Position numbers and translations under genes: made by a program
Shown here: piece by piece, positions 1 to 44,581 of the stretch
Numbering within the stretch: position 1 is the first letter of the stretch
How the letters are laid out: each line of letters opens with the position of its first letter
Notes under the pieces: generated by a model
Told to the model about the DNA's origin: nothing
What the model saw: only the letters and a program-made list of their open reading frames with translations
Databases searched by the model: none
Origin: Escherichia phage vB_EcoS-K1_SXAU_B4
Reading direction: 5' to 3' (one strand)
Sequence record: OQ696342.1
DNA: 44,581 bases

Positions 1-87
1 GGTGATACGTTGAATTACGATAGACGACTGGTACTGGTTGCCTGTGGACTGCCCTTCTATACTTTGGGTAATTGATTCAGGGCCGGA
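1..87. repeat. Terminal duplication: 1..87 is identical to 44495..44581, consistent with a circularly closed assembly (unique length 44,494 bp)
   Basis: Direct comparison of the first and last 87 bases of the window. Confidence 0.9.
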
Positions 88-1158
88 TATTTCTGGCGTA
101 ACCGCCGTAAGTTCGGCGCGTTTCAGGCTGAAAGACATAGCCCCGTTTACCCCCGCCAGAATAGAGTTAATCTCTACCTGCTGTTCGTTGATAAACTTCT
201 GAATCATCGCCATGTCGTACAGCTTGCCGGAGATGGAGAAGGTGTTAGCCGCGCGGCTACGCTCCACAAATGCAACGTTAGTGTTGCCGAGTTCGAACTG
301 CGCAGACGCGCTGTTATCGTTGGTGATGGTCAGGCTGTCGCAACGCAACGGCGTTGAGCCATCGAACACAGACACATCGACCGAAGAGAACGGCTCATCA
401 GTAAACGTAACAGAGGAGAAGTCAGAACCAGACGGCGGCGTCGCGAGAATCTCCTGGCTGCGCCCGATGAACGGGAAGCTGCCCGTTACCATTGCGTTAA
501 CGGCCTGCTCCACGGTAAAACCGGAAACTTCCACACCTTTGGTCAGTGTGTACGCGTCGGCCCCGCCGCACTGGCCTTTGTACCAGGTGAGGATAGAGAA
601 CGTTTTACACGCATTACCAGTTTCCAGTTTATCGCCGGTCTTAGCGTCGGTTGTTACGGTCTCGGTGGTCAGAGTATGTTGGATGCCCGCACCGGTAACA
701 ACAGTCGCACTTACCTCGGTTACGATGAACGGTTTTGCGTTGTCACCGGTTAAACCAGTGAACGCAATCAGGTCGCCTACTTCAACGCCGTCAGAAATAA
801 AGCTGCCATCAGCACGGGTGAACGTCTTGCCCGCCGGTGCGACGGTAATTGACAGGTCAGTCAAGGATACACCTGATTGCCACGTAGAGCCTAAAGCCCC
901 AGCTAACCAGTCGTCCTGGCTTTTCGAGCTAAGCTCGATCGCGTATTCACCGCTAACCTGTTTGTTACCGGTGCGGATGGATGTAGTTTCACGGCTGCCG
1001 TCCAGTTCGTTGGAGGTCAGCGTGTCGCGGGTAATAGCAGGAACACCGCCAGTGTTACGCAACGGCGACCAGACAGGGTTGTCTGGGGTCACGCCCGGGG
1101 TAGTTTCCGCCACATAGAATTGCGCGGTAGTCGCGCCCTTAAAAGGAGTTGTAGCCAT
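1..1158 (-). CDS. Putative major tail (tube) protein, 5' portion; ORF starts at ATG 1158..1156 and runs off the window start, with stop found at 44486..44488 in the duplicated end (about 388 aa in total)
   Basis: Manual reverse-complement translation (MATTPFKGATTAQFYVAE...) is open for more than 380 codons; lies after the neck genes on the same strand. Product assigned by position only. Confidence 0.55.
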   Translation of the reverse strand, partial: MATTPFKGATTAQFYVAETTPGVTPDNPVWSPLRNTGGVPAITRDTLTSNELDGSRETTSIRTGNKQVSGEYAIELSSKSQDDWLAGALGSTWQSGVSLTDLSITVAPAGKTFTRADGSFISDGVEVGDLIAFTGLTGDNAKPFIVTEVSATVVTGAGIQHTLTTETVTTDAKTGDKLETGNACKTFSILTWYKGQCGGADAYTLTKGVEVSGFTVEQAVNAMVTGSFPFIGRSQEILATPPSGSDFSSVTFTDEPFSSVDVSVFDGSTPLRCDSLTITNDNSASAQFELGNTNVAFVERSRAANTFSISGKLYDMAMIQKFINEQQVEINSILAGVNGAMSFSLKRAELTAVTPEISGPESITQSIEGQSTGNQYQSSIVIQRIT

Positions 1159-1160
1159 AT

Positions 1161-1577
1161 TCACAGCCTCTTGGTGAATGCAATAAAGTTAATTGACAAT
1201 GGTCGTTTGGCCCATCCGTTTTCTACAATCAGCGGCCCCAGGCTAACCGATTGAACCTCGGCGCAGATGTCGTTACGTGAAAATGACTTACCTGCTTTAA
1301 ACGCCGTGTTGAGTAAGTCTGCCATTTTATTGATTGGCGCGCTACCTTTCACCGATGCGTAGTTAATGTCTACCTGGTAAATACCGGAGCGTTGTTCCGT
1401 GAAGAACAAATCCGCCTGTTCCGTATCCGCCAGCAACATGTAACTTGCCAGATACGGGGTATTGGTTGACGTAGGCGCATCGATGTTCTCAAGAGCAACC
1501 TTGATGCCGTTGGCGGCCCCAAAGGCTACCAGCGGCACATCGAACGCTTTTGTTAAGTCCTCAAAGTAGCCCATCAT
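1161..1577 (-). CDS. Tail/neck component (tail terminator-like), hypothetical
   Basis: ORF track 138 aa; positioned between neck genes and the major tail gene; tightly stacked with neighbours. Confidence 0.5.
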   Translation of the reverse strand: MMGYFEDLTKAFDVPLVAFGAANGIKVALENIDAPTSTNTPYLASYMLLADTEQADLFFTEQRSGIYQVDINYASVKGSAPINKMADLLNTAFKAGKSFSRNDICAEVQSVSLGPLIVENGWAKRPLSINFIAFTKRL

Positions 1578-1969
1578 TTCACCTTGTTGGCTTCTTCGTT
1601 AATGAGTTGCTGGAAGCGAGACACATTAGTCCTGACAACCCCAGCGGGCGCCTGTTGCGACCAACCATACTCCAGCCGTTGAGCATACGGTAGATTATTT
1701 GTCAGCGTGAACTCACGCCAGTCGGCGGCTTTCAGTACGAAACTTGTAGCGTTTCCAATAGCTATGTTTCCTGATTTATCCGTAGCGTCTGTAGTTCCGG
1801 AAGCAGGAGTACCACCAGACGCCATCCAGTTCATACGAAAGCGGCCAGTATCTACCGGACTCGCCTTTATGATAGCGGAAAACAGCTTGATAGACACCTG
1901 ACGCATCACCTTCTCAGGGTTCTTCTTCGCCTTTTCCACGAACTTAGAGACATCAAGCGCGAAACTCAT
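1574..1969 (-). CDS. Head-tail joining / tail completion protein (HK97 gp10-like)
   Basis: 131 aa; a VDTGRFR-type motif recalled from the HK97 gp10 family; 4-nt overlap with downstream gene. Confidence 0.5.
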   Translation of the reverse strand: MSFALDVSKFVEKAKKNPEKVMRQVSIKLFSAIIKASPVDTGRFRMNWMASGGTPASGTTDATDKSGNIAIGNATSFVLKAADWREFTLTNNLPYAQRLEYGWSQQAPAGVVRTNVSRFQQLINEEANKVK

Positions 1970-2379
1970 TTTCTCACCTGAATAAAATACGCCACGACAT
2001 CATCGTTAACCATCTTCTTCTCGATGGCTACGACCGACCATTGCTCGCCACCGAATTGGACTTTGTCTTCCATCTTCGGAACGACGCTGTGATCGGCTTT
2101 AACAATCATGTCACCGGCCTGAATCGTCGTACCGTTTACCAGTCCCGCGTTTACCGGAACCGGAACGGCCTTCAACGGCAACACTTCATCGTCAGACCAG
2201 ACGAACTCACCGAGAACCTCATCCCATACTTTCGAGCCAGCGCGAATCAGAGATACCGTGCTACCGAATTTGGTTAGCAGGCGTGTGCCAACGCCTTGCA
2301 TACGTTTACTGAAAGCGGTGCCCATTACGCGGCCTCCAGTCTCGAAATAACCAGTAGCGCGGATGGTGCGGTCCCCCAT
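1966..2379 (-). CDS. Head-tail adaptor-like protein
   Basis: 137 aa ORF within the neck cluster; assigned by position. Confidence 0.45.
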   Translation of the reverse strand: MGDRTIRATGYFETGGRVMGTAFSKRMQGVGTRLLTKFGSTVSLIRAGSKVWDEVLGEFVWSDDEVLPLKAVPVPVNAGLVNGTTIQAGDMIVKADHSVVPKMEDKVQFGGEQWSVVAIEKKMVNDDVVAYFIQVRK

Positions 2380-2939
2380 GCAGTTACGGCAGCCGCTTGA
2401 GGGTATACACCGCCGAAGTCACTCCCGGCGCTATCCCGCATAATCTGAACGGCAAACGTCTGGCCTGCGGTCGGGTTAATAACGACGCGGGACTCAATCG
2501 GGATCGTCATGTCAGCGCTTACCAGTTTTGTGGCAGCGGGCGAGCCGTACTGAGCACCGTTGATGAGGATGCGTGATAGCAGGATGGACGTCCCGCTAGC
2601 ACCAGTGCGTCCAGCCTGTAACTTGATGCGCACGGCGTAGTTACCCGCTGTGTTGAACGTAACCAGCCCCGCAGCATTAATCATTACTGGGTCAGATGCG
2701 CCCCCCTGAGCAGAGCCGAAAGTTAACTGCAATGCCGTATCTGTCGCAGTGGGCGCTTGTATCACGGTCGACGCGGCACGGAGAACTTCAACCTCTTTCA
2801 CCCCGTGAGTGGCGTAAATAGGTGAGTCCGCCATCTGCGTCATTACCTCGCGCAGTGCTGCTGGAGTAATAAGTCCGGTAGTGTTATCGGGAAGATTTGC
2901 TCCAATAAGGGTAAACATCTCTGTTTTAGTCTTCGCCAT
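2325..2939 (-). CDS. Structural (neck/head completion) protein, hypothetical
   Basis: 204 aa ORF in the structural operon. Confidence 0.5.
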   Translation of the reverse strand: MAKTKTEMFTLIGANLPDNTTGLITPAALREVMTQMADSPIYATHGVKEVEVLRAASTVIQAPTATDTALQLTFGSAQGGASDPVMINAAGLVTFNTAGNYAVRIKLQAGRTGASGTSILLSRILINGAQYGSPAATKLVSADMTIPIESRVVINPTAGQTFAVQIMRDSAGSDFGGVYPQAAAVTAWGTAPSALLVISRLEAA

Positions 2940-2941
2940 TT

Positions 2942-3454
2942 TTAGCCCCGGTACACGTTAAACGAGAAGCCATTATTAAGTCCGCCGCACAGTAACGGGC
3001 GTAAAGCGTCGTCCGCAGCGGTGATCGAGGTCGTAGCGCCACTGTTGCCGTTGTTGAAGTAGGTCACTGTCACCGCGCCTTCTACGCGCTCGGTCTGCAC
3101 GGAGCGACCGTCCGAGTTAGCCCTCACCTCCGTACCTGAGCCATATGTAACGGCGGCGATTACCTGCGCAAGAATCACCTGCTTCGGGATGACATTGTTC
3201 ACTACAGGGAACCCGTTTAGCATTACGCCAGTGCGCGGGTACGCAAGAGACTGTTCGGCGGATACACGACGACCGCACATCTGCGGTTCTGCAAGCCCGA
3301 CATAAGTAGCGCCGTTGCGCAGGGCCACTTCCGCGGCGGTATCGTCTTCCGGTAGCTCAAGGCCATAATTAGCCGCTAACGCGCGGGCGTCAGCCAGACT
3401 AATGTAACTGTCGGCGCCAGGTACTATTGACCCATCTTCCACGATTAGCGGCAT
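2942..3454 (-). CDS. Structural protein, hypothetical
   Basis: 170 aa ORF in the structural operon. Confidence 0.5.
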   Translation of the reverse strand: MPLIVEDGSIVPGADSYISLADARALAANYGLELPEDDTAAEVALRNGATYVGLAEPQMCGRRVSAEQSLAYPRTGVMLNGFPVVNNVIPKQVILAQVIAAVTYGSGTEVRANSDGRSVQTERVEGAVTVTYFNNGNSGATTSITAADDALRPLLCGGLNNGFSFNVYRG

Positions 3455-3457
3455 AAA

Positions 3458-3637
3458 TTATTCCTCTGACTTACGGCGACGACGCTTAGTACCACCGCCA
3501 TTGTTGTGCGCTTCTTCGTTGTCCGGTTGCGTCGCAACCAGTTCATCCGCTTCTACAACACCGCGAACAGGCATCACCTGACCATCGACAATATCGACGT
3601 GGGTGTACTTCTCGCGTATTACATAATTATCTGCCAT
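3458..3637 (-). CDS. Small hypothetical protein (59 aa, basic C-terminus)
   Basis: Manually found ATG at 3637; MADNYVIREKYTHVDIVDGQ...GGGTKRRRRKSEE; below the 60-aa cutoff of the ORF track. Confidence 0.3.
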   Translation of the reverse strand: MADNYVIREKYTHVDIVDGQVMPVRGVVEADELVATQPDNEEAHNNGGGTKRRRRKSEE

Positions 3638-3673
3638 GACCTTTCCTTATTACGGCCCCGAAGGGCCGTTATA

Positions 3674-4018
3674 TTAAGACACAGTTGCTACAGTGCTGCT
3701 CGAGATAATATTACCATACGCATCGTGAACAACCACTTTATACGTGCCTTCGTCAGCTGGTTTAGCGGCGTTGGCTTTGGTATACGTCTTATCGGTAGCC
3801 CCAGCGATGGCGTTGTTATTCTTGTACCACTGGTAAGAATATGGCTCCAGACCGCCAGTTGCGACCACGGTCAGTGTCATGGTTTCGCCGGAGTTTACTG
3901 CGGTAGTAGCGTTAAGTGGGGTAGAAAAAGACGCAGGAGAAATAGTCGCCATGTCAATCTTAGCACCTACGGTATCCGCAGAGACGCCGGTGATGCGTCG
4001 TTTCAATACGTCTGCCAT
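3674..4018 (-). CDS. Ig-like (Big_2-type) domain protein, possible capsid decoration protein
   Basis: 114 aa; YQWYKNN...GTYKVVV pattern typical of Ig-like domains; immediately downstream of the capsid gene with RBS GAGGA. Confidence 0.6.
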   Translation of the reverse strand: MADVLKRRITGVSADTVGAKIDMATISPASFSTPLNATTAVNSGETMTLTVVATGGLEPYSYQWYKNNNAIAGATDKTYTKANAAKPADEGTYKVVVHDAYGNIISSSTVATVS

Positions 4019-4043
4019 TGAGGAATCCTCTTAGTAAATGAAA

Positions 4044-4063
4044 AGAGGGACCGAAGTCCCTCT
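4044..4063 (-). terminator. Hairpin (agagggac-cgaa-gtccctct) followed by a T-run on the minus strand; partial terminator after the capsid gene
   Basis: Perfect 8-bp stem with a tetraloop, then TTTCATTT on the minus strand just before the next RBS. Confidence 0.45.
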
Positions 4064-4073
4064 CGATTATATC

Positions 4074-5129
4074 TTAACCTTGAGACCCTACACCAGTTAC
4101 CAGGAAGGCAATCGGTACATGCTTACGGTCAACAACGCGGTTCCAGTTGGAGGCATTCGCCAGGTCCTGCCAGGAAGCGGAGCGCGGGGTAGTCTCGGTG
4201 CCGTTGCCGGTGATTACCGCGCTGGTGAAGCTGTAGCCCAGTGGGTGCAGCAACCAGGTCTTACGGGTCCACAGGGTTTCTACGCCGCCGCCGTTGCCGC
4301 GGGACGCTTCACGATCGTATTCCAGCGGGTTGGACGGAGAACCTTCACCGTAACCGATAGCGCCGTTGCCGAAGATGATGGAGATGAACTTACGGCTTGA
4401 GCCGGTGCCAACTACGGTCATGCTGTCGTCAACAATCACGCGGTAGCCCTGGTAGGTGGCGAACAGGGTGTCGTTGTCAGCGTTCTTGATGAAGTCAATA
4501 AGCTGCTGCTTACGGGCCTGCGCATAAACGAAGCTGTGCATCGCGATAGCACCCAGCACTTCACCACCGTTGCCCATCAGAGCATCACCCATAGTCTGGG
4601 TAGCGTCGATGAACGCACCTGCGTCGAAGCCCAGAGAAGCAGACACGTCGATAACCATATCGTTCTGCGTATGGTATTCATCGGTAGTGGCTACGTTGTC
4701 GTTGTACAGCCCGAGCGCGGTAGCAATCAGACGGCGTTGCGCCTGGCGCTGCCAGAAGTTATCCAGACGGGCCGCTACGGATTTCAGCGGGTCTTGGCGG
4801 GTAAGTTCAACAGTCAGGTCCGCCTGACCGAAACCTTCGTTCAGGTAGGCAACGCGGGCCATCATCTCACCGGTCTGCACATTACGCAGGGTAGCGATGT
4901 CCTGGTATACATCGTTCGAGTAGTTAGGCTCAATAGAAGTATCAATCGCTTTCCAGAAAGGAATGTTGGCGATGTTGGACGGGCCGCGAGCAATCTCGGC
5001 AGCGTATGGGGTCGGGGTCAGAATACCGGACTGGAAGAACGCGGTTTTTTCTACCGGGTCCTCGGTCATATAAGACGCCAGGACCGGGATGTTGCCAGTT
5101 ACGATATCGCCGATAGTGGTAATTGCCAT
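4074..5129 (-). CDS. Major capsid protein
   Basis: 351 aa, directly after the scaffold gene; terminator-like hairpin downstream; assigned by position and size. Confidence 0.75.
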   Translation of the reverse strand: MAITTIGDIVTGNIPVLASYMTEDPVEKTAFFQSGILTPTPYAAEIARGPSNIANIPFWKAIDTSIEPNYSNDVYQDIATLRNVQTGEMMARVAYLNEGFGQADLTVELTRQDPLKSVAARLDNFWQRQAQRRLIATALGLYNDNVATTDEYHTQNDMVIDVSASLGFDAGAFIDATQTMGDALMGNGGEVLGAIAMHSFVYAQARKQQLIDFIKNADNDTLFATYQGYRVIVDDSMTVVGTGSSRKFISIIFGNGAIGYGEGSPSNPLEYDREASRGNGGGVETLWTRKTWLLHPLGYSFTSAVITGNGTETTPRSASWQDLANASNWNRVVDRKHVPIAFLVTGVGSQG

Positions 5130-5131
5130 TA

Positions 5132-5887
5132 TTATTTCCTCAGGGCTTTAAGTTGCCGTTCAAATTCGGCAGGGTTCGATTTATACAGAGCTAAACGCTC
5201 CGCTTCACTCATGTCTTTAAACGCTGGTGCGGCCCCGCCGCCTTTGCTACCGGAAGCCCCGCCGCCGGAAGCTGCATTTGCTTTAATCAAATGCGAAAAC
5301 GCTTTGTGTTCACGCAGGTATTTGCGGAACTGTTCCGGGTCAGTTGTGATTACATTGCCATCTGCGCCAACAAACTTAGTAACCACGTCATCACCTTCGA
5401 ACTCAGTCTTAACGAACGGAGCAAGGATGTCCACTGCTTCCGGGGTAATAAAGTCACCTGCGAAAGAGCCTAACACCGCTTTACGTTCGCTGCCGAGGAT
5501 GCGCTCTGCCATTCTGGAGATGCGGCCATCTTTCTCGGCTAACACCGGGTCATACTGGCTACGAATCGTTTTTTCGAACTCATCCATCTTACCAGCGGCT
5601 TTTAACGCCTCCTGGTGTGCGCGCTGCCGTTCTTCTTCGGCCTCTTTTGCTTTACGAGCGGCTTCTTTCTTCTCCGCCAGCAATGCTTCCTGATTAGCCT
5701 TAAGCCCGGCCACTTCTTTCTCAATCAGTGCCTGAACTTCTTCAGCGGTGAACATTTTCGGCGCATCACCGCCGCCAGATTTATCTTCTGCCCCAGCTTC
5801 TTCCCGGAACGGATAACGTAAAAAACGATTCATAGTCAGTATGTCCCCTGGACGTTGGAACCCGGGCCACCCGGATTTACATGTCAA
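5132..5887 (-). CDS. Scaffolding protein
   Basis: 251 aa, charged and coiled-coil-like (EKKEAARKAKEAEEERQRAHQEALK), upstream of the capsid gene; true start may be the internal MNRFLRYPF. Confidence 0.6.
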   Translation of the reverse strand: MTCKSGWPGFQRPGDILTMNRFLRYPFREEAGAEDKSGGGDAPKMFTAEEVQALIEKEVAGLKANQEALLAEKKEAARKAKEAEEERQRAHQEALKAAGKMDEFEKTIRSQYDPVLAEKDGRISRMAERILGSERKAVLGSFAGDFITPEAVDILAPFVKTEFEGDDVVTKFVGADGNVITTDPEQFRKYLREHKAFSHLIKANAASGGGASGSKGGGAAPAFKDMSEAERLALYKSNPAEFERQLKALRK

Positions 5888-5915
5888 GAATAAATTATTC
5901 CAACATGCAAGGCAA

Positions 5916-6179
5916 CTATTCCAGAATATTCCTCACGTAATCCTGCAACATGAACACTTTCAGGCGCAGTTGCCGTACACATTCAGCGTTCTGGACGTCA
6001 ATAGCTAAATCCTCGTCAGCGTCGCTACTTGGCTGTGCCAGTTTGCACGGCGGCTGCATCATCGTCGTATCCGGGGATGGAATTGGCGTTTGCGACGGCT
6101 CGGGACTTGAGCAGGACGCGAGCATCATCGAAAGTGCACATGCTGCGACCAGGCGTTTTAATGTACTTAACGACTTCAC
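5916..6179 (-). CDS. o-spanin (Rz1-like outer membrane lipoprotein)
   Basis: 87 aa; signal peptide with lipobox L-A-S-C (LVAACALSMMLASC), proline-rich mature part; overlaps the 3' end of the i-spanin in another frame. Confidence 0.65.
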   Translation of the reverse strand: MKSLSTLKRLVAACALSMMLASCSSPEPSQTPIPSPDTTMMQPPCKLAQPSSDADEDLAIDVQNAECVRQLRLKVFMLQDYVRNILE

Positions 6180-6411
6180 GGGTAATTACCTCTGATTTCG
6201 TCTTGCCTTCGTTGTCAGCGGCTGCGGCCTTTGATTCATCCTGCTGCTGCCGTTGTGTTTTCTTCGCTAACTCAGCCTGTGCTTTCTGCTGCTGCTGCGA
6301 AACGAGATTAGCCCGGCCTTCTTTCCAGCCGATGCGGTATTGATAGTAGCCGTGAGCATATAACAGGATGATGAAACACGCCCCCGCTACGACAGTTGCT
6401 CTAAGATTCAT
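6025..6411 (-). CDS. i-spanin (Rz-like)
   Basis: 128 aa; N-terminal transmembrane segment (TVVAGACFIILLYAHGYY) followed by a Q/A/K-rich coiled-coil region. Confidence 0.65.
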   Translation of the reverse strand: MNLRATVVAGACFIILLYAHGYYQYRIGWKEGRANLVSQQQQKAQAELAKKTQRQQQDESKAAAADNEGKTKSEVITREVVKYIKTPGRSMCTFDDARVLLKSRAVANANSIPGYDDDAAAVQTGTAK

Positions 6412-6730
6412 GTTTCTCCTTTCTCGATAAGTAAAGCCCCGCCATAAAGCGGGGCGCTAGTCCTTATCATTTAAACATAGAAACGGCGTAATCTCAGTAA
6501 ACCCGTTACTTTTTACACAAGCAATAGAGTATGACCCTTCCGAACGCGTCAGCGTAACTACACTCAGGACTTACGTCCCGCTCCGTTACCTGCCCGCGCC
6601 GCGGTCGCTTGTTCATACTTCACAAGCTCAGGTGGAGCTTAGCACATTTTTAGTGAAAAGTCAACTATTCGAATAGTTTATTCCAAGATTTACAATTCGG
6701 TGGAATAACTGGAATACACAAACAAATAGT

Positions 6731-6759
6731 TTGCACACACCAATATAATAGGGTACTAT
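6731..6759 (+). promoter_or_regulatory. Sigma70-type promoter TTGCAC-N17-TACTAT (cassette family copy)
   Basis: -35 at 6731..6736, -10 at 6754..6759; conserved leader with RBS GGAG 7 nt before ATG 6787. Confidence 0.6.
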
Positions 6760-6786
6760 TCAGTTATCGAAACGAGGAGATGAAAA

Positions 6787-7308
6787 ATGGTTACTACAGT
6801 AATTACTTTCCCCGCGTATGTAGGGGCAAAAATCTGCAGGGCGAAAAATGATGTGCGCTATTATTTGAATGCGTTTTACATAGACCCGGAAGGGTGGATA
6901 GTGTCTACGGACGGCCATAGATTGTTCTGCGACAATGTTAAGACAAACGTCGAGAATGGGGTTCTCATAGACATCAAAGGGAGAGAGCCTTCTAAATTTA
7001 ACTACGCGGAGGTAGACCACGACAACGGCAGTGTATCTTTCTATGACGGCAGTCGTGCGCTTATATGTACACTTCCGGTGGATGTTGTAGACGGAAAATT
7101 TCCTGACTGGCGACGTGTTGCGCACATCACGCCGGGGGCGGTTGATAGCATAGGATTCACCATGTCCTACTTGGCAGACGCGCACAAGATTTCTAAGGCA
7201 TACAAAAATGAAATTGCTCGTTTCGATTTCCAGGACCAAACCAGAGGATGCAAAATATCGTTTTCAAACACTGCATTTATGGTGCTAATGCCGGCGCGAT
7301 TTAAATAA
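6787..7308 (+). CDS. Truncated beta sliding clamp (DnaN-like) protein
   Basis: 173 aa; motifs DVRYYLN, TDGHRL, VDGKFPDWRRV, SIGFTMSYL and C-terminal MVLMPARF match, in order, remembered E. coli DnaN motifs (QDVRYYLNG, ATDGHRLA, VDGRFPDYRRV, EIGFNVSYV, YVVMPMRL); covers roughly domain II and part of domain III only. Confidence 0.7.
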   Translation: MVTTVITFPAYVGAKICRAKNDVRYYLNAFYIDPEGWIVSTDGHRLFCDNVKTNVENGVLIDIKGREPSKFNYAEVDHDNGSVSFYDGSRALICTLPVDVVDGKFPDWRRVAHITPGAVDSIGFTMSYLADAHKISKAYKNEIARFDFQDQTRGCKISFSNTAFMVLMPARFK

Positions 7309-7312
7309 AACT

Positions 7313-7335
7313 AAGGCCCCGTAATGGGGCCTTTT
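7313..7335. terminator. Bidirectional rho-independent terminator (aggcccc-gtaat-ggggcct + TTTT)
   Basis: GC-rich 7-bp stem flanked by an A-run upstream and a T-run downstream, between convergent genes. Confidence 0.7.
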
Positions 7336-7336
7336 A

Positions 7337-7798
7337 TCATTCCGGCTTAGTGACCTTCGCCGCTTTACTTACCGCCTCTACACCATCGGCATCAGTAACT
7401 TTAACGAAGTATTCACCGACCGCATTAACCGTCAGAGACAAAGCCTCTTCCGGGGCGTTGACCACTTCCTTACCATCTTTGTACCATGTCAGCACATACG
7501 GCGCTTTACCCGCTTTAACTTCGACAGTGAGAGTCGCGCTGCCGTCCGCCAGTTCCGTGTCTTTCGGTTGCACAGAGAAATACACATCCCCCGCATCAGC
7601 CAGATACGGAATCTCGTAAAGCATCCCCGCGGCGGGTAGCGCAATACCGGTTTTATCTGCAAACGGCATATTGTCTACTGGTGTACCGAGTACACTTTCA
7701 TCTTCAATAAACACCACGTTCTCGCCAGAGCCAGATACACGGGCGTACTGGACTACGCGACGCGACGGAACATCAGTTACTTTGAAAAAGCCCATCAT
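7337..7798 (-). CDS. Structural protein with C-terminal Ig-like domain
   Basis: 153 aa; YVLTWYKDGKEV...GEYFVKVTDADG pattern typical of Ig-like domains. Confidence 0.55.
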   Translation of the reverse strand: MMGFFKVTDVPSRRVVQYARVSGSGENVVFIEDESVLGTPVDNMPFADKTGIALPAAGMLYEIPYLADAGDVYFSVQPKDTELADGSATLTVEVKAGKAPYVLTWYKDGKEVVNAPEEALSLTVNAVGEYFVKVTDADGVEAVSKAAKVTKPE

Positions 7799-8901
7799 TA
7801 TTCCCCTTTCAGATAATCAGCAACACGTTTATCGAGTTCCGCCATCTGCTTAAGCGTGAGCGGATTCCCGAAACCATCTACAGATATTACGCGAAACTCT
7901 TCCGGCGATATACCGCTGTTGCGGAAAATCTTACCGCGAACAGGGCCGAGCGCCTGGTCCTGAAACCATGCAGGTTGTTGTTTCAGGAACTCGTAATAAG
8001 TGGTGTCGGCGCTTACCTGAGTACCGCCGTCCGCACCTTTAGCCGCTCGTTTCGCTCCTACGTCCAGGAAGTCGAACTCGGAACTGATTACAGGGGCTGT
8101 GCACGACCGGCAATTCGGATGGGCGGGAGGCATCGGCCCTTTACCGATTTCCCACGTCATCCCATCTCTGGCCTTGCAAACGGCTGAGGTCCTAGAATCA
8201 AGAGTAGACACCCACTCGTACTTCTCGATGATGTCGTCGTTCTGGCGGTACGTCTCGTTGCGAGCTTCGTTGGATACGTGAGACAGCGCGGTGCGGATTA
8301 CTGTGGCTGCGTTACGTTCAGAGATGTCCGCCAGCCCGCCCGCGCCTACTACATTCTTAACAATCTGCCGTGTTGTCTGGCCTTGTACGAAACCCATCTT
8401 AACGCCAGTTACAAGACGTGCTACTTCCGTTTCACCCCAGCCCGACATCAGTTTAGTGAAGTCAACAGGCTTGTCGCTCAACGATAGCGGTTGAAACTCG
8501 GCAGCAGCCCACACCTGTTCAGCGGTAGGCGTAACAAATTCCGCATCTACGTTGGCGGTCAGTGTCTTTACGTTCCATTCAGCCTCATACGCCGCCAGCT
8601 CCTTAAGGTCTTCTGTCAGCTTTGTTTGCCAGTCACCTGTAAGTCCAGTTAGCGCTTCTTCGAGGTCACGTAACAGTTTATTCAGCCGGGCGGTGCTGCG
8701 ACCTTCGTCGCCAAATAGCAGAACCTGCCGTTTGATTTCGTCGCGCATTTCCTGAATGAACGGCGCAAGGTCTTTCACTTCACCGGAAGCGGTGCGTTGT
8801 AGCCATATCTGGTGGCTGATTAAGGATGTAAGTAAGCTCATAGGCCCTCCTGTAGTATCGACAGTGTAACGCATAAAAATAATATTTGCAGACACCAACA
8901 T
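7798..8901 (-). CDS. Head morphogenesis protein (Mu F-like / SPP1 gp7-like minor head protein)
   Basis: 367 aa; LDSRTSAVCKARDGMTW...PPAHPNCRSCTAP matches the Mu F family motif; downstream of the portal gene. Confidence 0.8.
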   Translation of the reverse strand: MLVSANIIFMRYTVDTTGGPMSLLTSLISHQIWLQRTASGEVKDLAPFIQEMRDEIKRQVLLFGDEGRSTARLNKLLRDLEEALTGLTGDWQTKLTEDLKELAAYEAEWNVKTLTANVDAEFVTPTAEQVWAAAEFQPLSLSDKPVDFTKLMSGWGETEVARLVTGVKMGFVQGQTTRQIVKNVVGAGGLADISERNAATVIRTALSHVSNEARNETYRQNDDIIEKYEWVSTLDSRTSAVCKARDGMTWEIGKGPMPPAHPNCRSCTAPVISSEFDFLDVGAKRAAKGADGGTQVSADTTYYEFLKQQPAWFQDQALGPVRGKIFRNSGISPEEFRVISVDGFGNPLTLKQMAELDKRVADYLKGE

Positions 8902-8914
8902 AATAGGGTACTAT
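8886..8914 (+). promoter_or_regulatory. Sigma70-type promoter TTGCAG-N17-TACTAT (cassette family copy)
   Basis: Near-identical to the 6731 and 41818 cassettes; leader TTATCGAAACGAGAGATAAGGAATTTAGAAATG. Confidence 0.6.
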
Positions 8915-8948
8915 TCACTTATCGAAACGAGAGATAAGGAATTTAGAA

Positions 8949-9134
8949 ATGACTAACACATACGAACTTACTACAAAGAACGTACAGGCGTATGAAGTTG
9001 TGGAAAACGGCCCAGACTCTACGGATTATGTGGTCGCTGTAGTAAAAGGCGAGAATGCCGCTCTGCTGCGAGCCTCCGCCATGCAAGAGGAAAACGGCTA
9101 CCTCGGATATGGATATACAATTCGTAAGGCCTAA
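8949..9134 (+). CDS. Hypothetical protein (moron island)
   Basis: 61 aa; plus-strand ORF inside the minus-strand structural module, behind a cassette promoter. Confidence 0.45.
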   Translation: MTNTYELTTKNVQAYEVVENGPDSTDYVVAVVKGENAALLRASAMQEENGYLGYGYTIRKA

Positions 9135-9172
9135 GGGCCTTACCTTAATAATTATTTAATCGGAGGTGTGCT

Positions 9173-9403
9173 ATGCGTTGTGGGGTTAAAAAACTCTATG
9201 CAGAAAAAGGGGTTATCGGCGTCTCTTTTATGGTTGTTGATGATGTTGTGTACCACAGTCTTCCAGGTGTAAAAGTTGGCAACAGGTACACGTGGTACAA
9301 AACAAATTCAGGGCTGGAATTTATAGACAGTCTTGTTGCGAAAGGTGTGATTAAACAGGTAGATTGTGACTGGAAGTTTAAACAACCAGTAATACACTTC
9401 TGA
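9173..9403 (+). CDS. Hypothetical protein (moron island)
   Basis: 76 aa ORF; RBS GGAGG upstream. Confidence 0.45.
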   Translation: MRCGVKKLYAEKGVIGVSFMVVDDVVYHSLPGVKVGNRYTWYKTNSGLEFIDSLVAKGVIKQVDCDWKFKQPVIHF

Positions 9404-9412
9404 GAAATCACC

Positions 9413-9721
9413 ATGCGGAAAAGAAAGAAGACTACTAAAAAATACGCGTACAGATATCTTGTCGGGGATTCTAGCGAGTTCCCGGATTCAGAAGACTACG
9501 ATACATTTAAAGCTGTTATATTCGCCAGCGGATGTGTTTATGTGTGCCAACATTACGACGTCGACGCTCCGCAAACAATACACATCCTGTACGCCGATTT
9601 CAGAACGTCTGAATGGATGAAATCATGGTTCAATGGTTTTACAGATTCAATAATATCAAGAGATATTGGCAATCATAAACTCGTAGCGCTAAGGGAAGTC
9701 TGGAAAACTAAGGCCCCATAA
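9413..9721 (+). CDS. Hypothetical protein (moron island)
   Basis: 102 aa ORF followed by a strong terminator. Confidence 0.45.
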   Translation: MRKRKKTTKKYAYRYLVGDSSEFPDSEDYDTFKAVIFASGCVYVCQHYDVDAPQTIHILYADFRTSEWMKSWFNGFTDSIISRDIGNHKLVALREVWKTKAP

Positions 9722-9733
9722 CGGGGCCTTTTT
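9710..9733. terminator. Bidirectional rho-independent terminator (aaggcccc-ataac-ggggcctt + TTTTT)
   Basis: GC stem plus T-run between the plus-strand island and the minus-strand portal gene end. Confidence 0.7.
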
Positions 9734-9734
9734 C

Positions 9735-11207
9735 TTACTCCTGTTGTTGCTGCGCCGACTGCGGAATCTCGTCAGCCACCTGAGCAACCGCGCCTAACGG
9801 CAGCGGCGCATCCTCAATAGCGTTCTGAATATCCTCGTCTGTCCAGTCAGTTACACCCGCCTTGCGCAACGCAGCATAGTAAGCGGTAGCCGGTAACAGG
9901 CCAGCGTTAATGTCTGCCATCCACTGAGCGCGGTCCTGCGCGGTCATAGGTTGCAGGAAGAACTCCATATTTAGCTTGAACTCAATCTCTGTGTCTTCGC
10001 GAAGCCCTAGCATCTCAGCTACCCAGCGCAACGCATCGGTATACGCCATGCTTACGTTACGTGCGATTGTCGCCATAACGGACGTATCGGCACCTCGTTG
10101 CAGGCGGGCCGATTCTGCGGTGATTTGCTGCGTCGGGGTGATAAGCTGCGCACCAATCTGGATGGCCTGGTTCTCTTTATCCAGCATATTCTGCTTAGCC
10201 AGGTTATTCTCTCCTGCCTGAACCAGAAACGCATTGCCGCCGTAACCGATGTTATGGCCTGAACGCGACCCCATACGCACGCCGTGTGGGTTAGCTTCTT
10301 TCCACTGTTCCATGCTCATGTTCTCACCAGGAGCGATGAACAGGGTTGGCTGACCTACAACGAAGCTGGACTCCTCATTGTCTGCGCTGTTACGGAAATG
10401 CCCAATATTAAGCTCAGCCAACGGCAGCAAAGGCGCATCGTCGATGGTCGCATCGTTGTTGCTTGCCCCGATGAACGTGAACGGGATTTTGCCGCGCAAC
10501 TGTTCGCCGAGTTCCGGGAAGATTTCGATTACTTCACCGTGAGCGCCACCTTCTGCATCGAAGCGGTAAATGCGCTGGCGGTAGCGCCCGTCAATCAAAT
10601 CGAGAACGCGATACTGTTCACCGAACTTTGTTTCGAACTCTGCGCCAGGTTCCGAGTATTCCCATACTTCGCGCAACACGACCATTGTCACGCGGTTAAC
10701 CGAACCGATGCGAGTCAGCCGCCAGTTGATGATGTTCTCAGCGGTGTAGAATGCGATGACCGGGTTTAATAACCCCGCGTTCTGTTCCGCCGCCGTTGCC
10801 GCGGCTGTCTCCGGTGCGTCCACCAGCAACCCACCACGGCCAACCGAGTCAATCTCCATCAAAGTGTCCTGCGCGTGCTGCCACAGCCCGACACCGGAAC
10901 CGTCAGCGTTACGTAACAGGTACTCCAGTTCAGGGGGAATAATCTGCTCTGGGTCTTTGCGCATCACTGACCCCACCATCCCCGCCAGCGTTCTCTTGGT
11001 GAAGTTGTAGCAGATAGCGCCGTTCTCATATTCTTCCTGGCGCTGTGCCGCGTATGCAGGGTCTGGTTCGTTCTTCCCGACGTTGCGCAGATAGCGAATA
11101 AGGTCACCCTCTAGGGCGTGTCGCACCTTCTGCCATTTATCGAAGTGATGCAGCCATTCCCGGTGTTTTGTCTTAACACCCTGATTCTGACCGTTCATAG
11201 TTAACAT
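9735..11207 (-). CDS. Portal protein
   Basis: 490 aa, immediately downstream of the large terminase; assigned by position and size. Confidence 0.7.
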   Translation of the reverse strand: MLTMNGQNQGVKTKHREWLHHFDKWQKVRHALEGDLIRYLRNVGKNEPDPAYAAQRQEEYENGAICYNFTKRTLAGMVGSVMRKDPEQIIPPELEYLLRNADGSGVGLWQHAQDTLMEIDSVGRGGLLVDAPETAAATAAEQNAGLLNPVIAFYTAENIINWRLTRIGSVNRVTMVVLREVWEYSEPGAEFETKFGEQYRVLDLIDGRYRQRIYRFDAEGGAHGEVIEIFPELGEQLRGKIPFTFIGASNNDATIDDAPLLPLAELNIGHFRNSADNEESSFVVGQPTLFIAPGENMSMEQWKEANPHGVRMGSRSGHNIGYGGNAFLVQAGENNLAKQNMLDKENQAIQIGAQLITPTQQITAESARLQRGADTSVMATIARNVSMAYTDALRWVAEMLGLREDTEIEFKLNMEFFLQPMTAQDRAQWMADINAGLLPATAYYAALRKAGVTDWTDEDIQNAIEDAPLPLGAVAQVADEIPQSAQQQQE

Positions 11208-11219
11208 TGAATAATCCTC

Positions 11220-12470
11220 TTAAAGTGCGAAAGTCACCGGGATGTTGATTACTGGTTTAACCACCGGCATCTCGTAAACTACAGGATAGCCTAGAGCATC
11301 CGCCATATGGTCGATGATGCCGTCTTTAGCTGGCTCTCCGTTATCGTCGTATGCCTGCTGCTCCAACGTCTTGGCTATCTCAGGGCATAAGTGGTCGTTA
11401 ACCCACAGCTTACCTTTTTCCAGCGCGGTATTCACTGCTAAAACCCGGTCTTTAACCGGTGGATTGGCAGATTTAGCGCGAACATCAAACCCGGCCTGCT
11501 GTAGTAAGGCGATATCAGAGATTGATGCCGAGTTGGTTTTGCGGTTCTTGCCGCTGGCGTCGGGGTAAACGACGATGCGGTGGCCTTGTGACTTCCACTT
11601 CTCAGTAATTACGCGCACGGTGTCCGGCGTATCGAACAGGCCCTTCAGTTCCGCCACCGCGTGCCAGCCGTCTTTACGTTGCACATACACGGCGCTTGCG
11701 TTCTTCGTAACGTTGAAGTCCTGCCCGATGTACAGCGTGTCCCCCGGCTGAATCGTCTCTTTGCTTCGGTGCTTACGGCGGTCATAGGCGTAGTAGACGC
11801 TGCCAGAGGTCAGGTTGACGAACTCACCGTTCAGATACGCGTTAATCAGTTGCGCGGGGTAAGTCTCGGTCAGCGAGCTAATGTAATCCGGCGGCAGGAA
11901 TCTGGCATTCTCGTGAGTGGACGCCTGCACCATCGAGTAACTCGGTGTCGGATTCTCTTTGAACTTGGCGTACACGAACTTGAACCCTTCCGGCGTCGTG
12001 GTAACAGAGATGTGGTTAGTTACGCCAGGGATAACCAGACGCATACGGGCTACTATTTTGTTCCAGGCCAGTTCAGCTTTCTCGCGGCTCAATACGTCCA
12101 GTTCATCCACGACCGCAGCGGCGATTTTGAAGCCGACTATCGAACCAGGGTTATCCATCGAACGGCAGATAACAGTTCCGAGCACCGTCTTACCACGAGT
12201 AACCACGACCTCTTTGTCACCGGATTTAACCAGCACATCAAGGCCGAGCAGGTTAGCAGCTTCCTCGAATGTCGGGTAGAAGATGTCACGGATAGCCGGG
12301 TATGTGGGGCCAAAATAGCCCAGGCGCGTACCGGGGTGCTTGAGCATGAACGTAAGCAGGTCAAGGCAGCCGACAAATGTCTTGCCGCTGCCGAAGCCCC
12401 CGACATAGGCTTTGTATTTGTTGTCGCAATTCAGGAACAGTGCCTGCGGGGCGGATAGCTGAATACTCAT
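11220..12470 (-). CDS. terL: Terminase large subunit
   Basis: 416 aa; Walker A GGFGSGKT, Walker B-like VVDELD, C-terminal nuclease-like region. Confidence 0.9.
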   Translation of the reverse strand: MSIQLSAPQALFLNCDNKYKAYVGGFGSGKTFVGCLDLLTFMLKHPGTRLGYFGPTYPAIRDIFYPTFEEAANLLGLDVLVKSGDKEVVVTRGKTVLGTVICRSMDNPGSIVGFKIAAAVVDELDVLSREKAELAWNKIVARMRLVIPGVTNHISVTTTPEGFKFVYAKFKENPTPSYSMVQASTHENARFLPPDYISSLTETYPAQLINAYLNGEFVNLTSGSVYYAYDRRKHRSKETIQPGDTLYIGQDFNVTKNASAVYVQRKDGWHAVAELKGLFDTPDTVRVITEKWKSQGHRIVVYPDASGKNRKTNSASISDIALLQQAGFDVRAKSANPPVKDRVLAVNTALEKGKLWVNDHLCPEIAKTLEQQAYDDNGEPAKDGIIDHMADALGYPVVYEMPVVKPVINIPVTFAL

Positions 12471-13051
12471 TCCTCTACCTCGCCCATGTTCGTTGTTACG
12501 ATTTTACCTACAGGCTCCGCAACACTGAAAATAATCTCGGTTGGTGCTGTTTCTTCGGTGGATTCGACTGGTTTATCTTTACTGAGGCCCAGCTTCGCGG
12601 CAGCAAACGTAGCCGAGATGCCCGCGGCCCCTGTCTCAGTGAAATATGCCTCTTCAAGCGCCTGTGCTGTCTCATATGCTTCTGCAAATGCGGGAATCTC
12701 ACGCAGCCACAGCTTAATAATCGGGATAGTGACGCCGATGTGTAAGGCGAAGCGGGCCAGTGACGGCGGTTTATCCTGAATCAGGGGGCGTTCGTCACCC
12801 TTAGACGTGGGCACAAGCTTCCACGACGTGCGGTCGAAGAACTCGATTAGCGCGTCGCAATAGTCCGGGTCCCACAACGCGGCGGAATTACGGGATGATT
12901 GGTAAAGGCTCTGTTTGCCACGCGGTCGTTTACGGCGACGGTTTGCGCTAACAGCTTCTTCATGTGCAGCTTGCACCACCTCTGGCGATGGCTGCTTAAG
13001 TTTCAGCTTCATAGAATCCCCTTGCATATGCGTCTGACCATCAGAGCGCAC
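12467..13051 (-). CDS. terS: Putative terminase small subunit
   Basis: 194 aa, directly upstream of and overlapping terL by 4 nt; no motif recognised. Confidence 0.5.
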   Translation of the reverse strand: MRSDGQTHMQGDSMKLKLKQPSPEVVQAAHEEAVSANRRRKRPRGKQSLYQSSRNSAALWDPDYCDALIEFFDRTSWKLVPTSKGDERPLIQDKPPSLARFALHIGVTIPIIKLWLREIPAFAEAYETAQALEEAYFTETGAAGISATFAAAKLGLSKDKPVESTEETAPTEIIFSVAEPVGKIVTTNMGEVEE

Positions 13052-13110
13052 CAGACGCGCCCTACGCGTCTAAAGGGATTATATAAGGTGATTGGGCGGG
13101 ATGTACAGAA

Positions 13111-13130
13111 AAGCCCTCTACGGAGGGCTT
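13111..13130. terminator. Hairpin aagccctc-tacg-gagggctt between the small-gene block and terS
   Basis: Perfect 8-bp stem; no strong T-run, so its function is uncertain. Confidence 0.3.
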
Positions 13131-13188
13131 GTATCAGTTGTATAGGCCGTGTCGTGGTGCTCTTTTACCATCGCCGCCGTAATGGTCG

Positions 13189-13461
13189 TTAGCTACAGCG
13201 ATGGCCCATGCGTTCGGAAAGACTAAAAGTTGCATTAAATTCCTCAAGGTCTATCTTACGAATACATGGTGAAAGGCAATCAGCGAAAACCAACTCACCA
13301 GAATCAATAACGACGAATCGCCATCCTTTGAATATGTTCTCGGAAATACCATCCACAACTTCGCGTACATTAGGCATGTGTTCGGGGAAATCGCGGAAGT
13401 TTCTGGACAAAAATTCAAGCGCCTCACATCGGTTTATGTGGTAGTTATCATATTCAATCAT
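13189..13461 (-). CDS. Hypothetical protein
   Basis: 90 aa ORF in the minus-strand small-gene block. Confidence 0.4.
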   Translation of the reverse strand: MIEYDNYHINRCEALEFLSRNFRDFPEHMPNVREVVDGISENIFKGWRFVVIDSGELVFADCLSPCIRKIDLEEFNATFSLSERMGHRCS

Positions 13462-13718
13462 TCCCCGCTCTCCTTTTTAGCAATACGTTGCTCTGTTTTA
13501 GTGACACCCCGGCGCGTGAATAACACCGGGCTTGTCTTAACGTGCGTCATCAGACGGTTGTTATAAATTACGTGTCGCTCGCAGTCCACGTCTTTGCTGT
13601 ACTTGGCAATCGTCATTTCGTTGATGCCGGTTTGGCGGCATGTCTCCGCCATCGTGCCATATTCTTTAATCAGGTTCGGAATGCTGGTAATCATCCTAAG
13701 AAATTCCTCGTTGTCCAC
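13458..13718 (-). CDS. Hypothetical protein, possible HTH DNA-binding
   Basis: 86 aa; AETCRQTGINEMTIAKYSK resembles a helix-turn-helix. Confidence 0.4.
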   Translation of the reverse strand: MDNEEFLRMITSIPNLIKEYGTMAETCRQTGINEMTIAKYSKDVDCERHVIYNNRLMTHVKTSPVLFTRRGVTKTEQRIAKKESGE

Positions 13719-13863
13719 ATCGCGTTCGGATATTTGTTATCACGGTCCTGTACTACGGCAATCATGTTACCGCGTTGCACCAGGCAGAAGTGGCGCTGTT
13801 GCTCGCCGTTGTAACGGCGCCAGATTGCCTCTTCGATTGCTGCGTTGATGTCGCTGAACATAA

Positions 13864-14061
13864 CTACCCCACTATCTCGTCACCAAGCCAAGCCGTTTCT
13901 CGTATATCATTGACCACACAAGCGGCGTGCTCACGGCTAATTGCAAAAATGTAGAAGCTGAACTTCTTCCCGTCGGCGTCGATGTGGTTAACCGAGTAAG
14001 GTTTCCACAGGACGCCATCAATTACTACAGGCTCAGGCGTGCTCATCTGGCGCCTCAACAA
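13864..14061 (-). CDS. Hypothetical protein
   Basis: 65 aa ORF. Confidence 0.35.
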   Translation of the reverse strand: MLRRQMSTPEPVVIDGVLWKPYSVNHIDADGKKFSFYIFAISREHAACVVNDIRETAWLGDEIVG

Positions 14062-14341
14062 GACAACTCAGCATGTCAGTAATCTCCGTCTCAAGCCGTT
14101 TTCCTAACGCCGATTTAGTGCAGTGTTCGGCCCACTCCCCGGATTGCAACAATCCAATCATATTTTCTATGTCAGACGCGATGGCTTGTAGCTCTTTAAA
14201 CGCCTCTAGAAGTTCTTTATACGCCTCCAGTTGAAACTCACCGTTAATTGACAGTTGCCCGCCTATCGTCTGTTTCTCCGACTCAAGCACCATAATACGG
14301 CGCTCGAGCGATGCAATTGTGATTTTAGGCATTGGTGCCAC
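14033..14341 (-). CDS. Hypothetical coiled-coil protein
   Basis: 102 aa ORF. Confidence 0.4.
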   Translation of the reverse strand: MAPMPKITIASLERRIMVLESEKQTIGGQLSINGEFQLEAYKELLEAFKELQAIASDIENMIGLLQSGEWAEHCTKSALGKRLETEITDMLSCLVEAPDEHA

Positions 14342-14510
14342 CTTTGTTCAGGTTGAAGCGGTTAATCAGTTCGCGGCGCGTCTCATAAAGCGACTCCACC
14401 ATTTGCTCGGCTACCGCGATTTTATTATTCAGGACGCACATCACGTGGCTAATGTCTACGCCGCCGTTAACGGCCTCTACCATCATCTTTTCATATTCAC
14501 GGTCAGTCAT
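14325..14510 (-). CDS. Hypothetical protein
   Basis: 61 aa ORF. Confidence 0.35.
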   Translation of the reverse strand: MTDREYEKMMVEAVNGGVDISHVMCVLNNKIAVAEQMVESLYETRRELINRFNLNKGGTNA

Positions 14511-14706
14511 TTTTACGCTCTCCCCACATGCGGTTGAGATACTTGTTCTTGTCCGGCCCAGGGAAACTGTTGCGTTTCATCAGTTCCTCGCGTGACGGGA
14601 ACGGGGTGTTGCTTACTTTACGGCCTACTCGTAATGGTTGGCTTACCGGGCCTTGTTCGCTCATTTCTTCTCTCCTGTTTAGCATGTTATGTGTAATTCT
14701 AGCCAC
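14503..14706 (-). CDS. Hypothetical protein
   Basis: 67 aa ORF. Confidence 0.35.
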   Translation of the reverse strand: MARITHNMLNRREEMSEQGPVSQPLRVGRKVSNTPFPSREELMKRNSFPGPDKNKYLNRMWGERKND

Positions 14707-14894
14707 TCGACATCAGATTCAAGCTCTTTAATACGTGCCTCTAGTTTAACTATTAAAGAGTCTCGGTACGCCAACTCAGCCGCTATTGCGCTTTTTGAGT
14801 TAAGGCCCTCGGTAGTCATAGCGTTGATGTGCGCTGCGTAAAACCCACCCTCTTCATCAAGCACATCGATTTCTCTTTCCGCGTACAATTTCAT
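14679..14894 (-). CDS. Hypothetical protein
   Basis: 71 aa ORF. Confidence 0.35.
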   Translation of the reverse strand: MKLYAEREIDVLDEEGGFYAAHINAMTTEGLNSKSAIAAELAYRDSLIVKLEARIKELESDVEWLELHITC

Positions 14895-15133
14895 TTCTTC
14901 TCTCCCGCATAAGCTGCTTTCAGTGTCTGCATCGCAGCGAACCAGAACGCGGACGCCGGAATGCTGTTGCTCAGGTTACTAACGGCGATGCGTGCCATCA
15001 GTTGTGCGTCTTTGAATGCTTCGATATCTGTGATTTTCATCTTCTCTACTCCGTTCTCGTTGTCGATGAAGTAAATATAGTAGGGTCGACGGTAATAGTC
15101 AACTAGTCATTGCAGGAAATAGATAAAAAAAAT

Positions 15134-15154
15134 CCCGGCTGGGTCAGGGCCGGG
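15134..15154 (-). terminator. Rho-independent terminator after the lysis cassette (cccggc...gccggg, T-run on the minus strand)
   Basis: Stem flanked by an A8 run on the plus strand, which is T8 on the minus strand, downstream of the endolysin gene. Confidence 0.6.
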
Positions 15155-15220
15155 AAAAAACTGGAGAGTAGAGGGATGGAACAGGAGGTGATTTAAGTAT
15201 CGTCGGATTAGTCTCAGGTG

Positions 15221-15727
15221 TCAACCTTTCACCGCGCGACCGATAGCCTCAGCCTCTTGCCACGGTTTACCGTCGAACAGGGCCAGACGGCCCGCAGTAC
15301 GGCGGCGCAGGCCGAGAACAGGCTCGAGTTTGCCCGTTTTCGGGTTGCGTTGGTTGATGAACTGGCTCATCTTGTGCCGTAAGGTAGGGATGTCACCCTG
15401 TCGTAGTGCCTTACCGGTTCCGGTCGTCGCCGCGATAACACCGGTTCCGGCGTTAAACACCAGGTCAACAACGGCATCAAACTGAGCCTGGGTCAGTGAG
15501 GGGTGCGCGACCTCATCAACTGCTTTCACTGCCCACCGCATATCACGGTTTAGTAGCAGAAGCCCCTGGCCTTCAGTAATTTTCTGCCCTTCATACACAT
15601 CCGGCCCGGTATGGCCCCAGCCTATAGTCCAGTATTTCTCGTTCTTTGTAGCTTTGTATGCAGTTCCGCGGAACTTCTCCCACGCTTTCTTGAACTGCAA
15701 TCCATTATCTGAAATGTTTCGAGACAC
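15221..15727 (-). CDS. Endolysin, GH24 lysozyme
   Basis: AYKATKNEKYWTIGWGHTG matches the T4/P22-type lysozyme motif (YxDxxGxxTIGxGHT); start placed at GTG 15727 with RBS GGAGGG (longest ORF extends to 15778). Confidence 0.8.
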   Translation of the reverse strand: MSRNISDNGLQFKKAWEKFRGTAYKATKNEKYWTIGWGHTGPDVYEGQKITEGQGLLLLNRDMRWAVKAVDEVAHPSLTQAQFDAVVDLVFNAGTGVIAATTGTGKALRQGDIPTLRHKMSQFINQRNPKTGKLEPVLGLRRRTAGRLALFDGKPWQEAEAIGRAVKG

Positions 15728-15977
15728 GCTTGTGCCCTCCGTATGACAGCCACGCCTGGCGAATCTGGCGCAGCGCAACTAATGTGATTAATGTCTCCGG
15801 CAGCGTTGGTGACATGCTGCCCTGTAACAGGTGGATGCATCCGGCGGCGCAGACGATAGCAGTCAGGATATAGAGCACCCGACCGAATAGTCCGTCGTCA
15901 ACGCTGGGGTGATATACATTAAACAGCGATGTGCCCCCAATTGCCAGCATACCGCCGAACCAGAATAACTCATTCAT
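15705..15977 (-). CDS. Holin/antiholin-like membrane protein (2 predicted TM segments)
   Basis: 90 aa from the internal ATG at 15977 with RBS GAGGAGG; ATGAATGA coupling with the upstream holin stop; MNELFWFGGMLAIGG and VLYILTAIVCAAGCIHLL are hydrophobic. Confidence 0.55.
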   Translation of the reverse strand: MNELFWFGGMLAIGGTSLFNVYHPSVDDGLFGRVLYILTAIVCAAGCIHLLQGSMSPTLPETLITLVALRQIRQAWLSYGGHKRVSKHFR

Positions 15978-16278
15978 CCGGGCCTCCTCGACGTGCGATG
16001 TATTCTCCGGCGACGATGCCAGAAAGGCGGGAATAGATAGGCATCCAGAGAATGGCAATGATGAATCCGAGGCCAGCGATTTCACGGTCGCCCGTGATGC
16101 CGAACCATTGAGCCGCCAGAGGTGCACCAAATACGGCGCAGGTGAAACCAGTTGCAATAAAGCAGAATCCGTCGATGGGGCCAGAAATAACGGACTTATG
16201 TTGCCGTAGTCCGATAACCCCTCCGGCTAGTGCGGCGGCCAGAAGCCACCCCGTCACTGTTTCAGTAAATTTATCCAA
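15970..16278 (-). CDS. Holin (3 predicted TM segments)
   Basis: 102 aa; three hydrophobic stretches, charged C-terminus; apparent TTG start with RBS GGAGGA. Confidence 0.6.
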   Translation of the reverse strand: MDKFTETVTGWLLAAALAGGVIGLRQHKSVISGPIDGFCFIATGFTCAVFGAPLAAQWFGITGDREIAGLGFIIAILWMPIYSRLSGIVAGEYIARRGGPDE

Positions 16279-16353
16279 GATGAATCCTCCAGGTGCGTAT
16301 TAAGTATGCAGTAACTGGAGGATAGCACGGGTAGGAATTATCCTAATAACGGT

Positions 16354-16662
16354 TTATTTATGTCTCCAGATGTATTGTCGTCTCTGCGGTTTCGTCGGAA
16401 TATCATCGTATCCCAGCGATTTCCAGTAATTAAATAACCGATTAGCGATTGCAGCGCGTTCCTGTGTCTTGAACTCACCGAGGTTCACGGCCTTCCCGTT
16501 CTGAAATCCACAAGCGCGTACAGCTTTGCGCCTGGCCTGAATCTCAGGGTACAGCGAATTGCGGCGACGCTTGTATATACGCGTCTTCGCTCTCGGTGAC
16601 AGCGGCGCAAGGCCGCTTCGTTTCAGGATGTCAGTTGCAAGTGTCATTCTATTTTTCCGCAC
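16354..16662 (-). CDS. Hypothetical basic protein
   Basis: 102 aa ORF. Confidence 0.4.
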   Translation of the reverse strand: MRKNRMTLATDILKRSGLAPLSPRAKTRIYKRRRNSLYPEIQARRKAVRACGFQNGKAVNLGEFKTQERAAIANRLFNYWKSLGYDDIPTKPQRRQYIWRHK

Positions 16663-17117
16663 CTAACGCACTGCATCATGTAATCGCCGTCGATATCCCA
16701 CTTATGCACGCATTCTTGGGCGTCTTCTTTACGGCGCCCGGATTGCCACATAGTGTCTTCGGCCCCTTCCACATGTGTAACGGACCCACAGTTCGCGCAC
16801 TCGACGTAATCAGGGAACTGGTCTTTGTATTTCTGTAACTCGGCTTCAAGATTATCTATCTTGGTGCGTGCTTCCTCCGACGCTTTTAAAGCAACGTCTA
16901 TCACCTGCGCGCGCCACTCTTTAAGTCCGCTAAGTTCGGCTTCGAGTTCCTTAATTACCCCCGCATACTGCTCTGCAACCGTGTAAGCGGAGGCTTTGTA
17001 CGCCTTAAAATCTGCTTCGAGTTTCACGTAGTCTTCGTATTCTACATAGTCACCGCAGTCATGCTTTATCATATGGGCGTCACCCCATTTATATGTCAAT
17101 TCGTATCTCTGCACCAT
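16644..17117 (-). CDS. Zinc-ribbon protein (paralog of 17320..17703)
   Basis: 157 aa; CANCG...C...CVRCG cysteine pairs; shares the RKEDAQEC block with the neighbouring paralog. Confidence 0.5.
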   Translation of the reverse strand: MVQRYELTYKWGDAHMIKHDCGDYVEYEDYVKLEADFKAYKASAYTVAEQYAGVIKELEAELSGLKEWRAQVIDVALKASEEARTKIDNLEAELQKYKDQFPDYVECANCGSVTHVEGAEDTMWQSGRRKEDAQECVHKWDIDGDYMMQCVRCGKIE

Positions 17118-17119
17118 AA

Positions 17120-17338
17120 TTATTTCTCCTGTTTATCAAGTCGCTTAGGTGAGCAGATAGCGCGTACCTCTGAATCGTTGGGCTTGTCACCCTGAAACAG
17201 GAAGTGCGCGTTCTCTGCGGCGCGTGCCGCTGACTGGCACGCCTCCATCGAATAAAACGTTTCTGTTGCCGCCAGGTGCATCTGGCCAGCAGACAATACC
17301 CAGATAAATAAGATGCTGGTCATTTCTTTAACCCGCAT
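17120..17338 (-). CDS. Small secreted protein (signal-peptide-like N-terminus)
   Basis: 72 aa; N-terminal hydrophobic MTSILFIWVLSAGQMHLAA. Confidence 0.4.
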   Translation of the reverse strand: MRVKEMTSILFIWVLSAGQMHLAATETFYSMEACQSAARAAENAHFLFQGDKPNDSEVRAICSPKRLDKQEK

Positions 17339-17703
17339 TTAAGGCACATATATGGAAACCCGACTCCGTAAAATTGCCATTCGTGCTCACATTCCTGGGC
17401 ATCATCTTTACGCACCCCACAGTTAGAGCAAAAGAAACCAGTTCTATGTTTACTGCGTAACCGGTTATGCTTGCACCCCGGAGTGTCTCCTTTGTGTAGA
17501 ACTTTGTAAGCCTCAACGTCCCCGTTCATCAACGTTATTGTCCCCATTAACTCGTCCACCAGCTCCGACATATCACGTAACTTATTCTTGAGTGACTGCA
17601 CCTCATGCGCCAGGTCTTCGCACTGTTGTTTGTATGGGTTGTTACTTATCTGCTGCCGTAGCTGGTCAATCAGGTACTCGAATACTTCGTTTTTGTTACT
17701 CAT
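17320..17703 (-). CDS. Zinc-ribbon protein (paralog of 16644..17117)
   Basis: 127 aa; CSNCG...C...CLKCG; shares RKDDAQECEHEW with the paralog. Confidence 0.5.
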   Translation of the reverse strand: MSNKNEVFEYLIDQLRQQISNNPYKQQCEDLAHEVQSLKNKLRDMSELVDELMGTITLMNGDVEAYKVLHKGDTPGCKHNRLRSKHRTGFFCSNCGVRKDDAQECEHEWQFYGVGFPYMCLKCGLKK

Positions 17704-17720
17704 TCTGTCTCTCCTATCAC

Positions 17721-17996
17721 TTACTCAACAGCGCCGGTTATTGCTATAAGCCCAGTGTTACCGCGGCGGCGATACTTACGAATCACCGTTTTAAGTTCTT
17801 CATTGCTACTCTGATGCCCGAAAGTGATCGGCAACTCTTCTCCTGACATCCCGAACTCAGTGTCTGTTGGTTTGTTACGCCACCCCTGAATAAACCAGAA
17901 ACGGTCGCGAGTTATGTACCGGTAGTTGTTAGGGAGGGGCAACTCCAGCCCCTCAAAATCAACGGTAACAGTGTAACTGCTAAAATTCATAGTCAA
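17721..17996 (-). CDS. Hypothetical protein
   Basis: 91 aa ORF. Confidence 0.4.
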   Translation of the reverse strand: MTMNFSSYTVTVDFEGLELPLPNNYRYITRDRFWFIQGWRNKPTDTEFGMSGEELPITFGHQSSNEELKTVIRKYRRRGNTGLIAITGAVE

Positions 17997-18160
17997 TTAC
18001 CCCGAACTCGTTGATGATTTGCGCCTTGTAGAAGTTGCCGTTTGAGGCCAGGTGGTACGCCTGCACCATTGTCATCTCGCGATAAGTTGCTGCGCTGTTT
18101 TCGAATTCCATAACCATCAAAGTAACCATCTTCTGTCTCTCCTCTCGTTTGTGTAAATGA

Positions 18161-18189
18161 ATAGTAGCCTAGTCTATCCCAGTGTGCAA
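18161..18189 (-). promoter_or_regulatory. Sigma70-type promoter TTGCAC-N17-TACTAT on the minus strand (cassette family copy)
   Basis: Reverse complement gives TTGCAC (18189..18184), 17-nt spacer, TACTAT (18166..18161); followed by leader AAACGAGAGGAG and ATG 18129. Confidence 0.55.
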
Positions 18190-18521
18190 GTAAATTTTAT
18201 TGGTGTTTGTATTGTTGCATCTCCTGCAATAGTCGCTTCGATTGTTGCGTTTAACTTAGTGTCGCCTTTTGACGACACTAAGTTAAAGTTGTACGCTGCT
18301 GTGTAGCAGCGTAAGACACAAAGACAAATAGTAAACTATTGACCTGTTACACCACCTGTTACACCGGCCCGATATTGCGCTCCGGCTTTCCACGCCCGCC
18401 ACGCGAGACGCGTCTTAACGTTCAGGTATGCTTTCTTTGGTCCCTTGTTAACCGGCAACCCCTCGACGATGGCCCACCGTTCAAATGCTTGTCTCATAAA
18501 TCAACCCCCACAATTAAAATA

Positions 18522-18728
18522 TTATTCACGGCAACCTCCCTCAGAGTCGTCGGCACGAGCATCTTGATTCGATGCCGTTCGTAAGGAACGCAGGAGTTTA
18601 ACCAGCATCTCCGGTGATGATGTTGAAATTTCTTCACCATCAAGTGTGGCAATCGCATATCGTTTAATTGTGAAATTAACTTCTATTAATCTATGGTGTT
18701 TCAGCTCTTCAAATAATTCTTCCATCAC
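18522..18728 (-). CDS. Hypothetical protein
   Basis: 68 aa ORF. Confidence 0.4.
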   Translation of the reverse strand: MMEELFEELKHHRLIEVNFTIKRYAIATLDGEEISTSSPEMLVKLLRSLRTASNQDARADDSEGGCRE

Positions 18729-18919
18729 TTCGCCCCTTTTAATTTAAAATTGTTGCCGATGAGTTCTAAATCACATTTACGAAGTAATCCTTTGCCGTAA
18801 CCCGTGACGCTATTAACCTCCGCAAAACCGAACCACATTAGCTTCGATTCTATTACCGTAAATAAATTGCCTGTAAATTTATCCCTAACCAACTGACCCT
18901 TCTTAAACATAACCCTCAC
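18725..18919 (-). CDS. Hypothetical protein
   Basis: 64 aa ORF. Confidence 0.4.
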   Translation of the reverse strand: MRVMFKKGQLVRDKFTGNLFTVIESKLMWFGFAEVNSVTGYGKGLLRKCDLELIGNNFKLKGAK

Positions 18920-18928
18920 TCCTCTGCC

Positions 18929-19147
18929 TTATTTAAAGTAGATAGCAAATTTCTTGTAACCCGCGGGCTCGTTACGAAGCCCTTTGCCGTTGGCAAAACG
19001 TTGTACGTTGATAAAATCATTTTCATCCATTCCGTCGGTGTCGAACGTAAAGAAGTTGCGCTTGTTCCCAATAACTACGCGCTCAGAAATATCGATGCCG
19101 TAAACTTCTTTGATTGCGGAAACTACGCTTGCGGTCGCTTTGTTCAT
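18929..19147 (-). CDS. Hypothetical protein (first gene behind the 19182..19210 promoter)
   Basis: 72 aa; leader identical to that of the 8949 gene. Confidence 0.45.
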   Translation of the reverse strand: MNKATASVVSAIKEVYGIDISERVVIGNKRNFFTFDTDGMDENDFINVQRFANGKGLRNEPAGYKKFAIYFK

Positions 19148-19181
19148 TTCTAAATTCCTTATGTCTCGTTTCGATAAGTGA

Positions 19182-19210
19182 ATAGTATCCTATTATATTG
19201 GGGTGTGCAA
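19182..19210 (-). promoter_or_regulatory. Sigma70-type promoter TTGCAC-N17-TACTAT on the minus strand (cassette family copy)
   Basis: Reverse complement: TTGCAC (19210..19205), 17-nt spacer, TACTAT (19187..19182); leader TCACTTATCGAAACGAGACATAAGGAATTTAGAAATG. Confidence 0.6.
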
Positions 19211-19443
19211 GAGAATAGTTACGTTGCCGTTGAGATTCTTCAGGTGGGGTTGTGCCTTTATTCTTATTACTTGGTAACTAAAGGGCAGGCCCTAAGCCTG
19301 CCCAATAATCGTTACATTTTTACTGTTGCGAATCTACGGCACATTAAGAAACAGTAGATATTTCAGTGGGTTACTTTTTTAAATGAGATTTAGATACACT
19401 TATCCTTAAACCCCAAGGCAAGCATCTCAGCTGTCTGGGAGGG

Positions 19444-19475
19444 GTTGACGAATCCCTCGGGGAGGGTTCGTCAAC
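19444..19475. promoter_or_regulatory. 32-bp near-perfect palindrome GTTGACGAA-tccctcggggaggg-TTCGTCAAC in the divergent intergenic region (candidate operator or structured element)
   Basis: 9-bp perfect inverted arms plus an inner ccctc/gaggg inverted repeat. Confidence 0.4.
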
Positions 19476-19569
19476 TCCGTAATATATACAAGTCCCAAAA
19501 CCATTATACAAACATGTGTCAAGAACTTTCAATAACTTTTTTGTAAAGATTAAATATTGCAGGGATTGG

Positions 19570-19598
19570 TTGCTTTTACATTCCCGCTATCCTATACT
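19570..19598 (+). promoter_or_regulatory. Candidate sigma70 promoter TTGCTT-N17-TATACT for the plus-strand replication operon
   Basis: Hexamers with 17-nt spacing, about 30 nt upstream of the ATG at 19630. Confidence 0.45.
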
Positions 19599-19629
19599 CA
19601 GCTTCACCAAACAAACAGGAGATATAGAA

Positions 19630-19812
19630 ATGCAACATTACATGACACAGAATGAAGTAGCCGAGCGTATTGGGGTAACGCGTCAGACAATTAATAACTG
19701 GTTGCGCAGTGGTAAATTCCCTGACTGCTGTATTAAGGTTATGGGTCGCCGTTTACCAGGTACATTTGACCGTAATAAAGTTGAAGAATGGATTAAGGAG
19801 AATGTGAAATGA
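19630..19812 (+). CDS. Small HTH DNA-binding protein (AlpA/Xis-like)
   Basis: 60 aa from ATG 19630 (RBS GGAG); TQNEVAERIGVTRQTINNWLRSGKFP is HTH-like; the longer ORF from 19516 would start upstream of the promoter. Confidence 0.55.
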   Translation: MQHYMTQNEVAERIGVTRQTINNWLRSGKFPDCCIKVMGRRLPGTFDRNKVEEWIKENVK

Positions 19813-20099
19813 AAGGTGTAATTTTCCACAATAAAGCAGAAAACGAAGTGTATATGGTTCACTCCGTGGCGGGAGAGTTCGCTTTATGCTTCAACATCTC
19901 TTGCCACCTCGATACCTACCGGCCTTTCTGTGTAGAAACAGAAATGAAGCTAATTAGCTTACGCCAACTAAGCACCATGTCGGCGTCGCTTAACGTAAGA
20001 GATAATCTCGAGTATATCGACTTCTATTTCGGCGATGATTTGGTCGAGGAATATTTTGAAGAGTATAAAAATTTGCTGGAAGAGTTGGCTAAACGGTAA
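19809..20099 (+). CDS. Hypothetical protein
   Basis: 96 aa; ATGA-type overlap with the upstream gene. Confidence 0.5.
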   Translation: MKGVIFHNKAENEVYMVHSVAGEFALCFNISCHLDTYRPFCVETEMKLISLRQLSTMSASLNVRDNLEYIDFYFGDDLVEEYFEEYKNLLEELAKR

Positions 20100-20293
20100 A
20101 AAGAAACCCCAACGCCAGAACGTCGGGGCTAAAGTACAAATCATCAAAGTAAGCACAAGGATTATACAATGGCAAAGTTAATAGTTCCACAGCTACGCCG
20201 CCAGAAACACGGCGCTGATTTCTTCGCACCGGTAAAGATGAACCGAGCAATGCGTCGTATGCAGGAAGCCTTAGAACGTGCGGAGAAAAAGAA

Positions 20294-22501
20294 ATGAATA
20301 TTGTTTTTGCAACGCTGCGTAACACATTCGATAAAAACCCTGTAGAGCGTGAAATGCCGCTGGAGCAGTTCGTAGAGTATGTCTGCGATACATCGAAGCG
20401 TTTGGCCGTAGACCCGTCGTGGACTAAGGAAGAGTACGACGCCGCCAAGATTAAGCAGAAGGCTATTGCTCCTGTTGGCGGTCGCCGTAAGAACGCTATT
20501 CTGGAAGACAGTGTGGTTAAGTTCGACTTCGACCATCTCAACCGTACTCAGTACCGCGACCTTACCCGCAAATTCAAGAACGCGCCGTTCTTCAATATTC
20601 TGCACACAACGGCATCGCATCAGCACGCGTGTAAAAACGGGGATTACGCATTCCGCGTTCTGGTTCCGGCTCGCACGCCGTTTAACTCTAACGACGCGTG
20701 GATGGTGCAACGTGCTATTTGTGCAGAGTTAGGGATAGACGAAGCGCTGCGCGACCACTGCACGGAAGACGGCAACCGCCTTATCTACCTGCCGCATAAA
20801 GAGTCGAAGATAACGGTTACAGAAGGGCGTGTTATCCGTGCCGCGCGGTACATCAAGAAAGCCGAAGAAATGGGGTTGCGTAAGCGTGAGGCTAAAACAC
20901 TTGCTTCCGATGAGCATGGGCTTAACGCTGATATAGCGCATTTCTGCGAAGCCGAGCTTGGCCTTGATGCGTTATCTTCCGGGCGCGGGTATGAAGTGCC
21001 ATGCCCCAACGAGCATCTGCACACGGGCAAAGGCTCCACCAGCATCATGCTCGACGGTAAAGAAGTGCGCTTCGTGTGCCAGCACACGAACAATGGCGCT
21101 TGCACCGAGCTTAACCGCCGGCAACATTTGGCCCTGCGTATGTGCGGTCTTCCGGATGAGCTTAACGTAGACAAGCAACCTATCAGTATTAACAGCATTC
21201 GTGCGGCTCTGCCTGATTTACCGGATGAAGAGATTGAAGAACTGCACCGCACAGAGAACGAGGAGCCTGTAACTTGTACACTGGAAGACCTTGAAGACGA
21301 TGACGAGTTACCTGAACCGGTAAAGGCTGATTTCGTCGTTGAAGGGTACATGCCGTCGGATTGCATCTGGGACATCGTCGGGGAGTCAGGCACGTACAAA
21401 TCATTCTATACGCTGGGGATGATGTACCTTAGCGCCGCCGGATACCGGTTTGCAGGCGCTGACACACAGCGTTGCCACCATTTCTATATCGACGGTGAGG
21501 GTGGCGCAGCTACCCGCACACGTATAGATGCGCTCGCGGCTAAGTATGGCGAGGAAGGTAAAGATTATGTACACGTCATCGATATGGGTGAAGTCGGAAA
21601 ACTGAAAAACCTGATTAAGTTAATGCGTGAAACTGCTGGCGATGAACCAATTGGCATGGTTGCGTTCGACACCCTAAACCAGACCCTGGCCCTGACGATT
21701 GATAAGTTCGACGAGAACAGTTCATCGACGGCAATCGGCATGGGTAAAGTTATCGCCATCCTGAAAGAAGTACGCGATGCTACTAAAGCCGCAGTAGGCG
21801 TTGTTCACCATACCCCGAAGGGTGGAAAGAAAGCCCGCGGCAGTGGAGCATTGTATGCTGGCGTCGATGTGGAACTGACAATTGAACGCGCCACTGACCG
21901 TCAAATAAACGTATACCACTCAAAATTTAAGCACGGGCCTCAACAGAAAACGGTTGGCATGGTGCTGGAGTCGGTACAGTTCCGCGAAGCACCGCCGCCG
22001 AAAGAGTACCGTGCGGTTGAGTTCCTCGGTAGCACAGAGGAATACGGCACAATCGTAAACCTCGACCTGCCGGAACCACACAAGGCGCTTGTTCTGATGC
22101 CGTGGGGCTTCGAGCCGTTCAAAACTGACGAGGAGAAAGAGCGGGAAGAAGGGTTAACTAACGAAGGTAAACAAAAAGTAAAGGAAGAAGTTAAACGCGG
22201 CAGGGATGAAGTAAGGAAGGAGTCGATACTTTCGGCACTGGAAGACCTGCAACAGTCAGATGACACAGGTCGCGGTTTTACTCAGCAGCAGATAGTGGCC
22301 CGTTCCGGTGACTTTTCTGTGACTAACACCCATCTTGATAAAATGCTGAAAGATGGGGAACTAATGCTAGGCTGCGACGCTAATGGCGAAGTAGTACCGA
22401 GAACATATCGTATACCCGAAAGAATAGGAGATAGGTTAAGGCCGAAGACGATATACGAGCCAAATGAGATGCTGATAGTGACAGAGGAAGATTTAGAATA
22501 G
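20294..22501 (+). CDS. DNA primase/helicase (N-terminal primase-like domain with a Cys/His cluster, C-terminal RecA/DnaB-like ATPase)
   Basis: 735 aa; CPNEHLHTGKGS...CQH zinc-binding-like cluster; Walker A-like GESGTYKSF; acidic C-terminus. Confidence 0.75.
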   Translation: MNIVFATLRNTFDKNPVEREMPLEQFVEYVCDTSKRLAVDPSWTKEEYDAAKIKQKAIAPVGGRRKNAILEDSVVKFDFDHLNRTQYRDLTRKFKNAPFFNILHTTASHQHACKNGDYAFRVLVPARTPFNSNDAWMVQRAICAELGIDEALRDHCTEDGNRLIYLPHKESKITVTEGRVIRAARYIKKAEEMGLRKREAKTLASDEHGLNADIAHFCEAELGLDALSSGRGYEVPCPNEHLHTGKGSTSIMLDGKEVRFVCQHTNNGACTELNRRQHLALRMCGLPDELNVDKQPISINSIRAALPDLPDEEIEELHRTENEEPVTCTLEDLEDDDELPEPVKADFVVEGYMPSDCIWDIVGESGTYKSFYTLGMMYLSAAGYRFAGADTQRCHHFYIDGEGGAATRTRIDALAAKYGEEGKDYVHVIDMGEVGKLKNLIKLMRETAGDEPIGMVAFDTLNQTLALTIDKFDENSSSTAIGMGKVIAILKEVRDATKAAVGVVHHTPKGGKKARGSGALYAGVDVELTIERATDRQINVYHSKFKHGPQQKTVGMVLESVQFREAPPPKEYRAVEFLGSTEEYGTIVNLDLPEPHKALVLMPWGFEPFKTDEEKEREEGLTNEGKQKVKEEVKRGRDEVRKESILSALEDLQQSDDTGRGFTQQQIVARSGDFSVTNTHLDKMLKDGELMLGCDANGEVVPRTYRIPERIGDRLRPKTIYEPNEMLIVTEEDLE

Positions 22502-22510
22502 GTAAAAAGA

Positions 22511-22529
22511 AAGGGGCATTAAGCCCCTT
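22511..22529. terminator. Hairpin aaggggc-attaa-gcccctt with a T-run on the minus strand; terminator between convergent genes
   Basis: 7-bp GC stem; plus-strand A-run upstream becomes a T-run on the minus strand. Confidence 0.55.
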
Positions 22530-22734
22530 CACCTAGCGCCAGCCACTTGGCGTCTACTTGCAGCACTTCCGCCAGTTTAAACAGCGTCGCAGGGCGGACG
22601 TCCTGAGTTACCCCAAGTGCCAGCTGGTTAATAGCGCCCTGGGAAACGCCGGTAAGGACCGCCAGGCGGCGCTGGGAGATGCCGAGTTCTTTACGGCGTT
22701 GTTCTACACGGATACCTAGTTCAGATGGTTGCAT
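22519..22734 (-). CDS. XRE-family (Cro/CI-type) HTH transcriptional regulator
   Basis: 71 aa; QRRLAVLTGVSQGAINQLALG is a classic HTH; encoded divergently from the downstream plus-strand genes. Confidence 0.75.
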   Translation of the reverse strand: MQPSELGIRVEQRRKELGISQRRLAVLTGVSQGAINQLALGVTQDVRPATLFKLAEVLQVDAKWLALGEGA

Positions 22735-22798
22735 GTCAGTTACTCCTTAGTCAGTTGATATGTGAATAGTACCATATTAATTATTTTAGAAAAGCCCA

Positions 22799-22828
22799 TT
22801 GACAACATGAATAGTTCGCTATTATAGT
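22799..22828 (+). promoter_or_regulatory. Sigma70-type promoter TTGACA-N18-TATAGT with an AATAG-N4-CTATT core in the spacer
   Basis: -35 at 22799..22804, -10 at 22823..22828; leader AAACGAGAGGAGAGAAACAAATG. Confidence 0.55.
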
Positions 22829-22859
22829 TAACCCATACCAAACGAGAGGAGAGAAACAA

Positions 22860-23330
22860 ATGTTAGAGAAATTCTTAGTATTACTGGAACGTTTCGTAGT
22901 TGCGCATGAACTTATTGCGGCGAATAGCGTGAAACAGGTTGTCGTTGCTGAAACTGCAACAATCGAGACTACTGTTTCGAAAGAAGCAACAAAAGAAATC
23001 CCGGTCGAAGGCGAAGACATCGTCGACACTAAACCGGCAGAAGAAGAGAAGCCCAAACGCAAGCCGCGTAAAGCTAAAGTAGAGGAACCGACGCCAGAGA
23101 CGGAAGAAGAGAAAGAAGAAGTCGATTATCAGTCTCTGCGCGACCAGATTCAGGCTATCGACGATGCAATTAACGAAGGTCCGAGCGATGCCGCGTGCGA
23201 TGATTCCGATGAACTGCTGGAAGAGTTCACCGGTAAGAAGATGAAGATTGCCGCGATTAAAGACGAAGACCTGGCTGAATATCTTGAACGCCTGACAGCA
23301 ATCAAGAACAAGTATTTCGAAGAAGAATAA
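22860..23330 (+). CDS. Highly acidic hypothetical protein
   Basis: 156 aa; long D/E-rich stretches (EEEKPKRKPRKAKVEEPTPETEEEKEE...). Confidence 0.5.
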   Translation: MLEKFLVLLERFVVAHELIAANSVKQVVVAETATIETTVSKEATKEIPVEGEDIVDTKPAEEEKPKRKPRKAKVEEPTPETEEEKEEVDYQSLRDQIQAIDDAINEGPSDAACDDSDELLEEFTGKKMKIAAIKDEDLAEYLERLTAIKNKYFEEE

Positions 23331-23373
23331 CTACCCCGCGGCCTTCTGGCCGCTTTAACTGAGGGTCGGAAAT

Positions 23374-23646
23374 ATGATTTACCAACTCTACCGCGCCGTA
23401 GACAGGCGGGATAGCACAGAGGTGCTATGGCTGTTGCGCGCGCCGTCCGGTGCTCACCTGATGGAAGAGATGGCGTACCTAGGCAAAGTACCGCGCCCTA
23501 AAGATATAGGCCGACACGTGTCACAGATTAAGCGCACGACATTCGCCAAACCTGACTTTTATGTCTTCGAGTCGATGTATGGCTGGGCTATGCATTGTCA
23601 CCATCAGACACGGCATTTAATTGACCAGTGGGAGAGCAGGGTATGA
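23374..23646 (+). CDS. Hypothetical protein
   Basis: 90 aa ORF. Confidence 0.45.
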   Translation: MIYQLYRAVDRRDSTEVLWLLRAPSGAHLMEEMAYLGKVPRPKDIGRHVSQIKRTTFAKPDFYVFESMYGWAMHCHHQTRHLIDQWESRV

Positions 23647-24164
23647 ATTGGCATGAACTGTTTGACTATGACCCTGTCACAGGGAAATTGTATTGGAAAA
23701 TAAGCCCTTCTCAAGCTGTAAAGGCTGGCGATGAGGCTGGTACTCTTTGCGGGGGAGGGCGTAGCTGTGACAAGAAATATTTAAGGGTGTGCTATAGGAG
23801 AAAGTTTAAGCAGGTACACCACGTAGTATGGGAAATGTTCAACGGACCTTTAAAAGATGGTGAGGAGATTGACCACATAAATCATATAAGAACAGATAAT
23901 AGGCTAGAGAATTTAAGGAAGGTGTACCGCAGCGATAACGCCAAAAATAGAAGTATGCCAATAAACAATACTTCCGGGGTGCATGGTGTTTCATACTTCT
24001 ATCGTACCAGTATGTGGGTTGCAAGAATAGGGGTAAATGGTAAGTCTATATTTTTAGGGAAATACAATAATTTAGAAGAAGCGGCGCTCGCCAGACGACA
24101 GGCAGAAGTAACATATGGGTTTCATAAAAATCACGGAGCTAAAAAGAATGACTTTAAAAGCTAA
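23643..24164 (+). CDS. Free-standing HNH homing endonuclease with an AP2-like DNA-binding domain
   Basis: EIDHINHIRTDNRLENLR (HNH) followed by SGVHGVSYFYRTSMWVARIGVNGKSIFLGKYNNLEEAALAR (AP2-like); ATGA overlap with the upstream stop. Confidence 0.8.
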   Translation: MNWHELFDYDPVTGKLYWKISPSQAVKAGDEAGTLCGGGRSCDKKYLRVCYRRKFKQVHHVVWEMFNGPLKDGEEIDHINHIRTDNRLENLRKVYRSDNAKNRSMPINNTSGVHGVSYFYRTSMWVARIGVNGKSIFLGKYNNLEEAALARRQAEVTYGFHKNHGAKKNDFKS

Positions 24165-25395
24165 AGATAGGAGCGGGAGTAACGACGTACACGCCTTATT
24201 GTCTCCATCCGGTGCTAAGAAATGGCTAACATGTCCTGCGTCGCTGATATGCGAAAAAGATATCCCCAACACTTCCGGCAGGGCCGCAGTGTTAGGTACG
24301 GCAATGCATAGCATTTCTGAATATCATTTAAACGCGTATATACGCGGCACTGCGCTGCCGTTAGAGCGCGAAGTAGGTGCTTACGTGCTGGACGAGGGCA
24401 AAGGCCCGATTAAGGCGCTAATCAGCCCGATGAAAGGTGCGGTACTGATTACGGCGGACATGATTGAACAGGTGCGAAAGTACACTGACTACTGCAAAGC
24501 GATTATCGATGTAGCAACTTACGCCAAGCTGGAAATGCGCGTCAATCTTACTGAGGTATTGCATCCGGGGTATGAAGGCGTCGAGACGTTCGGGACTGCT
24601 GACCTTGTTGCCGTACAGGAACTGGCTAATACCGATGAACATATGCTCATTATCGGCGACCTTAAAACAGGACGGCATCGTGTCGAAGCAAAAGAAAACA
24701 AGCAGCTTATGCTTTACGCTCTCGGTGTTTATCGCAGACTAAAGAGACGTTATAGCATCACAGTTGTGCGTCTGGTGATATTCCAGCCGTACGCTGGTGG
24801 CGCGTCGGAGTGGGACATCTCAGTTGAAGGTCTGGAACTGTTCGCTAAGTTTGCGCAAAAACGTGCGCTGTTAGCTCTTGATGCTTATTCCCGTGGCAAG
24901 AAGAATCTGAAAGCGTCGGACTTCAGGCCGTCGGTAGATGGCTGTCAGTGGTGTCGTTTCTCCGAACAGTGCGCCGCGCGTACAAAAACCGTTAATTCTG
25001 TACTGGCGGAAGAACTGGAGGACGACTTTGCGCTGGAACTGACGCCGGAGCAACTCGTCGCTGAGTATGAGAAGTTGCCGTTGTTGCGCCAGCACATCGA
25101 CAAGGTTGAGAAAGCGATGGCCACCGCGTTGCATTCTGGTAAGAAAGTGCCAGGGTACAAACTGGTTGAGGGTAAGATGGGCAACCGTGCGTGGAAAGAC
25201 GCCGAGAAAGTGACGGAACTGTACGGCGACAAGCTGACTAAAGAAGTGCTCATGACGCCGACTGAAGCGGTTAAAGTAATACCGGAGGAAGAACTGAAAG
25301 ACTTCATCACCCGCAAGCCGGGCGCGCCATGTGTTGCAACGGTAGACGACAAACGTCCTGAGTGGAATCAGGTTAGTGAAGAAGATTTGGAATAA
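24148..25395 (+). CDS. PD-(D/E)xK exonuclease (RecB/Cas4-like, DUF2800-type)
   Basis: GDLKTGRH...E.KENKQLMLYALG nuclease core and a C-terminal Cys cluster (CQWCRFSEQC); start placed at ATG 24148 with RBS GGAG. Confidence 0.7.
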   Translation: MTLKAKDRSGSNDVHALLSPSGAKKWLTCPASLICEKDIPNTSGRAAVLGTAMHSISEYHLNAYIRGTALPLEREVGAYVLDEGKGPIKALISPMKGAVLITADMIEQVRKYTDYCKAIIDVATYAKLEMRVNLTEVLHPGYEGVETFGTADLVAVQELANTDEHMLIIGDLKTGRHRVEAKENKQLMLYALGVYRRLKRRYSITVVRLVIFQPYAGGASEWDISVEGLELFAKFAQKRALLALDAYSRGKKNLKASDFRPSVDGCQWCRFSEQCAARTKTVNSVLAEELEDDFALELTPEQLVAEYEKLPLLRQHIDKVEKAMATALHSGKKVPGYKLVEGKMGNRAWKDAEKVTELYGDKLTKEVLMTPTEAVKVIPEEELKDFITRKPGAPCVATVDDKRPEWNQVSEEDLE

Positions 25396-25399
25396 AGTG

Positions 25400-25428
25400 T
25401 TGACACCTGAATAGTTAGCTATTATATT
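25400..25428 (+). promoter_or_regulatory. Sigma70-type promoter TTGACA-N17-TATATT with an AATAG-N4-CTATT core
   Basis: -35 at 25400..25405, -10 at 25423..25428, upstream of the SSB-like gene. Confidence 0.55.
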
Positions 25429-25484
25429 TCTAATCACTGGCCGGGCAGCTTCCCGGAGTAAACTGAAAACTGAGGAATCGAGAA

Positions 25485-26111
25485 ATGGGACTGAAATTAA
25501 ATCTGCGTAAAGTAAACACTGCATGGGTTAACGTATTCGAACGCGAAAAAGACCGTGAAAACGATGATGGCTCAATCACTAAAGGTCAGTACAGCGCAAC
25601 TATCATCCTGCCGTCCAACCATGCTCAAATCGACGCGCTCTACGATACCGTCTACGCTGTAGTTGAAGAAGCATTAGGCGCAGCCGCTGCCGAGAAGTGG
25701 ATGAAGTCCAACTACGGCGAAGGTAAGCACATGGATAAATGCGCGATTAAAGACATTGCTGAGCGCGACAATCCGTTCGAAGACTTCCCGGAAGGCTTCT
25801 ACTTCAAAGCGAAGGCACAGAAACAGCCACTGATTGTAACCTCTAAAAAAGGCGAGACTCAGGTAGAGCAGGACTTCAACGTAGATGGCGAACAGATTGA
25901 AGGCGAACAGGTTTACAGCGGCTGCGTAGCTAACGTAAGCGTCGAAATCTGGTTCAGCCAGAAATACAAAGTCCTCGGCGTTAACCTGCTGGCAATTAAA
26001 TACGTTGGCGAAGGTAAAGCGTTCGGCGGTTCTAAAGTCGCTGCAAGCGTCAATGACCTGGAAGACGACGAAGAAGATGAAGCACCGCGCCGCGAACGTC
26101 GTCGCCGCTAA
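25485..26111 (+). CDS. Single-stranded DNA-binding protein (DUF2815-like)
   Basis: 208 aa with an acidic C-terminal tail (DLEDDEEDEAPRRERRRR); conserved position next to the DUF2800-like nuclease and Pol A. Confidence 0.65.
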   Translation: MGLKLNLRKVNTAWVNVFEREKDRENDDGSITKGQYSATIILPSNHAQIDALYDTVYAVVEEALGAAAAEKWMKSNYGEGKHMDKCAIKDIAERDNPFEDFPEGFYFKAKAQKQPLIVTSKKGETQVEQDFNVDGEQIEGEQVYSGCVANVSVEIWFSQKYKVLGVNLLAIKYVGEGKAFGGSKVAASVNDLEDDEEDEAPRRERRRR

Positions 26112-26131
26112 TATCTGAATCAATTTAACTA

Positions 26132-26154
26132 AGGCCCTTCATTGGGCCTTTTTA
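26132..26154 (+). terminator. Rho-independent terminator (aaggccc-ttcatt-gggcctt + TTTTT)
   Basis: GC stem followed by a T-run between the SSB and polymerase genes. Confidence 0.65.
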
Positions 26155-26170
26155 CTAAGGGTCGAAAATA

Positions 26171-29100
26171 ATGAGTTACCTGTTCTTAGACTTTGAAACA
26201 TTCTCCGAAGCCGATTTAAAGAAAGTTGGCTCCTACGCTTACGCCGAACACCCGACTACAGAAGTGCTTATCTGTACCTATGCTTTTGATGACGAGCCTG
26301 TGCAGGTATGGGATTGCACCAACGGCAGCGACATGCCGGGGGATTTGCACCGCGCCTTGCGCCGCCTGGTTAAGCCAAACAGTCGCATCAAGATGGTGTG
26401 GCACAACGGCTCAATGTTCGATCGCCTAATCATGAAACACTGCTGGGGCTTTGATATTCCGGTAAGCAACACCATCGATACGATGATTTGGGCGTTTCGT
26501 CACGCGCTGCCTGGTTCACTTGATGCGTTGTGTGAAGTGCTGGGGGTATCTGCTGACAACGCGAAGGATAAACGCGGCAAGGCGCTGATTCAGCGTTTCT
26601 CTAAACCGACGCCGAAGAACTACAAAATACGCCGCTACACCGCCGAAACACACCCGGACGAGTGGGCGCTGTTCATCAAGTACGCTGTGAGCGACATCAC
26701 TGCGATGCGTGAAGTCTTCCATAAGCTGCCGCGTTGGGGTAACTCAGAGTTCGAGGACCGTGTACTGGAACTGGACCAGTTAATCAATGACCGTGGGTTT
26801 AAGGTTGACGTGGCACTGGCGGAAGCCGCGATTGAAGCCGTGGAGAAACACAAAGCGAAGTTACAGGAAGAAGCCCAACGCAAATACGGCGGCTCGCTTA
26901 CCGGTAAAGACTTCCTTCCTATTCTGCGTGAACTGGCCCCAGCGCACCGAATCCACAACGCGCAGAAGTCGACACTGAATGACCTGCTGGCGGATGATGA
27001 TTTACCTGACGACGCCCGCACTATTATCGAAATGCGCCTCGGGGCCGCGTCCACAGCGTCAACGAAATATACACCGCTGCTGCTGGGCCGCTCTTCGGAC
27101 GACCGCCGTCGTGGTTGCTTGCAGTACGGCGGGGCAAAACGCACTCTGCGATGGGCCGGTAAAGGCTTCCAGCCGCAGAACCTCGCGCGCGGGTACTATC
27201 ACGATGACGAACTGGATAAAGGCATTTCAGCGTTACTTAAGGGTCGTGCGCATCGCCGTTTCGATGTAGCCAAGCTAACGGCATCGACGGTTCGTAGCTG
27301 CATCATTCCGGAAGCAGGACATAAGTTTGTCGTCGCCGATTACTCGAACGTTGAAGGCCGGGGGCTTGCGTGGCTGGCGGGTGAAGAAACCGCGCTTGAT
27401 ACTTTCCGCGCCGGGTTGGATATTTATTGCGTAACCGCAGGTAAGATGTTTGGCATGGACCCAGACGACATTAAGAAAGAACGTAAAGACTTGCGCCAGA
27501 TTGGTAAAGCCTGCCTTCACCGCCATACCCAAGTTTTGACCGATGGCGGATTTAAGGATATTATGGCGGTCACATCGACAGATAAAGTATGGAGTGGTGA
27601 AAAATGGGTGAATACAAAAGGCGCGCACCTTATGGGGTGGAAACCGGTAATAAATGTGGACGGGGTGCTAATGACCGAAGACCACAAAATCTTGGCGCAT
27701 TCCTGGAAGCAGGCAAAGCAACTCGCTTCAAACAGATATATGATGGGCCTCGCCCTGGAGAGAGGTATGGACGCTTGGTTATCCTGCGCGAGTTACCAAA
27801 ACGACAAGGCCAAAGACAACTACTCGTCCAATGTGATTGCGGAGAGATGCCAGGGCGGGTCTATTATGACAACGTCAGAGCGGGTAAAACCACTCAATGC
27901 AACCGCTGCGCCCTTGAAGCAACAAAAAAATATCGTAAACAGTATTTCTGCTACGAAGACGCAATGCCGGATGATGCGCACAGAACGCGATTACTCAACC
28001 GGCTGTCAGCGGCGATCACGCGAACAACAAGCCCCAGGGATAAGGGTTATAAAAACTATGGGGCAAGAGGCATCACGGTATTCGACCAGTGGAGGACTGA
28101 TAAAAGGTCTTTTCTTAGATATGTTCAAACTCTGGAAGGCTGGGATGACCCGAACCTCGAAATGGATAGAATCGACACAGACGGTAACTACGAACCTGGA
28201 AACATTCGGTTTGTCAGCCGTTCTGAAAACTGCCGAAACAGACGGCAAATACCCGAGCTTCAACGAAAGTATGATGCAGCCGTTGCCCGCATTGCTGAAC
28301 TTGAGCGGGAAATTAACCTACTGCGAGCCGGTGTACGACCTGATTGATGTGGAAGACGGCAACCGTTTTCTTATAGCCTCAGACTCTGGCTTTCTTGTGG
28401 CGCATAACTGCGAGCTTGGCCTCGGCTACGAGGGTGGCGTCGGGGCGTTCGTTCAGTTTGCTAAAAACTTAGGTCTCGACCTTATTGAGATGGCAAAAAC
28501 AATGGACGGGACTTTCCCCGACCACATCTGGGCTGCTACCGCACGTGGGTATGAGTGGGCGCGTATTCAGGAAGCAAAGCGGCCACCACATCCAGGTGAA
28601 AAGGACGACCGACCATCGTATATTCTGGACAAGAAAGTGTGGCGCACATGTGACGCAATCAAGCGTATGTGGCGCGAGTCACACCCCGAAACAGTAGCGT
28701 TCTGGCGCGACCTTAAAGACGGAATTTTAGCCGCTGTTCGTAATCCTGGTCGTGAATTTTGGGCGGGAGCGCACTTGCGCGGGAATGGGGAAAGGGCTAT
28801 CCGCATATGGCGCACTGTAGAATTTGATTCATCCGGCAGGAAGGTTCCAGGTTGGTGGTTGTGTGTGGAGTTGCCGTCAGGCCGCATCCTCTCGTATCCG
28901 GGAATCGGCGTTAGTGTGACAAAGGAAACAGACGAAGACGGACGAGTAAACACGAATGTGCGAATCAAGTATCAGGGTGAAAACCAGTTAACCCGCCAAT
29001 GGACTACCCTGTACACCCACGGCGGCAAAGCCTGCGAAAACATTGTTCAGGCGCTGTGCCGTGATTTACTCGCATATGCAATGATTAATGTTGAGGGTGG

Positions 29101-29269
29101 CGGGTATCCCATCGTGCTTTCTGTACACGATGAACTGGTGTGCGAAACTCCAGACACACCGGAATACAATGTCGCAGAGCTTGAGCGGTTGATGTGCGCG
29201 TTGCCCGAGTGGGCAGAAGGCTTCCCTCTTGTAGCGGAAGGGCAGGAGTTAAAACGCTATGCTAAGTAA
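26171..29269 (+). CDS. Family A DNA polymerase (3'-5' exonuclease plus polymerase domains) interrupted by an in-frame intein at 27512..28408
   Basis: Exo motifs DFETFS, HNGSMFD, YAVSDI; Pol motif A VVADYSNVEGRGLAW; motif B RQIGKA|C...|CELGLGYEGG split by the intein; motif C SVHDELV. Confidence 0.9.
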   Translation: MSYLFLDFETFSEADLKKVGSYAYAEHPTTEVLICTYAFDDEPVQVWDCTNGSDMPGDLHRALRRLVKPNSRIKMVWHNGSMFDRLIMKHCWGFDIPVSNTIDTMIWAFRHALPGSLDALCEVLGVSADNAKDKRGKALIQRFSKPTPKNYKIRRYTAETHPDEWALFIKYAVSDITAMREVFHKLPRWGNSEFEDRVLELDQLINDRGFKVDVALAEAAIEAVEKHKAKLQEEAQRKYGGSLTGKDFLPILRELAPAHRIHNAQKSTLNDLLADDDLPDDARTIIEMRLGAASTASTKYTPLLLGRSSDDRRRGCLQYGGAKRTLRWAGKGFQPQNLARGYYHDDELDKGISALLKGRAHRRFDVAKLTASTVRSCIIPEAGHKFVVADYSNVEGRGLAWLAGEETALDTFRAGLDIYCVTAGKMFGMDPDDIKKERKDLRQIGKACLHRHTQVLTDGGFKDIMAVTSTDKVWSGEKWVNTKGAHLMGWKPVINVDGVLMTEDHKILAHSWKQAKQLASNRYMMGLALERGMDAWLSCASYQNDKAKDNYSSNVIAERCQGGSIMTTSERVKPLNATAAPLKQQKNIVNSISATKTQCRMMRTERDYSTGCQRRSREQQAPGIRVIKTMGQEASRYSTSGGLIKGLFLDMFKLWKAGMTRTSKWIESTQTVTTNLETFGLSAVLKTAETDGKYPSFNESMMQPLPALLNLSGKLTYCEPVYDLIDVEDGNRFLIASDSGFLVAHNCELGLGYEGGVGAFVQFAKNLGLDLIEMAKTMDGTFPDHIWAATARGYEWARIQEAKRPPHPGEKDDRPSYILDKKVWRTCDAIKRMWRESHPETVAFWRDLKDGILAAVRNPGREFWAGAHLRGNGERAIRIWRTVEFDSSGRKVPGWWLCVELPSGRILSYPGIGVSVTKETDEDGRVNTNVRIKYQGENQLTRQWTTLYTHGGKACENIVQALCRDLLAYAMINVEGGGYPIVLSVHDELVCETPDTPEYNVAELERLMCALPEWAEGFPLVAEGQELKRYAK
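27512..28408 (+). mobile_element. Intein (299 codons) inserted in polymerase motif B
   Basis: Block A CLHRHTQVLTDGGFKDI, block B VLMTEDHKIL, blocks F/G VYDLIDVEDGNRFLIASDSGFLVAHN followed by Cys+1; the in-frame central part has no recognisable endonuclease motif. Confidence 0.8.
27604..28347 (+). CDS. HNH endonuclease (HNH_3-like) encoded in an alternative frame, nested entirely inside the intein
   Basis: Own RBS GGAG (27590..27593) and ATG 27604 just after an in-frame stop; Cys cluster CDCG...QCNRC and HNH core NYGARGITVFDQW...LEMDRIDTDGNYEPGNIRFVSRSENCRNRR. Confidence 0.7.
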   Translation: MGEYKRRAPYGVETGNKCGRGANDRRPQNLGAFLEAGKATRFKQIYDGPRPGERYGRLVILRELPKRQGQRQLLVQCDCGEMPGRVYYDNVRAGKTTQCNRCALEATKKYRKQYFCYEDAMPDDAHRTRLLNRLSAAITRTTSPRDKGYKNYGARGITVFDQWRTDKRSFLRYVQTLEGWDDPNLEMDRIDTDGNYEPGNIRFVSRSENCRNRRQIPELQRKYDAAVARIAELEREINLLRAGVRPD

Positions 29270-29390
29270 ACTGATTATCGCGATACTGGCGGGATTCGCC
29301 GCCGGTGTCTACTGTCACGAGGGTCAATACGGCATGATTGCCGCTGTATTGGGCATGTTCATCGCAATTTATCTGTGGGTGCTGGAATGA
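29259..29390 (+). CDS. Small membrane protein (43 aa)
   Basis: Manually found; overlaps the polymerase stop; hydrophobic MLSKLIIAILAGFAAGV...; below the ORF-track cutoff. Confidence 0.35.
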   Translation: MLSKLIIAILAGFAAGVYCHEGQYGMIAAVLGMFIAIYLWVLE

Positions 29391-29476
29391 AAATTTACTG
29401 GTTCTACGAAGAAGACTGCCGACTCTGCCCGCGCTGCGGTATTGAACATACGAAACGTGAGGGGTGCGTATTATGA
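29387..29476 (+). CDS. Small zinc-ribbon peptide (29 aa)
   Basis: ATGA coupling; DCRLCPRCG...C cysteines. Confidence 0.3.
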   Translation: MKIYWFYEEDCRLCPRCGIEHTKREGCVL

Positions 29477-29625
29477 CAATGTTTGTATTTTGGACGATAG
29501 CGACCATGCTCGCACTGTTACTTGGTGCAGGAATAGCTGCGATGTTCTGTTATGGCCTGTTCTTTAAGTTTGTCGGTGTTGCCGTTCTCAGTGGAGCTTT
29601 CCTTACTTGGATTCTGCGCTCATGA
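29473..29625 (+). CDS. Small membrane protein (50 aa)
   Basis: ATGA coupling on both ends; two hydrophobic segments. Confidence 0.35.
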   Translation: MTMFVFWTIATMLALLLGAGIAAMFCYGLFFKFVGVAVLSGAFLTWILRS

Positions 29626-29924
29626 CCCAGGAAGGCAAGATTCAGAAATACGCAAAAGAGCGATTCGAGGCCATCGGTGGCCTCGTTCGCAAATTGTCGT
29701 ACGAAAATAGAGCAGGCGCTCCTGACCTGCTGGTAATTCTCCACGGCGGCGTCATCTGGTTCGTCGAGGTTAAGAAAGACGAGAACACGAAGCCAGACCC
29801 ACACCAGTTACGGGAGCACGAGCGGATGCGTAAGCGTGGCGCAAATGTTTTTGTCGTCGGTTCGTTTAAACAGGTTGACGCCCTAATAGCAGACTATTAT
29901 AGTAGTCATACACCAACAATATAA
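29622..29924 (+). CDS. VRR-NUC domain nuclease
   Basis: GAPDLLVILHGGVIWFVEVKK matches the VRR-NUC PD-(D/E)xK pattern; start placed at ATG 29622 (ORF track begins at TTG 29607). Confidence 0.7.
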   Translation: MTQEGKIQKYAKERFEAIGGLVRKLSYENRAGAPDLLVILHGGVIWFVEVKKDENTKPDPHQLREHERMRKRGANVFVVGSFKQVDALIADYYSSHTPTI

Positions 29925-29935
29925 GGAATTGAGAA

Positions 29936-30127
29936 ATGAAACACGAATATGACCGCAAACCAGCCCGTGACATCGTACCTGGCGACATGATTTTCAACGT
30001 TAAGACCCGCCGCCCTGTTGCCGTTGATACAGTGTTTGTAGAGTCGAACGGTAAACTGGTTATCGAAGATGTAACTGGTAATGTTACAGCGTTCGGGCGT
30101 AAAGAGCTGGTGCTGGTGGCAAAATGA
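29936..30127 (+). CDS. Hypothetical protein
   Basis: 63 aa ORF. Confidence 0.45.
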   Translation: MKHEYDRKPARDIVPGDMIFNVKTRRPVAVDTVFVESNGKLVIEDVTGNVTAFGRKELVLVAK

Positions 30128-30904
30128 ACTATTACAACGAATGGGATAAGGGCGCAGCCGCGTGGCTGCGCGAATTAATAAAACAGGGCCACATACCTTT
30201 TGGAGTTGTAGATGAAAGAAGCATTACCGAAGTTAAGCCAGAAGACCTCGACGGGTTCACCCAGTGTCATTTTTTCGCTGGTATCGGCGGCTGGCCTCTC
30301 GCGCTCAGACTTGCGGGAGTTTCGGAAGACACGCCTTGCTGGACGGGAAGCCCGCCTTGCCAACCGTTTAGTGCGGCAGGAAAGCAACTCGGACAGTTCG
30401 ACCCTAGACACCTCGCGCCCGTATTCCTCGACCTCATCAGCGAGTGCCGCCCTCCAGTCCTCTTTGGGGAGCAGGTTGCGCCAGCAATTGCAAAATCGTG
30501 GATGTGCGATTTACAAACTCACCTGGAAGGAGAAGACTACGCCGTCGGGTTTGCTGTACTCCCAGCTTGTAGCGTCGGCGCACCGCACAAAAGAGAACGA
30601 CTGTTCTTTGGTGCGTACAACCTGGCCAACACCGACAGCGAACGACTACAGGGGGAGCGGAGAGACAGTGATTCGCAAGGACGGGAAGGACAGGACATTC
30701 GACAGGCTGGACTACTCGACGGAGCAGGGTCTGAAAATAATACAACCTATTCGCATCACGGCTTCTGGTCAGATGCTGACTGGCTCGGATGCCGGGATGG
30801 AAAATTCAGGCCGGTTGAACCCGGCACATTCCCGCTGGCTAATGGGATTCCCGCCAGAGTGTGACGATTGCGCGGTTACGGCAATGCCATCATCCCGCAA
30901 GTAG
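30124..30904 (+). pseudogene. DNA (cytosine-5)-methyltransferase with an apparent +1 frameshift near 30605..30625
   Basis: N-terminal motifs in the 30124 frame: FAGIGG (I), PCQPFS (IV), FGEQV (ENV-like, VI), PHKRERLFFG (VIII). C-terminal motifs WPTPTANDYRG and LNPAHSRWLMGFP sit in the +1 frame (ORF 30212..30904). Confidence 0.6.
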
Positions 30905-30940
30905 CCGCTGAATTCATAAAGGCGTTCATGGGGGCTGTAA

Positions 30941-32365
30941 ATGAGTAAGTTTCAAAGGCGCGAGTACCAGAAGCTCATGACCTCATTCATGTTGCGGCAC
31001 CATCGCTGTAATATTTGGGCAAGCATGGGTGCCGGGAAGACTGGCAGCGTACTGTGGGCTTTAAACCGCCTGTTCCGCAACGGGCAACTTACGGACGACG
31101 ACCGCGTGTTAATACTCGCCCCGCTGCGCGTTGCGTCCGGCACATGGCCAGCAGAACAAGAGAAATGGCAATTCCCGTGTCTGAATGTCGTAGATGCGAC
31201 AGGTTCGGAGAAACGCCGCATCGCGGCGCTGGAGTCAGACGCTAACGTTGTGTGCACGAACTACGAAGTTATTGAATGGCTGATTGATTACTACGGCAAA
31301 GACGACTGGCCTTTTACGGTTATTGTTGCCGACGAGAGCACGAAGCTAAAGTCATTCCGTAGCCGTTCGGGCGGTAGTAAGAGGGCAAAGGCTCTTAGCA
31401 AAGTGGCGTTCGGTAGGGTTAAGCGTTTCATCAACCTTACGGGTACGCCATCGCCAAACGGCCTCAAAGACTTGTGGGGGCAGAACTGGTTTATCGACGC
31501 CGGCGAGCGCCTCGGGTCTTCATACACGGCATTCACTGACCGCTGGTTTAACTCGGTACAGAAAGGCAAATCGGCTATGGCGCGGGAGTATCACGCCCGC
31601 CCTGGTGCGGATAATGAAATTCACCAGAAGATGAAGGACATTAGTCTCACGATTGACGCTGCCGAGTGGTTCGGTTGTGAAGCGCCGATTATCGTACCGG
31701 TTGAAATTGACCTGCCGAAGAAAGCGCGTCAGGCGTACATCGATATGGAGGAAAAGTTATTCGCGGAACTGGAGAGTGGAGAAGTTGAAGCGGCTAACGC
31801 GGCGGCGAAGACGTCGAAGTGCTTGCAGATTGCATCCGGCGCCGTGTATGTTTCGGGACCAGACGGCGAAGCAACGAAAGACTGGGAGAAAGTGCACGAC
31901 ACGAAACTTGATGCGCTTGAGTCCATTGTTGAGGAGTTACAAGGCGCACCGTTGCTGGTGGCCTATCAGTTTAAGCATGAACTGGAGCGCATCCTGAAAC
32001 GTTTCCCGCAGGCACAGTCGTTTGCCAAAGGTGCTAAGGGTAATAAGCAGATGGAAGCGTGGAACCGTGGTGAGATACCTATGCTTCTGATACACCCGGC
32101 CTCCGCGGGCCACGGGCTGTCGCTACAACACGGCGGGCATCACATGGCTTTTATGAGTCAGGGGTGGAACCTGGAGCATTATCTGCAGGTTATCGAGCGT
32201 ATAGGCCCAGTAAGGCAGATGCAATCCGGATACAAACGGTCTGTATTCATTTATCAAATAATAGCCCGAGATACTCTTGATGAAGTTGTTGCCGCGCGTA
32301 CCGACGAGAAAAAATCGGTACAGGAAGAGTTGCTTAATTACATGAAGAGACGAGGTAAGAAATGA
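30941..32365 (+). CDS. SF2 (SNF2/DEAD-like) helicase
   Basis: 474 aa; Walker A GAGKTG, DExx box VADESTKL, C-terminal helicase region. Confidence 0.8.
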   Translation: MSKFQRREYQKLMTSFMLRHHRCNIWASMGAGKTGSVLWALNRLFRNGQLTDDDRVLILAPLRVASGTWPAEQEKWQFPCLNVVDATGSEKRRIAALESDANVVCTNYEVIEWLIDYYGKDDWPFTVIVADESTKLKSFRSRSGGSKRAKALSKVAFGRVKRFINLTGTPSPNGLKDLWGQNWFIDAGERLGSSYTAFTDRWFNSVQKGKSAMAREYHARPGADNEIHQKMKDISLTIDAAEWFGCEAPIIVPVEIDLPKKARQAYIDMEEKLFAELESGEVEAANAAAKTSKCLQIASGAVYVSGPDGEATKDWEKVHDTKLDALESIVEELQGAPLLVAYQFKHELERILKRFPQAQSFAKGAKGNKQMEAWNRGEIPMLLIHPASAGHGLSLQHGGHHMAFMSQGWNLEHYLQVIERIGPVRQMQSGYKRSVFIYQIIARDTLDEVVAARTDEKKSVQEELLNYMKRRGKK

Positions 32366-32499
32366 ACATCATAGCCCCGATTCCAGCATTGCAAAAACGT
32401 ATCAAGGAACTAGAAGAAGAGGTTCTGCGCCTACGGCAGCAAAGAGACGCTGCTAACGCGCAACTGGCGTTTGTACTGGAGAAATTATCAGAAGAGTAG
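32362..32499 (+). CDS. Small coiled-coil protein (45 aa)
   Basis: Manually found; ATGA overlap with the helicase stop; MNIIAPIPALQKRIKELEEEVLRLRQQ. Confidence 0.3.
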   Translation: MNIIAPIPALQKRIKELEEEVLRLRQQRDAANAQLAFVLEKLSEE

Positions 32500-32503
32500 A
32501 GAA

Positions 32504-32523
32504 AAGGCCCCGTTTGGGGCCTT
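32504..32523. terminator. Bidirectional terminator hairpin (aaggcccc-gttt-ggggcctt)
   Basis: 8-bp GC stem between the convergent replication and tail modules. Confidence 0.6.
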
Positions 32524-32527
32524 AGTT

Positions 32528-34729
32528 TTATGTAGTAAGATAAATTTTCATCTTTGTAATGTTAGTTAGCGCGGACGGTGCCGATATATTTAAGCGTATA
32601 GTGATAACCTCACCCACGATTGGGTCGCTGATAGTAGAATTAAGTAATCCTACCCCGCCTCCAATAACCCCATATTGTGCTAACACGCCGCCGCGATATA
32701 GCATGATGTTACCAGTTGTCGAGGGGGCGTCCAACGCGGCTGTTACTTCTATCTTAATAGATTTAACCCCCGCATCAGGAACGGTGATGGCCCCTGTAGA
32801 TGTGTTTACGATGTAGTGGTATCGGCCCATACGCACATTATCTACAGGATTGTTTCCCCACACAATAGTTGTATTTGTGCTAGCCGGTATGGATTGCGAT
32901 GTAACATTCGCCGCAGTTGCGAGAGTCTCCGGGTGAATCATAATCCCGCCAGCTACCCCCGCCTGATACCCCTTTAAACCTGTAGCAGTGTCAAACACGG
33001 TTTTACCTACTACGATGCGTACTTTTGAATTCCCCGCCGCGTTTACGTTATATCCGGTTCTTTGAGGGGATGTTAATGTGGCGTAAAAAAGCGAGCCGTC
33101 CGGTACAGATATAGCTCCAGCGTATTCTGTATCAAAAACATTAATAAGGCTGGACGCCTCTGGAACACCGCCGATGTACCCACCCGTGCAACCAATGATG
33201 CTCAGCTTACTGTTATACGACGCTGGTGAGGGGTATCCGAAGCGGTTGGCGATATTGCAAATAGGGGCGATAGTTTCAATAACGGCACCGGATATAGCTA
33301 CTTGACCATAAGGGTTACCATACGTAGGACTTAAGCACGGCCCCATGAGAATCATTTGTGTTGAAGAGTCAGAGTGCTGCTCTACGCTTCCGCCTTCAAT
33401 GCTAACAGCCCCGCCGTCGTTAATAATAGTAACTTTTTGCGCGTTTGTTATGCCGTCTATGGTATTAGACGCCAGAGTGCAACCTACGAACGATACCAGA
33501 GTTTGGGACCCAGAAACTTGAACAGGATTTACTGTAAATGGCGTTTTACAGTTCACAAACTGCATTTCAGATGTTTGTGCATCATTGTTAATTTCACCAA
33601 CACGGATACCGTTGCCGATGCGAATTGTTGTCAGATCGTTCACCGAGAAAAATGCGCAAATACCTAACGTCGGCTGTAAAATCCCCCCTGGAACCCCGCG
33701 AACGAGAAACCCTGAAATATAGGCGTTAGGGTTGTTTACCACTGGCCCTGATTGCGGTTTAGTAGTGATCGACCACGGCCCAGAAATGCTGGCGGCCACA
33801 ACATTTCGTATTTCAAACACCGCTTGTTGGCTATTGTCCGCGCCATTGCTGCCGCCGATAAATACTGCACCATCCATCACAAATGAGCAGTTAGTAACGT
33901 CCTGGAAAATAAAACTTGTTAAAGTTACGTATCGCCCCGCTGGAAACAGGAGTGTATAGAACAAGTTCGTACTTTTTGCAAAGTTATAGGCGTTAAGAAC
34001 CGCGGCGGTATCATCCGTCGCTGCGTCCCCTTTGGCACCGAACCATCTAACATTAATAGCTTCTGAAATTTGGTTTTCAGAGAGTGAAGTCTGGACCTGG
34101 CGTATTAGTCTGCCCCCACCGGAAACCGCGAATACCGTCCCCCCGTTTACCGCCAGTGTCTCATCAGAAGTGTATCTAAACACACCACCACCGCCGTCGT
34201 TTACTTCATCACGACCTTTGAATGTGTATATTGCCCCGTTTTTTAATTGATTAGCGACAGCCGAAGTAACAACATCGAAATACCCGTGCGCGTTTGATAC
34301 CAGGTTTACACCACCGGTGTTTGAAAGGTCGGTACGCAACATAAGGTCTGATACATTCACCCAAGTGGTGTCAGATTCCCCTCCAGTAGTAGCGGGTGAG
34401 GACCCCGCCGGGATAGTCTTAGGCAGTTCGCCGTGCCATGCGTAATACGCCCCGTTACTCGGGTATAGTACCACTTTATTTTGGTCGTTAGCCGTGAGGG
34501 TGCCGCCCGTAGAAAAATCGAAAGTTGCTACCGAGTACCCGATATCTCGCAAAACAGCCGGCATGGTCTTCTGCGTCTGACCAGTAACCTGGTTTGTCGC
34601 GTAATCAATATCTACCCCGCCGGCTACCCCGCCGGATTTGCCGGTGATAACCTCTGCCTCGAAAATCTGATGTTTTTTGGCGGTTTGCAAATCCGCCAGG
34701 CTTAAAACGTCACCGCATCCGCTTGACAT
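32528..34729 (-). CDS. Tail fiber / tailspike protein
   Basis: 733 aa, G/S/T/N-rich (beta-helix-like composition), last gene of the tail module; identity by position and composition. Confidence 0.6.
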   Translation of the reverse strand: MSSGCGDVLSLADLQTAKKHQIFEAEVITGKSGGVAGGVDIDYATNQVTGQTQKTMPAVLRDIGYSVATFDFSTGGTLTANDQNKVVLYPSNGAYYAWHGELPKTIPAGSSPATTGGESDTTWVNVSDLMLRTDLSNTGGVNLVSNAHGYFDVVTSAVANQLKNGAIYTFKGRDEVNDGGGGVFRYTSDETLAVNGGTVFAVSGGGRLIRQVQTSLSENQISEAINVRWFGAKGDAATDDTAAVLNAYNFAKSTNLFYTLLFPAGRYVTLTSFIFQDVTNCSFVMDGAVFIGGSNGADNSQQAVFEIRNVVAASISGPWSITTKPQSGPVVNNPNAYISGFLVRGVPGGILQPTLGICAFFSVNDLTTIRIGNGIRVGEINNDAQTSEMQFVNCKTPFTVNPVQVSGSQTLVSFVGCTLASNTIDGITNAQKVTIINDGGAVSIEGGSVEQHSDSSTQMILMGPCLSPTYGNPYGQVAISGAVIETIAPICNIANRFGYPSPASYNSKLSIIGCTGGYIGGVPEASSLINVFDTEYAGAISVPDGSLFYATLTSPQRTGYNVNAAGNSKVRIVVGKTVFDTATGLKGYQAGVAGGIMIHPETLATAANVTSQSIPASTNTTIVWGNNPVDNVRMGRYHYIVNTSTGAITVPDAGVKSIKIEVTAALDAPSTTGNIMLYRGGVLAQYGVIGGGVGLLNSTISDPIVGEVITIRLNISAPSALTNITKMKIYLTT

Positions 34730-34741
34730 ATAGAGTCCTCT

Positions 34742-37297
34742 TTAATTAAAACCATTGCTGAATCCGTCGGAGAAACCGCGGCCGAAAGGTGCGACGCCGT
34801 CGTATTTATAGAATCCGTCGTCATAGTTGTAGCCGGTAATCTTGACCGTGCGGTCGTCGCCAGGGTCGATTGAAGAAACAACTATCTTCTGAGCATTATG
34901 CCTTGCTTCGTTGCCGAATGAAAACTCAGTTTTTAGTGCGCTATTCCCTGTGTATATTGCTTCCTCCGGCGCGGAGAGCATAACCACCTCGCGGTCATGG
35001 CTTCCTTTGATAACGGAGATACTCTGCACCGAGCCATCGCGCTTCTTAAGGATGATGGAGTGGTCATCCCCCGGGGTAAACGTAACAGGCTGGGACAGCG
35101 TCAGCGTAAGCCCATTAACGGCGACAACATAGCCGTCCTGCGGCGCGATGCGGGAGCCTTTAACCACACTGATTACGCCGCCCGGGGTAGCGAGCGCACC
35201 TTCTTCGGTAGCTTCGAACTCTACGACAACTTTACTTAACGCATTGCGCTGATAACGACGCCACGCAAGCCAATACGCCTGCTGGTAGTTGCGCACGCCT
35301 TTCGATTCGTATTCCTCGGTGTTTGCGCCGAGTTCTTCCGGGATATAAATAGTTTCCTGTACGTTTGTATCCGGGTCTATGTATGAGAACGACAGGCTAT
35401 CGTAGGTCGTAGAATCGTTGAACGTGCGTGTCCATTTCTCTGTACCGGTAGTTTTGCTGCGGTGTGTGAACACCATCTCCGGCCCCGCAACAGGACGGTC
35501 GAATCGCAGCATAATATCCGCGCCTTTACGGTACGCAGTACAGAACACGGCTTCCGCTATGGTCTGAACTATGTCCTGCATCGTGGTGTCGTAGTCGTCA
35601 AACGTGTAGCAGAACTGCCCCGCTAATTCACTTCCGAAATAGGACTCAATTTCTTCCTGCACAGCAAGTAACTTGTCCATGTTTGCCGTTGTCAGTTCCA
35701 GATTGCCCACCGCCGGGTCGCGTGCCAGTCTGATTAGTGACTGCACTGCCTGAGTGTTCGGAGTCATTACCGTATCGAACACCCCATTACCAAGATATTT
35801 GTAGCACATCTCGGTCGCAATCATGCGCAGTTCCGGGTTGTCAATACTGGCCGCACGCGGTGTCTGTTTACGGGCGCAATGTACGGTAGTTCGGTTGCCG
35901 TAGTGTGGGGTTGTGTCCAGTGACTGCCCGTACAGGTTGATGAAGGTTATCTCGTCACTTACGGTACCGCCGTAGTCCTTGTCGAAATTAGTTACACGGC
36001 GCATGCGGGCGCGGAAACGCGACGCAGTAGGTAATTGCCCGTAGATAGACGTACCGACGTAATCCGTATTGTTGCCTGTAATTGTAGCCTGTACCGTGTA
36101 AATATCGCTCAACGGGTTACGCTGAGAATCAATCATCTGGTACTGGAGTTCCACCGTTACGCTGGTGCGGTTATAGCCGCCGTCGTATTTGTATAGGCCG
36201 TTCTGACCGGCAACGTTGGCCAGCACCCGGTCAACCTCTCCGCGAACCATGTAATACCAGTCCGTCAGGGATACGTCATAGGTGTTGCTTGGGCCTATAA
36301 ACGTATCTGAACGCTCCGTAAGTGCGTAAGTCTCTCCGCTATTAAGGTTTCCCCAATTACCTATATTCCCGACGTACAACCGAACCTCGAAGTCGTCGAC
36401 ATATAAAACCTCAAATGAGCCGTTCAGGTTAGTGACGTCCTTAACGTCAAAATTGCTCAGCACAGCGACATCGCCTACGTTAAGAAACTCAGAAAAGGCA
36501 GAGTCACCCGACGGGTCGTATAGGTAGCCGGTAGTTGAAATACGTTTGGCGGTTCCCCCGGAACTTGGGTTAGCCCCAATGTCGTTTGGCGCTTTCAGTA
36601 CAATACCGTCAACGTCGTCGTTGGAGTATGTCACATAGAGTTTCTGGTCAATGACGTCGCCGATTTGTAGTTGCGGTGATGTGGTGTTGTTCGGTGACGT
36701 ATACGGCGCGTATACGGCAACAGAGGAACCTGTGATATCGCTTATCAGGGTGTCGCCCTCTGTGACGCCATCAGCCTCGATATGCAGATGCCCGCGACCC
36801 GCGTCATAGTACGAATACTCCAGCAAAGCACCAGTGGAGTTGAACGCCTTATACGTCTGCATAAGGTCGTTGGGGATTGTCTGCACAGTCCCGCAGATGT
36901 CATAAGAGCGCTCGTAAGGACGCGGCTTGTTGGAGCGGTCTGTTAGGCTGTTATTCGGTGACGTTGTCTGGTTGTTAGTCGCCGTGTAGTTGGCGTTTGC
37001 AGACATATTCAACCCAAACAACTTAGCGATTGGCTTAAGGATAAAACCGAATACCTTCCCGATAGCGCTACCAATCCCACCACCAGCACCCTCAATAATG
37101 TGGTACACGGCGTCCTCGTCTTTAAGCGCGTCGAAGTCGTCCGTTACGTCTGTATCATCGCCAATCTCGCCGAGGTAGACGCGCACAGGTACGCCGTCCG
37201 GTATACGGTTGACGACAAACTCCATCGGCATCCCGACGTGTTTTGTACGGTCGAAAGCGCCATCAGCGTTTCGCGTGTAGTGCAGGATTATCGCCAA
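34742..37297 (-). CDS. Tail tip / central fiber protein (lambda gpI-like N-terminus fused to a gpJ-like body)
   Basis: 851 aa; N-terminus (VYHIIEGAGGGIGSAIGKVFGF) resembles the gpI glycine-rich region; position after the gpK-like gene. Confidence 0.6.
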   Translation of the reverse strand: MAIILHYTRNADGAFDRTKHVGMPMEFVVNRIPDGVPVRVYLGEIGDDTDVTDDFDALKDEDAVYHIIEGAGGGIGSAIGKVFGFILKPIAKLFGLNMSANANYTATNNQTTSPNNSLTDRSNKPRPYERSYDICGTVQTIPNDLMQTYKAFNSTGALLEYSYYDAGRGHLHIEADGVTEGDTLISDITGSSVAVYAPYTSPNNTTSPQLQIGDVIDQKLYVTYSNDDVDGIVLKAPNDIGANPSSGGTAKRISTTGYLYDPSGDSAFSEFLNVGDVAVLSNFDVKDVTNLNGSFEVLYVDDFEVRLYVGNIGNWGNLNSGETYALTERSDTFIGPSNTYDVSLTDWYYMVRGEVDRVLANVAGQNGLYKYDGGYNRTSVTVELQYQMIDSQRNPLSDIYTVQATITGNNTDYVGTSIYGQLPTASRFRARMRRVTNFDKDYGGTVSDEITFINLYGQSLDTTPHYGNRTTVHCARKQTPRAASIDNPELRMIATEMCYKYLGNGVFDTVMTPNTQAVQSLIRLARDPAVGNLELTTANMDKLLAVQEEIESYFGSELAGQFCYTFDDYDTTMQDIVQTIAEAVFCTAYRKGADIMLRFDRPVAGPEMVFTHRSKTTGTEKWTRTFNDSTTYDSLSFSYIDPDTNVQETIYIPEELGANTEEYESKGVRNYQQAYWLAWRRYQRNALSKVVVEFEATEEGALATPGGVISVVKGSRIAPQDGYVVAVNGLTLTLSQPVTFTPGDDHSIILKKRDGSVQSISVIKGSHDREVVMLSAPEEAIYTGNSALKTEFSFGNEARHNAQKIVVSSIDPGDDRTVKITGYNYDDGFYKYDGVAPFGRGFSDGFSNGFN

Positions 37298-37653
37298 AAT
37301 TCAATCTCCGTGTACGTGTCTCTGAGGTCCGCCAGCCTGTCAAGTCGCACCTGACGTGAAGCAAGCTCGCAATGGCTCACCATCCCGTCGAAGTAAACTC
37401 CTGCGTGCCACACGATACGACCACCACGGCGATATCCCATAAGCACCGCACAGAAGTTTTCAGGCTTATCAATTTTTGTAAGCCCCTTCGTGTCACGGTG
37501 GCCTTCGTCAAACGCTTCGTTAATCGCCGTTGGGCTTGTAACGTCGAACGCCGGTGTTTCTAACCCGGCATCCGCTCGTACAATGCGCACGTGATGCCAG
37601 CAATTGCGTTTGCGAAAGTCGTAAGGTATGCCCGTGTAGTCGTTAATATTCAT
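37288..37653 (-). CDS. Tail assembly protein (lambda gpK-like, NlpC/P60-type Cys/His residues)
   Basis: 121 aa; CWHH...H pattern; position in the lambda-like order. Confidence 0.5.
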   Translation of the reverse strand: MNINDYTGIPYDFRKRNCWHHVRIVRADAGLETPAFDVTSPTAINEAFDEGHRDTKGLTKIDKPENFCAVLMGYRRGGRIVWHAGVYFDGMVSHCELASRQVRLDRLADLRDTYTEIEFWR

Positions 37654-38180
37654 GTGGTCAACAGGCCGCGTAATAACGGTATCTCTTTAGGTGTCATCAG
37701 TATACCAGTGCTTCGTTGGTTCAGCATAGGTGTACCGACATCCGCGGAGAACCCGCCTTTCTCCTGGTTGATGGCCTGCAACTCATACACGACAGGCCCG
37801 TCAGCCGGATAAGACAGGTCGGTGCTGACGTAACGACGGAAGACGAATTTAGGTAACTCAGTATTACTCATAGGGATTTTATCCATCTCATCATCCAGTT
37901 GATTGAGAATATCCGGTAGAGTAAACGTCGTCGTCTGGTCCATATCACTATTGTTCGAAGCACCCGACGCTTCCATCGGGGTGGGTTCGAACGTGATAGT
38001 TTCGCCGGTCTCCAGTGTTGCCGTAAGTTCCTGTAACCCGCGCACAAGATAATACGTCTTTGACAGCAACGGGTGGCTGATTTGCAACGTAATGTAGTCC
38101 ATCTCGCCGTCGGGATTCGAGGCCAGCTTACGGCGATAGGCGGCTTCTACTGATTCCTGACTCATTGCATCGGGTCCCAA
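37650..38180 (-). CDS. Minor tail protein (lambda gpL-like, by position)
   Basis: 176 aa ORF following the gpM-like gene. Confidence 0.45.
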   Translation of the reverse strand: MGPDAMSQESVEAAYRRKLASNPDGEMDYITLQISHPLLSKTYYLVRGLQELTATLETGETITFEPTPMEASGASNNSDMDQTTTFTLPDILNQLDDEMDKIPMSNTELPKFVFRRYVSTDLSYPADGPVVYELQAINQEKGGFSADVGTPMLNQRSTGILMTPKEIPLLRGLLTT

Positions 38181-38662
38181 ATTCGTGGAAACGTTGACTG
38201 CGCGGTTCCGTATGCCTTAAGGAAACATCCCAGCCCGTCGCCATAGCAACCGTACAAATCTGGTAGATTGCGAACAAGGCACTGGTTATCTTCGTCCTGG
38301 AACGGCGATTTCTCTGCGGTTGCCGTGAAAGTAATCGTCCAGTTAATGCCGTCTTCGGTGGACTCGGCGATGGTGGACGTAATGGTTACCTGATAGTCCT
38401 CAATACCCATGCCGAAGTCGTGCGCCATCCAGAAACTTGACGCACCGCCGTCTACTTTTTCGAGGAACGACAGAAACGCCTGCCGTCCCAGTGCCGATGT
38501 AATCAGGGTTACGCTTATCGGAAACACGTCGTAATATGTGTCACGGCCCTGACGCACCCCGCCACCAGCTAAATCAACGCTCCAGACGTTGTTACGTCTG
38601 GTCATTGAGTAGCCTTTCGATACAATGGGCTTAAGACTACGTGGGAAATATAAGTCAGTCAT
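38162..38662 (-). CDS. Minor tail protein (lambda gpM-like, by position)
   Basis: 166 aa ORF immediately after the tape measure gene. Confidence 0.45.
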   Translation of the reverse strand: MTDLYFPRSLKPIVSKGYSMTRRNNVWSVDLAGGGVRQGRDTYYDVFPISVTLITSALGRQAFLSFLEKVDGGASSFWMAHDFGMGIEDYQVTITSTIAESTEDGINWTITFTATAEKSPFQDEDNQCLVRNLPDLYGCYGDGLGCFLKAYGTAQSTFPRIWDPMQ

Positions 38663-40950
38663 TATTTGAACCCCGGCGCGTTTCTTGTGGCCTTTCTGGC
38701 CTTGCTAATCTTACTGTTGCTGTTCTGCAAAGATGCGGCAACTTGCTCTTCGATGATGATACGCAAACGGCCTTCATCGTCCTGCTCAGTGGATACGTTG
38801 CCGATTTGAGAACTCGTATTGTTTACGATGGTAACATTAGACGGGCCGGAAGAAGACCCGTTTTGCCCCATAATTTCTTTCATCTGCTGTGCAGTGCGTA
38901 CACGTGACGCACCAGCAGGCATGATAACTTCGGGTTTACCGCGTTCAGCGATGGTGGAAGCCTGCCCCGCAGATAACTGACCGCCTTGTTCACGGGCGGA
39001 CCTGATAGCGGAAATCTGCGCCATACCCGCCCCAACGGCAGCGGCGGCAGCTACAGGAGCCAGGAACGGGCCGACTACAGGGATGGCAGCCGTTGACTTA
39101 TACGCCTCAATAGCCGCGGTGTATGTGGCTATGGTGGCCTGTACGATAGCGAACGCCTTGTATGCACCGGAAGCCTCGCCCAACGCCGAACCGATGTTTG
39201 AAGCCATGTTACCAAAGGCGGTTGCCGTTGCGTCGGCGCGCTTCGTAGCATACTGCTCATTGATAGCGTTAAGTGCCGCCTGATACTGTTCCTCGTTAAT
39301 CAGCCCCTGTTCGCGGTACTTATCGGCAACAGCCAGTTTCTGCTGTTCCTGGATGTCTAGAAGCTCAAGTTCAGTAGCGTTCTGACCCATAATCTGAGCC
39401 ATGAAGTCGTCACCTTTCTGCTGCTTTTCCTGGACTTCTTTCTGCCGTTTATCCAGTTCATCTTGCCGTTTTTGTCCGGCTTCGAGGACGATAGCTGTTT
39501 TAGCCTGTTCGTATTCTTTCAGTGACAACGCGCCCTGACTGTAAAACTCTTTTGCTTTAGCCAGTTTCTGCTGTTCCTGGGCGTCAATAGCCTTTAACTC
39601 GTCGTTGTTCTGACGCGCCAAAGTGTCGAGGTAATCTTGCGCCTGTTTGCGCAATTGCTCCGCTTTCTTAGCAGCAGCTTTCGCGTCTTTGTCGTTGGTA
39701 TTCCCGGCCCCACCAGTTCCACCCTTTTTATTAACAAGGCTGGCTAGGTCGATTTCTTGCTTCTTGCGCTCGTCGTACTGCTTGCGCTGTTCCTCAATTT
39801 CTTTCTTACGCTGCTTAGACCTGTTGGTAATGGCCTGTGATTCGGCCTCCGCGCGTTTTATGCTGGCGGCGTATGCGGCGTCGGCTTCTGCGGTCAGGTT
39901 TTTAAACGTGAGCGCTGCCGTTTTGCTAGGGTCAAACACGTCAGCAAGGGTCTGCCCTAACGCTACGGCATAATCGTCAATGCGCTGGAACCACGCAATA
40001 ACCTCGTGGAATGTCTGCTGAATATCAGGCAGCCATTCACGAATGGCATCTGGGATGGTACCCAGCGAGTCGGACATATCCACGGATTTGTCCTCGGTAT
40101 CGTATGCCAGGTCGTTTAAGGCATCAGAAATAAACTTGAACGATTCATTGAACAGTGTCACCCAATCCTGAAGCGTGGCGGCTATCTCATTAGATGCGAT
40201 GGCGTCGGTAAGCGCCGTGATAGCATCTTCCGCGGTCGCAGCTTGCTCGCCTACGGCGTCGCCGAAACCTGATTGCGCCACCGCAAGTACAAGGCCGTCA
40301 AAGGAGTCCGCCAGGCTCGACAACTGACCATCTAATGTCTTCGAGCGCGTCTCCATCGCTCCGGCGAAATCAGTGTTACCGATGTTTAACAGGTATTTCT
40401 GAATCTCTTCGGAGTTCTTCTTAACCGTGGTGGTAACACCGCGGAACGTGAACGACACTGTATCTGCCTGCTGTGACGACTTGATACCAAACTCTTTCAG
40501 TCGCTCAAACTCAAATGTACTGGCGTCCGCCACGGCCTCAATCATCTGATTAAGGTCTTTACCCATAGCCGCCGCGGTGTTGCCGTAGGAGATTAACGCC
40601 TCTTTGCTGGGGTTCAGACCGAGCGCAACTAGCTTGGTAAACCCCTCTACCGCCTGGTTGAGACCGTACGGTGTTTCTTTTGCAAACTGTTGCAGGACGC
40701 TGAAAGCCTTAGCCGCGTTCTCGGCACTCCCGGTCATTGTGATGAGACCGGAGTTCAGCTTATCGAAGTTGCGCTGTGAGTCCACAAGCGCGCTGAACAC
40801 CTGCTTAGCGGTTTCCAGACTGACAACGGCAGCGGCGGCGGCCCCCGCCGCCTTAGTAAGCCCGTTCAGTTGTGATGTGGTTTTATCGACGCCGGTCGAT
40901 GATACTCGTACTATTAAACTAGCGGTATCAGCCATGATTTCTACCTTCAA
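38662..40950 (-). CDS. Tail tape measure protein
   Basis: 762 aa, alanine-rich with long coiled-coil-like stretches; position between the chaperones and distal tail genes. Confidence 0.85.
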   Translation of the reverse strand: MKVEIMADTASLIVRVSSTGVDKTTSQLNGLTKAAGAAAAAVVSLETAKQVFSALVDSQRNFDKLNSGLITMTGSAENAAKAFSVLQQFAKETPYGLNQAVEGFTKLVALGLNPSKEALISYGNTAAAMGKDLNQMIEAVADASTFEFERLKEFGIKSSQQADTVSFTFRGVTTTVKKNSEEIQKYLLNIGNTDFAGAMETRSKTLDGQLSSLADSFDGLVLAVAQSGFGDAVGEQAATAEDAITALTDAIASNEIAATLQDWVTLFNESFKFISDALNDLAYDTEDKSVDMSDSLGTIPDAIREWLPDIQQTFHEVIAWFQRIDDYAVALGQTLADVFDPSKTAALTFKNLTAEADAAYAASIKRAEAESQAITNRSKQRKKEIEEQRKQYDERKKQEIDLASLVNKKGGTGGAGNTNDKDAKAAAKKAEQLRKQAQDYLDTLARQNNDELKAIDAQEQQKLAKAKEFYSQGALSLKEYEQAKTAIVLEAGQKRQDELDKRQKEVQEKQQKGDDFMAQIMGQNATELELLDIQEQQKLAVADKYREQGLINEEQYQAALNAINEQYATKRADATATAFGNMASNIGSALGEASGAYKAFAIVQATIATYTAAIEAYKSTAAIPVVGPFLAPVAAAAAVGAGMAQISAIRSAREQGGQLSAGQASTIAERGKPEVIMPAGASRVRTAQQMKEIMGQNGSSSGPSNVTIVNNTSSQIGNVSTEQDDEGRLRIIIEEQVAASLQNSNSKISKARKATRNAPGFK

Positions 40951-41317
40951 AGATTGCTTCTAAGCCCATGATAATGTCTATCTCGAACAGGCTAAGCTGT
41001 TTTTGCGTAACATCGAGATAGGCTTTCAGGTCTTGCCACGTAACGGATTCTCTTGCAAACAATACTACAGCGTCCTCGCGCACGTGTCGCGTAAACTTAA
41101 TGTCGCAATACGTCTCAAAGGTGGATATAAAAAGGGGTGGGCATTCTGGCCCACCCCGTCGCGCTGCACGTTTTTTCTTATCGATTACACCCATCGCGAT
41201 AAGCGCCTGTTCGTGTCCGTCAGCTATAGAATCAAACTCTCTGATTTTATGCTTATCAACGAACTCGTAGGTGGCGAACCTGTACAGCGCGTCTACTTTT
41301 CCTGTAATGCTTTGCGC
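40928..41317 (-). CDS. Possible -1 frameshift extension of the tail assembly chaperone (G/GT-like)
   Basis: The -1 frame is open from 41317 and overlaps the chaperone's last 8 codons; a non-canonical slippery stretch G GAA AAG is in the overlap; alternatively an independent 88-aa gene from ATG 41194. Confidence 0.35.
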   Translation of the reverse strand, partial: AQSITGKVDALYRFATYEFVDKHKIREFDSIADGHEQALIAMGVIDKKKRAARRGGPECPPLFISTFETYCDIKFTRHVREDAVVLFARESVTWQDLKAYLDVTQKQLSLFEIDIIMGLEAIFEGRNHG

Positions 41318-41709
41318 TCAGCGTTATGAAACGCGGCAACCTGTGTGCCTAAGGCCTTGAACTGGTCGAGCAATTTGTTAAACGCCTCCTTAGAGAAAGG
41401 CTCGTCAAAGCTCCAGCCGTTTACGACTTCTGCCGCAAGTTGCCGGTTGAGGTCTTCCGCCAGTTCGTTAACCGCCAGGTTATATTCAGTATAGTCGCCG
41501 GATTCTTTGGCGGCTTTTTCCAGTTCTTCAAAACGCGCTAGCCCGCGGCGGTACGCGATAATGAAAGCACGCCCCGCTTTAACGGCGGCATCCGCATCCG
41601 GATTTACAACATTAAGCCACTCACCGGAGTCTTCGCCATTCGGCAGGAGAATCGGCATCTTCTTGCCTACCAGTGCTTTCTCTTCGAAATAAAAATCAGA
41701 AAGTTTCAT
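41293..41709 (-). CDS. Tail assembly chaperone
   Basis: 138 aa acidic protein immediately upstream of the tape measure gene. Confidence 0.55.
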   Translation of the reverse strand: MKLSDFYFEEKALVGKKMPILLPNGEDSGEWLNVVNPDADAAVKAGRAFIIAYRRGLARFEELEKAAKESGDYTEYNLAVNELAEDLNRQLAAEVVNGWSFDEPFSKEAFNKLLDQFKALGTQVAAFHNAERKALQEK

Positions 41710-41817
41710 TCTTTAATCCTTTGGTTAAGAGGTTACAGGTTATCGATAAATGCGCCAGACGGGAACCACCCGCTTTTCGTGTGCGACACTAGGCGCAAAC
41801 TTATTCTAGCACATTAC

Positions 41818-41846
41818 TTGCACACCCCAATATAATAGGGTACTAT
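41818..41846 (+). promoter_or_regulatory. Sigma70-type promoter TTGCAC-N17-TACTAT (cassette family copy)
   Basis: Near-identical to the 6731 and 8886 cassettes. Confidence 0.6.
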
Positions 41847-41876
41847 TCACTTACACCAACAATGAAGGGGTTTAAA

Positions 41877-42068
41877 ATGTCCAGTTTACCAGTTTCCTTA
41901 ATTCTGTTCGCACTGCTTGCTTATTTCGCACCTTTCCTGGTTGCGTACTTCCGTAATCATAAAGCGAAGTTAGCGATATTCATGGCCAATCTGTTTCTTG
42001 GTTGGATTCTGCTGCCGTGGGTATTTATTTTAATCTGGGCGTGCAACTCGAATGTTAACGAGAAGTGA
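41877..42068 (+). CDS. Small membrane protein, superinfection-immunity (Imm)-like
   Basis: 63 aa from ATG 41877 (RBS AAGGGG); YFAPFLVAYFRNHKAKLAIFMANLFLGWILLPWVFILIWA resembles the remembered Imm family pattern; the ORF track starts at 41862. Confidence 0.5.
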   Translation: MSSLPVSLILFALLAYFAPFLVAYFRNHKAKLAIFMANLFLGWILLPWVFILIWACNSNVNEK

Positions 42069-42106
42069 GCTAGCATAGGACAAATCCTAAACACGAGGAC
42101 GTAAGC

Positions 42107-43237
42107 ATGGCCCAGAAGAAAATAACCGACGAACAGTTACAGGAAGAATTGAACGCCGGAGTTAAAACTATCGATATAGCCCGTAAATACTGCATCTCAG
42201 ACCGCGTTATTCGTATACGTAAAGCTAAGCTGGCTAAGAAAGGCGTGGGGCACGGTCGCGACGTTAGTCATCTTGTGCCAGACGGTTACAAGATTAAAGG
42301 CACGTCGTCACTGGTAGACGAGTTCGGCAACACTAAGCTGCAATGGGTTAAGACCGACACCGATGCTGAACGTCAGGTCGAGTTGATGAAAGCCGTAATT
42401 GAAGGCATGAAGTCGGAGATTACGCCAGTTTCACCGGTTAAAGCAGCCCGCGCCAAACGTGATGACAAACTACTTAATCTTTACACTGTGTCTGATTTCC
42501 ATCTCGGTATGCTGGCGTGGGCCGACGAGAGCGGCGACGACTGGGATATGAAAATTGCGGAAGACCTGTTCTCCCGTTGGTTTGACGCAGCGTTTCAGAA
42601 AGCGCCTGACGCGGGAACAGGGGTTATTAACCTGCTGGGTGACTTCGCGCACTTCGATAGCCTGGATGCCGTTACACCTGAGTCGCGTCACGTGTTGGAC
42701 GCAGACACTCGCTACCAGAAACTTGTCCGCTACATGATTCGTATGGTCCGCCGTGTGGTAGATATGGCGCTGGTTAAACATAAAACCGTTCGCTTGCTTA
42801 TCGTACAAGGGAACCATGACCCTGTAGGCTCTGTATGGCTGGCAGAAATGTTCACGACTTTATACTCAAACGACAGCCGAGTGATTGTCGATACGTCGCC
42901 GGATGTTTACAAGATGGTGCAACACGGCAAAACGACTCTGTTCTTTCATCATGGGCATAAAGCACGATTCGACGCTATTGAACCAGTTATGATTGCCAAG
43001 TTCCGAAAAGCATTTGGCGAGAGTGTTTACAGCTACGCCCACGTAGGCCACCTGCACCATCAGAAGATTGTAGAAAGCCGTAACATGATTGTTGAGCAGC
43101 ACCGCACCCTTGCGGCGAAAGACGCCTACGCCTCTCGCGGTGGATGGATGTCGGCCCGGAGTGCAAATGTAATTACTTATAGCGCCGAATATGGTGAGGT
43201 CGCACGTTTAACTATTTCACCGGAGATGCTGGGATGA
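42107..43237 (+). CDS. Calcineurin-like metallophosphoesterase with an N-terminal HTH-like region
   Basis: 376 aa; motifs VSDFHLG, LLGDFAHFD, QGNHD, HHGH, GHLHH. Confidence 0.65.
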   Translation: MAQKKITDEQLQEELNAGVKTIDIARKYCISDRVIRIRKAKLAKKGVGHGRDVSHLVPDGYKIKGTSSLVDEFGNTKLQWVKTDTDAERQVELMKAVIEGMKSEITPVSPVKAARAKRDDKLLNLYTVSDFHLGMLAWADESGDDWDMKIAEDLFSRWFDAAFQKAPDAGTGVINLLGDFAHFDSLDAVTPESRHVLDADTRYQKLVRYMIRMVRRVVDMALVKHKTVRLLIVQGNHDPVGSVWLAEMFTTLYSNDSRVIVDTSPDVYKMVQHGKTTLFFHHGHKARFDAIEPVMIAKFRKAFGESVYSYAHVGHLHHQKIVESRNMIVEQHRTLAAKDAYASRGGWMSARSANVITYSAEYGEVARLTISPEMLG

Positions 43238-43719
43238 AAGATATTGTAATTTTCGATTTAGATGGAACATTAGCAGACGGTACGCATCGCTTACACCTGT
43301 TGCCGAAAGATAACTACAACGAAACATGGGCGTGGAAACCATTTAACATGGCGTGCAAAGATGATGCGCCGATTAAAGATAACATCGAACTGTGTAACGC
43401 TCTTAATCGTCGCTATGCCGTTATTATTTTAACCGGCCGCAGTGATGACGCAGAAAAAGAAACAAGAATGTGGCTGCAGCGCCACCGCGTCGAATTTTAT
43501 CAGCTAATCATGCGTAGCAAACACGACAACAGAAAAGACATCGTAATTAAAGAAGAGGTGTTGCGCGCTATCGGGCTGGAAAGAATCTTGTGCGCATTCG
43601 ACGACTCGCCAGCGGTGATTAAGCATTTCCGTGGCTTAGGAATCACGACGCACGCGGTTACTGAATACGACTGTAACGGGAACTCTACACACTTAAAATC
43701 ACACGGGAGCGATAAATAA
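43234..43719 (+). CDS. HAD-family phosphatase (nucleotidase / polynucleotide 3'-phosphatase-like)
   Basis: 161 aa; FDLDGTL (DxDGT motif I), ILTGRS (motif II), FDDS (motif IV). Confidence 0.65.
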   Translation: MKDIVIFDLDGTLADGTHRLHLLPKDNYNETWAWKPFNMACKDDAPIKDNIELCNALNRRYAVIILTGRSDDAEKETRMWLQRHRVEFYQLIMRSKHDNRKDIVIKEEVLRAIGLERILCAFDDSPAVIKHFRGLGITTHAVTEYDCNGNSTHLKSHGSDK

Positions 43720-44288
43720 TGGCTAAGGTAATTATTCTTAATGGTCCTGCGGGTTGCGGGAAAGACACACTTGCTATGGCACTGGTAGAAATGGGCTTTG
43801 CGAAAGGAACTACCAGTTTCAAGAATCCAATGTTCAATATCGCTCTGGCGGCGTTAGGCCCGGATGTTTACCACGAGTTTCTCGACGGCTACGACGACCG
43901 GGCGCGGAAAGAAAAGCCAGAAGGCTTCCTTAATGGCTTGTCGCGGCGTCAGTTCATGATTGCTATATCTGAGCAATTCATTAAACCGGTACTTGGTAGT
44001 GATTATTTCGGTAAGTATCTTGCTGAAAACTTGCCAGACGGCGACGAAGTTTTTGTAGTGTCCGACGGCGGGTTCTCCAGCGAAGTAGCCCCTATCGTCG
44101 CCGCGGGTCATGATGTAAGAATCGTTCGCCTGCACCGAGAAGGCTATACGTTTGAGGGGGACAGCCGCGGTTATCTGTATGATATTGAGGGGGTAGTACA
44201 TCATGACGTCGCCGTCGTTCCGGGCGAGATTACATTAACGGCGGCTGCGATTGCTAATAGAATCCTAGGTATTTACCCAAATGCGTGA
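43719..44288 (+). CDS. P-loop kinase, dNMP kinase-like (T4 gp1-like)
   Basis: 189 aa; P-loop GPAGCGKDT resembles T4 dNMP kinase GVKRSGKDT. Confidence 0.6.
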   Translation: MAKVIILNGPAGCGKDTLAMALVEMGFAKGTTSFKNPMFNIALAALGPDVYHEFLDGYDDRARKEKPEGFLNGLSRRQFMIAISEQFIKPVLGSDYFGKYLAENLPDGDEVFVVSDGGFSSEVAPIVAAGHDVRIVRLHREGYTFEGDSRGYLYDIEGVVHHDVAVVPGEITLTAAAIANRILGIYPNA

Positions 44289-44295
44289 GGGCACA

Positions 44296-44457
44296 ATGGG
44301 AACAATATACGTTATCCGCGTATATGACGAAGAATGGGATGAGTGGGTTGATATTTACGCCGTAGGTAGCAAGGAAGAGGCCGCAAAAGAGATGACAGAA
44401 CGGAGTGACAGAGGTCAGTTAACTAACTTCTACGAAATGCCATTCAAAAGTGAGTAA
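44296..44457 (+). CDS. Small acidic hypothetical protein (53 aa)
   Basis: Manually found ORF (MGTIYVIRVYDEEWDEWVDIYAVGSKEEAAKEM...) followed by a terminator hairpin. Confidence 0.3.
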   Translation: MGTIYVIRVYDEEWDEWVDIYAVGSKEEAAKEMTERSDRGQLTNFYEMPFKSE

Positions 44458-44462
44458 GAAAA

Positions 44463-44487
44463 AGGCCCCGAAAGGGGCCTTAGTTTT
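44463..44487. terminator. Bidirectional terminator hairpin (aggcccc-gaaa-ggggcct, then TTTT)
   Basis: GC stem with a GNRA-like loop between the plus-strand island and the minus-strand tail gene end. Confidence 0.6.
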
Positions 44488-44581
44488 ATGCGTAGGTGAT
44501 ACGTTGAATTACGATAGACGACTGGTACTGGTTGCCTGTGGACTGCCCTTCTATACTTTGGGTAATTGATTCAGGGCCGGA
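44486..44581 (-). CDS. 3' end of the putative major tail protein gene that starts at 1158 (wraps across the window boundary)
   Basis: Frame continuity across the 87-bp duplicated end; stop is complement of TTA at 44486..44488. Confidence 0.5.
   Translation of the reverse strand, partial: SGPESITQSIEGQSTGNQYQSSIVIQRITYA

Follow-up and report, generated by a model that had tools for sequence, protein, structure and literature searches.

Escherichia phage vB_EcoS-K1_SXAU_B4 very probably carries a Jersey-family two-component spanin at the head of a late structural unit, apart from its holin and endolysin genes

The DNA analyzed here, referred to below as the window, is the whole stretch of 44,581 nucleotides in record OQ696342.1. 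Two overlapping minus-strand ORFs occupy positions 5916 to 6411, and a sequence-only reading had taken them for an Rz-like i-spanin gene and an Rz1-like o-spanin gene. The upstream gene (6025..6411, minus strand) starts with ATG in the ORF table, encodes 128 aa, and is preceded by the SD sequence AAGGAG (6421..6416). Its product matched the PHROGs family phrog_2536, "Rz-like spanin," from end to end (E = 1.9e-54). Hydropathy analysis revealed a single N-terminal membrane helix at residues 1 to 23 (KD17 maximum, 2.02), with Arg4 before the hydrophobic segment, as had been proposed for this protein; the segment is followed by a stretch rich in Gln, Ala, Glu, and Lys. All homologous proteins retrieved were relatives of at least 86% identity without Pfam domains, too close for a deep alignment, and the AF2 model, computed from the single sequence, is weak. 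It consists of a helix at residues 3 to 84 and another at residues 94 to 107, with a pLDDT below 55 beyond residue 60 and a pTM of 0.29. The helix starting at residue 3 and the hydropathy of residues 1 to 23 both correspond to a type II inner-membrane topology, and the helix pattern of this low-confidence model is compatible with the secondary structure published for the Jersey spanin family. Cys92 was invariant in 6 homologues.

The downstream gene (5916..6179, minus strand) encodes 87 aa from a GTG start, with the SD sequence GAGG (6192..6189) 9 nt upstream. The N terminus of its product reads MKSLSTLKRLVAACALSMMLAS|CSSPEPSQTPIPSP and comprises a basic n-region, a hydrophobic core, the lipobox LASC ending in Cys23, a Ser at position +2, and a Pro-rich mature N terminus and linker. 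The site MKSLSTLKRLVAACALSMMLAS|C with Ser, and not Asp, at +2 is that of a predicted outer-membrane lipoprotein. Two further cysteines, Cys45 and Cys67, are present, and together with Cys92 of the i-spanin they provide periplasmic cysteines for possible intermolecular disulfides. Two PHROGs families, both likewise of the "Rz-like spanin" type, were matched, phrog_1267 (E = 4.5e-19) and phrog_5672 (E = 2.2e-30). When every ORF of 25 aa or more on either strand was scanned for a lipobox, this protein emerged as the sole credible lipoprotein in the 44.6 kb; the two other matches are antisense ORFs inside long genes and were discarded. The ORF table, the hydropathy profile, and the lipobox scan thus confirm the overlapping, Pro-rich o-spanin with a LASC lipobox that had been read from the sequence.

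The o-spanin gene is in the +1 frame; it starts 155 nt before the i-spanin stop codon and extends 109 nt past it, which corresponds to an overlapped architecture. Its GTG start, and the fact that many database records carry only a version of 47 to 57 aa without a signal peptide, could be taken to mean that this ORF is a chance overlap and that the i-spanin-like gene alone is real. We regard this as extremely improbable in view of the following observations. (i) Both frames are open in all of the 44 colinear relatives. (ii) Upstream of the overlap, nucleotide diversity is highest at the third codon position of the i-spanin frame (0.249, versus 0.118 and 0.094 at the other two), whereas downstream of the i-spanin stop codon it is highest at the third position of the o-spanin frame (0.257 versus 0.091 and 0.034), and the switch of the most variable codon position falls exactly at the i-spanin stop codon. 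The intact ORFs and this switch indicate that the o-spanin ORF is not due to chance. (iii) Some Jerseyvirus relatives, such as Ent1, have an ATG start at the same position, and in the window the GAGG sequence lies 9 nt upstream of the start. (iv) The hydrophobic signal and its terminal cysteine are present in the o-spanins of every clade, including distant ones, with the lipobox variants LASC, LSAC, LSGC, LNGC, LFGC, TVAC, and MSGC. The lipobox cysteine and the two further cysteines are kept in all relatives examined, and the conserved motifs are PSPD..PC and D(A/S)DEDL..DVQN.EC.RQLRL.

The o-spanins of many deposited relatives are annotated in an N-terminally truncated form of 47 to 57 aa, with an internal Met as the start and with neither signal peptide nor lipobox cysteine; examples are found at 12817..12963 of locus L001 and at 3823..3996 of locus L003. 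The family phrog_5672 was built on this truncated form. The record of phage Schulenburg likewise contains a 48-aa o-spanin with an internal Met start and no lipobox, and the 87-aa ORF with the GTG start is the better model. Of practical value is that the annotation of the relatives should use the 87-aa ORF.

A segment of 2.3 kb around the spanin genes is 93 to 95% identical to the corresponding segment of Escherichia phages of the genus Kagunavirus (Guernseyvirinae), among them fFiEco03, XY2, Schulenburg, and Ivi, and weaker matches were found in approximately 360 records of Salmonella phages of the genus Jerseyvirus. The Jersey i- and o-spanin families have been described as overlapped, with an overlap of 155 bp, an o-spanin of 87 aa with constant Cys45 and Cys67, and a 128-aa i-spanin that contains a membrane helix as well as two helices; their members are Jersey, SETP3, Ent1-3, K1G, K1H, K1ind1-3, EP23, HK578, and SO-1 (Kongari et al. 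2018, BMC Bioinformatics 19:326; PMC6139136). The overlap length and the positions of Cys45 and Cys67 in the window are identical to these, and there is no material difference. In tblastn searches, the i-spanin was 61 to 65% identical to that of Ent1, SETP7, and SS3e over 96 to 100% of its length, and the o-spanin was 64 to 97% identical to that of Ent2 and K1H; the similarity to the Jersey families extends over the full length of both proteins. Overall, the alleles of the window are approximately 92 to 95% identical to those of other Kagunavirus phages and 61 to 95% identical to those of Jersey family members. The Pfam models Rz and Rz1 were not matched, the only sub-threshold signals being LysC (13 bits, with a cutoff of 27 bits) and DUF2514 (16 bits), and no spanin model of Pfam or NCBIfam scored above threshold; the identification is based on PHROGs, architecture, and homologues.

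The genes downstream of the spanins encode head proteins. The minus-strand scaffolding protein gene (5132..5833; phrog_206, E = 3.7e-55), the start of which was taken from the annotation of relatives, and the major capsid protein gene (4074..5129, minus strand; phrog_247, E = 2.2e-118) follow directly, so that the reported position of the spanins just upstream of the scaffold and capsid genes holds. The capsid gene is followed by a strong predicted intrinsic terminator (4043..4064, minus strand) with a 9-bp stem and UUUUCAUUU (z = -3.5), which is also an annotated terminator in Schulenburg. The 82-nt spacer between the o-spanin stop codon and the scaffold start contains GGAATAATTTATTC (5887..5901) and, after it, a conserved minus-strand hairpin (5859..5877); the annotation of phage Ent1 labels the latter a putative terminator, but in the window it has no U run. 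No terminator with a U tract was found between the o-spanin and scaffold genes.

On the upstream side, the spanins are separated from the head-morphogenesis and Hoc-like genes by a terminator (7313..7333), a gene on the opposite strand (6787..7308, plus strand), and a regulatory region of approximately 375 bp. The terminator, found in the terminator scan, is predicted to be bidirectional and lies between the Hoc-like gene on the minus strand and the clamp-like gene on the plus strand. The spanin genes had been placed in the head-morphogenesis operon. They do adjoin head genes; however, because the bidirectional terminator and the opposite-strand clamp-like gene intervene, they are predicted not to form one operon with the head-morphogenesis gene. 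The order head-morphogenesis gene, Hoc-like gene (where detected), variable spacer, i-spanin, o-spanin, scaffold, and capsid was observed in all 56 Guernseyvirinae-like IMG/VR loci, and the same gene order is found in the annotated relatives Schulenburg, Ivi, Ent1, and TS33. In the Dhillonvirus phage KarlBarth, the i-spanin gene overlaps the end of the minor capsid gene.

The remaining lysis genes are located elsewhere on the minus strand. They comprise a class I-like holin gene (15970..16278; phrog_2359) whose product has three hydrophobic segments, a gene for a second holin or antiholin (15705..15977; phrog_2508) that is class II-like, with one clear hydrophobic segment and a class II assignment in the annotation of a relative, and a gene for a soluble GH24 endolysin (15221..15727; PF00959, E = 2.7e-24) without an N-terminal membrane segment. 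They are followed by a predicted intrinsic terminator (15124..15155, minus strand) composed of UCCCGGC-9-GCCGGGA, with a 7-bp GC-rich stem, and eight U residues; this hairpin was missed by the automatic scan, which has a loop limit of 8 nt. The holin-like pair and GH24 endolysin at 15221..16278 with a terminator of their own, as noted previously, are therefore borne out by PHROGs, PF00959, and the hairpin with its eight U residues. The distance from the endolysin stop codon to the i-spanin start codon is 8.8 kb, close to the earlier estimate of approximately 9 kb, and this segment contains the terminase, portal, and head genes and three predicted terminators. The spanin genes are hence not adjacent to the endolysin gene, as they would be in a canonical lysis cassette. 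A spanin pair beside the endolysin gene, which the sequence-only reading could not accommodate, was sought by lipobox and small-ORF scans, and none was found: the small ORFs after the endolysin gene include none with a membrane helix or lipobox, and the lipobox scan, which covered the ORFs of 25 aa or more across the whole window, revealed no second o-spanin and no u-spanin candidate.

The position of the pair among head genes, far from the endolysin gene, and the lack of a curated Pfam or NCBIfam spanin model above threshold would also be compatible with a membrane protein and a lipoprotein that have a role other than lysis, such as superinfection exclusion or assistance in head assembly. T5 Llp and Cor are examples of superinfection-exclusion lipoproteins. 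Three lines of evidence make this explanation very improbable. First, distant homologues of the i-spanin (37 to 41% identity; tblastn E = 7e-13) and of the o-spanin (48% identity; E = 9e-14) are found where spanins canonically lie, immediately behind a PF16080 holin gene and a PF00959 lysozyme gene, at 24 loci, namely, Klebsiella phage Kp4886-1 and 23 further phages or prophages. Second, the overlap in the +1 frame, the combination of a type II protein with a lipoprotein, and the periplasmic cysteines constitute a spanin signature. Third, the lipobox scan left no other spanin candidate in the genome, and a spanin is normally required when a phage infects a Gram-negative host and makes a holin and a soluble endolysin. 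The family matches, topology, lipobox, conserved cysteines, and overlapped architecture thus support the assignment of both genes as spanins, and the sequence-only reading of the pair stands on the same evidence and on the homologues in lysis cassettes. What the analysis shows directly is the identity of the genes, their topology signals, the dual coding, the synteny, and the homology with spanins located in lysis cassettes; spanin function is predicted from architecture and homology. A literature search retrieved no experiment on the Jersey spanin family. The Kp4886-1-like cassettes resemble the window in carrying homologous spanins, 38 to 41% identical for the i-spanin and 48% for the o-spanin, in an overlapped layout, but their spanin genes are in the canonical position after holin and lysozyme; these loci show that the spanin family moved, or was captured, between genomic contexts.

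With high confidence, then, the pair is the two-component spanin of a Kagunavirus, belongs to the Jersey families, and would head a late structural unit apart from the holin-endolysin genes. Lambda Rz/Rz1 and P2 LysB/LysC also pair a type II inner-membrane protein with a lipoprotein of the outer membrane whose gene is in the +1 frame; LysB/LysC is overlapped rather than embedded, as is the pair in the window. In lambda and P2, however, the spanin genes come immediately after those for holin and endolysin on one late transcript, unlike in the window, and the mature o-spanin of the window is longer than those of lambda and P2 (65 aa, with a C-terminal helix-like segment). The separation of spanin from holin and endolysin genes is a documented, lineage-wide feature of the Guernseyvirinae that has already been published: it was stated for Schulenberg, a close relative (MRA 2019; PMC6763661) and is likewise listed in the articles on fBC-Eco01 (PMC9825357), Golestan (PMC7203180), and SeF1. 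As in the window, the order in Schulenberg and other Kagunavirus genomes is clamp-like gene, i-spanin/o-spanin, scaffold, and capsid. In T4, the genes of the two-component spanin PseT.3/PseT.2 are distant from t (holin) and e (endolysin), which shows that linkage is not needed (PMC6139136). The T4 genes differ from those of the window in having a "separated" architecture and unrelated sequences, and T4 has no lysis cassette at all.

Two promoter-like sites precede the i-spanin gene. The one nearest to it, TTGACT-17-(TGc)TAAGCT with an extended -10 element (6636..6664, minus strand), was read from the sequence and follows the palindrome GGAATAAACTATTC (6671..6684). Its -35 and extended -10 elements are conserved in Jerseyvirus and in phage TS33, and in Jerseyvirus no promoter candidate other than this site follows the Hoc terminator. 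Further upstream lies TGAATAGTACCCTATTATATT (6742..6762, minus strand), which the promoter scan scored as TCGATA-17-TATATT and which is a copy of a repeated promoter-like 21-mer, TGAATAGTAcCCTATTATaTT. This 21-mer occurs 6 times in the window versus 0 times expected by chance, at 6742..6762, 8897..8917, and 41829..41849 on the minus strand and at 19179..19199, 22808..22828, and 25408..25428 on the plus strand. Each copy is oriented with the adjacent genes and, with its flanks, forms a conserved block of approximately 45 nt; the approximately 2 kb preceding the holin genes contain no copy. An identical consensus has been described in the Kagunavirus phage fBC-Eco01 and ascribed there to a phage RNA polymerase (PMC9825357). 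We noticed no RNA polymerase gene in the annotations of the relatives examined. All of these promoter calls are consensus matches, and the scan returned 18 sites versus 11.7 expected by chance. A TTGACA sequence upstream of the scaffold gene (5886..5881) was rejected as a promoter because it has no -10 element and is not conserved as a -35 element in Jerseyvirus.

The near-palindrome GGAATA-N3-TATTC occurs twice on the minus strand, at 6671..6684, just upstream of the promoter-like site, and at 5887..5901, in the o-spanin/scaffold spacer. The two copies are shared by different genera, and there are further TATTCC repeats at 6702..6716. This near-palindrome may be a protein-binding site, although its 3 matches versus 1.4 expected are not statistically significant by themselves. 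The palindrome GGAATAnnnTATTC was rejected as a genome-wide operator, since its 3 matches, compared with 1.4 expected, are not significant alone and one of them corresponds to an SD-plus-ATG context.

Between the conserved promoter-like site and the SD sequence of the i-spanin gene is a leader of approximately 200 nt (6426..6625, minus strand) that folds better than shuffled sequences (z = -3.4). It contains two elements. The first is an irregular hairpin of 72 nt (6535..6606, minus strand), identified with a covariance model and without a match in Rfam. In the genomes searched, the model detected a single copy per Kagunavirus or Jerseyvirus genome and no copy outside these genera. In the alignment, 92.5% of the cells were paired and 9 of 23 pairs had changed on both sides, compared with 25 to 39% paired in slid controls; these values come from sequences that represent essentially two clades and from an alignment fitted to the model. 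G-U pairs on the minus strand indicate that the hairpin forms in the sense-orientation RNA. The second element is an extended, terminator-like or stabilizer-like hairpin of 18 bp (6426..6468, minus strand) with a GC-rich core (6436..6455) followed by UUUACUUAU. It ends approximately 5 nt before the SD sequence of the i-spanin gene, has a predicted energy of -23 kcal/mol (z = -4.7), and was the top terminator-like site in the scan. Its core shows compensatory CG/GC/UA exchanges, and its outer stem is GAUAAG/CUUAUC in Kagunavirus versus UAUACG/CGUAUA in Jerseyvirus, which amounts to covariation of the whole helix. Rfam searches gave nothing meaningful for the whole window at the gathering threshold or for 6380..6800 at E ≤ 10, and ARAGORN found no tRNA or tmRNA in the window. 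The leader element was not found upstream of the holin genes or elsewhere in the window, where blastn-short retrieved only the shared promoter 21-mer. An ORF of 36 aa within the leader (6506..6616), annotated as hypothetical in Schulenburg, was rejected as a gene and is probably noncoding, since Jerseyvirus lacks its ATG through a deletion and the covarying hairpin lies across it.

A strong terminator-like hairpin thus stands between the predicted promoters and the i-spanin start, and if it terminates transcription efficiently, expression would need read-through or antitermination. We tentatively propose, as a possibility well short of an even chance, that the leader (6606..6535 and 6468..6426) is an undescribed cis-acting RNA that controls the spanin-scaffold-capsid unit in Kagunavirus and Jerseyvirus. 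Its most plausible roles could be those of an attenuator or antitermination target, in the manner of lambda PR'-tR' or HK022 put, or of an RNase III processing or stabilizing site, in the manner of T7. If so, the leader would set the amount and timing of spanin and capsid protein, and it is the only element described here that is possibly worth an experiment.

These elements bear on how the lysis genes are transcribed. Almost all genes from approximately 18.3 kb to 1.1 kb are on the minus strand, and the spanins, although real, could be part of one long late transcript that runs from approximately 18.3 kb to the tail genes through leaky terminators or by antitermination, so that holin, endolysin, and spanins would be cotranscribed despite their distance. 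The poor U tracts at 9730..9710, at 5877..5859, and in the pre-i-spanin hairpin of Jerseyvirus are compatible with such a transcript, and the succession of a promoter, a leader of approximately 200 nt, and a terminator-like hairpin before late genes resembles lambda PR'-tR', at which an antiterminator is needed. Nevertheless, we consider a single transcript rather unlikely. Predicted intrinsic terminators on the coding strand lie between the two lysis loci at 15155..15124, 9730..9710, and 7333..7313; the first has its eight U residues and the last is a good terminator. In addition, opposite-strand genes with bidirectional terminators break up the block, and promoter-like sites kept across genera belong to the spanin unit itself. 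The favored arrangement is therefore that of separate units: the spanins appear to be the first cistrons of their own spanin-scaffold-capsid unit, which is predicted to end at 4064..4043 and to be distinct from the holin-endolysin unit. The earlier statement that the lysis genes are divided between two transcription units agrees with this insofar as the loci are separate and have three predicted terminators between them; the boundaries of the units, in turn, are predictions. A literature search found no transcriptome paper for the Guernseyvirinae.

We infer the mechanism of action from lambda Rz/Rz1, for which it is established; all transcription boundaries are likewise inferred. The unit would consist, in order, of the promoter-like sites at 6762..6742 and 6664..6636, the structured leader, the i-spanin, o-spanin, scaffold, and capsid genes, and the terminator at 4064..4043, while the two holin genes and the endolysin gene would form the end of a different unit that stops at 15155..15124. 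The spanins of the window are expected to form periplasm-spanning complexes like those of lambda. The N-terminal helix of the i-spanin would hold it in the inner membrane, the o-spanin lipoprotein would be sorted to the outer membrane, and their C termini would join across the periplasm. Such complexes would build up late in infection and stay inactive while caged by the peptidoglycan mesh; after holin triggering and degradation of the wall by the GH24 endolysin, they would bring about fusion of the two membranes and thereby the final step of lysis. The time of lysis is set by the holin, and spanin genes can therefore be unlinked from those for holin and endolysin; late expression suffices, and a position among head genes is tolerated. 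The layout confirms that linkage is dispensable, a point already made for T4 and Kagunavirus, and fits the model in which spanins are caged by peptidoglycan until the holin-timed collapse of the wall.

The spanin alleles themselves vary among relatives. The leader is 95 to 99.5% identical in 178 phage records, including those of Salmonella phages with spanins only approximately 65% identical to those of the window, and this combination of a conserved leader and divergent spanins indicates that the spanin genes act as an exchangeable module between conserved noncoding flanks. At loci L039, L040, and L054, the Hoc, scaffold, and capsid proteins are 90 to 95% identical, the leader is 97% identical, and the spanins are 61 to 72% identical to those of the window. 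Such mosaic alleles suggest that the module was swapped by recombination within the conserved noncoding flanks. In a divergent Guernseyvirinae-like clade (L053 and L055 to L060), the i-spanins are 49 to 56% identical to that of the window, the structured leader is absent, and an insertion of 0.5 to 1.2 kb is present between the o-spanin and scaffold genes.

The product of the small plus-strand gene beside the spanins (6787..7308) resembles a single beta-clamp domain, with weak similarity to DNA_pol3_beta_2, and its PHROGs label is "RusA-like resolvase" (phrog_3007). The gene is present in some relatives only (loci L012 to L014, L017, L026, L031, L034, and L036). At L036, it is located between the portal and head-morphogenesis genes instead. 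The clamp-like gene thus has the behavior of a mobile insert, with a bidirectional terminator on its flank.

Follow-up and report, generated by a model that had tools for sequence, protein, structure and literature searches.

A truncated beta-clamp homologue in Kagunavirus and other phages, with a predicted pocket for clamp-binding motifs

Almost every enzyme of bacterial replication and repair is organised through the peptide pocket of the beta clamp, a hub that is also an antibiotic target. Proteins that dock in this pocket through QLxLF-type motifs include Pol III alpha and epsilon, the clamp-loader subunit delta, Hda, Pol I, II, IV and V, MutS, MutL, and ligase. A UV-induced short form of E. 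coli DnaN, beta*, is made from an internal start and reportedly oligomerises into a functional clamp (Skaliter et al. and Paz-Elizur et al., J Biol Chem 1996). In herpesviruses, UL44 is a C-shaped head-to-head dimer and UL42 a monomer; both have two complete domains and a basic face proven to bind DNA. Phages encode clamps as well, such as gp45 of T4 and RB69 or the 'beta sliding clamp' of Ralstonia phage Heva; these are complete ring formers with two or three full domains, served by dedicated or host loaders. Twort Gp168, an unrelated small phage protein, plugs the DNA channel of the host clamp (PMC8565349).

Here we describe a gene of Escherichia phage vB_EcoS-K1_SXAU_B4 (OQ696342.1), located at 6787-7308 of the window, by which we mean the whole analysed stretch of 44,581 nucleotides. 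Its product, referred to below as the mini-clamp, is a truncated homologue of the beta clamp DnaN that extends from domain II to the true C-terminus. It resembles bacterial DnaN (E. coli; PDB: 2POL/1MMI) in domain II, the linker, the last half of domain III, and the MPxR C-terminus, and it differs in length (173 versus 366 aa), in having no dimer interface, in the loss of one inner helix, and in a pI near neutral where DnaN is acidic. Like beta*, it is truncated at the N-terminus near the boundary of domains I and II, with a start at DnaN ~129-135; unlike beta*, which keeps the whole of domain III, it also lacks DnaN 253-311 and belongs to a separate, diverged gene family. With UL44 and UL42, which hold a polymerase peptide in a pocket near the connector loop, the mini-clamp shares a clamp fold and would share the lack of a closed ring; no sequence relationship is detectable, the likeness would be one of function, and the mini-clamp dimer is predicted to be symmetric. 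The phage ring clamps are likewise phage-encoded proteins of clamp fold, whereas the mini-clamp is a 1.5-domain fragment. Gp168 shares the takeover target, namely the host clamp system, while the mini-clamp would mimic the docking site of the clamp instead. The mini-clamp would be a ring-incompetent binder of clamp-binding motifs, a reading to which we assign a probability of about 0.65.

An insulated gene among the head genes

The mini-clamp ORF starts with ATG, and its dN/dS of ~0.1 shows purifying selection on a real gene; the genome is that of a Kagunavirus, and the phage looks virulent. The features of the locus are listed here by position.

6412..6786, no strand assigned: conserved intergenic/regulatory region upstream of the mini-clamp gene (column identity)
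6436..6455, minus strand: second terminator-like hairpin, at the opposite edge of the cassette (terminator scan)
6506-6616, minus strand: small ORF of 36 aa (ORF list; hypothetical in the Snoke annotation)
6731..6759, plus strand: candidate promoter region with TTGCAC (6731-6736), N17, and TACTAT (6754-6759) (sequence)
6774..6779, plus strand: Shine-Dalgarno GAGGAG, 7 nt 5' of the ATG (read from the sequence; phage Snoke has an annotated RBS at this place too)
6787..7308, plus strand: mini-clamp gene (ORF, DnaN homology, AF2, Foldseek, pocket conservation, dN/dS)
7313..7333, both strands: bidirectional, GC-rich, intrinsic-terminator-like hairpin (terminator scan on both strands; Snoke annotation on both strands)

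The gene layout confirmed the placement of a plus-strand gene amid minus-strand head genes that had been noted in the original prediction. One flank holds a Mu-F-like head morphogenesis gene and a Hoc-like decoration gene, and the other the spanin, scaffold, and major capsid genes, all on the minus strand. GC content is 0.40-0.48 over 6400-7400 compared to 0.50-0.58 in the flanking head genes. The terminator that had been predicted was recovered as the hairpin at 7313-7333, which scores on both strands and is common to the convergent mini-clamp gene (plus) and Hoc-like gene (minus). Minus-strand terminators thus lie on both sides of the mini-clamp gene and bracket the cassette.

The same genomic slot is occupied in Kagunavirus, a Jersey-like Salmonella phage, Swiduovirus, and Vibrio Roufvirus, and the gene is core and syntenic rather than variable. 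This observation qualifies the earlier description of the gene as a moron: the cassette does look autonomous, with its opposite orientation, a terminator at either edge, and a lower GC content, but it is not a sporadic insertion, as the slot is kept across phage groups.

The hexamers of the predicted promoter, TTGCAC-N17-TACTAT, are present upstream, but as a candidate promoter they are weak by consensus: they match that of sigma-70 at 3/6 and 4/6 positions, and no plus-strand site 5' of the mini-clamp gene came out of the promoter scan. A perfect TATAAT is embedded at 6744-6749 without a good -35 element. In the phages Snoke and Ivi, TATAAT and TACTAT are both invariant, whereas the candidate -35 element varies. 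Over 6412-6786, mean column identity among the window, Snoke, and Ivi is 97% versus ~91% in the surrounding 2 kb; Rfam and ARAGORN found no structured RNA or tRNA in this region, and its fold z-score was -1.4. The replication genes lie on the same strand as the mini-clamp gene. Because of this shared strand and the insulated cassette, early expression is the most likely timing, a proposal that draws on strand and layout.

Homology to DnaN and the missing interface

BLASTP aligned mini-clamp residues 19-116 with E. coli DnaN 147-252 (32% identity, E=7e-9) and residues 117-172 with DnaN 312-366 (34% identity, E=8e-5). A phmmer search of the PDB matched a clamp at E=8e-7, and a 62-member family profile matched DnaN at E=1e-32. 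These searches bore out the match from domain II to the C-terminus that had been proposed from short motifs, which occur in the order given: DVRYYLN (22-28), TDGHRL (41-46), VDGKFPDWRRV (101-111), SIGFTMSYL (121-129), and MVLMPARF (165-172). Three neighbouring half-domains are kept, two from domain II and the C-terminal one from domain III, together with the II-III linker. Deleted relative to DnaN are residues 1 to ~128, which make up domain I, and 253-311; the absence of domain I and part of domain III is thereby confirmed, with the missing part of domain III being its first half. The Kagunavirus subfamily also lacks the second of the inner helices of domain II, which face the DNA.

Taken alone, the protein stays below the cut-offs of the standard clamp models. 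The mini-clamp alone scored 16.6 bits against the central-domain family PF02767, below the cut-off of 27 bits that nine of ten distant family members passed, and 17.9 bits against TIGR00663, where the cut-off is 137.65. A Pfam scan at E<=10 returned two beta-clamp families and nothing else. At 173 aa, the protein lacks the three-domain architecture of the ~366-aa DnaN. With sequence, profile, and fold similarity to DnaN all significant, the possibility that the resemblance would dissolve under profile or structure search can be set aside.

A full-length clamp hidden by a frameshift or a mis-called start was ruled out by an in-frame stop two codons 5' of the ATG, by tblastn of DnaN, which found 147-252 alone and no domain-I-like sequence anywhere in the window, and by the conserved length of more than 100 homologues (169-180 aa). 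A sequence correction upstream, named at the outset as a way in which the prediction might fail, therefore does not restore a complete clamp.

The deleted segments contain all the residues of the beta head-to-tail interface considered here (K74, I78, R96, R103, R105, F106, I272, L273, and E298-304). Since both sides of this interface are gone, the mini-clamp should not close a normal head-to-tail ring, either with itself or with host beta. The earlier suggestion of a heterodimer with host beta through the normal interface is disfavoured for the same reason.

A true closed ring around DNA, of odd stoichiometry, would have to be built otherwise, for example, from four 1.5-domain protomers (12 half-domains) in alternating orientation, loaded by the host and serving as a phage-specific processivity factor. 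Domain arithmetic does vary among clamps, with 2x3 in beta and 3x2 in gp45 and PCNA, and E. coli beta* (domains II-III) reportedly acts as a trimer according to literature of 1996, which we count in favour of this arrangement. The pocket to which delta would dock is intact by sequence, and longer family members retain both inner helices. However, two new symmetric interfaces would be required, the pockets would face both sides, the canonical interface is wholly deleted, and the Kagunavirus subfamily is one inner helix short. We regard such a ring as highly improbable.

The clamp-binding-motif pocket and the predicted dimer

To evaluate the pocket, we used the list of its residues given in a review (PMC11139829). 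The corresponding mini-clamp positions are R24, L27, T41, G43, H44, R45, L46, P106, R110, V111, T125, Y128, T152, V166, M168, P169, A170, and R171, and 15 of the 18 are identical to E. coli DnaN, against ~20% identity overall. Such residues rank with the best conserved and structurally most important of any beta clamp, and homology searching enriches for them. In the 62-member alignment, the mean frequency of the top residue was 0.82 in pocket columns versus 0.40 elsewhere (Mann-Whitney p=2e-8). Columns that are invariant or nearly so across the family comprise D22, R24, Y25, Y26, T41, D42, G43, H44, R45, D102, P106, D107, W108, R109, R110, Y128, M168, P169, and R171. By sequence, the mini-clamp retains the clamp-binding-motif pocket with subsites I and II, which together form a predicted peptide site. 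Monomeric beta is reported to bind delta ~50 times tighter than the ring does (PMC11139829).

The AlphaFold (AF2) monomer is a confident clamp fold (pLDDT 95.9, pTM 0.91), and its top Foldseek matches in the PDB were all beta clamps, with a probability of 1.00 to E. coli beta. A tandem-linked AF2 dimer gave a pTM of 0.86 in a single linker-fused run, and the half-domain strands 121-125 and 143-150 were regular in the predicted dimer only. The model suggests that the mini-clamp is probably dimeric through its orphan half-domain, an arrangement that would present two pockets. Comparison of the predicted dimer with the arc of a beta protomer by Foldseek returned a TMq of 0.33, a value that reflects a two-fold-related dimer which cannot be aligned in sequence order.

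The same pocket and predicted half-domain dimer would also serve in a loader-independent tether or adaptor, similar to UL44 and UL42, in which an open C-shaped dimer sits on DNA directly or through a partner and recruits motif-bearing enzymes. Its role would be a positive one in phage replication, recombination, or repair, with host Pol III core, Pol I, ligase, and repair polymerases as recruits, and it would be useful to phages without a polymerase. Charge is consistent with this idea: the pI is 7.7 for the mini-clamp, and of four further members examined, three have values of 8.4-8.9 and one of 5.8, which places four of five members at 7.7-8.9. The loop that corresponds to DnaN 148-154 and includes the position of the DNA-contacting Q149 is nearly invariant, and so is K134 on the retained inner helix. 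Genes for DNA-binding proteins adjoin the mini-clamp gene in several elements, namely a ParB-HTH/KorB-like gene in Swiduovirus and Roufvirus, an NA37 nucleoid-associated protein gene in a P. aeruginosa island, and a DUF932 gene in two phage contigs. On the other hand, these associations vary by lineage and are missing in Kagunavirus, in which the gene is on its own. Proteins of the Kagunavirus subfamily are one inner helix short, and the Pol A of the window carries no clamp-binding motif. On balance, we consider a tether rather unlikely.

Family distribution and possible roles

The family, which is spread over many phage groups, contains at least 393 clusters at 50% identity (E<=1e-30), and the best 150 are all 169-302 aa long. 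In BFVD, many phage examples were found at TM 0.73-0.88, with full-length phage DnaN copies lower in the match list. The protein itself was found in 229 phage records, with a coverage of >=80% in 227. A plasmid-borne family was also considered and rejected, tblastn against plasmids having given mainly full-length dnaN, mostly on large plasmids, or partial matches.

Family members co-occur with Pol A in the present phage and in another one. A member is also present in phage swi2, for which no polymerase is annotated and where Pfam detected none among the proteins tested. Together with the lack of a motif in Pol A, this disfavours the original proposal of a processivity factor for the phage Pol A as a general role. 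A search for phage-encoded partners gave no strict clamp-binding motif in window ORFs of >=100 aa, and ~12 loose ones against ~20 expected by a rough chance estimate; a tail protein has QADLF and the Mu-F-like head protein QVLLF, both probably by chance. Among neighbours in other elements, there are weak hints in QMHLSL within the ParB HTH and in QFDIF, close to the C-terminal end of a small ORF from the Pseudomonas island. A phage-encoded motif-bearing partner was rejected, since motif occurrences were not above chance and no common phage partner emerged. A large and consistently short family, found with or without a detectable polymerase and without a shared phage partner, points to a universal, host-encoded ligand.

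We infer the following course, from motif binding and dimerisation to timing and the direction of the effect (inhibition or recruitment). The mini-clamp, a non-ring derivative of beta that keeps the elements building the hydrophobic motif-docking pocket, would be made early in infection. A second copy would pair with it through the orphan half-domain, giving a dimer with two pockets. Host clamp-binding proteins may then be captured off DNA in competition with host beta. In the version that we prefer, the dimer would be a decoy or sink that takes up proteins such as delta and the clamp loader, Pol III core, Hda, and repair factors, and host replication and repair would be re-programmed in favour of the phage.

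Sequestering of clamp-binding proteins is the most plausible of the ideas in the original prediction. Even so, a role as decoy and competitor of host beta for these proteins is put forward tentatively, at somewhat under even odds. A general sink would also harm phages that rely on host Pol III, for example, swi2, and the pI and the neighbouring genes for DNA-binding proteins suit a soluble decoy no better than an adaptor tethered to DNA. More broadly, mini-clamps may represent a large, uncharacterised class of phage proteins, non-ring dimers whose two pockets capture or re-route host clamp-dependent enzymes without encircling DNA; we hold this to be possible rather than probable. If this is true, phages would hijack the replisome in a new way, through molecular mimicry of a docking site. 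A natural, minimal, ring-free pocket that selection maintains in hundreds of phage lineages would reveal how viruses use the hub, by titration or by recruitment, and the mini-clamp would offer a small soluble scaffold for the study and screening of pocket ligands.

A third kind of role would lie outside replication, with the mini-clamp serving as a decoy for a host toxin or immune system by which the beta clamp or its motifs are monitored or used, or with its fold re-used for another purpose. The insulated low-GC accessory cassette would suit a counter-defence gene, as would the small early or accessory genes that surround the mini-clamp gene in other phages, and re-use of the fold could be read from the RusA-like label on PHROG 3007. 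However, no PADLOC match was found, and a known anti-phage defence component was rejected on that result. The gene is core and syntenic, not variable, and conservation of precisely the clamp pocket favours a clamp-type ligand. We view these roles as improbable.

The RusA-like label itself deserves comment. The mini-clamp matches PHROG 3007 at E=3e-37, and the PHROG label, RusA-like resolvase, has propagated in GenBank. A RusA-like Holliday junction resolvase was rejected, as no PF05866 domain appears even at Pfam E<=10 and the fold search gives clamps alone. Membership in PHROG 3007 is right, and the label looks like an annotation error.

The original prediction had also named no truncated phage clamp of this kind as known to be characterised. 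This agrees with the literature searched, in which genome notes name the gene a sliding clamp (PMC9825357) and no study of its function was found. The gene is, however, already routinely annotated: GenBank relatives are labelled 'DNA polymerase III sliding clamp/beta subunit', and the phage Snoke record cites an HHpred match of 99.88% to DnaN. Both labels in circulation call for correction, the full 'beta subunit/sliding clamp' label because it implies a processivity ring and the 'RusA-like resolvase' label because it is wrong, and the problem is widespread.

Homology, Fold, and Predicted Binding Pocket

The original prediction described the product of ORF 6787–7308 on the plus strand (173 aa; here called the mini-clamp) as a truncated homolog of the beta sliding clamp, DnaN, and this identity was confirmed by sequence (phmmer, BLASTP), profile, and fold searches, all of which matched DnaN or beta clamps. 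Against PDB sequences, phmmer matched E. coli DnaN (E = 8e-7), with residues 16–117 corresponding to DnaN 144–253 and residues 116–171 to DnaN 311–365; BLASTP against E. coli DnaN aligned residues 19–116 with 147–252 (32% identity) and 117–172 with 312–366 (34%). The five DnaN-like motifs noted in the product were all found, in the predicted order. Pfam, also proposed as a check, and NCBIfam matched the same DnaN families with scores under the cut-offs, and a profile of 62 family members matched E. coli DnaN with E = 1e-32. A stop two codons 5' of the ATG closes the frame, and tblastn of full-length DnaN on the window detected nothing beyond the mini-clamp region; the gene therefore does not represent the remains of a complete dnaN, and the idea that an upstream sequence correction might reveal a complete clamp was not borne out.

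AlphaFold2 with the 62-member alignment returned a monomer with pLDDT 95.9 and pTM 0.91. Comparison of this model with the PDB by Foldseek disclosed beta clamps only (E about 3e-8, probability 1.00), with TMq 0.65–0.69 over about 255 alignment columns, the extra segment of the target being skipped. In both the sequence and the fold searches, the leading PDB hits were exclusively full-length beta clamps. The predicted secondary structure starts with a beta-alpha-beta-beta-beta unit, followed by a second unit whose helix is absent in the subfamily of the mini-clamp and retained in longer relatives, a linker with FPDWRRV, and a last beta-alpha-beta-beta-beta unit ending in MPARF. In clamps, the half of each domain that comes first in sequence is the one more distant from the domain before it. 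Within the beta ring, domain III therefore contacts the first half of domain II with its second half and forms the dimer interface with its first. From this general topology we infer that the three retained half-domains would be spatial neighbors and that the deletion would cleanly remove one end of the arc.

In E. coli DnaN, the pocket for clamp-binding motifs comprises subsite I (R152, L155, T172, G174, H175, R176, L177, P242, R246, V247, V360, M362) and subsite II (H175, N320, Y323, V344, M362, P363, M364, R365) (PMC11139829). HMMER alignments place R24, L27, T41, G43, H44, R45, L46, P106, R110, and V111 of the mini-clamp at these positions, together with V166, M168, T125, Y128, T152, P169, A170, and R171. 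Fifteen of the 18 residues are identical to those of DnaN, against an overall background of about 20%. Conservation was assessed for 19 positions, namely 17 of the 18 pocket positions plus Y26 (DnaN Y154) and F172 (DnaN L366); the mean top-residue frequency in the family alignment was 0.82 in this set versus 0.40 at all other positions (p = 2e-8), and almost all invariant or nearly invariant columns lie inside or adjoining the pocket. The beta dimer interface involves I78, F106, K74, R96, R103, and R105 of domain I and I272, L273, and E298–E304 in the first half of domain III (PMC11139829), and every interface residue listed there falls within the segments deleted from the mini-clamp. At the sequence level, the clamp-type pocket is intact and the ring interface is absent. 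Heterodimerization with the host clamp by way of the usual dimer interface, one of the roles originally envisaged, is disfavored. The clamp-loader subunit delta binds monomeric beta about 50-fold tighter than the ring (PMC11139829).

The Gene, Its Neighborhood, and Its Family

The features around the gene are as follows.

6787–7308, plus strand: mini-clamp ORF, with GAGGAG 7 nt 5' of the ATG
7313–7333: GC-rich hairpin, scored as a terminator on both strands
6455–6436, minus strand: terminator from the terminator scan
Plus strand, as for the mini-clamp gene: replication genes encoding an AAA_25 primase/helicase-like protein, a DUF2800/PD-(D/E)XK exonuclease, an Enc34-type SSB, a family A DNA polymerase, and a SNF2 helicase

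The hairpin agrees with the terminator originally proposed. The accompanying "strong promoter", TTGCAC-N17-TACTAT, was not supported: it matches the consensus at only 3/6 and 4/6 positions, and a promoter scan found no plus-strand site 5' of the gene. A perfect TATAAT at 6744–6749 is unchanged across relatives but is without a good -35. Pairwise dN/dS against two relatives is ~0.1, and the gene is under purifying selection. The intergenic region 5' of the gene (6412–6786) is 97% conserved among three Kagunaviruses, versus about 91% for surrounding genes; it includes a 36-aa minus-strand ORF (6506–6616) and a GC-rich core, gave no Rfam or tRNA match, and showed no significant folding stability (z = -1.4).

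The 2 kb surrounding the gene are 90–93% identical to E. coli Kagunavirus (Guernseyvirinae) phages, e.g., fFiEco03, Snoke, and Ivi. Their annotated order is terminase, portal, Mu-F-like head morphogenesis, Hoc-like decoration, the mini-clamp on the opposite strand, spanins, scaffold, and major capsid, with which the ORFs and Pfam matches of the window are consistent. Two further plus-strand islets were observed. One (8949–9721; GC 0.42–0.45, the second such low-GC islet) carries three small ORFs (61, 76, and 102 aa) between the Mu-F-like morphogenesis and portal genes; in its place, Snoke has an intein in the neighboring morphogenesis gene. The other (42107–44457), within the minus-strand tail module, includes a 376-aa ORF without a Pfam match, whose counterpart in Ivi, assigned from gene order alone, carries the label "putative DNA repair exonuclease"; the corresponding Ivi islet also has a "putative superinfection immunity protein". 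The family A polymerase (26171–29269, plus strand) has 1032 aa versus 746 aa in Ivi, owing to one ~293-aa insertion at about residues 449–742 with intein-like junctions (GKA/C on the N-terminal side, VAHN/C on the C-terminal side); Pfam matched no intein or homing endonuclease in the insert.

The family is widely distributed. tblastn located the mini-clamp in 229 phage records, among them Salmonella, Escherichia, Klebsiella, Vibrio, Proteus, and Burkholderia phages. With E <= 1e-30, an exhaustive profile search yielded at least 393 clusters (50% identity); the 150 highest-ranking ones were all 169–302 aa and spanned the whole profile. The PF02767 cut-off was passed by 9/10 distant members tested. 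In BFVD, many phage proteins of 163–266 aa matched with TMq 0.73–0.88, their hosts being Proteobacteria, Actinobacteria, and Firmicutes. Labels in the 229 records include "DNA polymerase III beta/sliding clamp", "beta clamp domain-containing protein", "hypothetical", and "RusA-like Holliday junction resolvase"; the last derives from PHROG 3007, has been carried into many GenBank phage records, and is unsupported by sequence or fold (Pfam, Foldseek).

In Kagunavirus, a Jersey-like Salmonella phage, Swiduovirus swi2, and Vibrio Roufvirus pYD38-A, the gene sits at one and the same position among the head genes, on the opposite strand. In swi2 (L003 3234–5501) and pYD38-A (L004 1827–3765), the mini-clamp is last in a small opposite-strand operon that begins with a ParB-HTH/KorB-like gene, whose product has QMHLSL, a fit to the hexameric clamp-binding consensus inside the HTH region. 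More distant mini-clamps differ in their neighbors. Two phage contigs (L007 6697–8576; L011 4414–6609) place the gene 3' of a DUF932 gene, and one of the two continues (L008) with a gene for Pol A. An integrase island of P. aeruginosa (L010 8974–11010) has a 232-aa mini-clamp whose gene overlaps that of the nucleoid-associated protein NA37; next comes a 103-aa ORF that carries QFDIF close to its C-terminus. The swi2 genome encodes a primase, helicase, exonuclease VIII, and recombinase; a DNA polymerase is neither annotated nor detected by Pfam in six swi2 proteins tested. A processivity role devoted to the Pol A of the phage in particular, as once suggested, is disfavored.

Predicted Dimer and Possible Role

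A lone half-domain would expose a surface normally packed against its sister half. To model a dimer, two copies were joined by a 30-residue Gly/Ser linker, with 23 homologs treated likewise in the alignment, and submitted to AlphaFold2. This single linker-based prediction (376 residues) gave pTM 0.86, the linker being the sole disordered part, and half-domain strands 121–125 and 143–150 were regular in the dimer model, not in the monomer model. This result suggests a confident dimer, with the half-domain as the contact. Foldseek of the dimer model superposed one copy at a time (TMq 0.33) and was uninformative about the dimer.

With a probability of about 0.65, the mini-clamp is a ring-incompetent binder of clamp-binding motifs. 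It may be made early, dimerize, and bind the short motifs that host beta recognizes. Since no phage partner is common to all lineages, universal host clamp-binding proteins would be the likeliest ligands, and a role as competitor or decoy is tentatively favored, at somewhat under even odds. The leading alternative is that the mini-clamp works as a loader-independent adaptor or tether, much as herpesvirus UL44/UL42 do. In favor of it are the pI, which is near neutral or basic in most of the members checked, a conserved loop equivalent to DnaN 148–154 plus Lys134, and the DNA-binding proteins encoded next to the mini-clamp in other elements. A ring of four protomers and a counter-defense role are less likely.

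Although homologous to DnaN, the mini-clamp does not have its three domains, its dimer interface, or scores above the curated cut-offs, and failing these three defining features it should not be classified as "the sliding clamp". The closest natural architectural analog is E. coli beta*, which retains the whole of domain III; in likely mode of action, the closest are the non-ring clamp-fold factors of herpesviruses. GenBank already calls the gene DnaN-like, e.g., in Snoke (HHpred 99.88%), and a genome paper takes its product as a processivity clamp by assumption (PMC9825357). The gene itself is no discovery. The literature searched contained no functional or structural study of it; also absent from that literature is its recognition as a minimal, pocket-only, ring-incompetent clamp of a very large phage family, a reading that is readily testable.

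Clamp-binding motifs in the proteins of the window were not above chance, the proteome total of consensus matches equaling expectation. Among the matches are QADLF at residue 54 of a tail-module protein (1161–1577, minus strand), whose Ivi counterpart by gene order only is annotated as the tail terminator, and QVLLF at residue 59 of the Mu-F-like head protein (7798–8901, minus strand).

Follow-up and report, generated by a model that had tools for sequence, protein, structure and literature searches.

The morons of lambdoid phages, a concept that reportedly goes back to Hendrix and Juhala, reside in their classical form in temperate phages, where the prophage expresses them to the advantage of the lysogen. 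PeSL (promoter-early stem-loop) cassettes of T4-type myoviruses have been described by Arbiol et al. 2010 (PMC2839356) and Comeau et al. 2014 (PMC4122927). In Kagunavirus genomes repeated motifs have been predicted by PHIRE as ‘phage promoters’ (fBC-Eco01, PMC9825357; Golestan, PMC7203180). The window analysed here, i.e., the whole stretch of 44,581 nucleotides, is a complete Kagunavirus genome (Guernseyvirinae; an E. coli phage), assembled as a circle with an 87-nt terminal overlap. Its major tail gene spans the window junction, and given the circular assembly and the overlap, the island beginning at 41818 ends at ~44481, facing the 3′ end of that gene. Taken as a whole, we consider it probable, if well short of certain, that in this genome sigma-70-type promoters and bidirectional terminators bracket exchangeable slots, and that a Cro-like protein would shut these promoters off by way of a palindrome they contain.

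The motif TTGCA[CG]-N17-TACTAT matches the window exactly five times (6731, 8886 and 41818 on the plus strand, 18189 and 19210 on the minus strand), where 0.01 matches are expected and none of 100 shuffles reaches five; all the copies that a first-pass annotation of this DNA had listed were thus recovered. Scanning the window with a PWM built from these five revealed no further diverged copies above background. The conserved block extends well beyond the two hexamers, to ~46 nt, and the copies are alike even at spacer positions that sigma-70 ignores. They have sigma-70-type geometry and lie directly upstream of a Shine-Dalgarno (SD) sequence and an ATG, with A/T-rich sequence upstream of the predicted TTGCAC-17-TACTAT promoters. 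Their hexamers (TTGCAC/TACTAT, hereafter class I) match the sigma-70 consensus at 8/12 positions only, and a generic promoter scan missed them. Leader types 1 and 2 keep their sequence as far as the ATG, though the genes that follow differ. In the copies at 8886 and 19210, promoter and leader together agree at 61/66 positions between the -35 box and the ATG, and all resemblance is lost from codon 2 onward, in agreement with the earlier remark that the genes at 8949 and 19147 have near-identical leaders through the start codon and different proteins. The type-1 leader holds a CTTATC...GATAAG inverted repeat, absent from the other copies, which encloses the predicted start site; there was no Rfam match to a known RNA element anywhere in the window. 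Promoter activity, its timing and termination in the phage are inferred here from sequence, and a literature search, part of it loosely constrained, turned up neither a transcriptome nor a TSS map for Guernseyvirinae.

The fBC-Eco01 paper reads the same PHIRE motif differently, as promoters for a phage-encoded RNA polymerase. Its consensus, tgAATAGTa-ccTATTat-T, is the reverse complement of ATAATAGGGTACTATTCA; the seven copies reported (PMC9825357) are all assigned to that polymerase, and the sequence record labels the motif ‘phage promoter’. Among the repeats that PHIRE detects in relatives, this motif does dominate. The genome, however, has no RNA polymerase gene (its largest ORF, 26171-29269, encodes a family A DNA polymerase), and neither do the curated annotations of Bas70 and Jersey. 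The motif, moreover, has the canonical TTG-N20-TAnnnT geometry of sigma-70 promoters, and in Jersey the palindrome discussed below lies inside textbook TTGACA-N17-TATAGT and TTGATA-N17-TATATT promoters. We rejected phage-polymerase promoters for want of the gene; this gene content effectively refutes them, leaving the idea hardly any probability, and the assignment of the motif in print to an enzyme that does not exist is thereby corrected. The five repeats would rather be host-RNA-polymerase (sigma-70-type) promoters, each with an A/T-rich upstream region and a leader reaching the SD and ATG.

The plus-strand units headed by these promoter copies sit inside the minus-strand structural module, and a GC hairpin ends every one of them, as had been claimed. 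The hairpins belong to a predicted terminator family with four members in the window (AAGGCCCC-N4-5-GGGGCCTT; expected 0), whose predicted RNA stems (-15 to -20 kcal/mol, z -2.3 to -4.8) are stable in both directions. Where a slot is occupied, 230-2650 nt separate the promoter from the hairpin downstream, at the far end of the cargo, and the sole case of a promoter abutting it is the empty slot C of Bas70, where a palindrome/promoter remnant adjoins the hairpin. Three of the promoters would in this manner pair with a bidirectional terminator and bracket opposite-strand accessory-gene slots in the late structural module: slot A separates the major tail gene from that of the tail chaperone, slot B the spanin gene from the Hoc-like gene, and slot C the head-morphogenesis gene from the portal gene. 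The coordinates are collected in the table.

Table. Features of the window discussed in the text; promoters, operators and terminators are predicted. Positions are those of the whole stretch.
Feature	Position	Strand	Details
Promoter-leader cassette, slot C	8886..8948	+	-35 TTGCAG 8886-8891; palindrome TAATAGGGTACTATTC 8901-8916; -10 TACTAT 8909-8914; type-1 leader, SD AAGGA, ATG 8949
Promoter-leader cassette, slot B	6731..6786	+	-35 6731-6736; palindrome 6746-6761; -10 6754-6759
Promoter-leader cassette, slot A	41818..41861	+	palindrome 41833-41848
Promoter-leader cassette E1	19148..19210	-	-35 19210-19205; palindrome 19195-19180; -10 19187-19182; heads leftward small-gene operon 19147 to 18336
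Promoter-leader cassette E2	18130..18189	-	diverged spacer ACTAGGCTACTATTC; heads operon starting 18129
Bidirectional terminator, slot C	9710..9730	.	AAGGCCCCATAACGGGGCCTT; overlaps ORF3 stop codon; adjoins portal gene 3′ end (9735)
Bidirectional terminator, slot B	7313..7333	.	repeated hairpin family
Bidirectional terminator, slot A	44462..44481	.	repeated hairpin family, inverted orientation; adjoins major tail gene 3′ end
Fourth terminator family member	32504..32523	.	where replication module and tailspike gene converge
Cargo ORF1, 61 aa	8949..9134	+	conserved small alpha/beta protein; motifs EVVENGPD, YLGYGY
Internal hairpin GUAAGGCC-UAAG-GGCCUUAC	9124..9143	+	ORF1 stop codon in loop
Cargo ORF2, 76 aa	9173..9403	+	near-ORFan: 8 clusters, all >=87% identical; pN/pS 0.10-0.25
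Cargo ORF3, 102 aa	9413..9721	+	ORFan with 3 clusters at 90% identity and, in 1.84 billion, a single representative cluster; pN/pS 0.06
Slot B cargo, 173-aa truncated beta-sliding-clamp homologue	6787..7308	+	occupies slot C in seven GenBank records, fBC-Eco01 among them
Slot A operon	41862..44457	+	five genes between cassette and terminator
Imm-like superinfection-immunity protein, slot A	41862-42068	+	
DNA repair exonuclease, slot A	42107-43237	+	
PNK-like protein, slot A	43234-43719	+	
dNMP kinase, slot A	43719-44288	+	
58-aa ORF, slot A	44281-44457	+	
71-aa Cro-like HTH_3 protein	22519..22734	-	candidate palindrome binder
Divergent control region, two palindromes	22764..22824	.	22764-22779 overlaps -10 of Cro-like gene promoter; 22809-22824 in spacer of TTGACA-18-TATAGT driving 22860 onward
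Class II promoter TTGACA-17-TATATT	25400..25428	+	palindrome 25409-25424 in spacer; upstream of SSAP gene
Class II promoter TTGACG-17-TATAGT	29875..29903	+	perfect palindrome TAATAGCAGACTATTA 29884-29899

In ~120 related loci, many of them on metagenome-assembled contigs, we found 136 distinct promoter copies, all in the same five positions, their slots being assigned by flank signatures and downstream-flank mapping. Different slots share the promoter (with its leader) and the terminator only, and the cargo between them varies from genome to genome, with 11 architectures in 18 islands for slot B and 7 in 8 for slot C. Four cargo sets (the clamp-like gene, the ORF trio of the window, F18 and F10) lie in slot B in some genomes and in slot C in others, at 84-97% amino-acid identity. 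When the same cargo is compared across slots, its flanks are ~60% identical (i.e., at the baseline of unrelated sequence), as opposed to 91-100% for the promoter, 88-90% for the cargo and 75-94% for the terminator; comparing one slot across genomes that differ in its cargo gives the reverse. The clamp-like gene has its slot B junction in 15 GenBank records and its slot C junction in 7, mostly from cultured and independently sequenced isolates, and homology between the two types begins ~10 nt upstream of the -35 box; fFiEco03 has the gene in slot B. Promoter variants are mosaic as well, the TTGCAG/ACACC types being present in slots B and C. Some of the evidence for swapping was obtained on contigs assembled from metagenomes, in which short repeats could lead to mis-joins, and the isolates confirm the swap of the clamp-like gene only. 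The earlier suggestion that the cassette was copied by recombination is supported and extended, since copies of one cargo in different slots have nothing around them in common but promoter, leader and terminator.

A different history has been considered, in which the slots differ by differential loss from an ancestral full gene set, or by assembly chimeras, and no cassette was ever exchanged. Empty sites do occur (slot C, 892 nt in the window, is empty at 64-77 nt in 9/22 relatives' loci and promoter-headed in 10/22), and so do metagenome assemblies among the genomes compared. On the other hand, loss alone could not put one gene in two slots at the identities given above, the clamp-like swap recurs in independently sequenced records, the junctions match the shared promoter and terminator exactly, and island C deviates in base composition (GC 42.6%, the flanks having 52.7% and 55.3%; for the slot B cargo the figure is 45.8%, and the slot A exonuclease, at 50.4%, is not deviant). 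We regard loss or chimerism as very unlikely, and return to exchange. The promoter (~32-46 nt) and the terminator (~27 nt) are near-identical across slots and genomes, and for this reason could act as portable homology arms. Judging from the junctions, double crossover or gene conversion between co-infecting relatives would swap the DNA lying between the arms, and such replacement would account for the differences in cargo among close relatives as well as for the recurrence of one cargo in more than one slot. Known or likely payloads of the slots include methyltransferases, superinfection-exclusion proteins and the truncated beta-clamp.

In slot C of the window the payload seems to be a rare one, namely the trio of ORFs at 8949-9721. 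Among isolates phiWAO78-1 alone carries the trio, and IMG/VR contig 3300045988_014597 has it in slot B. Judging by substitution patterns (pN/pS 0.04-0.25 across the three), these are real protein-coding genes under purifying selection. The first-pass annotation found no recognisable function in the three small proteins, and this holds: none matches Pfam, the 61-aa ORF alone matches PHROG, in a family without assigned function, and PDB sequence searches gave no match. The AlphaFold model of ORF1 (pLDDT 80.4), whose family is also found in unrelated phages and prophages, has no PDB fold match below E 0.1, and that of ORF3 (pLDDT 47.6) is unusable. The hairpin inside the island could possibly be an attenuator or the junction of two sub-cassettes.

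The cassette had been taken for a promoter only, which seems too narrow a description. It embeds a 16-bp palindrome, TAATAG-N4-CTATTA, overlapping the -10 box, and this palindrome is common to otherwise unrelated promoters throughout the genome. Its core, AATAG-N4-CTATT, has 8 exact sites in the window, where 0.01 are expected, and is the top 5-N-5 palindrome found de novo in the window, Bas70 and Jersey. Its register against the -10 box is one of two, and the promoters concerned have nothing else in common; two copies flank the gene of a Cro-like protein in the window and Jersey alike. Could the likeness of the class I copies, palindrome included, simply stem from recent duplication and gene conversion of plain strong host promoters, with no dedicated regulator? 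Within a genome such likeness could reflect concerted evolution instead of function, and both the shared spacer positions, which common descent would predict, and the mosaic of variants across slots B and C fit this account. However, class II promoters contain the palindrome as well (22809, 25409 and 29884; 29242 and 32929 in Jersey), and it is the most enriched one genome-wide in two genera and flanks the Cro-like gene in both. Class II promoters differ from class I in their -35 and -10 boxes, in register and in leaders, so that common descent does not explain the palindrome; we find plain duplicated promoters unlikely. Because it lies in unrelated consensus promoters of the replication module too, and on both sides of the Cro-like gene, the palindrome is probably a repressor operator.

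A candidate for binding it is the Cro-like protein itself, which matches HTH_3 at 1e-12, is most similar to the Cro and repressor of phage 434 (434 Cro, E 7e-6), and is 36.5% identical to the cro of a lambdoid Yersinia phage, the gene of which lies between cI and cII. The orthologues in the window and Jersey are only 47% identical, however, and differ in recognition-helix residues whilst the palindrome stays the same, which weakens the assignment of this protein as the binder. In the promoters of STM-ZS, a diverged relative, half-sites of the form (G/T)ATTAGT replace TAATAG, and the sites are too few and irregular to weigh for co-variation of operator and regulator. We propose that the 71-aa protein would bind the palindrome as a dimer and thereby turn the whole promoter set off. 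The shut-off would extend to the island promoters, which would otherwise fire head-on into late structural-gene transcription.

The opposite sign of regulation is also conceivable, with the palindrome as the site of an activator or host factor that switches the promoters on, as a middle class rather than as early promoters that are shut off. The non-consensus hexamers of class I are typical of activator-dependent promoters. The palindrome, however, is part of the core promoter itself, spanning ~-20 to -5 in one of the classes and ~-26 to -11 in the second, and a dimer bound there normally occludes RNA polymerase. Class II promoters carry the palindrome although they already fit the consensus and should need no activation, and the spacers are 17-18 nt long, compared to 19-20 nt in promoters of MerR-type spacer activators. 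Activation is in our view improbable, and repression remains the preferred interpretation.

It is hard to refrain from a wider speculation, which we hold tentatively and would not call probable. Guernseyvirinae might run their whole early and middle transcription through one Cro-like repressor, with an operator in every such promoter, and the operator-promoter and universal bidirectional terminator might double as a ‘socket’ by which accessory genes are exchanged among fixed slots of the late operon. The ORF trio of slot C, as part of this same reading, might be a new host-takeover or anti-defence payload, roles for which the first-pass annotation had named the three proteins as candidates. 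The pair formed by the palindrome and the Cro-like protein is in any case a testable hypothesis for the timing of early genes in a virulent siphovirus. Kagunaviruses are common, small and readily engineered E. coli phages, of interest as therapy candidates and synthetic-biology chassis, and three fixed sites of their structural module at which any payload is accepted, flanked by a promoter of 46 nt and a terminator of 27 nt, would be ready insertion points for engineering. The slots also show where the variable genes of these phages concentrate, candidate anti-defence genes included.

How far do the islands resemble morons, as which the first-pass annotation had described them? In the structural sense the term suits islands B (6731) and C (8886), which are absent or different in close relatives, island C with its deviant GC. 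It does not suit the 41818 island, a conserved DNA-metabolism/exonuclease operon kept in 14/14 relatives, in which variation is confined to the first and the last gene. The classical, prophage-expressed sense is inapplicable, as Guernseyvirinae are virulent: the annotations of the relatives Bas70 and Jersey contain neither integrase nor CI. The BASEL paper (PMC11990801), in which Kagunavirus isolates are characterised by plaque assay, describes no lysogeny and does not discuss the slots. Like lambdoid morons, the islands are extra transcription units with a promoter and terminator, here predicted ones, of their own, placed between genes that are adjacent in relatives, and with a deviant base composition; unlike them, they use promoters common to the phage's own early operons, and their cargo moves among fixed slots.

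With the Cro proteins of lambdoid phages (434, lambda) the Kagunavirus protein shares its make-up (71 aa, HTH_3), and in both cases palindromic sites of 14-16 bp overlap core elements of promoters, that of the regulator included. The Kagunavirus protein has, however, no CI partner and no lysogeny switch to serve, and its putative sites lie over at least nine promoters genome-wide instead of in OL/OR clusters. The PHIRE papers on Kagunavirus genomes list the motif without analysis and credit it to an RNA polymerase which those genomes do not encode, and we did not find the slot and terminator architecture, the exchange of cargo or the palindrome described in that literature.

The PeSL cassettes resemble the Kagunavirus elements in several respects. 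Both have repeated sigma-70-like promoters with A/T-rich sequence upstream, reaching to the SD and start codon, and associated stem-loop terminators; both precede ORFans and other non-essential genes; both mark precisely the points where close relatives diverge by insertion, deletion or replacement; and modular shuffling by homologous recombination is inferred for both. They differ in scale and setting, the 44.5-kb genome of this siphovirus having 5 promoters and 4 terminators, and T4-like myovirus genomes ~50 composite motifs in their hyperplastic regions. Promoter and stem-loop are fused in PeSL, whereas in Kagunavirus they stand at opposite ends of the cargo and abut only in an empty site. 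The Kagunavirus slots are opposite-strand insertions in a late structural operon, as opposed to the hyperplastic early regions that harbour PeSL, and their promoter, unlike that of PeSL, bears a palindromic operator-like site. Encapsidated mini-circles from recombining copies are a feature of PeSL, with none known for Kagunavirus. In conclusion, promoter-terminator slots are a known kind of phage genome architecture, of which this genome is a real and tidy example; it overturns no existing ideas, and extends modular shuffling of the PeSL type from T4-like myoviruses to a subfamily of siphoviruses.

The window holds exactly five matches to the pattern TTGCA[CG]-N17-TACTAT (0.01 expected), and the five aligned copies have about 46 nt in common (TTGCACACCCCAATATAATAGGGTACTATTCACTTATCGAAACGAG), beyond the two hexamers; a PWM scan of the window found no additional, diverged copies. 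From the -35 box through the ATG, the copies at 8886 and 19210 are identical at 61 of 66 positions, and from the second codon on no relatedness is seen. Their geometry is of the sigma-70 type (TTG-N20-TAnnnT), but the hexamers match the consensus at only 8 of 12 positions, which is why a generic promoter scan missed the repeat. The leaders are modular, like the promoter and the terminator: one type (CTTATCGAAACGAGAGATAAGGAATTTAGAAATG) lies upstream of both the E1 gene and ORF1 of slot C, and a second (GTTAACTTAAACAGGAG...ATG) is found ahead of four or more unrelated genes. At the other end of the plus-strand units stand GC hairpins of a four-member family, AAGGCCCC-N4-5-GGGGCCTT (0 expected). 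The full terminator unit, AAAACT-stem-loop-stem-TTT, is found in both orientations, and its predicted RNA hairpins are stable on both strands (-15 to -20 kcal/mol, z -2.3 to -4.8). The repeat positions, shared leaders and hairpin ends of islands described in the first-pass annotation are thus borne out by pattern count, alignment and the terminator family.

Features of the phage genome discussed in the text (coordinates of the record)
Feature	Coordinates	Strand	Remarks
Promoter copies	6731, 8886, 41818	+	heads of slots B, C and A
Promoter copies	19210, 18189	-	heads of operons E1 and E2
Slot A	41818 to about 44481	+	between tail chaperone and major tail genes
Slot A first gene	41862-42068	+	68 aa, Imm-like
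Slot B	6731-7333	+	between spanin and Hoc-like genes
Clamp-like gene	6787-7308	+	173 aa, slot B cargo
Slot C	8886-9730	+	between head-morphogenesis gene (start 8841) and portal gene (end 9735)
ORF1, ORF2, ORF3	8949-9134, 9173-9403, 9413-9721	+	61, 76 and 102 aa, slot C cargo
Hairpins	7313-7333, 9710-9730, 44462-44481		ends of plus-strand units
Fourth hairpin	32504-32523		convergence of replication module and tailspike gene
Replication module	19516-32499	+	
TTGACA-18-TATAGT	22799-22828		palindrome in spacer
TTGACA-17-TATATT	25400-25428		palindrome in spacer
TTGACG-17-TATAGT	29875-29903		palindrome in spacer
HTH_3 gene	22519-22734	-	71 aa
Orphan palindrome	18327-18340	-	within 18250-18365
Inverted repeat	19436-19478		between E1 operon and replication module
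TTGAAA-18-TATAAT promoter	19532-19503	-	adjoins inverted repeat
Terminator	19303-19283		adjoins inverted repeat
DNA polymerase	26171-29269	+	insert at about 27512-28399
Major tail gene	start 1158, end 44486	-	crosses assembly junction
Spurious ORFs	38-202, 212-1117	+	antisense to major tail gene
Terminal overlap	44495-44581		repeats 1-87

The window spans the complete genome of a Kagunavirus (Guernseyvirinae), about 90% identical to such E. coli phages as phiWAO78-1, fFiEco03 and the BASEL isolates Bas70-76. The assembly is circular; its ends overlap by 87 nt, and the true length is 44,494 bp. The minus strand carries, in order, the small-gene operons E1 and E2, the lysis and terminase genes, and the portal, head and tail genes, and the plus strand carries the replication module and three islands, slots A, B and C, inside the structural module. 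Since the major tail gene crosses the assembly junction, the two plus-strand ORFs opposite it are spurious antisense artefacts. Where the E1 operon and the replication module diverge, their control region contains a long inverted repeat (GGGGTTGACGAA...TTCGTCAACTCC) whose inner stem is CCCTC/GAGGG; it may serve as an origin or in regulation. The family A DNA polymerase measures 1032 aa, against 726 aa in Bas70; an in-frame insertion of about 295 aa (residues 448-743) makes up the difference. The insert looks intein-like at both ends, with a Cys at its N terminus (CLHRHTQVL) and, at its C terminus, VAHN and then a Cys; a Pfam search with the insert gave no match.

The motif itself was previously published. 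In the fBC-Eco01 record the same element is annotated as 'phage promoter predicted by PHIRE', the accompanying paper gives seven copies of a consensus, tgAATAGTa-ccTATTat-T, ascribed to a phage-encoded RNA polymerase, and seven PHIRE promoters are listed in the Golestan paper as well. That consensus is the reverse complement of the core of our repeat. The published reading is wrong, however: the genome encodes no RNA polymerase, its 1032-aa ORF being a DNA polymerase of family A, and neither Bas70 nor Jersey has an RNA polymerase in its curated annotation.

Promoter and terminator frame slots whose contents can be exchanged. Scanning IMG/VR with the motif core yielded 120 loci, which together with three GenBank relatives gave 136 distinct promoter copies, which fall at the five positions seen here (A 28, B 26, C 11, E1 37, E2 33). 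Counting only loci that hold both flanking genes, a promoter-headed island occupies slot A in 14 of 14 (gap 1790-2940 nt) and slot B in 20 of 22, and slot C is polymorphic, with a promoter-headed cassette of 304-887 nt in 10 of 22, only 64-77 nt in nine and other content in three. The empty slot C of Bas70 retains a remnant of a palindrome and -10 box (AATAGCATACTAT) directly adjoining a hairpin. Eleven cargo architectures were found in 18 slot B islands and seven in eight slot C islands. Moreover, four cargo sets lie in slot B of some genomes and in slot C of others, at 84-97% amino-acid identity: the 173-aa clamp-like gene (slot B here, slot C in fBC-Eco01 and locus L039), the 61/76/102-aa trio (slot C here and in phiWAO78-1, slot B in locus L070), and the sets F18 (57 aa) and F10 (94 aa).

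The junctions between shared and unshared sequence are sharp. Where the same cargo sits in different slots, promoter (91-100%), cargo (88-90%) and terminator (75-94%) are alike and the flanks fall to about 60%, the baseline for unrelated sequence; where different cargo sits in the same slot, flanks (82-92%), promoter (97%) and terminator (81-88%) are alike and the cargo is not (36-50%). Because short repeats could cause chimeric metagenome assemblies, we turned to GenBank records, mostly of cultured isolates, in which the clamp-like gene has the slot B junction in 15 and the slot C junction in seven, homology between the two types starting about 10 nt upstream of the -35 box; for this cargo only, assembly artefact is ruled out. 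Island C also differs in composition, at 42.6% GC; its flanks have 52.7% and 55.3%, and the genome as a whole 50.6%. Promoter and terminator, as repeats, would act as short homology arms, between which double crossover or gene conversion among co-infecting relatives could swap out the cargo; these phages encode their own SSAP and exonucleases. Salmonella phage Jersey has opposite-strand insertions (its 1845-3224 and 4882-5535) at equivalent positions of the structural module, with a homing endonuclease between TerL and portal and, in slot C, an 'amidase' behind a different promoter carrying its own palindrome (GGTATATCTATATATACC); the slots therefore predate the Kagunavirus promoter cassette.

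Slot A is a conserved exonuclease operon, of which only the first gene and the distal end vary. Its first gene encodes a membrane protein that matches Imm, a family of superinfection-immunity proteins (PF14373, 47.6 bits against a cut-off of 27.9), alternating in relatives with unrelated small secreted or membrane proteins, and distally PNK and dNMP kinase alternate with other genes. The slot B cargo is a truncated beta-sliding-clamp homologue, covering only the middle part of the bacterial protein (DnaN residues about 144-255, E 8e-7); such a partial clamp could interfere with host replication. Its labels in relatives vary between 'DNA pol III sliding clamp' and 'RusA-like resolvase'. Elsewhere, the contents of slots B and C are an N6/N4 DNA methyltransferase (PF01555, 6e-30) and a large number of small proteins, several of them secreted-, lipoprotein- or membrane-like on sequence inspection.

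The three ORFs of slot C are real genes: free of internal stops, they have pN/pS values, against phiWAO78-1 and L070, of 0.04-0.06 (ORF1), 0.10-0.25 (ORF2) and 0.06 (ORF3). The conserved family of ORF1, with the motifs EVVENGPD and YLGYGY, is dispersed over unrelated phages and prophages, and the confident model of ORF1 (pLDDT 80.4), a small alpha/beta protein, had no match in a fold search. Homologue searches leave ORF2 and ORF3 as near-ORFans, and the structure model of ORF3 was unusable. Among 50,697 GenBank phage records the trio is found in phiWAO78-1 alone; there ORF2 and ORF3 are unannotated, and the length of ORF3 differs by 2 nt at a stretch of A near codon 8, through either a frameshift or a sequencing error in the homopolymer. 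Judged from the company they keep, the three are reasonable candidates for anti-defence or host-takeover factors.

At the core of the repeat lies a 16-bp palindrome, TAATAG-N4-CTATTA, found with up to two mismatches at 10 sites in the window (1.2 expected) and nine in Jersey (1.8 expected); the exact core AATAG-N4-CTATT has eight sites against 0.01 expected and is the commonest 5-N-5 palindrome found de novo in the window, Bas70 and Jersey. The extra palindromes sit in promoters otherwise unlike the cassette, at about -26 to -11 in the spacer; in the cassette promoters the palindrome lies at about -20 to -5, the right half overlapping the -10 box, and Jersey has both registers. Two palindromes flank, here as in Jersey, the gene of an HTH_3 protein that among solved structures comes closest to 434 Cro and 434 repressor (E 7e-6) and shares 36.5% identity with cro of a lambdoid Yersinia phage. 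From this arrangement, the palindrome is probably an operator in the cassette promoter, and its place inside the core promoter suggests occlusion, hence a repressor. The Cro-like protein would switch palindrome-bearing promoters off, which would make sense if transcription from the island promoters meets that of the late structural operon head-on and late transcripts must run antisense through the islands. Against this protein as the binder speaks that its orthologues in the window and Jersey are only 47% identical, yet the palindrome is the same.

In the more diverged Salmonella phage vB_STM-ZS, whose Cro-like protein is only 39% identical to that of the window, TAATAG-N4-CTATTA is absent and the promoters of gp10, gp14, gp20 and gp37 carry (G/T)ATTAGT half-sites; operator and regulator may have co-varied, the sites being too few to judge. 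Just upstream of promoter E2 lies an orphan palindrome (AATAGTTTACTATT) with no recognisable -35 or -10 box, preceded by two tandem copies of GGTGTAACAGGT and followed by two hairpins, a region resembling the palindrome-plus-hairpin remnant in the empty slot C of Bas70.

This kind of architecture is already known. Arbiol et al. and Comeau et al. proposed the same homology-arm shuffling for the PeSLs (promoter-early stem-loop cassettes) of T4-type phages, which combine repeated sigma-70-like early promoters, A/T-rich upstream regions and stem-loop terminators, reach the SD and ATG of the downstream gene, and precede ORFans at indel or replacement boundaries between close relatives. Slot exchange and an operator regulon appear undescribed for this subfamily in the literature searched. 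The earlier interpretation as moron islands was partly right: the observation stands and the label suits the structure, but not slot A, a conserved operon, and not the biological sense of the term, since these phages are virulent. Unlike PeSLs, the promoter and terminator stand at opposite ends of the cargo, number five and four copies against about 50, delimit opposite-strand insertions in the late operon of a siphovirus, and include an additional palindromic site in the promoter. The feature is real and well defined. Its most fitting description is a slot system of PeSL-like or moron-like kind, framed by terminators and by promoters that also bear a probable Cro-type operator, in a virulent siphovirus.

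Follow-up and report, generated by a model that had tools for sequence, protein, structure and literature searches.

The locus and its flanking genes

The window, i.e. the entire stretch of 44.6 kb that was analysed, is an E. coli Kagunavirus genome. Over the 1.4 kb that surround the palindrome described below, it is 95% identical to the E. coli phages Bas70 and JSSK01, and this region matches 480 phage records, nearly all of which belong to the Guernseyvirinae (Kagunavirus of E. coli and Jerseyvirus of Salmonella). The palindrome lies in a non-coding gap of 482 bp (19148-19629), in agreement with the roughly 480 bp of the original prediction. To the right of this gap, the HTH_17 gene (Table 1) is followed by genes for proteins of 96 and 42 aa, and then by the gene for a 735-aa helicase-primase with an AAA_25 domain. 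In relatives, this replication module goes on with an exonuclease, a Gp2.5-like SSB (by annotation), a DNA polymerase and a helicase. On the left side of the gap, the first gene is encoded by the minus strand and starts with an ATG at 19147. The protein of this left neighbour has a PHROG match named 'internal head protein' and no Pfam match, and the small genes on this side lead to holin, endolysin, terminase and portal. The earlier description of the gap as lying between divergent early operons is therefore correct as far as the divergence is concerned, but the leftward block, which runs into the latter four genes, is not purely 'early'. Moreover, only one of the flanking proteins is an HTH protein, namely HTH_17, and not two as had been assumed. 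The minimum of the cumulative GC skew, at 19-20 kb, coincides with the switch in transcription direction and therefore provides no independent support for an origin of replication.

Table 1. Positions of the features in and around the gap between the replication module and the small-gene/lysis/packaging block. Strand symbols refer to the sequence as deposited; a dot indicates that no strand was assigned.
Feature	Position	Strand	Description
Palindrome stem-loop	19444..19475	.	9 bp + 1-nt bulge + 5 bp + 3-nt loop
P_up, leftward sigma-70 promoter (predicted)	19503..19532	-	TTGAAA (19532-19527), 18-bp spacer, TATAAT (19508-19503)
Non-coding leftward transcript (predicted)	19280..19496	-	about 215 nt
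Terminator-like hairpin	19276..19303	-	GGGCAGGC-UUAGG-GCCUGCCC, then tail UUUAGUU; from terminator scan
Second leftward promoter (predicted)	19182..19210	-	TTGCAC, 17 bp, TACTAT; upstream of first leftward gene
P_R, rightward promoter (predicted)	19570..19598	+	TTGCTT, 17 bp, TATACT; from sequence reading
Exchangeable cassette (promoter, transcript, terminator)	19244..19567	.	allele A in the window
Conserved non-coding block	19169..19366	.	3' part of transcript, terminator, region upstream of second promoter
HTH_17 protein gene	19630-19812	rightward	60 aa, Pfam match; first gene of replication module

A stable palindrome in the gap

Direct reading of the sequence at 19444-19475 gave GTTGACGAA-T-CCCTC-GGG-GAGGG-TTCGTCAAC, in which the bulge is formed by a single T at 19453. 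The palindrome of 32 bp that had been noticed before, with its 9-bp perfect arms and an inner 5-bp inverted repeat, is thus exactly present. An inverted-repeat search showed that the pairing can be extended to 19441-19478, with 15-nt arms at 19441-19455 and 19464-19478, and that the 3' arm has an alternative partner at 19402-19414. The predicted folding energies of the RNA were -27.9 kcal/mol for the + strand (z -4.5) and -24.0 kcal/mol for the - strand (z -6.1), and none of 200 shuffled sequences folded as well. The corresponding DNA folds had energies of -15.4 (z -5.4) and -13.6 kcal/mol (z -5.7). When all 50-nt segments of both strands were ranked, the palindrome was the fifth most stable fold genome-wide; a comparison with the ORF lists placed all four folds that outrank it within long ORFs, and it is the top local fold among the non-coding DNA of the window. 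By themselves, 9-bp perfect arms are not rare, as 6 distinct cases were found in the window versus about 3.5 k-mer hits in shuffled sequences. It is not the arms that make the palindrome significant, but its self-complementarity over nearly the full length, through the spacer to the 3-nt loop. The palindrome is real and statistically solid.

Intrinsic terminators consist of a GC-rich stem-loop followed by a U-tract. The palindrome resembles them in being a GC-rich stable stem-loop, but differs in that there is no T-run or U-tract beside it on either strand, the + strand having the tail CTCCGTAAT and the - strand the tail CCCCTCCCAG. It was also not listed by the terminator scan, and the hairpin at 19303-19283 fits this role better. 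Both the absence of a T-run and the conclusion that the palindrome is unlikely to be a simple terminator were therefore borne out on either side of the element, and an intrinsic terminator was rejected. Likewise rejected was a promoter of the N4 type, a hairpin with a stem of 5-7 bp and a 3-nt loop that is used by a giant phage-encoded virion RNA polymerase. The geometry of the inner hairpin would be right for such a promoter, but no RNA polymerase is annotated in relatives, and the largest ORF of the window (1032 aa) encodes the DNA polymerase.

Predicted promoters, transcript and terminator

P_up matches the consensus at 11 of 12 positions in a promoter scan and has a predicted start at about 19496, so that, in an RNA made leftward from there, the palindrome would occupy positions of about +20 to +53. 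A -10-like TATATT is found within the initially transcribed region of this promoter. The predicted transcript of about 215 nt, with a folding energy of -72.3 kcal/mol (z -4.4), would comprise the palindrome stem-loop, an AT-rich stretch of about 100 nt and a 3' domain that is common to alleles D and E of the locus (see below). It would end at the terminator-like hairpin, located at about +194 to +214 from the start at P_up. On the + strand, this hairpin reads GGGCAGGC-CCTAA-GCCTGCCC at 19283-19303, and both a repeat search and the calculated fold (-21.4 kcal/mol) confirmed the second hairpin that the original prediction had placed here. Its U-tract (UUUAGUU) is weak. Compensatory changes (CG<->UA and AU<->GC) were observed in its stem among 24 sequences. 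The record of phage fBC-Eco01 marks the P_up site as 'host promoter', labels the 19303-19283 hairpin as terminator and has the second leftward promoter as 'phage promoter'; these three annotations derive from prediction software alone. The predicted promoter that would place the palindrome in a transcript was absent from the original prediction, and the same is true for the allelic cassette and for the allele-specificity of the hairpin described below.

The second leftward promoter is of a type that is repeated in the window. TTGCAC-17-TACTAT has four near-identical copies, versus none expected, and there is a fifth copy with a different spacer. It corresponds to a PHIRE motif reported earlier (PMC9825357). 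These promoters contain an AATAG-N4-CTATT dyad, which is a better operator candidate than the palindrome. P_R, which precedes the HTH_17 gene and stands back-to-back with P_up, remained below the -35 threshold of the promoter scan, and it is kept in all A, B and C loci. The Kagunavirus literature consists of in-silico promoter and terminator lists alone (PMC9825357 among them), and a literature search for transcripts, start sites and origin mapping in Kagunavirus or Jerseyvirus found no published data. We infer from the sequence that P_up fires, that the RNA ends at the 19303-19283 hairpin and, more tentatively, that the transcript may have a role in replication.

The region is non-coding and constrained

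The conserved non-coding block (Table 1) is 88.4% identical to the Salmonella Jerseyvirus Ent2 and matches 387 phage records. It ranks with the DNA that the two genera have kept best, most of the genome being 65-83% identical or unalignable. No codon periodicity was detected in a substitution test over the conserved 3' part at 19208-19357. Indeed, the substitutions in 30 sequences were spread evenly over the three codon positions (24/24/25), and a manual tally of the site list for the well-aligned core gave 10/10/11. None of the three ORFs called across the cassette and the gap belongs to a PHROG family, and this PHROG result is the only one that bears on the non-coding status of the allele-A-specific 5' part of the transcript, which includes the palindrome. 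A + strand ORF in the gap that is annotated in some Bas phages is broken in the Jersey phages. A search of Rfam with positions 18900-19900 of the window gave nothing significant, the best match being Hrs12 with an E-value of 0.2 and 24.5 bits versus a gathering score of 70. For alleles B to E there was no match with E-values up to 1. The only weak matches of the Rfam searches (E 0.2 to 1.7) are terminator-like. The region is therefore non-coding yet constrained.

An exchangeable cassette with at least five alleles

P_up, the predicted transcript and the terminator together form an exchangeable cassette. It is bounded by a conserved left flank (...GTTACGTTGCCGTTGTGATTCTT) that includes the second promoter, and by a conserved right flank (GGTTGCTTTTACA...) that includes the HTH gene. 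Alignments of 22 loci, 7 loci and 30 further sequences revealed at least five sequence-unrelated alleles (A to E) across the Guernseyvirinae, and allele A alone holds the palindrome. Alleles B and C, which occur in other Kagunaviruses, cannot be aligned with A except in short motifs. The 3' 85 nt and the terminator of A are shared by allele D, which is that of Jerseyvirus, and by allele E (e.g. Bas73 and XY1), but these two have a different 5' half.

The A-specific segment (19380-19540) was found in only 20 phage records, all of them Kagunavirus with 97.5-99.4% identity, and in a few IMG/VR and metagenome contigs. There was no match to this segment in 5,426 E. coli genomes and the phage matches were confined to Kagunavirus, so that a host or prophage source was rejected. 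A pattern scan of IMG/VR for variant copies of the palindrome returned the same Kagunavirus contigs, plus unrelated matches at about chance level, and a metagenome scan with the flanking 18-mer yielded two more copies, both identical. All of the approximately 25 known copies of the palindrome are identical, which puts its own pairing beyond the reach of covariation.

Every allele has a leftward promoter. In alleles B to E this promoter reads TTGAC(A/T), 17 bp, TAAGnT, with a weak -10 element that agrees with the consensus at only 3 of 6 positions. All alleles also have one or more long hairpins within +2 to +95 of the promoter, with z-scores of -1.9 to -5.3. Among the hairpins of alleles D and E, 15 distinct variants with four unrelated inner sequences adopt one three-tier fold. 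In this fold, an asymmetric internal loop of 4 nt separates a basal stem of 5-6 bp from a stem of 5 bp, which is followed by a variable upper stem. Covariation (AU/GU/GC) is seen in the basal stem, and the second stem changes from GUAAA/UUUAC to GUAAG/CUUAC and GUGAG/CU(U/C)AC. This variation points to selection for the fold. The palindrome would then be the allele A counterpart of the promoter-proximal hairpin, a correspondence of position and not of homology: it is simpler than its counterparts in the other alleles and resembles none of them in sequence (no DNA match outside allele A). The strand on which the hairpins are most stable is not uniform. As RNA, the palindrome is 4 kcal/mol more stable on the + strand, where a G.U pair is formed, than in the proposed sense, which has an A.C mismatch. 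For the E hairpins and the palindrome, the plus sense is the more stable one by 1-4 kcal/mol; the D hairpins of Jersey phages favour the minus sense by about 5 kcal/mol, and single terminator variants give a strand signal in both directions.

That the palindrome has no function of its own, but is a fortuitous or selfish sequence prone to cruciform or G-quadruplex formation, or part of a small gene, appears highly improbable. This explanation would agree with its occurrence in a single young allele, where the invariance may reflect recent common descent, and with the G-runs of the + strand (GGG-A-GGGG-N14-GGGG-A-GGG). In addition, Bas71 annotates a 33-aa CDS from 19445 that begins inside the palindrome. 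However, this ORF starts with a TTG in the palindrome arm and has no PHROG family, the shuffled sequences do not fold as well, and the palindrome occupies the position at which all other alleles have a structurally conserved hairpin.

Possible partners of the cassette were sought among the neighbouring genes. The HTH_17 protein, the 42-aa protein and the N-terminus of the helicase-primase do not track with the cassette allele, and HTH_17 is 98% identical beside A, B and C cassettes. The 96-aa gene behaves differently, since a form with 95-98% identity was restricted to A cassettes (about six distinct phages). At the same position, C cassettes are combined with two different genes and B cassettes with four. 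The pairing of allele A with the 96-aa gene is thus read more simply as linkage in a young clade. Overall, the cassette is of greater interest than the palindrome alone.

An unlikely operator in double-stranded DNA

The original prediction offered an operator as one of its readings. In that case, a dimeric DNA-binding protein of the phage or the host would bind the two GTTGACGAA half-sites of the duplex and regulate P_up or P_R, as an operator or roadblock. The location is suitable for this, with a perfect 9-bp dyad at about +20 to +53 of P_up, a strong promoter, and about 130 bp upstream of the P_R start, and an HTH_17 gene is adjacent. Unrelated viral contigs carry operator-like arrays of GTTGACGAA, and the A-type 96-aa gene accompanies only A cassettes. 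In general, however, the half-sites of operators for dimeric HTH proteins are about one helical turn apart with a spacer for which symmetry is not required, and such sites recur and co-vary with their regulator. The centres of the half-sites of the palindrome are 23 bp apart and its spacer is self-complementary down to a 3-nt loop, a symmetry that indicates intramolecular pairing rather than two half-sites. In all 44.6 kb, the sole other exact half-site is at 11814, inside the ORF at 11220-12470, and half-sites with one mismatch are scattered in coding DNA; an operator network was therefore rejected. Furthermore, HTH_17 is 98% identical beside B and C cassettes that lack the palindrome. This observation, together with the lack of recurrence of the half-site at other promoters, makes an operator unlikely. 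The A-specificity of the 96-aa gene has a simpler explanation in clade linkage, given the four different genes at its position beside B cassettes, and the asymmetric bulged hairpins of the other alleles cannot be symmetric operators. Since the AATAG-N4-CTATT dyad in the repeated promoters is moreover a better candidate, we consider the operator reading very unlikely.

A possible trans-acting RNA or leader

The other suggestions that had been made, an origin-associated element and an RNA processing site, would each fit the layout of the locus, in which tandem promoters enclose a short non-coding transcript with a stem-loop. A transcript of this kind might also act in trans. The palindrome would then be the 5' structural domain of a small RNA of about 215 nt, the activity of which, directed at a target in the host or the phage, would reside in the conserved 3' domain and the terminator. 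In favour of such a small RNA are the discrete nature of the unit, which has its own promoter, a terminator with covariation and no ORF, and the fact that the 3' 85 nt are kept between E. coli and Salmonella phages; the allelic diversity could reflect an arms race. On the other hand, complementarity elsewhere in the phage genome was found only at chance level, no allele has an Rfam family, and a common target for base pairing is difficult to explain when B and C have hardly any sequence in common with A, D and E. A trans-acting RNA is thus unlikely in our view.

Alternatively, the region could be a leader that controls the leftward operon. In this scenario the stem-loop would be an RNA that binds a factor or modifies the polymerase, or a site for RNase III or RNA stability, and transcripts would stop at the 19303-19283 terminator unless modified, with a logic like that of lambda PR'-6S RNA-tR'. 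The order of elements is as expected for this: a promoter is followed by a hairpin, a terminator and then an operon that runs via small genes to holin, endolysin, terminase and portal. As in the lambda system, a strong constitutive promoter, a structured RNA and a terminator some 200 nt further on are followed by genes for lysis and morphogenesis. The -10-like TATATT in the initially transcribed region would suit a leader as well, as would the alternative pairing of the palindrome 3' arm with 19402-19414, and two further perfect hairpins without T-runs are found down the operon, each before a TTGCAC-17-TACTAT promoter. Unlike in the lambda leader, however, there is a second promoter after the terminator, and with the operon's own promoter directly past the terminator, read-through would be unneeded. 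The specific precedents also do not match. In the lambda nut site, a boxA (CGCTCTTA-like) precedes boxB, a hairpin with a GNRA-like pentaloop on a stem of 5 bp, but no boxA-like run was present in 19444-19497 by sequence reading and the palindrome has a loop of 3 nt (CCC/GGG), so that a nut site was rejected. The put RNA of HK022 has two stem-loops side by side just past the promoter, with a combined length of about 65-70 nt, and was rejected as well, since allele A has a single hairpin of 32 nt. Annotated antiterminators (Q, N or others) were absent from the related sequences that were inspected, namely the complete Ent2 record and positions 24000-43265 of Bas70. As regards RNase III, its sites span roughly two turns of an RNA double helix and in many cases include an internal loop. 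The palindrome, with a stem of 14-17 bp and one bulge, is short for such a site; the D/E hairpins have stems of about 20 bp with asymmetric loops. Altogether, a leader control element seems rather improbable.

A proposed stem-loop in an untranslated transcript

We consider the chances about even that the palindrome is an RNA-level stem-loop of an untranslated leftward transcript in an allelic cassette. What we observed directly are the features of the sequence, its conservation, covariation that affects both the sister alleles and the terminator, and a lack of coding signal. The host RNA polymerase would transcribe leftward from P_up (19532-19503), the palindrome would fold as a very stable stem-loop soon after the start of the RNA, and the RNA would end, at least partly, at the GC-rich hairpin at 19303-19283, upstream of the second promoter and the first gene. 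The palindrome would thereby act through intramolecular pairing, in RNA or in transiently single-stranded DNA, and not as a duplex operator.

With regard to the role of this transcript, our tentative suggestion, by analogy with the lactococcal c2-type phages, is that it may be a cis-acting origin transcript. In an origin role, the transcript between the tandem promoters would drive the initiation of replication. It is the c2-like architecture, together with the position next to the replication module, that leads us to rank a structural stem-loop in such a cis-acting transcript first. It is unlikely that the cassette is a transcription-dependent origin or early master control RNA of the Guernseyvirinae in which the RNA is interchangeable between alleles and the promoter-proximal hairpin, i.e. 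the palindrome in allele A, confers specificity. If true, this could mean that the hairpin determines the compatibility or competition of replicons in co-infection, or the evasion of a host defence that senses RNA, and the A-specific 96-aa protein would be a possible allele-matched partner.

Kagunaviruses and Jerseyviruses are widely isolated phages for therapy and biocontrol. The locus represents a compact testable unit, in which a strong promoter is followed by an untranslated, structured RNA, then by a terminator and another promoter. One part of this unit is among the best-conserved DNA between the genera while the remainder is swapped as alleles. If the cassette is an origin or a master early switch, it would provide a handle for phage engineering and for understanding mosaicism. 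If the palindrome is merely a leader hairpin, this would be an ordinary finding.

Comparison with known replication origins

Origins of the P4 type have an array of octamer iterons (TGTTCACC), and a P4-like origin was rejected. The motif is not found in the gap of the window, there is no octamer array, and one copy is present in the allele E hairpin. Origins that depend on a transcript offer closer parallels. The primary origin of T7 has an AT-rich region downstream of the promoters 1.1A and 1.1B. In this origin, and likewise with RNA II of ColE1, a transcript that starts at a strong promoter serves to prime or open the origin. The present locus is similar in that the GC-rich hairpin precedes about 100 nt of AT-rich sequence, adjoining a T7-like replication module. 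The differences are that the host RNA polymerase would act, there being no phage polymerase, and that the hairpin RNA is C-rich, which would disfavour the formation of an R-loop.

The closest parallel is the origin of the c2-type phages of the genus Ceduovirus. This origin is a non-coding region between divergent modules that is flanked by the first two promoters, PE1 and PE2, which are in tandem (PMC7150918). It has no ORF or RBS and occurs in three types, which are >90% identical within each type and unrelated between types (PMC7150918). The untranslated PE1 transcript, PE1-T, has been implicated in a transcription-mediated initiation of replication, and its length, sequence and/or structure were suggested to be crucial (PMC7150918). 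The differences from our locus are clear. There is no sequence homology, so that the likeness is architectural, and on the Guernseyvirinae side it is known from sequence alone. The c2-type phages have a Gram-positive host and an origin that replicates plasmids on host functions alone, whereas the window phage has its own helicase-primase and polymerase, and one of its flanking blocks is not purely composed of early genes. Nevertheless, each of the sequence-level features of the c2-type origin is found in the window in silico. P_up and the TTGCAC-17-TACTAT promoter are predicted tandem leftward promoters in a 482-bp gap between divergent modules, the template of the transcript contains no ORF, and variable types (A to E) are found between conserved flanks, the variation being confined to the transcript template. 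If the cassette is indeed an origin, the 'origin transcript' design of the c2-type phages would be extended to phages of enterobacteria.

A repeated promoter and its candidate operator

Four copies of a TTGCAC-17-TACTAT promoter and a fifth, diverged one are present in the window (see Table). The spacer of the four copies is near-identical and contains a dyad, AATAG-N4-CTATT, and the transcript start TCACTTATCGAAACGAG is conserved in three of the copies. A PHIRE motif matching this promoter was ascribed to a phage RNA polymerase in the paper on the related E. coli phage fBC-Eco01 (PMC9825357). Such a polymerase is apparently not encoded by these phages, and the element looks like a promoter for the host polymerase with a candidate operator built in.

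The diverged copy lies about 60 nt beyond two adjacent perfect hairpins, one with a 9-bp stem and a 4-nt loop and the other with a 15-bp stem and an 8-nt loop, neither of which has a T-run. This hairpin region is 79% identical to that of the Salmonella Jerseyvirus Ent2. The order of hairpin and promoter is the same as at 19303-19182, where the terminator hairpin precedes the second leftward promoter.

Coordinates of the sequence features in the window. Strand or RNA sense is listed where applicable.
Feature	Position	Strand	Remark
TTGCAC-17-TACTAT promoter	6719-6757	+	
TTGCAC-17-TACTAT promoter	8874-8912	+	
TTGCAC-17-TACTAT promoter	19210-19182	-	
TTGCAC-17-TACTAT promoter	41806-41844	+	
TTGCAC-17-TACTAT promoter, diverged	18190-18162	-	
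Two adjacent perfect hairpins	18250-18313	minus sense	downstream of gene ending at 18336
TGCCGT / ACGGCA, complementary	19225-19230 / 19336-19341		one on each side of terminator hairpin
G-runs GGG-A-GGGG-N14-GGGG-A-GGG	19437-19466	+	overlap with palindrome
-10-like hexamer TATATT	19482-19487	minus sense	predicted RNA, ca. +10 to +15
Swap site	19809-20099		next to HTH gene
DNA polymerase ORF	26171-29269		1032 aa

Features of the palindrome and of the other cassette alleles

A repeat search also picked up the G-runs at the 32-bp palindrome, in the form of a direct repeat of 22 nt (19434-19455, 19457-19478). These G-runs possibly form a G-quadruplex on the template strand for the proposed leftward RNA. 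The TATATT hexamer is situated in the initially transcribed region, immediately ahead of the palindrome hairpin, and could cause a sigma-dependent promoter-proximal pause.

The exchangeable cassette of promoter, non-coding transcript and terminator carries other repeats in its allele C (L004, L010, L013 and other C loci), namely a (GAGT)n microsatellite, whose copy number varies among phages (3 versus about 6), and adjoining CGAAACGAAACGAAC repeats. The 6-bp TGCCGT/ACGGCA core was found in all five cassette alleles, the remainder being unalignable; the pair could represent a long-range helix of read-through RNA or inverted protein sites.

Arrays of the form GTTGACGAA-TT-GTTGACGAA-A-TTCGTCAAC were found in AT-rich intergenic DNA of unrelated 40-52 kb IMG/VR contigs (L171, L172, L175, L176, L177 and L179). 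These arrays share the 9-mer of the palindrome arms, but are tightly packed and operator-like.

Genomic surroundings

Both the cumulative GC skew (-0.94) and the GC content (0.425, the lowest in the genome) reach their minimum at 18000-20000, coincident with the switch in gene orientation. At the swap site that follows the HTH gene, each locus among L001-L189 has a single small gene. At least seven such genes, unrelated to one another or distant, were observed, including 96-aa, 70-aa and 91-aa forms and a winged-helix-like one of 77 aa. Of these, the 96-aa form (95-98% identity), for which no Pfam or PHROG family was found, occurs only alongside the palindrome-bearing cassette.

Lastly, the DNA polymerase of the window probably contains an intein. 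It equals Ent2 gp37 in size, a protein whose annotation includes an intein, and the homologue in the related E. coli phage Bas70 comprises 726 aa.

Follow-up and report, generated by a model that had tools for sequence, protein, structure and literature searches.

A dyad repeated at the promoters of a Kagunavirus genome as the probable operator of a phage-encoded Cro-like repressor

The 434 Cro protein and the 434 repressor bind as dimers to 14-bp dyads, at operators of the form ACAA-N6-TTGT. In phage P1 and mycobacteriophage L5, a single regulator (C1 and gp71, respectively) acts on many operons through one short motif that is distributed over the genome; both phages are temperate, their sites are asymmetric, and the L5 stoperators are located in transcribed regions in one orientation. 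For the Kagunavirus fBC-Eco01, seven "phage promoters" with the consensus tgAATAGTa-ccTATTat-T were found with PHIRE and attributed to a phage RNA polymerase (PMC9825357). Seven PHIRE promoters were also reported for VB_EcoS-Golestan (PMC7203180). Neither paper proposed an operator or a regulator. The stretch of DNA analyzed here (the window, 44,581 nucleotides) is a whole Kagunavirus genome (Guernseyvirinae), and it contains the fBC-Eco01 element at the same genomic places, in the form of an inverted repeat, AATAG-N4-CTATT. We propose that this repeat is probably the operator of a phage-encoded dimeric HTH repressor, for which a 71-aa 434-Cro-like XRE protein is the strongest candidate.

The window phage resembles 434 in several respects. 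Its XRE protein has a single Cro/C1-type HTH and aligns with 434 Cro over its full length (E = 7e-6, residues 6-68); its 14-bp inverted repeats overlap promoter elements and have half-site centers 9 bp, or about one helical turn, apart; and a presumably weaker site is located on the regulator's own promoter. It differs from 434 in the AATAG half-site, in the presence of dyads over at least a dozen promoters genome-wide rather than at one OR/OL pair, and in lacking an integrase, a lysogeny module and a CI partner. It is considered a strictly lytic phage. With P1 and L5 it shares the repetition of one short motif across the genome, but its own sites have dyad symmetry and fall within promoter cores; 12 of 13 are at promoters or intergenic, unlike stoperators of the L5 type. 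The CI-type repressors of a set of uncultivated temperate phages (L056-L064) have the recognition-helix pattern [ST]QGxIxQ, the 14-bp geometry and the TAG/CTA core in common with the window. These proteins, known from sequence alone, are 38-43% identical to the window XRE, and their sites differ in forming classical arrays with a 24-25 bp period beside the gene.

Exact copies of AATAG-N4-CTATT number eight in the window, where 0.01 are expected, and 13 copies are found when one mismatch is allowed (1.14 expected). None of the shuffled sequences matched either count, and AATAG was the sole 5-mer with more than two N4 dyads. The non-coding share of the window is 5.6%, and 12 of the 13 copies are in promoter regions. 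Six of the eight exact dyads are entirely intergenic, one lies over a stop codon and one falls within the final 20 nt of a gene, with the next gene beginning just downstream (P ~8e-7). Only the one-mismatch dyad at 35638 is deep in a gene, a tail gene; since 1.1 one-mismatch matches are expected, we take it to be a chance match. The original prediction, that the repeat is a candidate operator shared by at least eight promoter regions, had called for such a search against a background model, and all of its dyad coordinates (6747, 8902, 18160, 19181, 22765, 22810, 25410 and 41834) were confirmed. It had left out the exact dyads at 18327 and 29885 and the one-mismatch dyads at 6656 and 15094. The everted palindrome AACTATTCGAATAGTT that it described exists, at 6663..6678 and not at 6661..6676.

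The promoters with a dyad fall into three classes. In class A (TTGCAC-N17-TACTAT) the dyad lies over the -10, in class B (TTGACA-N17/18-TATAnT) it fills the spacer, and in class C (TTGACT -35) it lies over the -35. The features are listed below, with exact dyads given without a strand.

6656..6669, minus strand: one-mismatch dyad AATAG-TTGA-CTTTT, which contains the -35 of a class C promoter (TTGACT-N17-TAAGCT) and precedes the block of Rz, scaffold and capsid genes; it belongs to the everted palindrome
6747..6760: exact dyad over a class A -10 (TTGCAC 6731..6736, TACTAT 6754..6759); the promoter drives the plus-strand cassette 6787..7308, and the opposite strand has TCGATA-N17-TATATT at 6770..6742
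8902..8915: exact dyad over a class A -10 (TTGCAG 8886..8891, TACTAT 8909..8914); the promoter drives the plus-strand cassette 8949..9721
15094..15107, minus strand: one-mismatch dyad ACTAG-TTGA-CTATT, which contains the -35 of a class C promoter (TTGACT-N17-TATATT, 15102..15074) and precedes the block of small genes and terminase
18160..18173, minus strand: one-mismatch dyad over a class A -10 (TTGCAC 18189..18184, TACTAT 18166..18161)
18327..18340: exact dyad between a direct repeat and a hairpin, kept in relatives
19181..19194: exact dyad of the divergent early control region; it covers the -10 of a class A promoter reading leftward (TTGCAC 19210..19205, TACTAT 19187..19182) and occupies the spacer of a rightward TCGATA-N17-TATATT (19171..19199)
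19630..19812, plus strand: gene for a 60-aa HTH_17 (excisionase-type) protein, a rival candidate reader of the dyad, now disfavored
22510..22530, minus strand: intrinsic terminator directly 3' of the XRE gene
22519..22734, minus strand: gene encoding the 71-aa XRE/434-Cro-like HTH protein, which is proposed to read the dyad
22765..22778, minus strand: one-mismatch dyad AATATGGTACTATT over the TACTAT -10 of the XRE promoter, a presumed autoregulatory operator
22799..22828, plus strand: P_hyp47, TTGACA-N18-TATAGT, matching the consensus at 11 of 12 positions; the promoter serves hyp47, an HNH endonuclease and the exonuclease
22810..22823: exact dyad AATAGTTCGCTATT in the spacer of P_hyp47 (class B)
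25410..25423: exact dyad within the class B spacer of P_ssb (TTGACA-N17-TATATT, 25400..25428)
29885..29898: exact dyad filling a class B spacer (TTGACG-N17-TATAGT, 29875..29903), within the final 20 nt of the resolvase gene and upstream of the gene at 29936
41834..41847: exact dyad over a class A -10 (TTGCAC 41818..41823, TACTAT 41841..41846); the promoter drives 41862..44457

The dyad thus occupies three registers, namely the spacer (22810, 25410 and 29885), the -10 (6747, 8902, 19181, 41834, 18160 and 22765) and the -35 (6656 and 15094), which fits a repressor operator and not an element recognized by RNA polymerase. Overlap with the core promoter in this manner is a feature of Cro/CI-type systems. 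At 18327 no recognizable -35 was found in either direction. The class A elements at divergent junctions have -10-like hexamers on both strands (TACTAT on one, TATATT or TATGTT on the other) and an opposite-strand -35, TCGATA, and these bidirectional elements lie between early cassette genes and late genes. The divergent region between XRE and hyp47 holds two copies, as had been predicted, of which that at 22765..22778 has one mismatch and that at 22810..22823 is exact. The further suggestion of a phage-wide regulon stands insofar as nearly all recognizable promoters carry the dyad, but a probable promoter poor in dyad sequence precedes the HTH_17 gene.

A reading of the dyads as RNA elements or hairpins was discarded: the window has no Rfam match, the hairpin energy of the dyads is merely -1.0 to -1.9 kcal/mol, and by promoter geometry the predicted transcription starts are downstream of the dyad. 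A literature search with the motif strings returned nothing relevant.

Orthologous sites from about 100 relatives show that the half-sites are nearly invariant, with an entropy of 0.00-0.09 bits as against 0.39-0.74 for the N4 and 0.21-0.48 for the flanks, and that the spacing from the dyad to the -35 varies in length. These comparisons indicate purifying selection on the half-sites only, and they bear out the earlier claim that conservation exceeds what the -35 and -10 hexamers need. At the orthologs of 22810, 33 unique sequences agree fully in the half-sites and differ in the N4 and flanks, and at those of 25410 the N4 is highly variable and the half-sites are again invariant. Every one of the 67 Kagunavirus loci examined, which comprise 28 unique sequences, has the same mismatch in the XRE-promoter dyad, and the dyad at 15094 always has exactly one mismatch in relatives. 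The 18160 dyad is exact in most relatives. In the Jerseyvirus Ent3, four exact and four near copies are present at syntenic promoters. A scan of IMG/VR with the extended element TATAATAG-N4-CTATTCA retrieved multi-copy loci from contigs of 40-45 kb. Many of these multi-copy contigs are Kagunavirus contigs that were also recovered by the protein searches; single matches were, by our estimate, about as frequent as chance would give in a collection of that size.

The XRE protein matches Pfam HTH_3 with 48.2 bits (cut-off 23), and also HTH_19 and HTH_31; 434 Cro and the 434 repressor are its best solved relatives. A conserved imperfect dyad, AATAT-GGTA-CTATT, lies over the -10 of its own promoter in Kagunavirus, and Jerseyvirus has ATTAC-TGTA-CTATT, with a divergent half-site, at the corresponding place; in the Cornellvirus SE1 we read ATTAC-TGAT-GTATA at this promoter. 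Such sites fit autoregulation, as expected of a regulator with an operator on its own promoter. Natural relatives lacking XRE were sought, and both VSe103 and NBSal007 carry it. The only RNA-seq study of the group, on K1B4, is too coarse to order the promoters; with its gene numbers assigned from gene order, XRE falls among the middle genes and HTH_17 among the early ones.

Similarity to the XRE protein alone retrieved six unrelated CI/Cro-type loci, in which no DNA similarity to the window was found. All six proteins have HTH_3 and the [ST]QGxIxQ recognition helix; of the five compared with Pfam, two have Peptidase_S24 as well, the others being shorter HTH_3 proteins. Exact A[AT]TAG-N4-CTA[AT]T dyads were found within 100 bp of the gene in six of six loci, where about 0.2-0.8 are expected per locus, and four of the six have a second dyad array farther off. 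The Cornellviruses provide another comparison. They have an XRE homolog, lack HTH_17 and have no other HTH among the 10 early proteins tested. Their promoters have a variant of the dyad, ATTAG-N4-GTATT, in the same positions. The pattern AWTAS-N4-STAWT, with the same promoter geometries, occurs five times in SE1 (0.48 expected) and three times in a 9-kb stretch of Shemara (0.07 expected). This pattern was defined after seeing SE1 and was replicated in VSiA, which had not been inspected beforehand, with four copies against 0.55 expected (1 of 500 shuffles reached four). Together with the full-length 434 Cro alignment, the like dyads of the CI/Cro homologs and the Cornellvirus variants support the Cro-like protein as the candidate regulator. 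Two observations are less accommodating. The Cornellvirus sites are consistently asymmetric, with ATTAG as one half-site and AATAC as the other; this is not what a symmetric dimer would be expected to favor, and it counts against XRE as the reader. Moreover, the Jerseyvirus XRE is only 48% identical, and its helix, SQSLITH, differs from the Kagunavirus SQGAINQ at four of seven positions and resembles the Cornellvirus TQSAISH; the dyad of Jerseyvirus is nevertheless that of Kagunavirus. Cornellvirus has changed both helix and dyad and Jerseyvirus the helix alone, so that helix and operator do not co-vary cleanly.

Could another protein read the dyad? The 60-aa HTH_17 protein (excisionase/MerR-like) might do so in place of XRE, either as a repressor or as an activator working from the promoter spacer. 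It was at first favored by its phyletic pattern over three lineages, being 80% conserved between Kagunavirus and Jerseyvirus, which both have the exact AATAG dyad, and absent from SE1, which has no exact dyad; its HTH is nearly invariant, whereas the XRE helix is not, and its placing as an early gene also speaks for it. This reading was then weakened by the Cornellviruses, which have no HTH_17 but whose promoters retain a close variant of the dyad in the same places, and by the Kagunavirus LM02P1, in which the HTH_17 helix is rewritten (VSPMTLNRW for VTRQTINNW, 67% identity) while the dyads are unchanged and XRE is 96% identical. With 28.1 bits, the protein falls just short of the excisionase-domain cut-off of 28.8, and its class usually binds direct or asymmetric repeats and not 14-bp dyads. 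Activation of the MerR type is ruled out by promoter spacers of 17-18 bp, as compared with 19-20 bp in MerR-type promoters; at 60 aa the protein is also too short for a MerR-type dimerization region, and HTH_17 does not co-occur with the dyads of the Cornellviruses. As no homologs were found outside the clade in IMG/VR or the phage collection, they lend HTH_17 no independent support, and we consider it quite unlikely to be the reader. A host transcription factor of Escherichia or Salmonella, whose shared regulators could account for a motif common to coliphages and Salmonella phages, is a very unlikely reader: the Salmonella Cornellviruses carry a different variant, which tracks phage lineage and not host, and a phage-encoded family member with a matching operator type explains the sites better. 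We know of no enterobacterial regulator with an AATAG-N4-CTATT consensus, and the ATAG/CTAT half-sites of OxyR are spaced by 7, not 4.

Alternatively, the dyad may need no dedicated regulator, being part of a promoter cassette spread by duplication and recombination. It may consist of -10-like hexamers placed back to back in sigma-70 promoters that fire in both directions, and may be conserved through promoter function or shared ancestry. The class A promoters do share a block of about 45 bp, including the leader, in front of different cargo genes in different genomes; the -10-like hexamers and TCGATA of the divergent junctions agree with this explanation, as does the SE1 ortholog of P_ssb, which has kept the -10-proximal CTAT and lost the distal half-site. 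Class A and class B promoters, however, have the dyad alone in common, in flipped orientation, which simple duplication does not explain. The distal AATAG of class B, at -25..-21, is invariant while neighboring bases drift, and we know of no sequence requirement of sigma-70 at these positions. The XRE promoter and class A promoters like that at 18160 keep the dyad without an opposite-strand -10, the 18327 dyad has no -35 at all, and the operator arrays of unrelated CI repressors are of the same dyad type. We therefore regard an origin without a regulator as unlikely. The published attribution to a phage-encoded RNA polymerase is supported by the labeling of the same sites as phage promoters in the GenBank record OM272052 and in the fBC-Eco01 paper (PMC9825357). 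PHIRE detects the dyad sites because they are the most repeated 20-mers. The attribution fails because no RNA polymerase gene was found among the window ORFs, nor in the annotations of Bas70 and fBC-Eco01; the ORFs of at least 400 aa encode portal, terminase, helicase-primase, exonuclease, DNA polymerase, helicase, tape measure, tail and tailspike proteins. A T7-like promoter would be asymmetric, with a fixed orientation and distance to the start, but the palindrome is embedded in canonical sigma-70 -35/-10 pairs at three offsets and in both orientations. A phage polymerase promoter is scarcely credible.

The conservation, the registers and the Cro-like assignment support, computationally, the operator interpretation of the original prediction. 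From these data we infer that XRE binds the dyads, that the effect is repression and that affinity is graded. The phage promoters would at first be fired by the host sigma-70 RNA polymerase, and XRE would be made from its own weak promoter. XRE dimers would bind the 14-bp dyads over the -35, spacer or -10 and block polymerase at no fewer than a dozen promoters. Those with exact dyads (replication genes, the early leftward operon and the plus-strand cassettes) would be shut first, and those with conserved one-mismatch dyads (the XRE promoter and the two promoters upstream of late-gene blocks) more weakly. Some late-block promoters share an exact dyad, on the opposite strand of class A elements, and a pure repressor model therefore leaves late expression unexplained. 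By analogy with phi29 p4, a small DNA-binding protein of the phage could silence one of two divergent or overlapping promoters and leave the other active, and XRE bound to the bidirectional class A cassettes may thereby switch transcription away from the early cassette and toward the late structural genes of the opposite strand. The p4 protein is not of the XRE family and binds upstream of the late promoter, and the window data do not indicate activation. That one Cro-like protein and one operator type govern nearly all transcription across Kagunavirus, Jerseyvirus and Cornellvirus, with early-to-late timing set by operator quality (exact versus always one mismatch) and with the class A flip, seems to us rather unlikely.

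The motif itself was published as a PHIRE phage RNA polymerase promoter. The proposed dyad system is an ordinary kind of HTH repressor-operator phage switch, uncharacterized in this phage group. Jerseyvirus and Kagunavirus, of the Guernseyvirinae, are among the phages most often isolated for biocontrol and therapy of Salmonella and E. coli, and to our knowledge the transcription program of the subfamily is essentially unstudied. The assignment of the dyads as operators would correct the site annotation in published Kagunavirus records, as illustrated by fBC-Eco01, and would provide a compact, portable set of repressor and promoters for phage engineering. It also gives a concrete and cheaply testable model of expression timing in the Guernseyvirinae, and it predicts cross-immunity groups, with Kagunavirus and Jerseyvirus sharing an operator and Cornellvirus differing. 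If control by a single Cro-like protein is true, expression of XRE would make cells immune to Kagunavirus and Jerseyvirus and leave them sensitive to Cornellvirus.

The window is the complete 44.6-kb genome of a Kagunavirus-type siphophage (Guernseyvirinae), and its 7.2-kb segment 19000-26200 shares ~92% identity with phages including Bas70 and fBC-Eco01. The gene layout was obtained by mapping the Bas70 proteins onto it.

Gene layout of the window, from the Bas70 mapping
1..6616, 7340..8841, 9744..13051 and 32528..41709, - strand: late structural genes
19147 down to 13137, - strand: leftward block of small genes and lysis genes
19445..22501 and 22860..32499, + strand: rightward replication region
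22519..22734, - strand: lone leftward XRE gene
6787..7308, 8949..9721 and 41862..44457, + strand: three cassettes among the late genes

The DNA polymerase ORF (26171..29269) encodes 1032 aa, compared with 726 aa in Bas70, and aligns contiguously over residues 1-448 only. An intein is likely here, since the record of Jerseyvirus Ent3 annotates one in a polymerase of the same length. An HNH endonuclease gene (23628..24164), with HNH_3 and a weak AP2 match below threshold, stands between hyp46 and the gene for the exonuclease, at a position where Bas70 has no such gene, and is probably a homing endonuclease. The very short Bas70 'hypothetical protein' ORFs hyp56, hyp55, hyp25 and hyp49 (19178..19291, 19445..19543, 41746..41832 and 22808..22852 of the window) overlap promoter/operator elements or adjoin them within a non-coding leader, and are probably not genes.

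The dyad AATAG-N4-CTATT occurs eight times in the window against 0.01 expected, and 13 times against 1.14 when up to one mismatch is allowed; no N4 dyad built from any other 5-mer exceeds two copies there. Non-coding DNA makes up only 5.6% of the genome, yet six of the eight exact copies are wholly intergenic (P about 8e-7); of the remaining two, one overlaps a stop codon and the other falls within the final 20 nt of a gene, close ahead of the following gene. The similar frequency inside genes that the original prediction had named as evidence against an operator was thus not seen. All the copies it listed are real and their coordinates correct, but it omitted exact copies at 18327 and 29885 and near copies at 6656 and 15094, and the everted palindrome lies at 6663..6678. 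The exact dyad at 18327 (region 18290..18375) lacks a -35 in both directions and lies between a direct repeat, GGTGTAACAGG twice on the - strand, and a hairpin, GCTGCTACACAGCAGC, an arrangement kept in relatives.

Dyads overlap promoters in three ways. In class A, TTGCAC-N10-[AATAG-nnTA-CTATT], the -10 TACTAT contains the right half-site. In class B, TTGACA-N4/5-[AATAG-N4-CTAT]-TATAnT, the dyad occupies the spacer, from about -25 to -12, and in class C, [AnTAG-TTGA-CTnTT], the -35 TTGACT is embedded in the dyad.

Promoter dyads of the window, by start coordinate
6747, 8902 and 41834: class A, driving the + strand cassettes
19181, - strand: class A, early leftward operon
18160, - strand: class A
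22765, - strand: class A, degenerate, the XRE gene's own promoter
22810, 25410 and 29885: class B, near-consensus promoters of replication genes
15094 and 6656, - strand: class C, upstream of late-gene blocks

One 20-bp element, TGAATAG-N4-CTATTATA, is common to classes A and B, its orientation to the gene being reversed in B. The distance from the dyad to the polymerase contact points takes three different values, which excludes a recognition element for RNA polymerase; the dyad acts instead like a protein-binding site in its own right, whose sole requirement is promoter overlap. At divergent junctions, class A elements also hold an opposite-strand TCGATA-N17-TATATT. Its -35 is the TCGATA of the conserved class A leader (6742..6770, 19171..19199), so these elements look bidirectional, facing late-gene blocks.

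The + strand genes set between - strand late genes are organised as neat cassettes (6731..7333, 8886..9730 and 41818..44457), each with a class A promoter and a similar leader, CA(C/G)TTATCGAAACGAG at 6747 and 8902 and CACTTACACCAACAAT at 41834. A near-identical terminator hairpin, AAGGCCCC-loop-GGGGCCTT, ends the two short cassettes (7313..7333, 9710..9730), and a third copy at 32504..32523 closes the replication operon. The cargo varies among relatives, which suggests that the cassettes are mobile promoter-terminator modules (morons). The 430-bp non-coding leader at 19195..19630 contains two hairpins, both strong, at 19283..19303 and at about 19444..19476. Within it, a - strand promoter that is near-consensus (11/12) but has no dyad (19532 to 19503) faces a - strand terminator at 19303..19283, so that the region could yield a small RNA of ~200 nt. 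Ahead of the HTH_17 gene, at about 19572..19600, is a dyad-poor TTGCTT-N17-TATACT.

Orthologous sites were compared across ~100 related loci from IMG/VR. The ten half-site positions are near-invariant, with mean entropies of 0.02 bits at P_hyp47 (dyad 22810), 0.00 at P_ssb (dyad 25410) and 0.00 at 19181-type class A sites, against 0.39-0.74 for N4 and 0.21-0.48 for the 8-bp flanks; the stretch from dyad to -35 varies even in length. Selection thus targets the half-sites. Class C copies in relatives carry exactly one mismatch each time, in either half, and Jerseyvirus Ent3 has the dyad at syntenic promoters (four exact and four near copies).

Two small HTH proteins are encoded in the window. 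XRE (71 aa) has a Cro/C1-type HTH and, among solved structures, is closest to 434 Cro and 434 repressor, both of which are dimeric binders of 14-bp dyads; HTH_17 (60 aa) is excisionase/MerR-like. A first phyletic comparison favoured HTH_17 as the dyad reader, as it shows 80% conservation from Kagunavirus to Jerseyvirus and is missing from the Cornellvirus SE1, which has no exact dyad, and as the XRE helix differs between genera. This initial preference was reversed by three observations. In Kagunavirus LM02P1 the HTH_17 recognition helix is rewritten, yet the dyads and XRE are unchanged. Six unrelated loci, retrieved by protein similarity to XRE alone (contigs of 47-61% GC with no DNA similarity to the window), encode CI/Cro-type proteins (HTH_3 in all six, Peptidase_S24 in two of five scanned) that are 38-43% identical to XRE and have a common helix, [ST]QGxIxQ. 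All six have exact A(A/T)TAG-N4-CTA(A/T)T dyads no more than 100 bp from the gene (~0.2-0.8 sites expected per locus), in places arrayed at a 24-25-bp period, and four have a second, more distant array. The XRE subfamily is thus associated with precisely this operator geometry.

The third observation comes from the Cornellviruses SE1, Shemara and VSiA, which lack HTH_17; among ten early SE1 proteins tested, none besides the XRE homolog was an HTH protein. These phages nevertheless keep a variant dyad, typically ATTAG-N4-GTATT, at orthologous promoters in class B and class C geometries, consistently asymmetric, one side reading ATTAG and the other AATAC. AWTAS-N4-STAWT occurs five times in SE1 (0.48 expected), three times in a 9-kb stretch of Shemara (0.07 expected) and, in VSiA, which had no prior inspection, four times (0.55 expected; 1 of 500 shuffles reaches this count).

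Cornellvirus variant dyads
SE1: 3081, 3782, 7098, 32106, 33576
Shemara: 905, 4171, 7990
VSiA: 7555, 34246, 37323, 37939

With HTH_17 missing and variant dyads kept in Cornellviruses, the XRE lineage appears to be the only HTH regulator common to all dyad-bearing genera. The helices SQSLITH (Jerseyvirus) and SQGAINQ (Kagunavirus) differ, yet the dyad is identical. XRE's own promoter has an imperfect dyad in Kagunavirus, a dyad with a divergent half-site in Jerseyvirus and, by our reading of the sequence, an imperfect one in SE1 too. In Cornellvirus the gene for the XRE homolog is not standalone but the first of the helicase-primase operon. We regard HTH_17 as an improbable reader; the Cro-like protein originally proposed is borne out as the likely one by its kinship with 434 Cro, the six unrelated loci and the Cornellvirus dyads.

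Other readings of the motif were also weighed. In the fBC-Eco01 paper (PMC9825357), seven promoters predicted by PHIRE, with tgAATAGTa-ccTATTat-T as their consensus, are ascribed to a phage-encoded RNA polymerase; the dyad sites appear as 'phage promoter 1-7 predicted by PHIRE' in its GenBank record (OM272052). Seven PHIRE promoters are likewise reported in the Golestan paper (PMC7203180). A search of the genome turned up no RNA polymerase gene, so the attribution to such an enzyme is untenable, and the published fBC-Eco01 annotation is an error. Our literature search found no published proposal of an operator or regulator for the motif. An RNA element is ruled out, the window having no Rfam families and the dyad hairpin being negligible (-1.0 to -1.9 kcal/mol). 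MerR-type activation is unlikely with promoter spacers of 17-18 bp, as is a host factor, because the dyad variant follows phage genus rather than host. Judged by sequence comparison, this is most probably a Cro/CI-type repressor-operator pair of an ordinary kind, from a lineage that had not been characterised.

The most likely mechanism is repression by XRE. Host sigma-70 polymerase would first fire the phage promoters; as XRE builds up, its dimers would fill the dyads and occlude the polymerase, turning early transcription down as Cro does. Closure would be tighter at exact sites, which belong to replication, early and cassette promoters, than at the sites with a conserved single mismatch, found at the XRE promoter and at class C promoters ahead of late genes. 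Simple repression does not explain late expression, because promoters ahead of some late-gene blocks share the exact dyad, and the regulon is not strictly genome-wide, because the HTH_17 gene has a probable dyad-poor promoter ahead of it. RNA-seq in this genus comes from one study, whose resolution is too low to be of use here. The chief peculiarity of the system is that most promoters of a lytic phage would be tied to one operator.

Follow-up and report, generated by a model that had tools for sequence, protein, structure and literature searches.

A DNA polymerase intein of Escherichia phage vB_EcoS-K1_SXAU_B4 and the HNH-like gene nested within it in another reading frame

The polymerase gene and its intein

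The window considered here is the whole 44,581-nucleotide stretch of Escherichia phage vB_EcoS-K1_SXAU_B4 (sequence record OQ696342.1), in which a family A DNA polymerase precursor gene (Pol A) is interrupted by an intein and a second gene is nested, in a different frame, within the interrupting DNA (Table 1). The Pol A product matches the Pfam family DNA_pol_A (E=3.5e-16) as well as PHROG DNA polymerase families, and the records of related phages label it 'intein-containing DNA polymerase precursor'. The spliced polymerase is predicted to be 733 aa long. The initial annotation, made from the letters alone, had described a continuous polymerase frame, the insert and the nested ORF, and its coordinates for all three are exact.

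Table 1. Features of the Pol A locus, with positions counted from the first nucleotide of the window
Feature	Position	Strand	Description
Pol A, family A DNA polymerase precursor	26171..29269	+	1032 codons + stop, one continuous ORF
N-extein	26171..27511	+	
Class-1 intein	27512..28408	+	299 codons, in motif B between GKA and CELGLGYEGG
Hint N-lobe (intein aa 1-95; blocks A, B)	27512..27796	+	Delimited by AlphaFold and conservation
Sigma-70-like promoter, TTGACC-17 nt-TATTAT	27536..27564	+	Consensus scan 10/12; in block A codons
Mini-ORF, ATG GAG TGG TGA	27589..27600	+	Nested-gene frame, upstream of the gene; closed by TGA 27598..27600
SD-like GGAG	27591..27594	+	
Nested start ATG	27604..27606	+	
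Nested gene	27604..28347	+	Pol+2 frame (= -1 relative to Pol), 247 aa
Pol-frame linker (intein aa ~96-264)	27797..28303	+	Open, unconserved, predicted disordered
Hint C-lobe (intein aa ~265-299; blocks F, G)	28304..28408	+	Ends in HN
C-extein	28409..29266	+	

Judged from its sequence, the insert is a class-1 Hint intein, as had been proposed. Its elements follow one another in the order CLHRHTQVLTDGG ... TEDH ... VYDLIDVEDGNRFLIASDSGFLVAHN, after which the polymerase resumes with CELGLGYEGG. The comparative set comprised 86 usable related loci, which were reduced to 55 non-redundant lineages. Cys1, T55 and H58 of the block B signature TxxH (TEDH in this phage), D276 and the terminal H298-N299 are invariant among the 55 homologues; in block A, Cys1 is accompanied by conserved T6, V8 and G13, and the C-terminal HN of all 55 lineages is followed by Cys (54) or Ser (1) at the +1 position. 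An intein profile matched the Mtu RecA mini-intein (E=3e-4). The Pfam Hint and Intein_splicing models gave no match at E<=1 to the protein of this phage, and Pfam Vint matched 9 of the 55 intein members weakly (best E=0.0084). When a structural model of the intein was searched with Foldseek, the top 31 matches were all inteins, Vint, BIL or Hedgehog/Hint domains, with a probability of up to 1.0. The invariant catalytic residues, together with the essential nature of the host gene, suggest that the intein splices.

The AlphaFold model consists of two Hint lobes (pLDDT >94) separated by a long linker. Along the N-lobe the pLDDT is ~97-98 at aa 1-90 and 81 at aa 91-100, and in the C-lobe it lies at 80-97; pairwise conservation in the Pol frame amounts to 0.31-0.59 across aa 1-90 and 0.43-0.65 at aa 271-299. 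The linker occupies the position where canonical inteins carry their endonuclease domain. Its pLDDT is 35-58, no secondary structure is predicted past aa 103, giving a disordered stretch of ~160-170 residues, and its Pol-frame conservation is 0.05-0.38. Profile scans of the in-frame residues ~96-264 returned no family match and thus no in-frame endonuclease domain, in agreement with the earlier reading of this middle part. The linker has no Pol-frame stop codon in any of the 55 lineages, against ~4.9 expected per locus (median probability of a stop-free frame per locus, 0.004). Freedom from stop codons is probably the only requirement placed on this segment, which would otherwise be functionless.

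The nested gene, its protein and its expression signals

The nested gene reaches ~65 codons into the splicing domain. Its product begins with a leader overlapping the Hint N-lobe (aa 1-49), continues with a core at aa 50-215 and closes with a coiled coil at aa 216-247; it combines a Zn ribbon, a putatively DNA-binding YGGRGI beta-sheet module and a candidate HNH-like beta-beta-alpha motif at residues 186-214. AlphaFold models the protein with a mean pLDDT of 88 (>90 at aa 50-240), and conservation in the nested frame is 0.44-0.69 over most of the core. Homologues (n=305) are typically 230-260 aa long, the best 120 of the 305 spanning 169-268 aa, with no canonical, in-frame relative among them. 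Distant relatives are free-standing phage genes, for example in Staphylococcus phage SA5, Bacillus phage Pascal and Erwinia phage Deimos-Minion. With its own start, expression signals and stand-alone relatives, the nested gene has the attributes of a free-standing gene.

The protein had been called a clear HNH_3-type endonuclease, an assignment that is too strong. Profile searches of both frames bore out the initial annotation insofar as PHROG HNH families and the Mtu RecA mini-intein were matched, but Pfam HNH_3 and Hint were not. The PHROG families labelled HNH endonuclease match the nested protein with E=7e-47; columns 158-355 of phrog_374 account for this match, and its columns 325-410 match a Pfam-verified HNH_3 protein (E=1.7e-14). 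A PHROG 'endonuclease VII' match is weak (E=2e-5). The Pfam and NCBIfam HNH models gave no match to the nested protein at E<=1, searches of Pfam, NCBIfam and PDB sequences found no HNH similarity for the protein, for 18 relatives or for 3 that are free-standing, and in scans of both frames with Pfam, NCBIfam and PADLOC no family of the HNH or Hint type exceeded the threshold. Further, a profile of the nested family retrieved only spurious Zn-ribbon matches from PDB sequences, Foldseek found no match in the PDB, and an hhalign comparison of the family with one canonical, verified HNH_3 protein was not significant. At the position of the general-base His, all 121 aligned members have an Arg (Arg189, in the motif DRID) and no His is universally conserved among them; the free-standing relatives keep the Arg as well (DRID or DRIN). 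Given the missing Pfam HNH match and the Arg in place of a catalytic His, a nuclease role of the nested protein is putative.

Upstream of the nested gene, its expression signals appear to be written into codons of the Hint N-lobe. The ATG of the mini-ORF sits on the codon of conserved Trp27 and represents an alternative (+77) start, at which the ORF of many relatives begins. A stop codon separates this start from the 27604-type start in 14 of the 55 lineages; the in-frame stop and the ribosome-binding site that had been noted upstream of the nested ATG are both present here, as TGA and GGAG. The nested ATG itself is formed by the last base of codon 31 and the TG of the conserved Trp32 codon, and the lineages have ATG (42), GTG (11) or TTG (1) at this position. 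The sigma-70-like promoter lies ~40 nt 5' of the nested start; scored at this one fixed position, 33 of 55 lineages reach at least 9/12. The statistics of these signals, whose combined P-values overstate independence because the 55 lineages share descent, are as follows: ATG occurs at the +77 site in 40/55 lineages versus 6.6 expected (p=3e-25); a wobble A precedes Trp32 in 42/55 versus 17.4 expected (p=1e-11); the mean promoter score is 8.11 versus 6.62 under synonymous recoding (Wilcoxon p=7e-9); and, at the level of single codons, Leu9 is TTG in 30/47 against a background of 12.7% (p=4e-16) and Ile17 is ATA in 22/47 against 10.6% (p=4e-10). A good promoter match is missing in ~40% of lineages, and SD-like sequences are poorly spaced or weak in some. 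Collectively, the codon usage at synonymous sites of the Hint N-lobe is biased so as to give the nested gene a sigma-70-like promoter and a pair of ATG start codons, which points to separate translation of its product.

Recurrence, mobility and alternative readings

The insert is present in 162 of 275 phage records. All 86 usable loci have the two-frame layout with an intact nested ORF, down to an identity of ~42%, and none has the in-frame, canonical organisation. In each of the 55 lineages the nested frame is Pol+2 and the element runs from Cys1 to an HN followed by Cys or Ser, so that the endonuclease-like protein is indeed a separate gene overprinted in another frame and the layout recurs, with no Pol-frame stops, in homologous polymerases of related phages. 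At least 290 stretches of viral contigs carry the element, as do Enterobacterales and Pseudomonas phages and a Streptococcus prophage. It had been suggested to be an intermediate on the way to split inteins. This is doubtful, as the same frame offset is kept to ~42% protein identity, and this constancy speaks for a stable rather than a transient state.

Neither frame is interrupted, and selection acts separately on the two. Conservation hands over from one to the other: the Pol frame is conserved only at intein aa 1-90 and 271-299, and the nested frame at its aa 50-215. Variable sites in the core number 37/120/53 at Pol codon positions 1, 2 and 3, and the most variable of these, position 2, coincides with the wobble base of nested-frame codons. 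Relative to SETP3, the nested frame shows 7 synonymous and no non-synonymous changes, and the Pol frame 0 and 7, respectively. When the 247-aa protein was synonymously re-encoded, the Pol frame was stop-free in 0.2-0.5% of trials; a chance overlap is excluded because a recoded nested gene so rarely leaves the Pol frame open.

The empty site is exact. In the intein-less Raoultella phage RP180 and Salmonella phage Shelanagig, RQIGKA is followed directly by CELGLGYEGG, that is, the exteins are precisely joined and exactly 897 bp are absent. An intein-less polymerase allele reads ...CGCCAGATTGGTAAAGCC joined to TGCGAGCTTGGCCTCGGC..., and the site in RP180 or Shelanagig reads ...AGATTGGTAAAGCC joined to TGCGAGCTTGGCCTC.... 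The intein is patchily distributed among phages. Its identity to that of SETP3 is 98%, versus 84% and 92% in the flanks, and to that of Dhillonvirus 83%, versus 73% and 68%, an excess that may partly reflect constraint instead of transfer. The patchy distribution and the higher identity of the intein suggest homing into empty alleles. Further, a homologous Hint domain with a nested gene occurs at a second polymerase site in APSE-1 and Shewanella phage SFCi1, and also in Streptococcus prophage Javan101; these copies imply mobility. The SFCi1 nested ORF was considered as a decayed copy and this was rejected, the stops lying upstream of an intact ORF.

Taken together, the locus is probably a two-gene mobile element that shares one DNA stretch inside the polymerase gene, with the nested gene as a partner in collaborative homing. 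Ribosomes would read the Pol frame through the 299 intein codons, and the Hint lobes would fold together and excise themselves by means of Cys1, TxxH, HN and the +1 Cys, restoring motif B of the polymerase. The second gene, of a free-standing, homing-endonuclease-like type, would occupy the +2 frame of the spacer and extend into the Hint N-lobe, and would be expressed separately through the promoter-like element, the SD-like sequence and the ATGs in synonymous positions of that lobe. The most likely targets of its protein are intein-less polymerase alleles of co-infecting phages, which it would recognise and would cut, or have cut in the past; repair of the cut allele would copy the intein and the nested gene together. 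The intein would thereby render the insertion harmless and the nested gene would confer mobility. Splicing, separate translation, nuclease activity and homing are all steps that we infer.

The alternative that fares best is that the nested protein is selected and expressed without being a homing nuclease, for example as a regulator that binds DNA, a nickase-less targeting factor through which other nucleases are recruited or a factor of benefit to the phage; superinfection control and replication control may be named as options for the last. The invariant Arg at the general base and the missing conserved His fit this reading, as do the Zn ribbon and putative DNA-binding module, the weak likeness to solved nucleases and the stability of the layout across very long evolutionary distances, atypical of endonucleases that are purely selfish. 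It is nevertheless unlikely in view of the patchy spread, the exact empty sites and an intein identity above that of the flanks across genera. The Hint and nested-gene pair also recurs at the second polymerase site and in Javan101, and the free-standing relatives are placed in phage genomes like homing endonuclease genes. HNH nucleases that lack the His are not without precedent, PacI being one.

That the nested ORF is what remains, in decay and without function, of an endonuclease domain formerly in frame, with only the mini-intein mattering, is very improbable. Homing endonucleases are expected to decay once fixed, and the lost catalytic His and absent Pfam HNH match could be taken as signs of decay; the Arg, however, is a family trait rather than decay, because free-standing relatives have the same residue. 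Moreover, the ORF is intact in every usable locus, substitutions cluster at its own wobble position, the core is conserved and confidently folded by AlphaFold, and start codons and promoter-like element are under selection.

Programmed frameshifting, by which the frames would be joined into a canonical Hint-HNH-Hint intein or into a fusion of N-extein, Hint and HNH, is scarcely credible. In its favour, the step from Pol to the nested frame is -1 and this phage has an A5 run at 27599..27605 (GAAAAAT), but the run is not conserved across lineages, no in-frame X XXY YYZ heptamer is present, the stop at 27598 precedes the nested ORF and the RNA fold at the nested start is unremarkable (z=0.54). 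The strong selection that keeps an ATG at each of two fixed positions speaks for initiation instead, and an open Pol frame would be unnecessary if active polymerase were made by shifting. Finally, an artefact in which two compensating indels displaced a canonical in-frame HNH domain is already refuted by the comparative sequences: the broken polymerase of SS3e (NC_006940), with an 'HNH endonuclease' CDS between its two pieces, means that frame errors do occur here in old records, but the layout, with its constant offset, its far more than expected stop-free Pol frame and its selected ATG starts at fixed positions, is shared by 162 phages sequenced independently in many laboratories and by 55 divergent lineages.

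Returning to the two-gene element, a bolder version of it is offered tentatively. The locus may represent an ancient and very widespread partnership in which an HNH-like gene without the His is held in fixed register with a Hint intein, a stable endpoint at which the nested protein uses a non-canonical chemistry, Arg or Tyr taking the part of His, or is no nuclease. The overprinted state would then not be a short-lived step from canonical to split inteins, and such genes would be hidden systematically by gene callers. Most database copies of the nested gene come from ~1-kb contigs with a truncated polymerase ORF, and the gene is missed by standard annotation and therefore absent from the records of hundreds of phage genomes.

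The locus offers a natural, large and tractable case of an intein and a putative endonuclease gene as separate partners, and E. coli and Salmonella phages with and without the element exist in culture collections. It bears directly on how mobile inteins arose, as framed by the 'splicing first, endonuclease invaded later' model, and on the formation of split inteins. As a clean and long instance of dual coding in which one frame appears to be selected only for openness, it could calibrate the detection of overlapping genes. The intein is, further, a natural mini-intein that would tolerate a disordered insert of ~160 residues, and if the His-less HNH-like protein cuts DNA, it would define a catalytic variant not seen before, from which new site-specific nucleases might be drawn.

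Comparison with known systems

In canonical inteins with LAGLIDADG or in-frame HNH endonucleases, the Hint domain is likewise split by an insert of ~160-200 residues at the same structural position, and these inteins are also presumed to be mobile by homing. The difference is that the co-translated insert is not an endonuclease here, the endonuclease-like protein being a separate polypeptide. Collaborative homing is known from introns paired with free-standing endonucleases, such as mobE in nrdA (cited in PMC2677866) or the cyanophage psbA system. In both settings a self-splicing element removes the harm of the insertion, and mobility comes from an endonuclease with a gene of its own; unlike in the intron systems, the splicing element in Pol A is a protein intein and the endonuclease-like gene is overprinted rather than adjacent.

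Fractured genes, in which split inteins flank free-standing endonuclease genes and the coding sequences of endonuclease and intein share 6-69 bp (Dassa et al. 2009, PMC2677866), also place an endonuclease gene of the free-standing type between intein halves. The polymerase gene, in contrast, is an unbroken single ORF of 1032 codons, and cis-splicing is expected. Out-of-frame HNH inserts in phage DNA methylases (ShiLan-type; Arsenault et al. 2025, PMC11855218) share with the present element an HNH gene in the third frame of an insert that leaves the host frame open, and a patchy distribution consistent with homing. The ShiLan insert has no splicing domain and stays in the host protein, whereas the element described here has a bona fide Hint intein that could remove itself.

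The initial annotation knew of no description of such an arrangement, a view that has to be corrected in light of the 2025 reports of out-of-frame endonucleases and of GenBank AF157835, in which P46 was annotated inside the intein-bearing polymerase gene P45 of APSE-1 in 1999. Literature searches outside the 1999 APSE-1 paper found none that discusses the P45/P46 arrangement, and they found no description of the Jerseyvirus or SETP3 arrangement. APSE-1 P45/P46 and Shewanella phage SFCi1 combine a homologous Hint domain and nested HNH-like ORF with a family A polymerase, but the insertion site differs, YGG(K/R).. preceding an element C...HN that is followed by C, near motif C. Their nested frame is Pol+1 and the nested ORF starts after block B, as opposed to inside the N-lobe.

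Actinophage inteins with a homing endonuclease in another frame or on the other strand were reported by Gosselin, Arsenault and Gogarten (bioRxiv 10.1101/2025.01.02.630785), who proposed that they arose when a free-standing endonuclease gene invaded an intein. The present locus likewise has an out-of-frame endonuclease-type ORF inside an intein whose host frame is open, and shares with the actinophage elements an open, unstructured in-frame middle and a same-strand endonuclease-type ORF inside the intein-coding DNA (in the actinophages, 'frame 3' of the endonuclease VII-like class). As far as a comparison by description goes, the proteins differ: actinophage nested ORFs match T4 endonuclease VII at residues 1-67, whereas the one described here has a Zn ribbon, YGGRGI and DRID, with the motif near the C-terminus. 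The hosts of the two arrangements differ too, with actinophages on one side and Enterobacterales and Pseudomonas phages, a Streptococcus prophage and uncultured viral contigs on the other. Unlike in the actinophage inteins, the nested ORF enters the Hint domain by ~65 codons, and the candidate promoter and the starts lie in Hint codons.

An intein with an open in-frame spacer

The window is the genome of a Guernseyvirinae siphophage; over the region considered here it shares 96.7% identity with Salmonella phage GRNsp50 and ~96% with SETP3. The insert in its family A DNA polymerase is an intein. Exactly 897 bp are missing in the close insert-less relatives Raoultella phage RP180 and Salmonella phage Shelanagig, where the joined exteins read RQIGKA/CELGLGYEGG, and some deposited annotations, e.g. 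that of vB_SenS-Ent2, already label this insertion position 'intein, encoding splicing domains'. Pfam did not recognise an intein in the in-frame polymerase-insert protein; with a profile of 55 non-redundant homologues, matches to three known inteins were obtained, those of Mtu RecA (mini-intein, E=3e-4), Neq polymerase (split intein) and Spl DnaX (mini-intein). The AlphaFold model run with the alignment of these homologues reaches a pLDDT of 97-98 at residues 1-90 and 94-97 at residues 271-299, and its best 31 Foldseek matches in the PDB are all inteins or Hint domains, including gp41-1, Ssp DnaB, Npu DnaE, Mtu RecA, Vint, BIL and Hedgehog. C1, T55, H58, D276, H298 and N299 are invariant across the 55 homologues.

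The in-frame middle between the two Hint lobes is a spacer. It matched no protein family in Pfam, residues ~105-255 are modelled at a pLDDT of 35-55 without secondary structure, and mean pairwise identity among lineages in the polymerase (Pol) frame is 0.05-0.38 there vs 0.31-0.65 in the lobes. When the protein encoded by the nested ORF was re-encoded with synonymous codons, the Pol frame of the window stayed free of stops in only 0.2-0.5% of trials. Over the 55 non-redundant lineages no Pol-frame stop was observed vs a mean of 4.9 expected per locus (median P=0.004; as the lineages share ancestry, the per-locus values cannot simply be multiplied into a probability). At the 42-85% protein identity that separates the lineages, however, their synonymous sites have been replaced many times over.

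Features of the polymerase locus, its surroundings and related loci (L-numbers are fetched loci, with positions in locus coordinates)
Feature	Position	Strand	Remarks
Polymerase ORF	26171..29269	+	1032 aa, continuous
Insert	27512..28408	+	299 codons; starts CLHRHTQVLTDGG, TEDH inside, ends VYDLIDVEDGNRFLIASDSGFLVAHN, then CELGLGYEGG
Sigma-70-like promoter	27536..27564	+	TTGACC-17-TATTAT; within intein block A codons, 40 nt upstream of nested start
Second in-frame ATG	27589	+	formed on Trp27 as the start ATG is on Trp32
GGAG	27591..27594	+	upstream of nested start
TGA	27598	+	closes nested frame just upstream of ORF
Start ATG	27604	+	third base of codon 31 + TG of conserved Trp32 codon
Nested ORF	27604..28347	+	247 aa, Pol+2 (= -1) frame, within polymerase ORF
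C5 cytosine methyltransferase ORF / other-frame 230-aa ORF	30124..30864 and 30212..30904	+	second long same-strand nested pair
Helicase gene	30941..32365		474 aa, without intein
SETP3 ORF37	L001 4674..5171		free-standing endonuclease gene just downstream of polymerase
SETP3 ORF34	L001 5668..		helicase with LAGLIDADG-type intein
SS3e polymerase	L002/L025 372..3472		NC_006940; annotated as two pieces
APSE-1 nested ORF	L007 2743..3393		only shorter P46 (2971..3393) annotated in GenBank
SFCi1 nested ORF	L097 ~2520..3145
Javan101 nested ORF	L096 2384..3157

The nested ORF is a gene

The ORF overprinted within the intein is a real gene. Its product has 305 database homologues, nearly all of 230-260 aa. 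Comparison of 80 IMG/VR loci with a family alignment, together with added phage and metagenome loci, placed it inside a family A polymerase ORF with the boundaries Cys1...HN followed by C or S at 86/86 usable loci, and in the Pol+2 frame in every one of the 55 non-redundant lineages. Selection acts on both frames. Conservation of the nested frame mirrors that of the intein, being low at residues 1-49, where the ORF overlaps the Hint N-lobe, and 0.44-0.69 across most of residues 50-215; a short stretch (27752..27781) is conserved in both frames. Variable core sites, counted across 14 distinct close alleles, number 37/120/53 at Pol codon positions 1/2/3, position 2 being the wobble position of the nested frame, whereas in the exteins and the non-overlapped Hint parts variation is highest at Pol position 3. 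SETP3 differs at seven core sites, and each difference leaves the nested protein unchanged but alters the Pol-frame amino acid. The nested protein is modelled by AlphaFold at a mean pLDDT of 88 (>90 for residues 50-240, with a low leader).

The intein codons also contain expression signals for the nested gene. An A directly precedes the Trp27 codon in 40/55 lineages vs 6.6 expected (p=3e-25) and the Trp32 codon in 42/55 vs 17.4 (p=1e-11), with expectations based on how the exteins encode the same amino acids; lineages without ATG mostly carry GTG or TTG. A stop between the two starts in 14/55 lineages, the window included, leaves a mini-ORF of 3-4 codons just before the main ATG. The promoter position is fixed, scoring at least 9/12 in 33/55 lineages, with a mean of 8.11 vs 6.62 under synonymous recoding (Wilcoxon p=7e-9). 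Two rare codons are favoured: conserved Leu9 is TTG in 30/47 vs a 12.7% background (p=4e-16) and Ile17 is ATA in 22/47 vs 10.6% (p=4e-10). Only separate transcription and translation of the nested gene would account for these biases; its independent translation is thus inferred.

The protein matches PHROG families labelled HNH endonuclease (phrog_374, E=7e-47; also phrog_3377 and phrog_2081). Its family features are a four-Cys Zn ribbon (C77, C79, C99, C102), a helix bearing HRTRLLNRL, a YGGRGIxVxxxW module and a strand-strand-helix unit (EMDR - IRFV - RSENCRN) bearing D188, R189, Y196, N200 and N212. No HNH match was found in Pfam, NCBIfam or PDB sequence profiles, Foldseek found nothing with the model, and hhalign of the family against SETP3 ORF37 alone was not significant. 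The general-base His position is Arg in every nested-family member and also in free-standing relatives from Staphylococcus, Bacillus and Erwinia phages. Nucleases lacking this His have a precedent in PacI, an HNH enzyme with Tyr in its place. On this evidence the nested protein is best called HNH-like, with putative nuclease activity. The initial annotation had described an intein with an out-of-frame nested gene; that architecture is right, the feature is real and every coordinate agrees with the ORF list and sequence, but its 'HNH_3' label has to be dropped, given the missing Pfam and NCBIfam matches and the Arg.

Most database copies of the nested protein sit on contigs of ~0.9-1.3 kb. This is the pattern expected of gene callers that favour the long polymerase ORF where it is intact, and it suggests that they report the nested ORF only where the polymerase ORF has been cut short. 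That several long contigs terminate at the element (L004, L005) suggests that assemblies break there, perhaps through presence/absence polymorphism. Salmonella phage SS3e is the only record seen whose annotators named the nested gene, as an 'HNH endonuclease' CDS (orf42, 268 aa) between the two polymerase pieces; its broken Pol frame probably stems from frame errors in an old sequence.

Distribution and mobility

Of the matching phage records, 162 carry the element and ~110 lack it. It is found in Jerseyvirus and Dhillonvirus, in Sodalis phage SO-1 and Pseudomonas phage MR14, and on many contigs of uncultured viruses. Between the window and SETP3 the intein is 98% identical vs 84% and 92% for the flanking 600 nt; for Dhillonvirus Pubbukkers the values are 83% vs 73% and 68%. 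APSE-1 and Shewanella phage SFCi1 carry homologous Hint and nested-gene pairs at a second polymerase site, and Streptococcus prophage Javan101, from a Gram-positive host, has one near the motif-B site; all are offset Pol+1. By sequence comparison, these copies imply that the pair has moved between sites and hosts and that the relative frame is not constant. No in-frame version was seen among the loci examined. The insertion point in motif B varies by ~4 residues between clades (L013-L092 alignment), with the forms GK[AVP]/C-ELxLG, GKVxELA/C-GYxGG and GKTTILG/C-GYxMG, suggesting site drift or retargeting of the element.

Intein content is mosaic among these phages, as the helicase genes differ: a LAGLIDADG-type intein lies in those of SETP3, Ent2 and Shelanagig. 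SETP3 ORF37 encodes a canonical HNH_3 and AP2-type endonuclease (Pfam HNH_3 E=3.7e-11); the equivalent position in the window (29270..29600) holds no ORF of that size. The window has a second overlapping pair, in which a 246-aa methyltransferase ORF (Pfam DNA_methylase E=1.7e-16) almost fully overlaps a 230-aa ORF (WPTPTANDYRG...LNPAHSRWLMGFP) without a Pfam match. Phage K1ind1 annotates both as CDS, a 'DNA methyltransferase' (ORF29, 275 aa) and a 'Mte8-like' ORF28 (231 aa), and the pair may represent either genuine gene overlap or a two-part methylase with a frameshift.

Proposed mechanism and known systems

The polymerase precursor would be translated through the Hint N-lobe, spacer and Hint C-lobe and would then splice. 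The nested gene, presumably translated separately, would target and cleave empty alleles, and repair would copy intein and nested gene together, a form of homing.

The literature searched holds no report of this endonuclease-like family or of its presence in phages of Gram-negative hosts and a Streptococcus prophage. It is likewise silent on the scale of the arrangement, on how deeply its register is conserved, on the reach of the nested ORF into the splicing domain, on the promoter and start codons embedded in the intein and on the lack of the catalytic His. The initial annotation had presented the arrangement as not known to be described, a claim that needs correcting for the class. In actinophages, Gosselin, Arsenault and Gogarten (bioRxiv 10.1101/2025.01.02.630785) describe inteins with antisense LAGLIDADG or VSR-like endonucleases, and also an endonuclease VII-like one on the same strand in 'frame 3'; the in-frame middles are disordered there too, and the origin proposed is the same. 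Out-of-frame HNH inserts without splicing domains (Arsenault et al. 2025, PMC11855218) and split inteins around free-standing endonuclease genes (Dassa et al. 2009, PMC2677866) have been described, and the GenBank annotation of APSE-1 has shown P46 within P45 since 1999. With these precedents, the arrangement as a class is already known.
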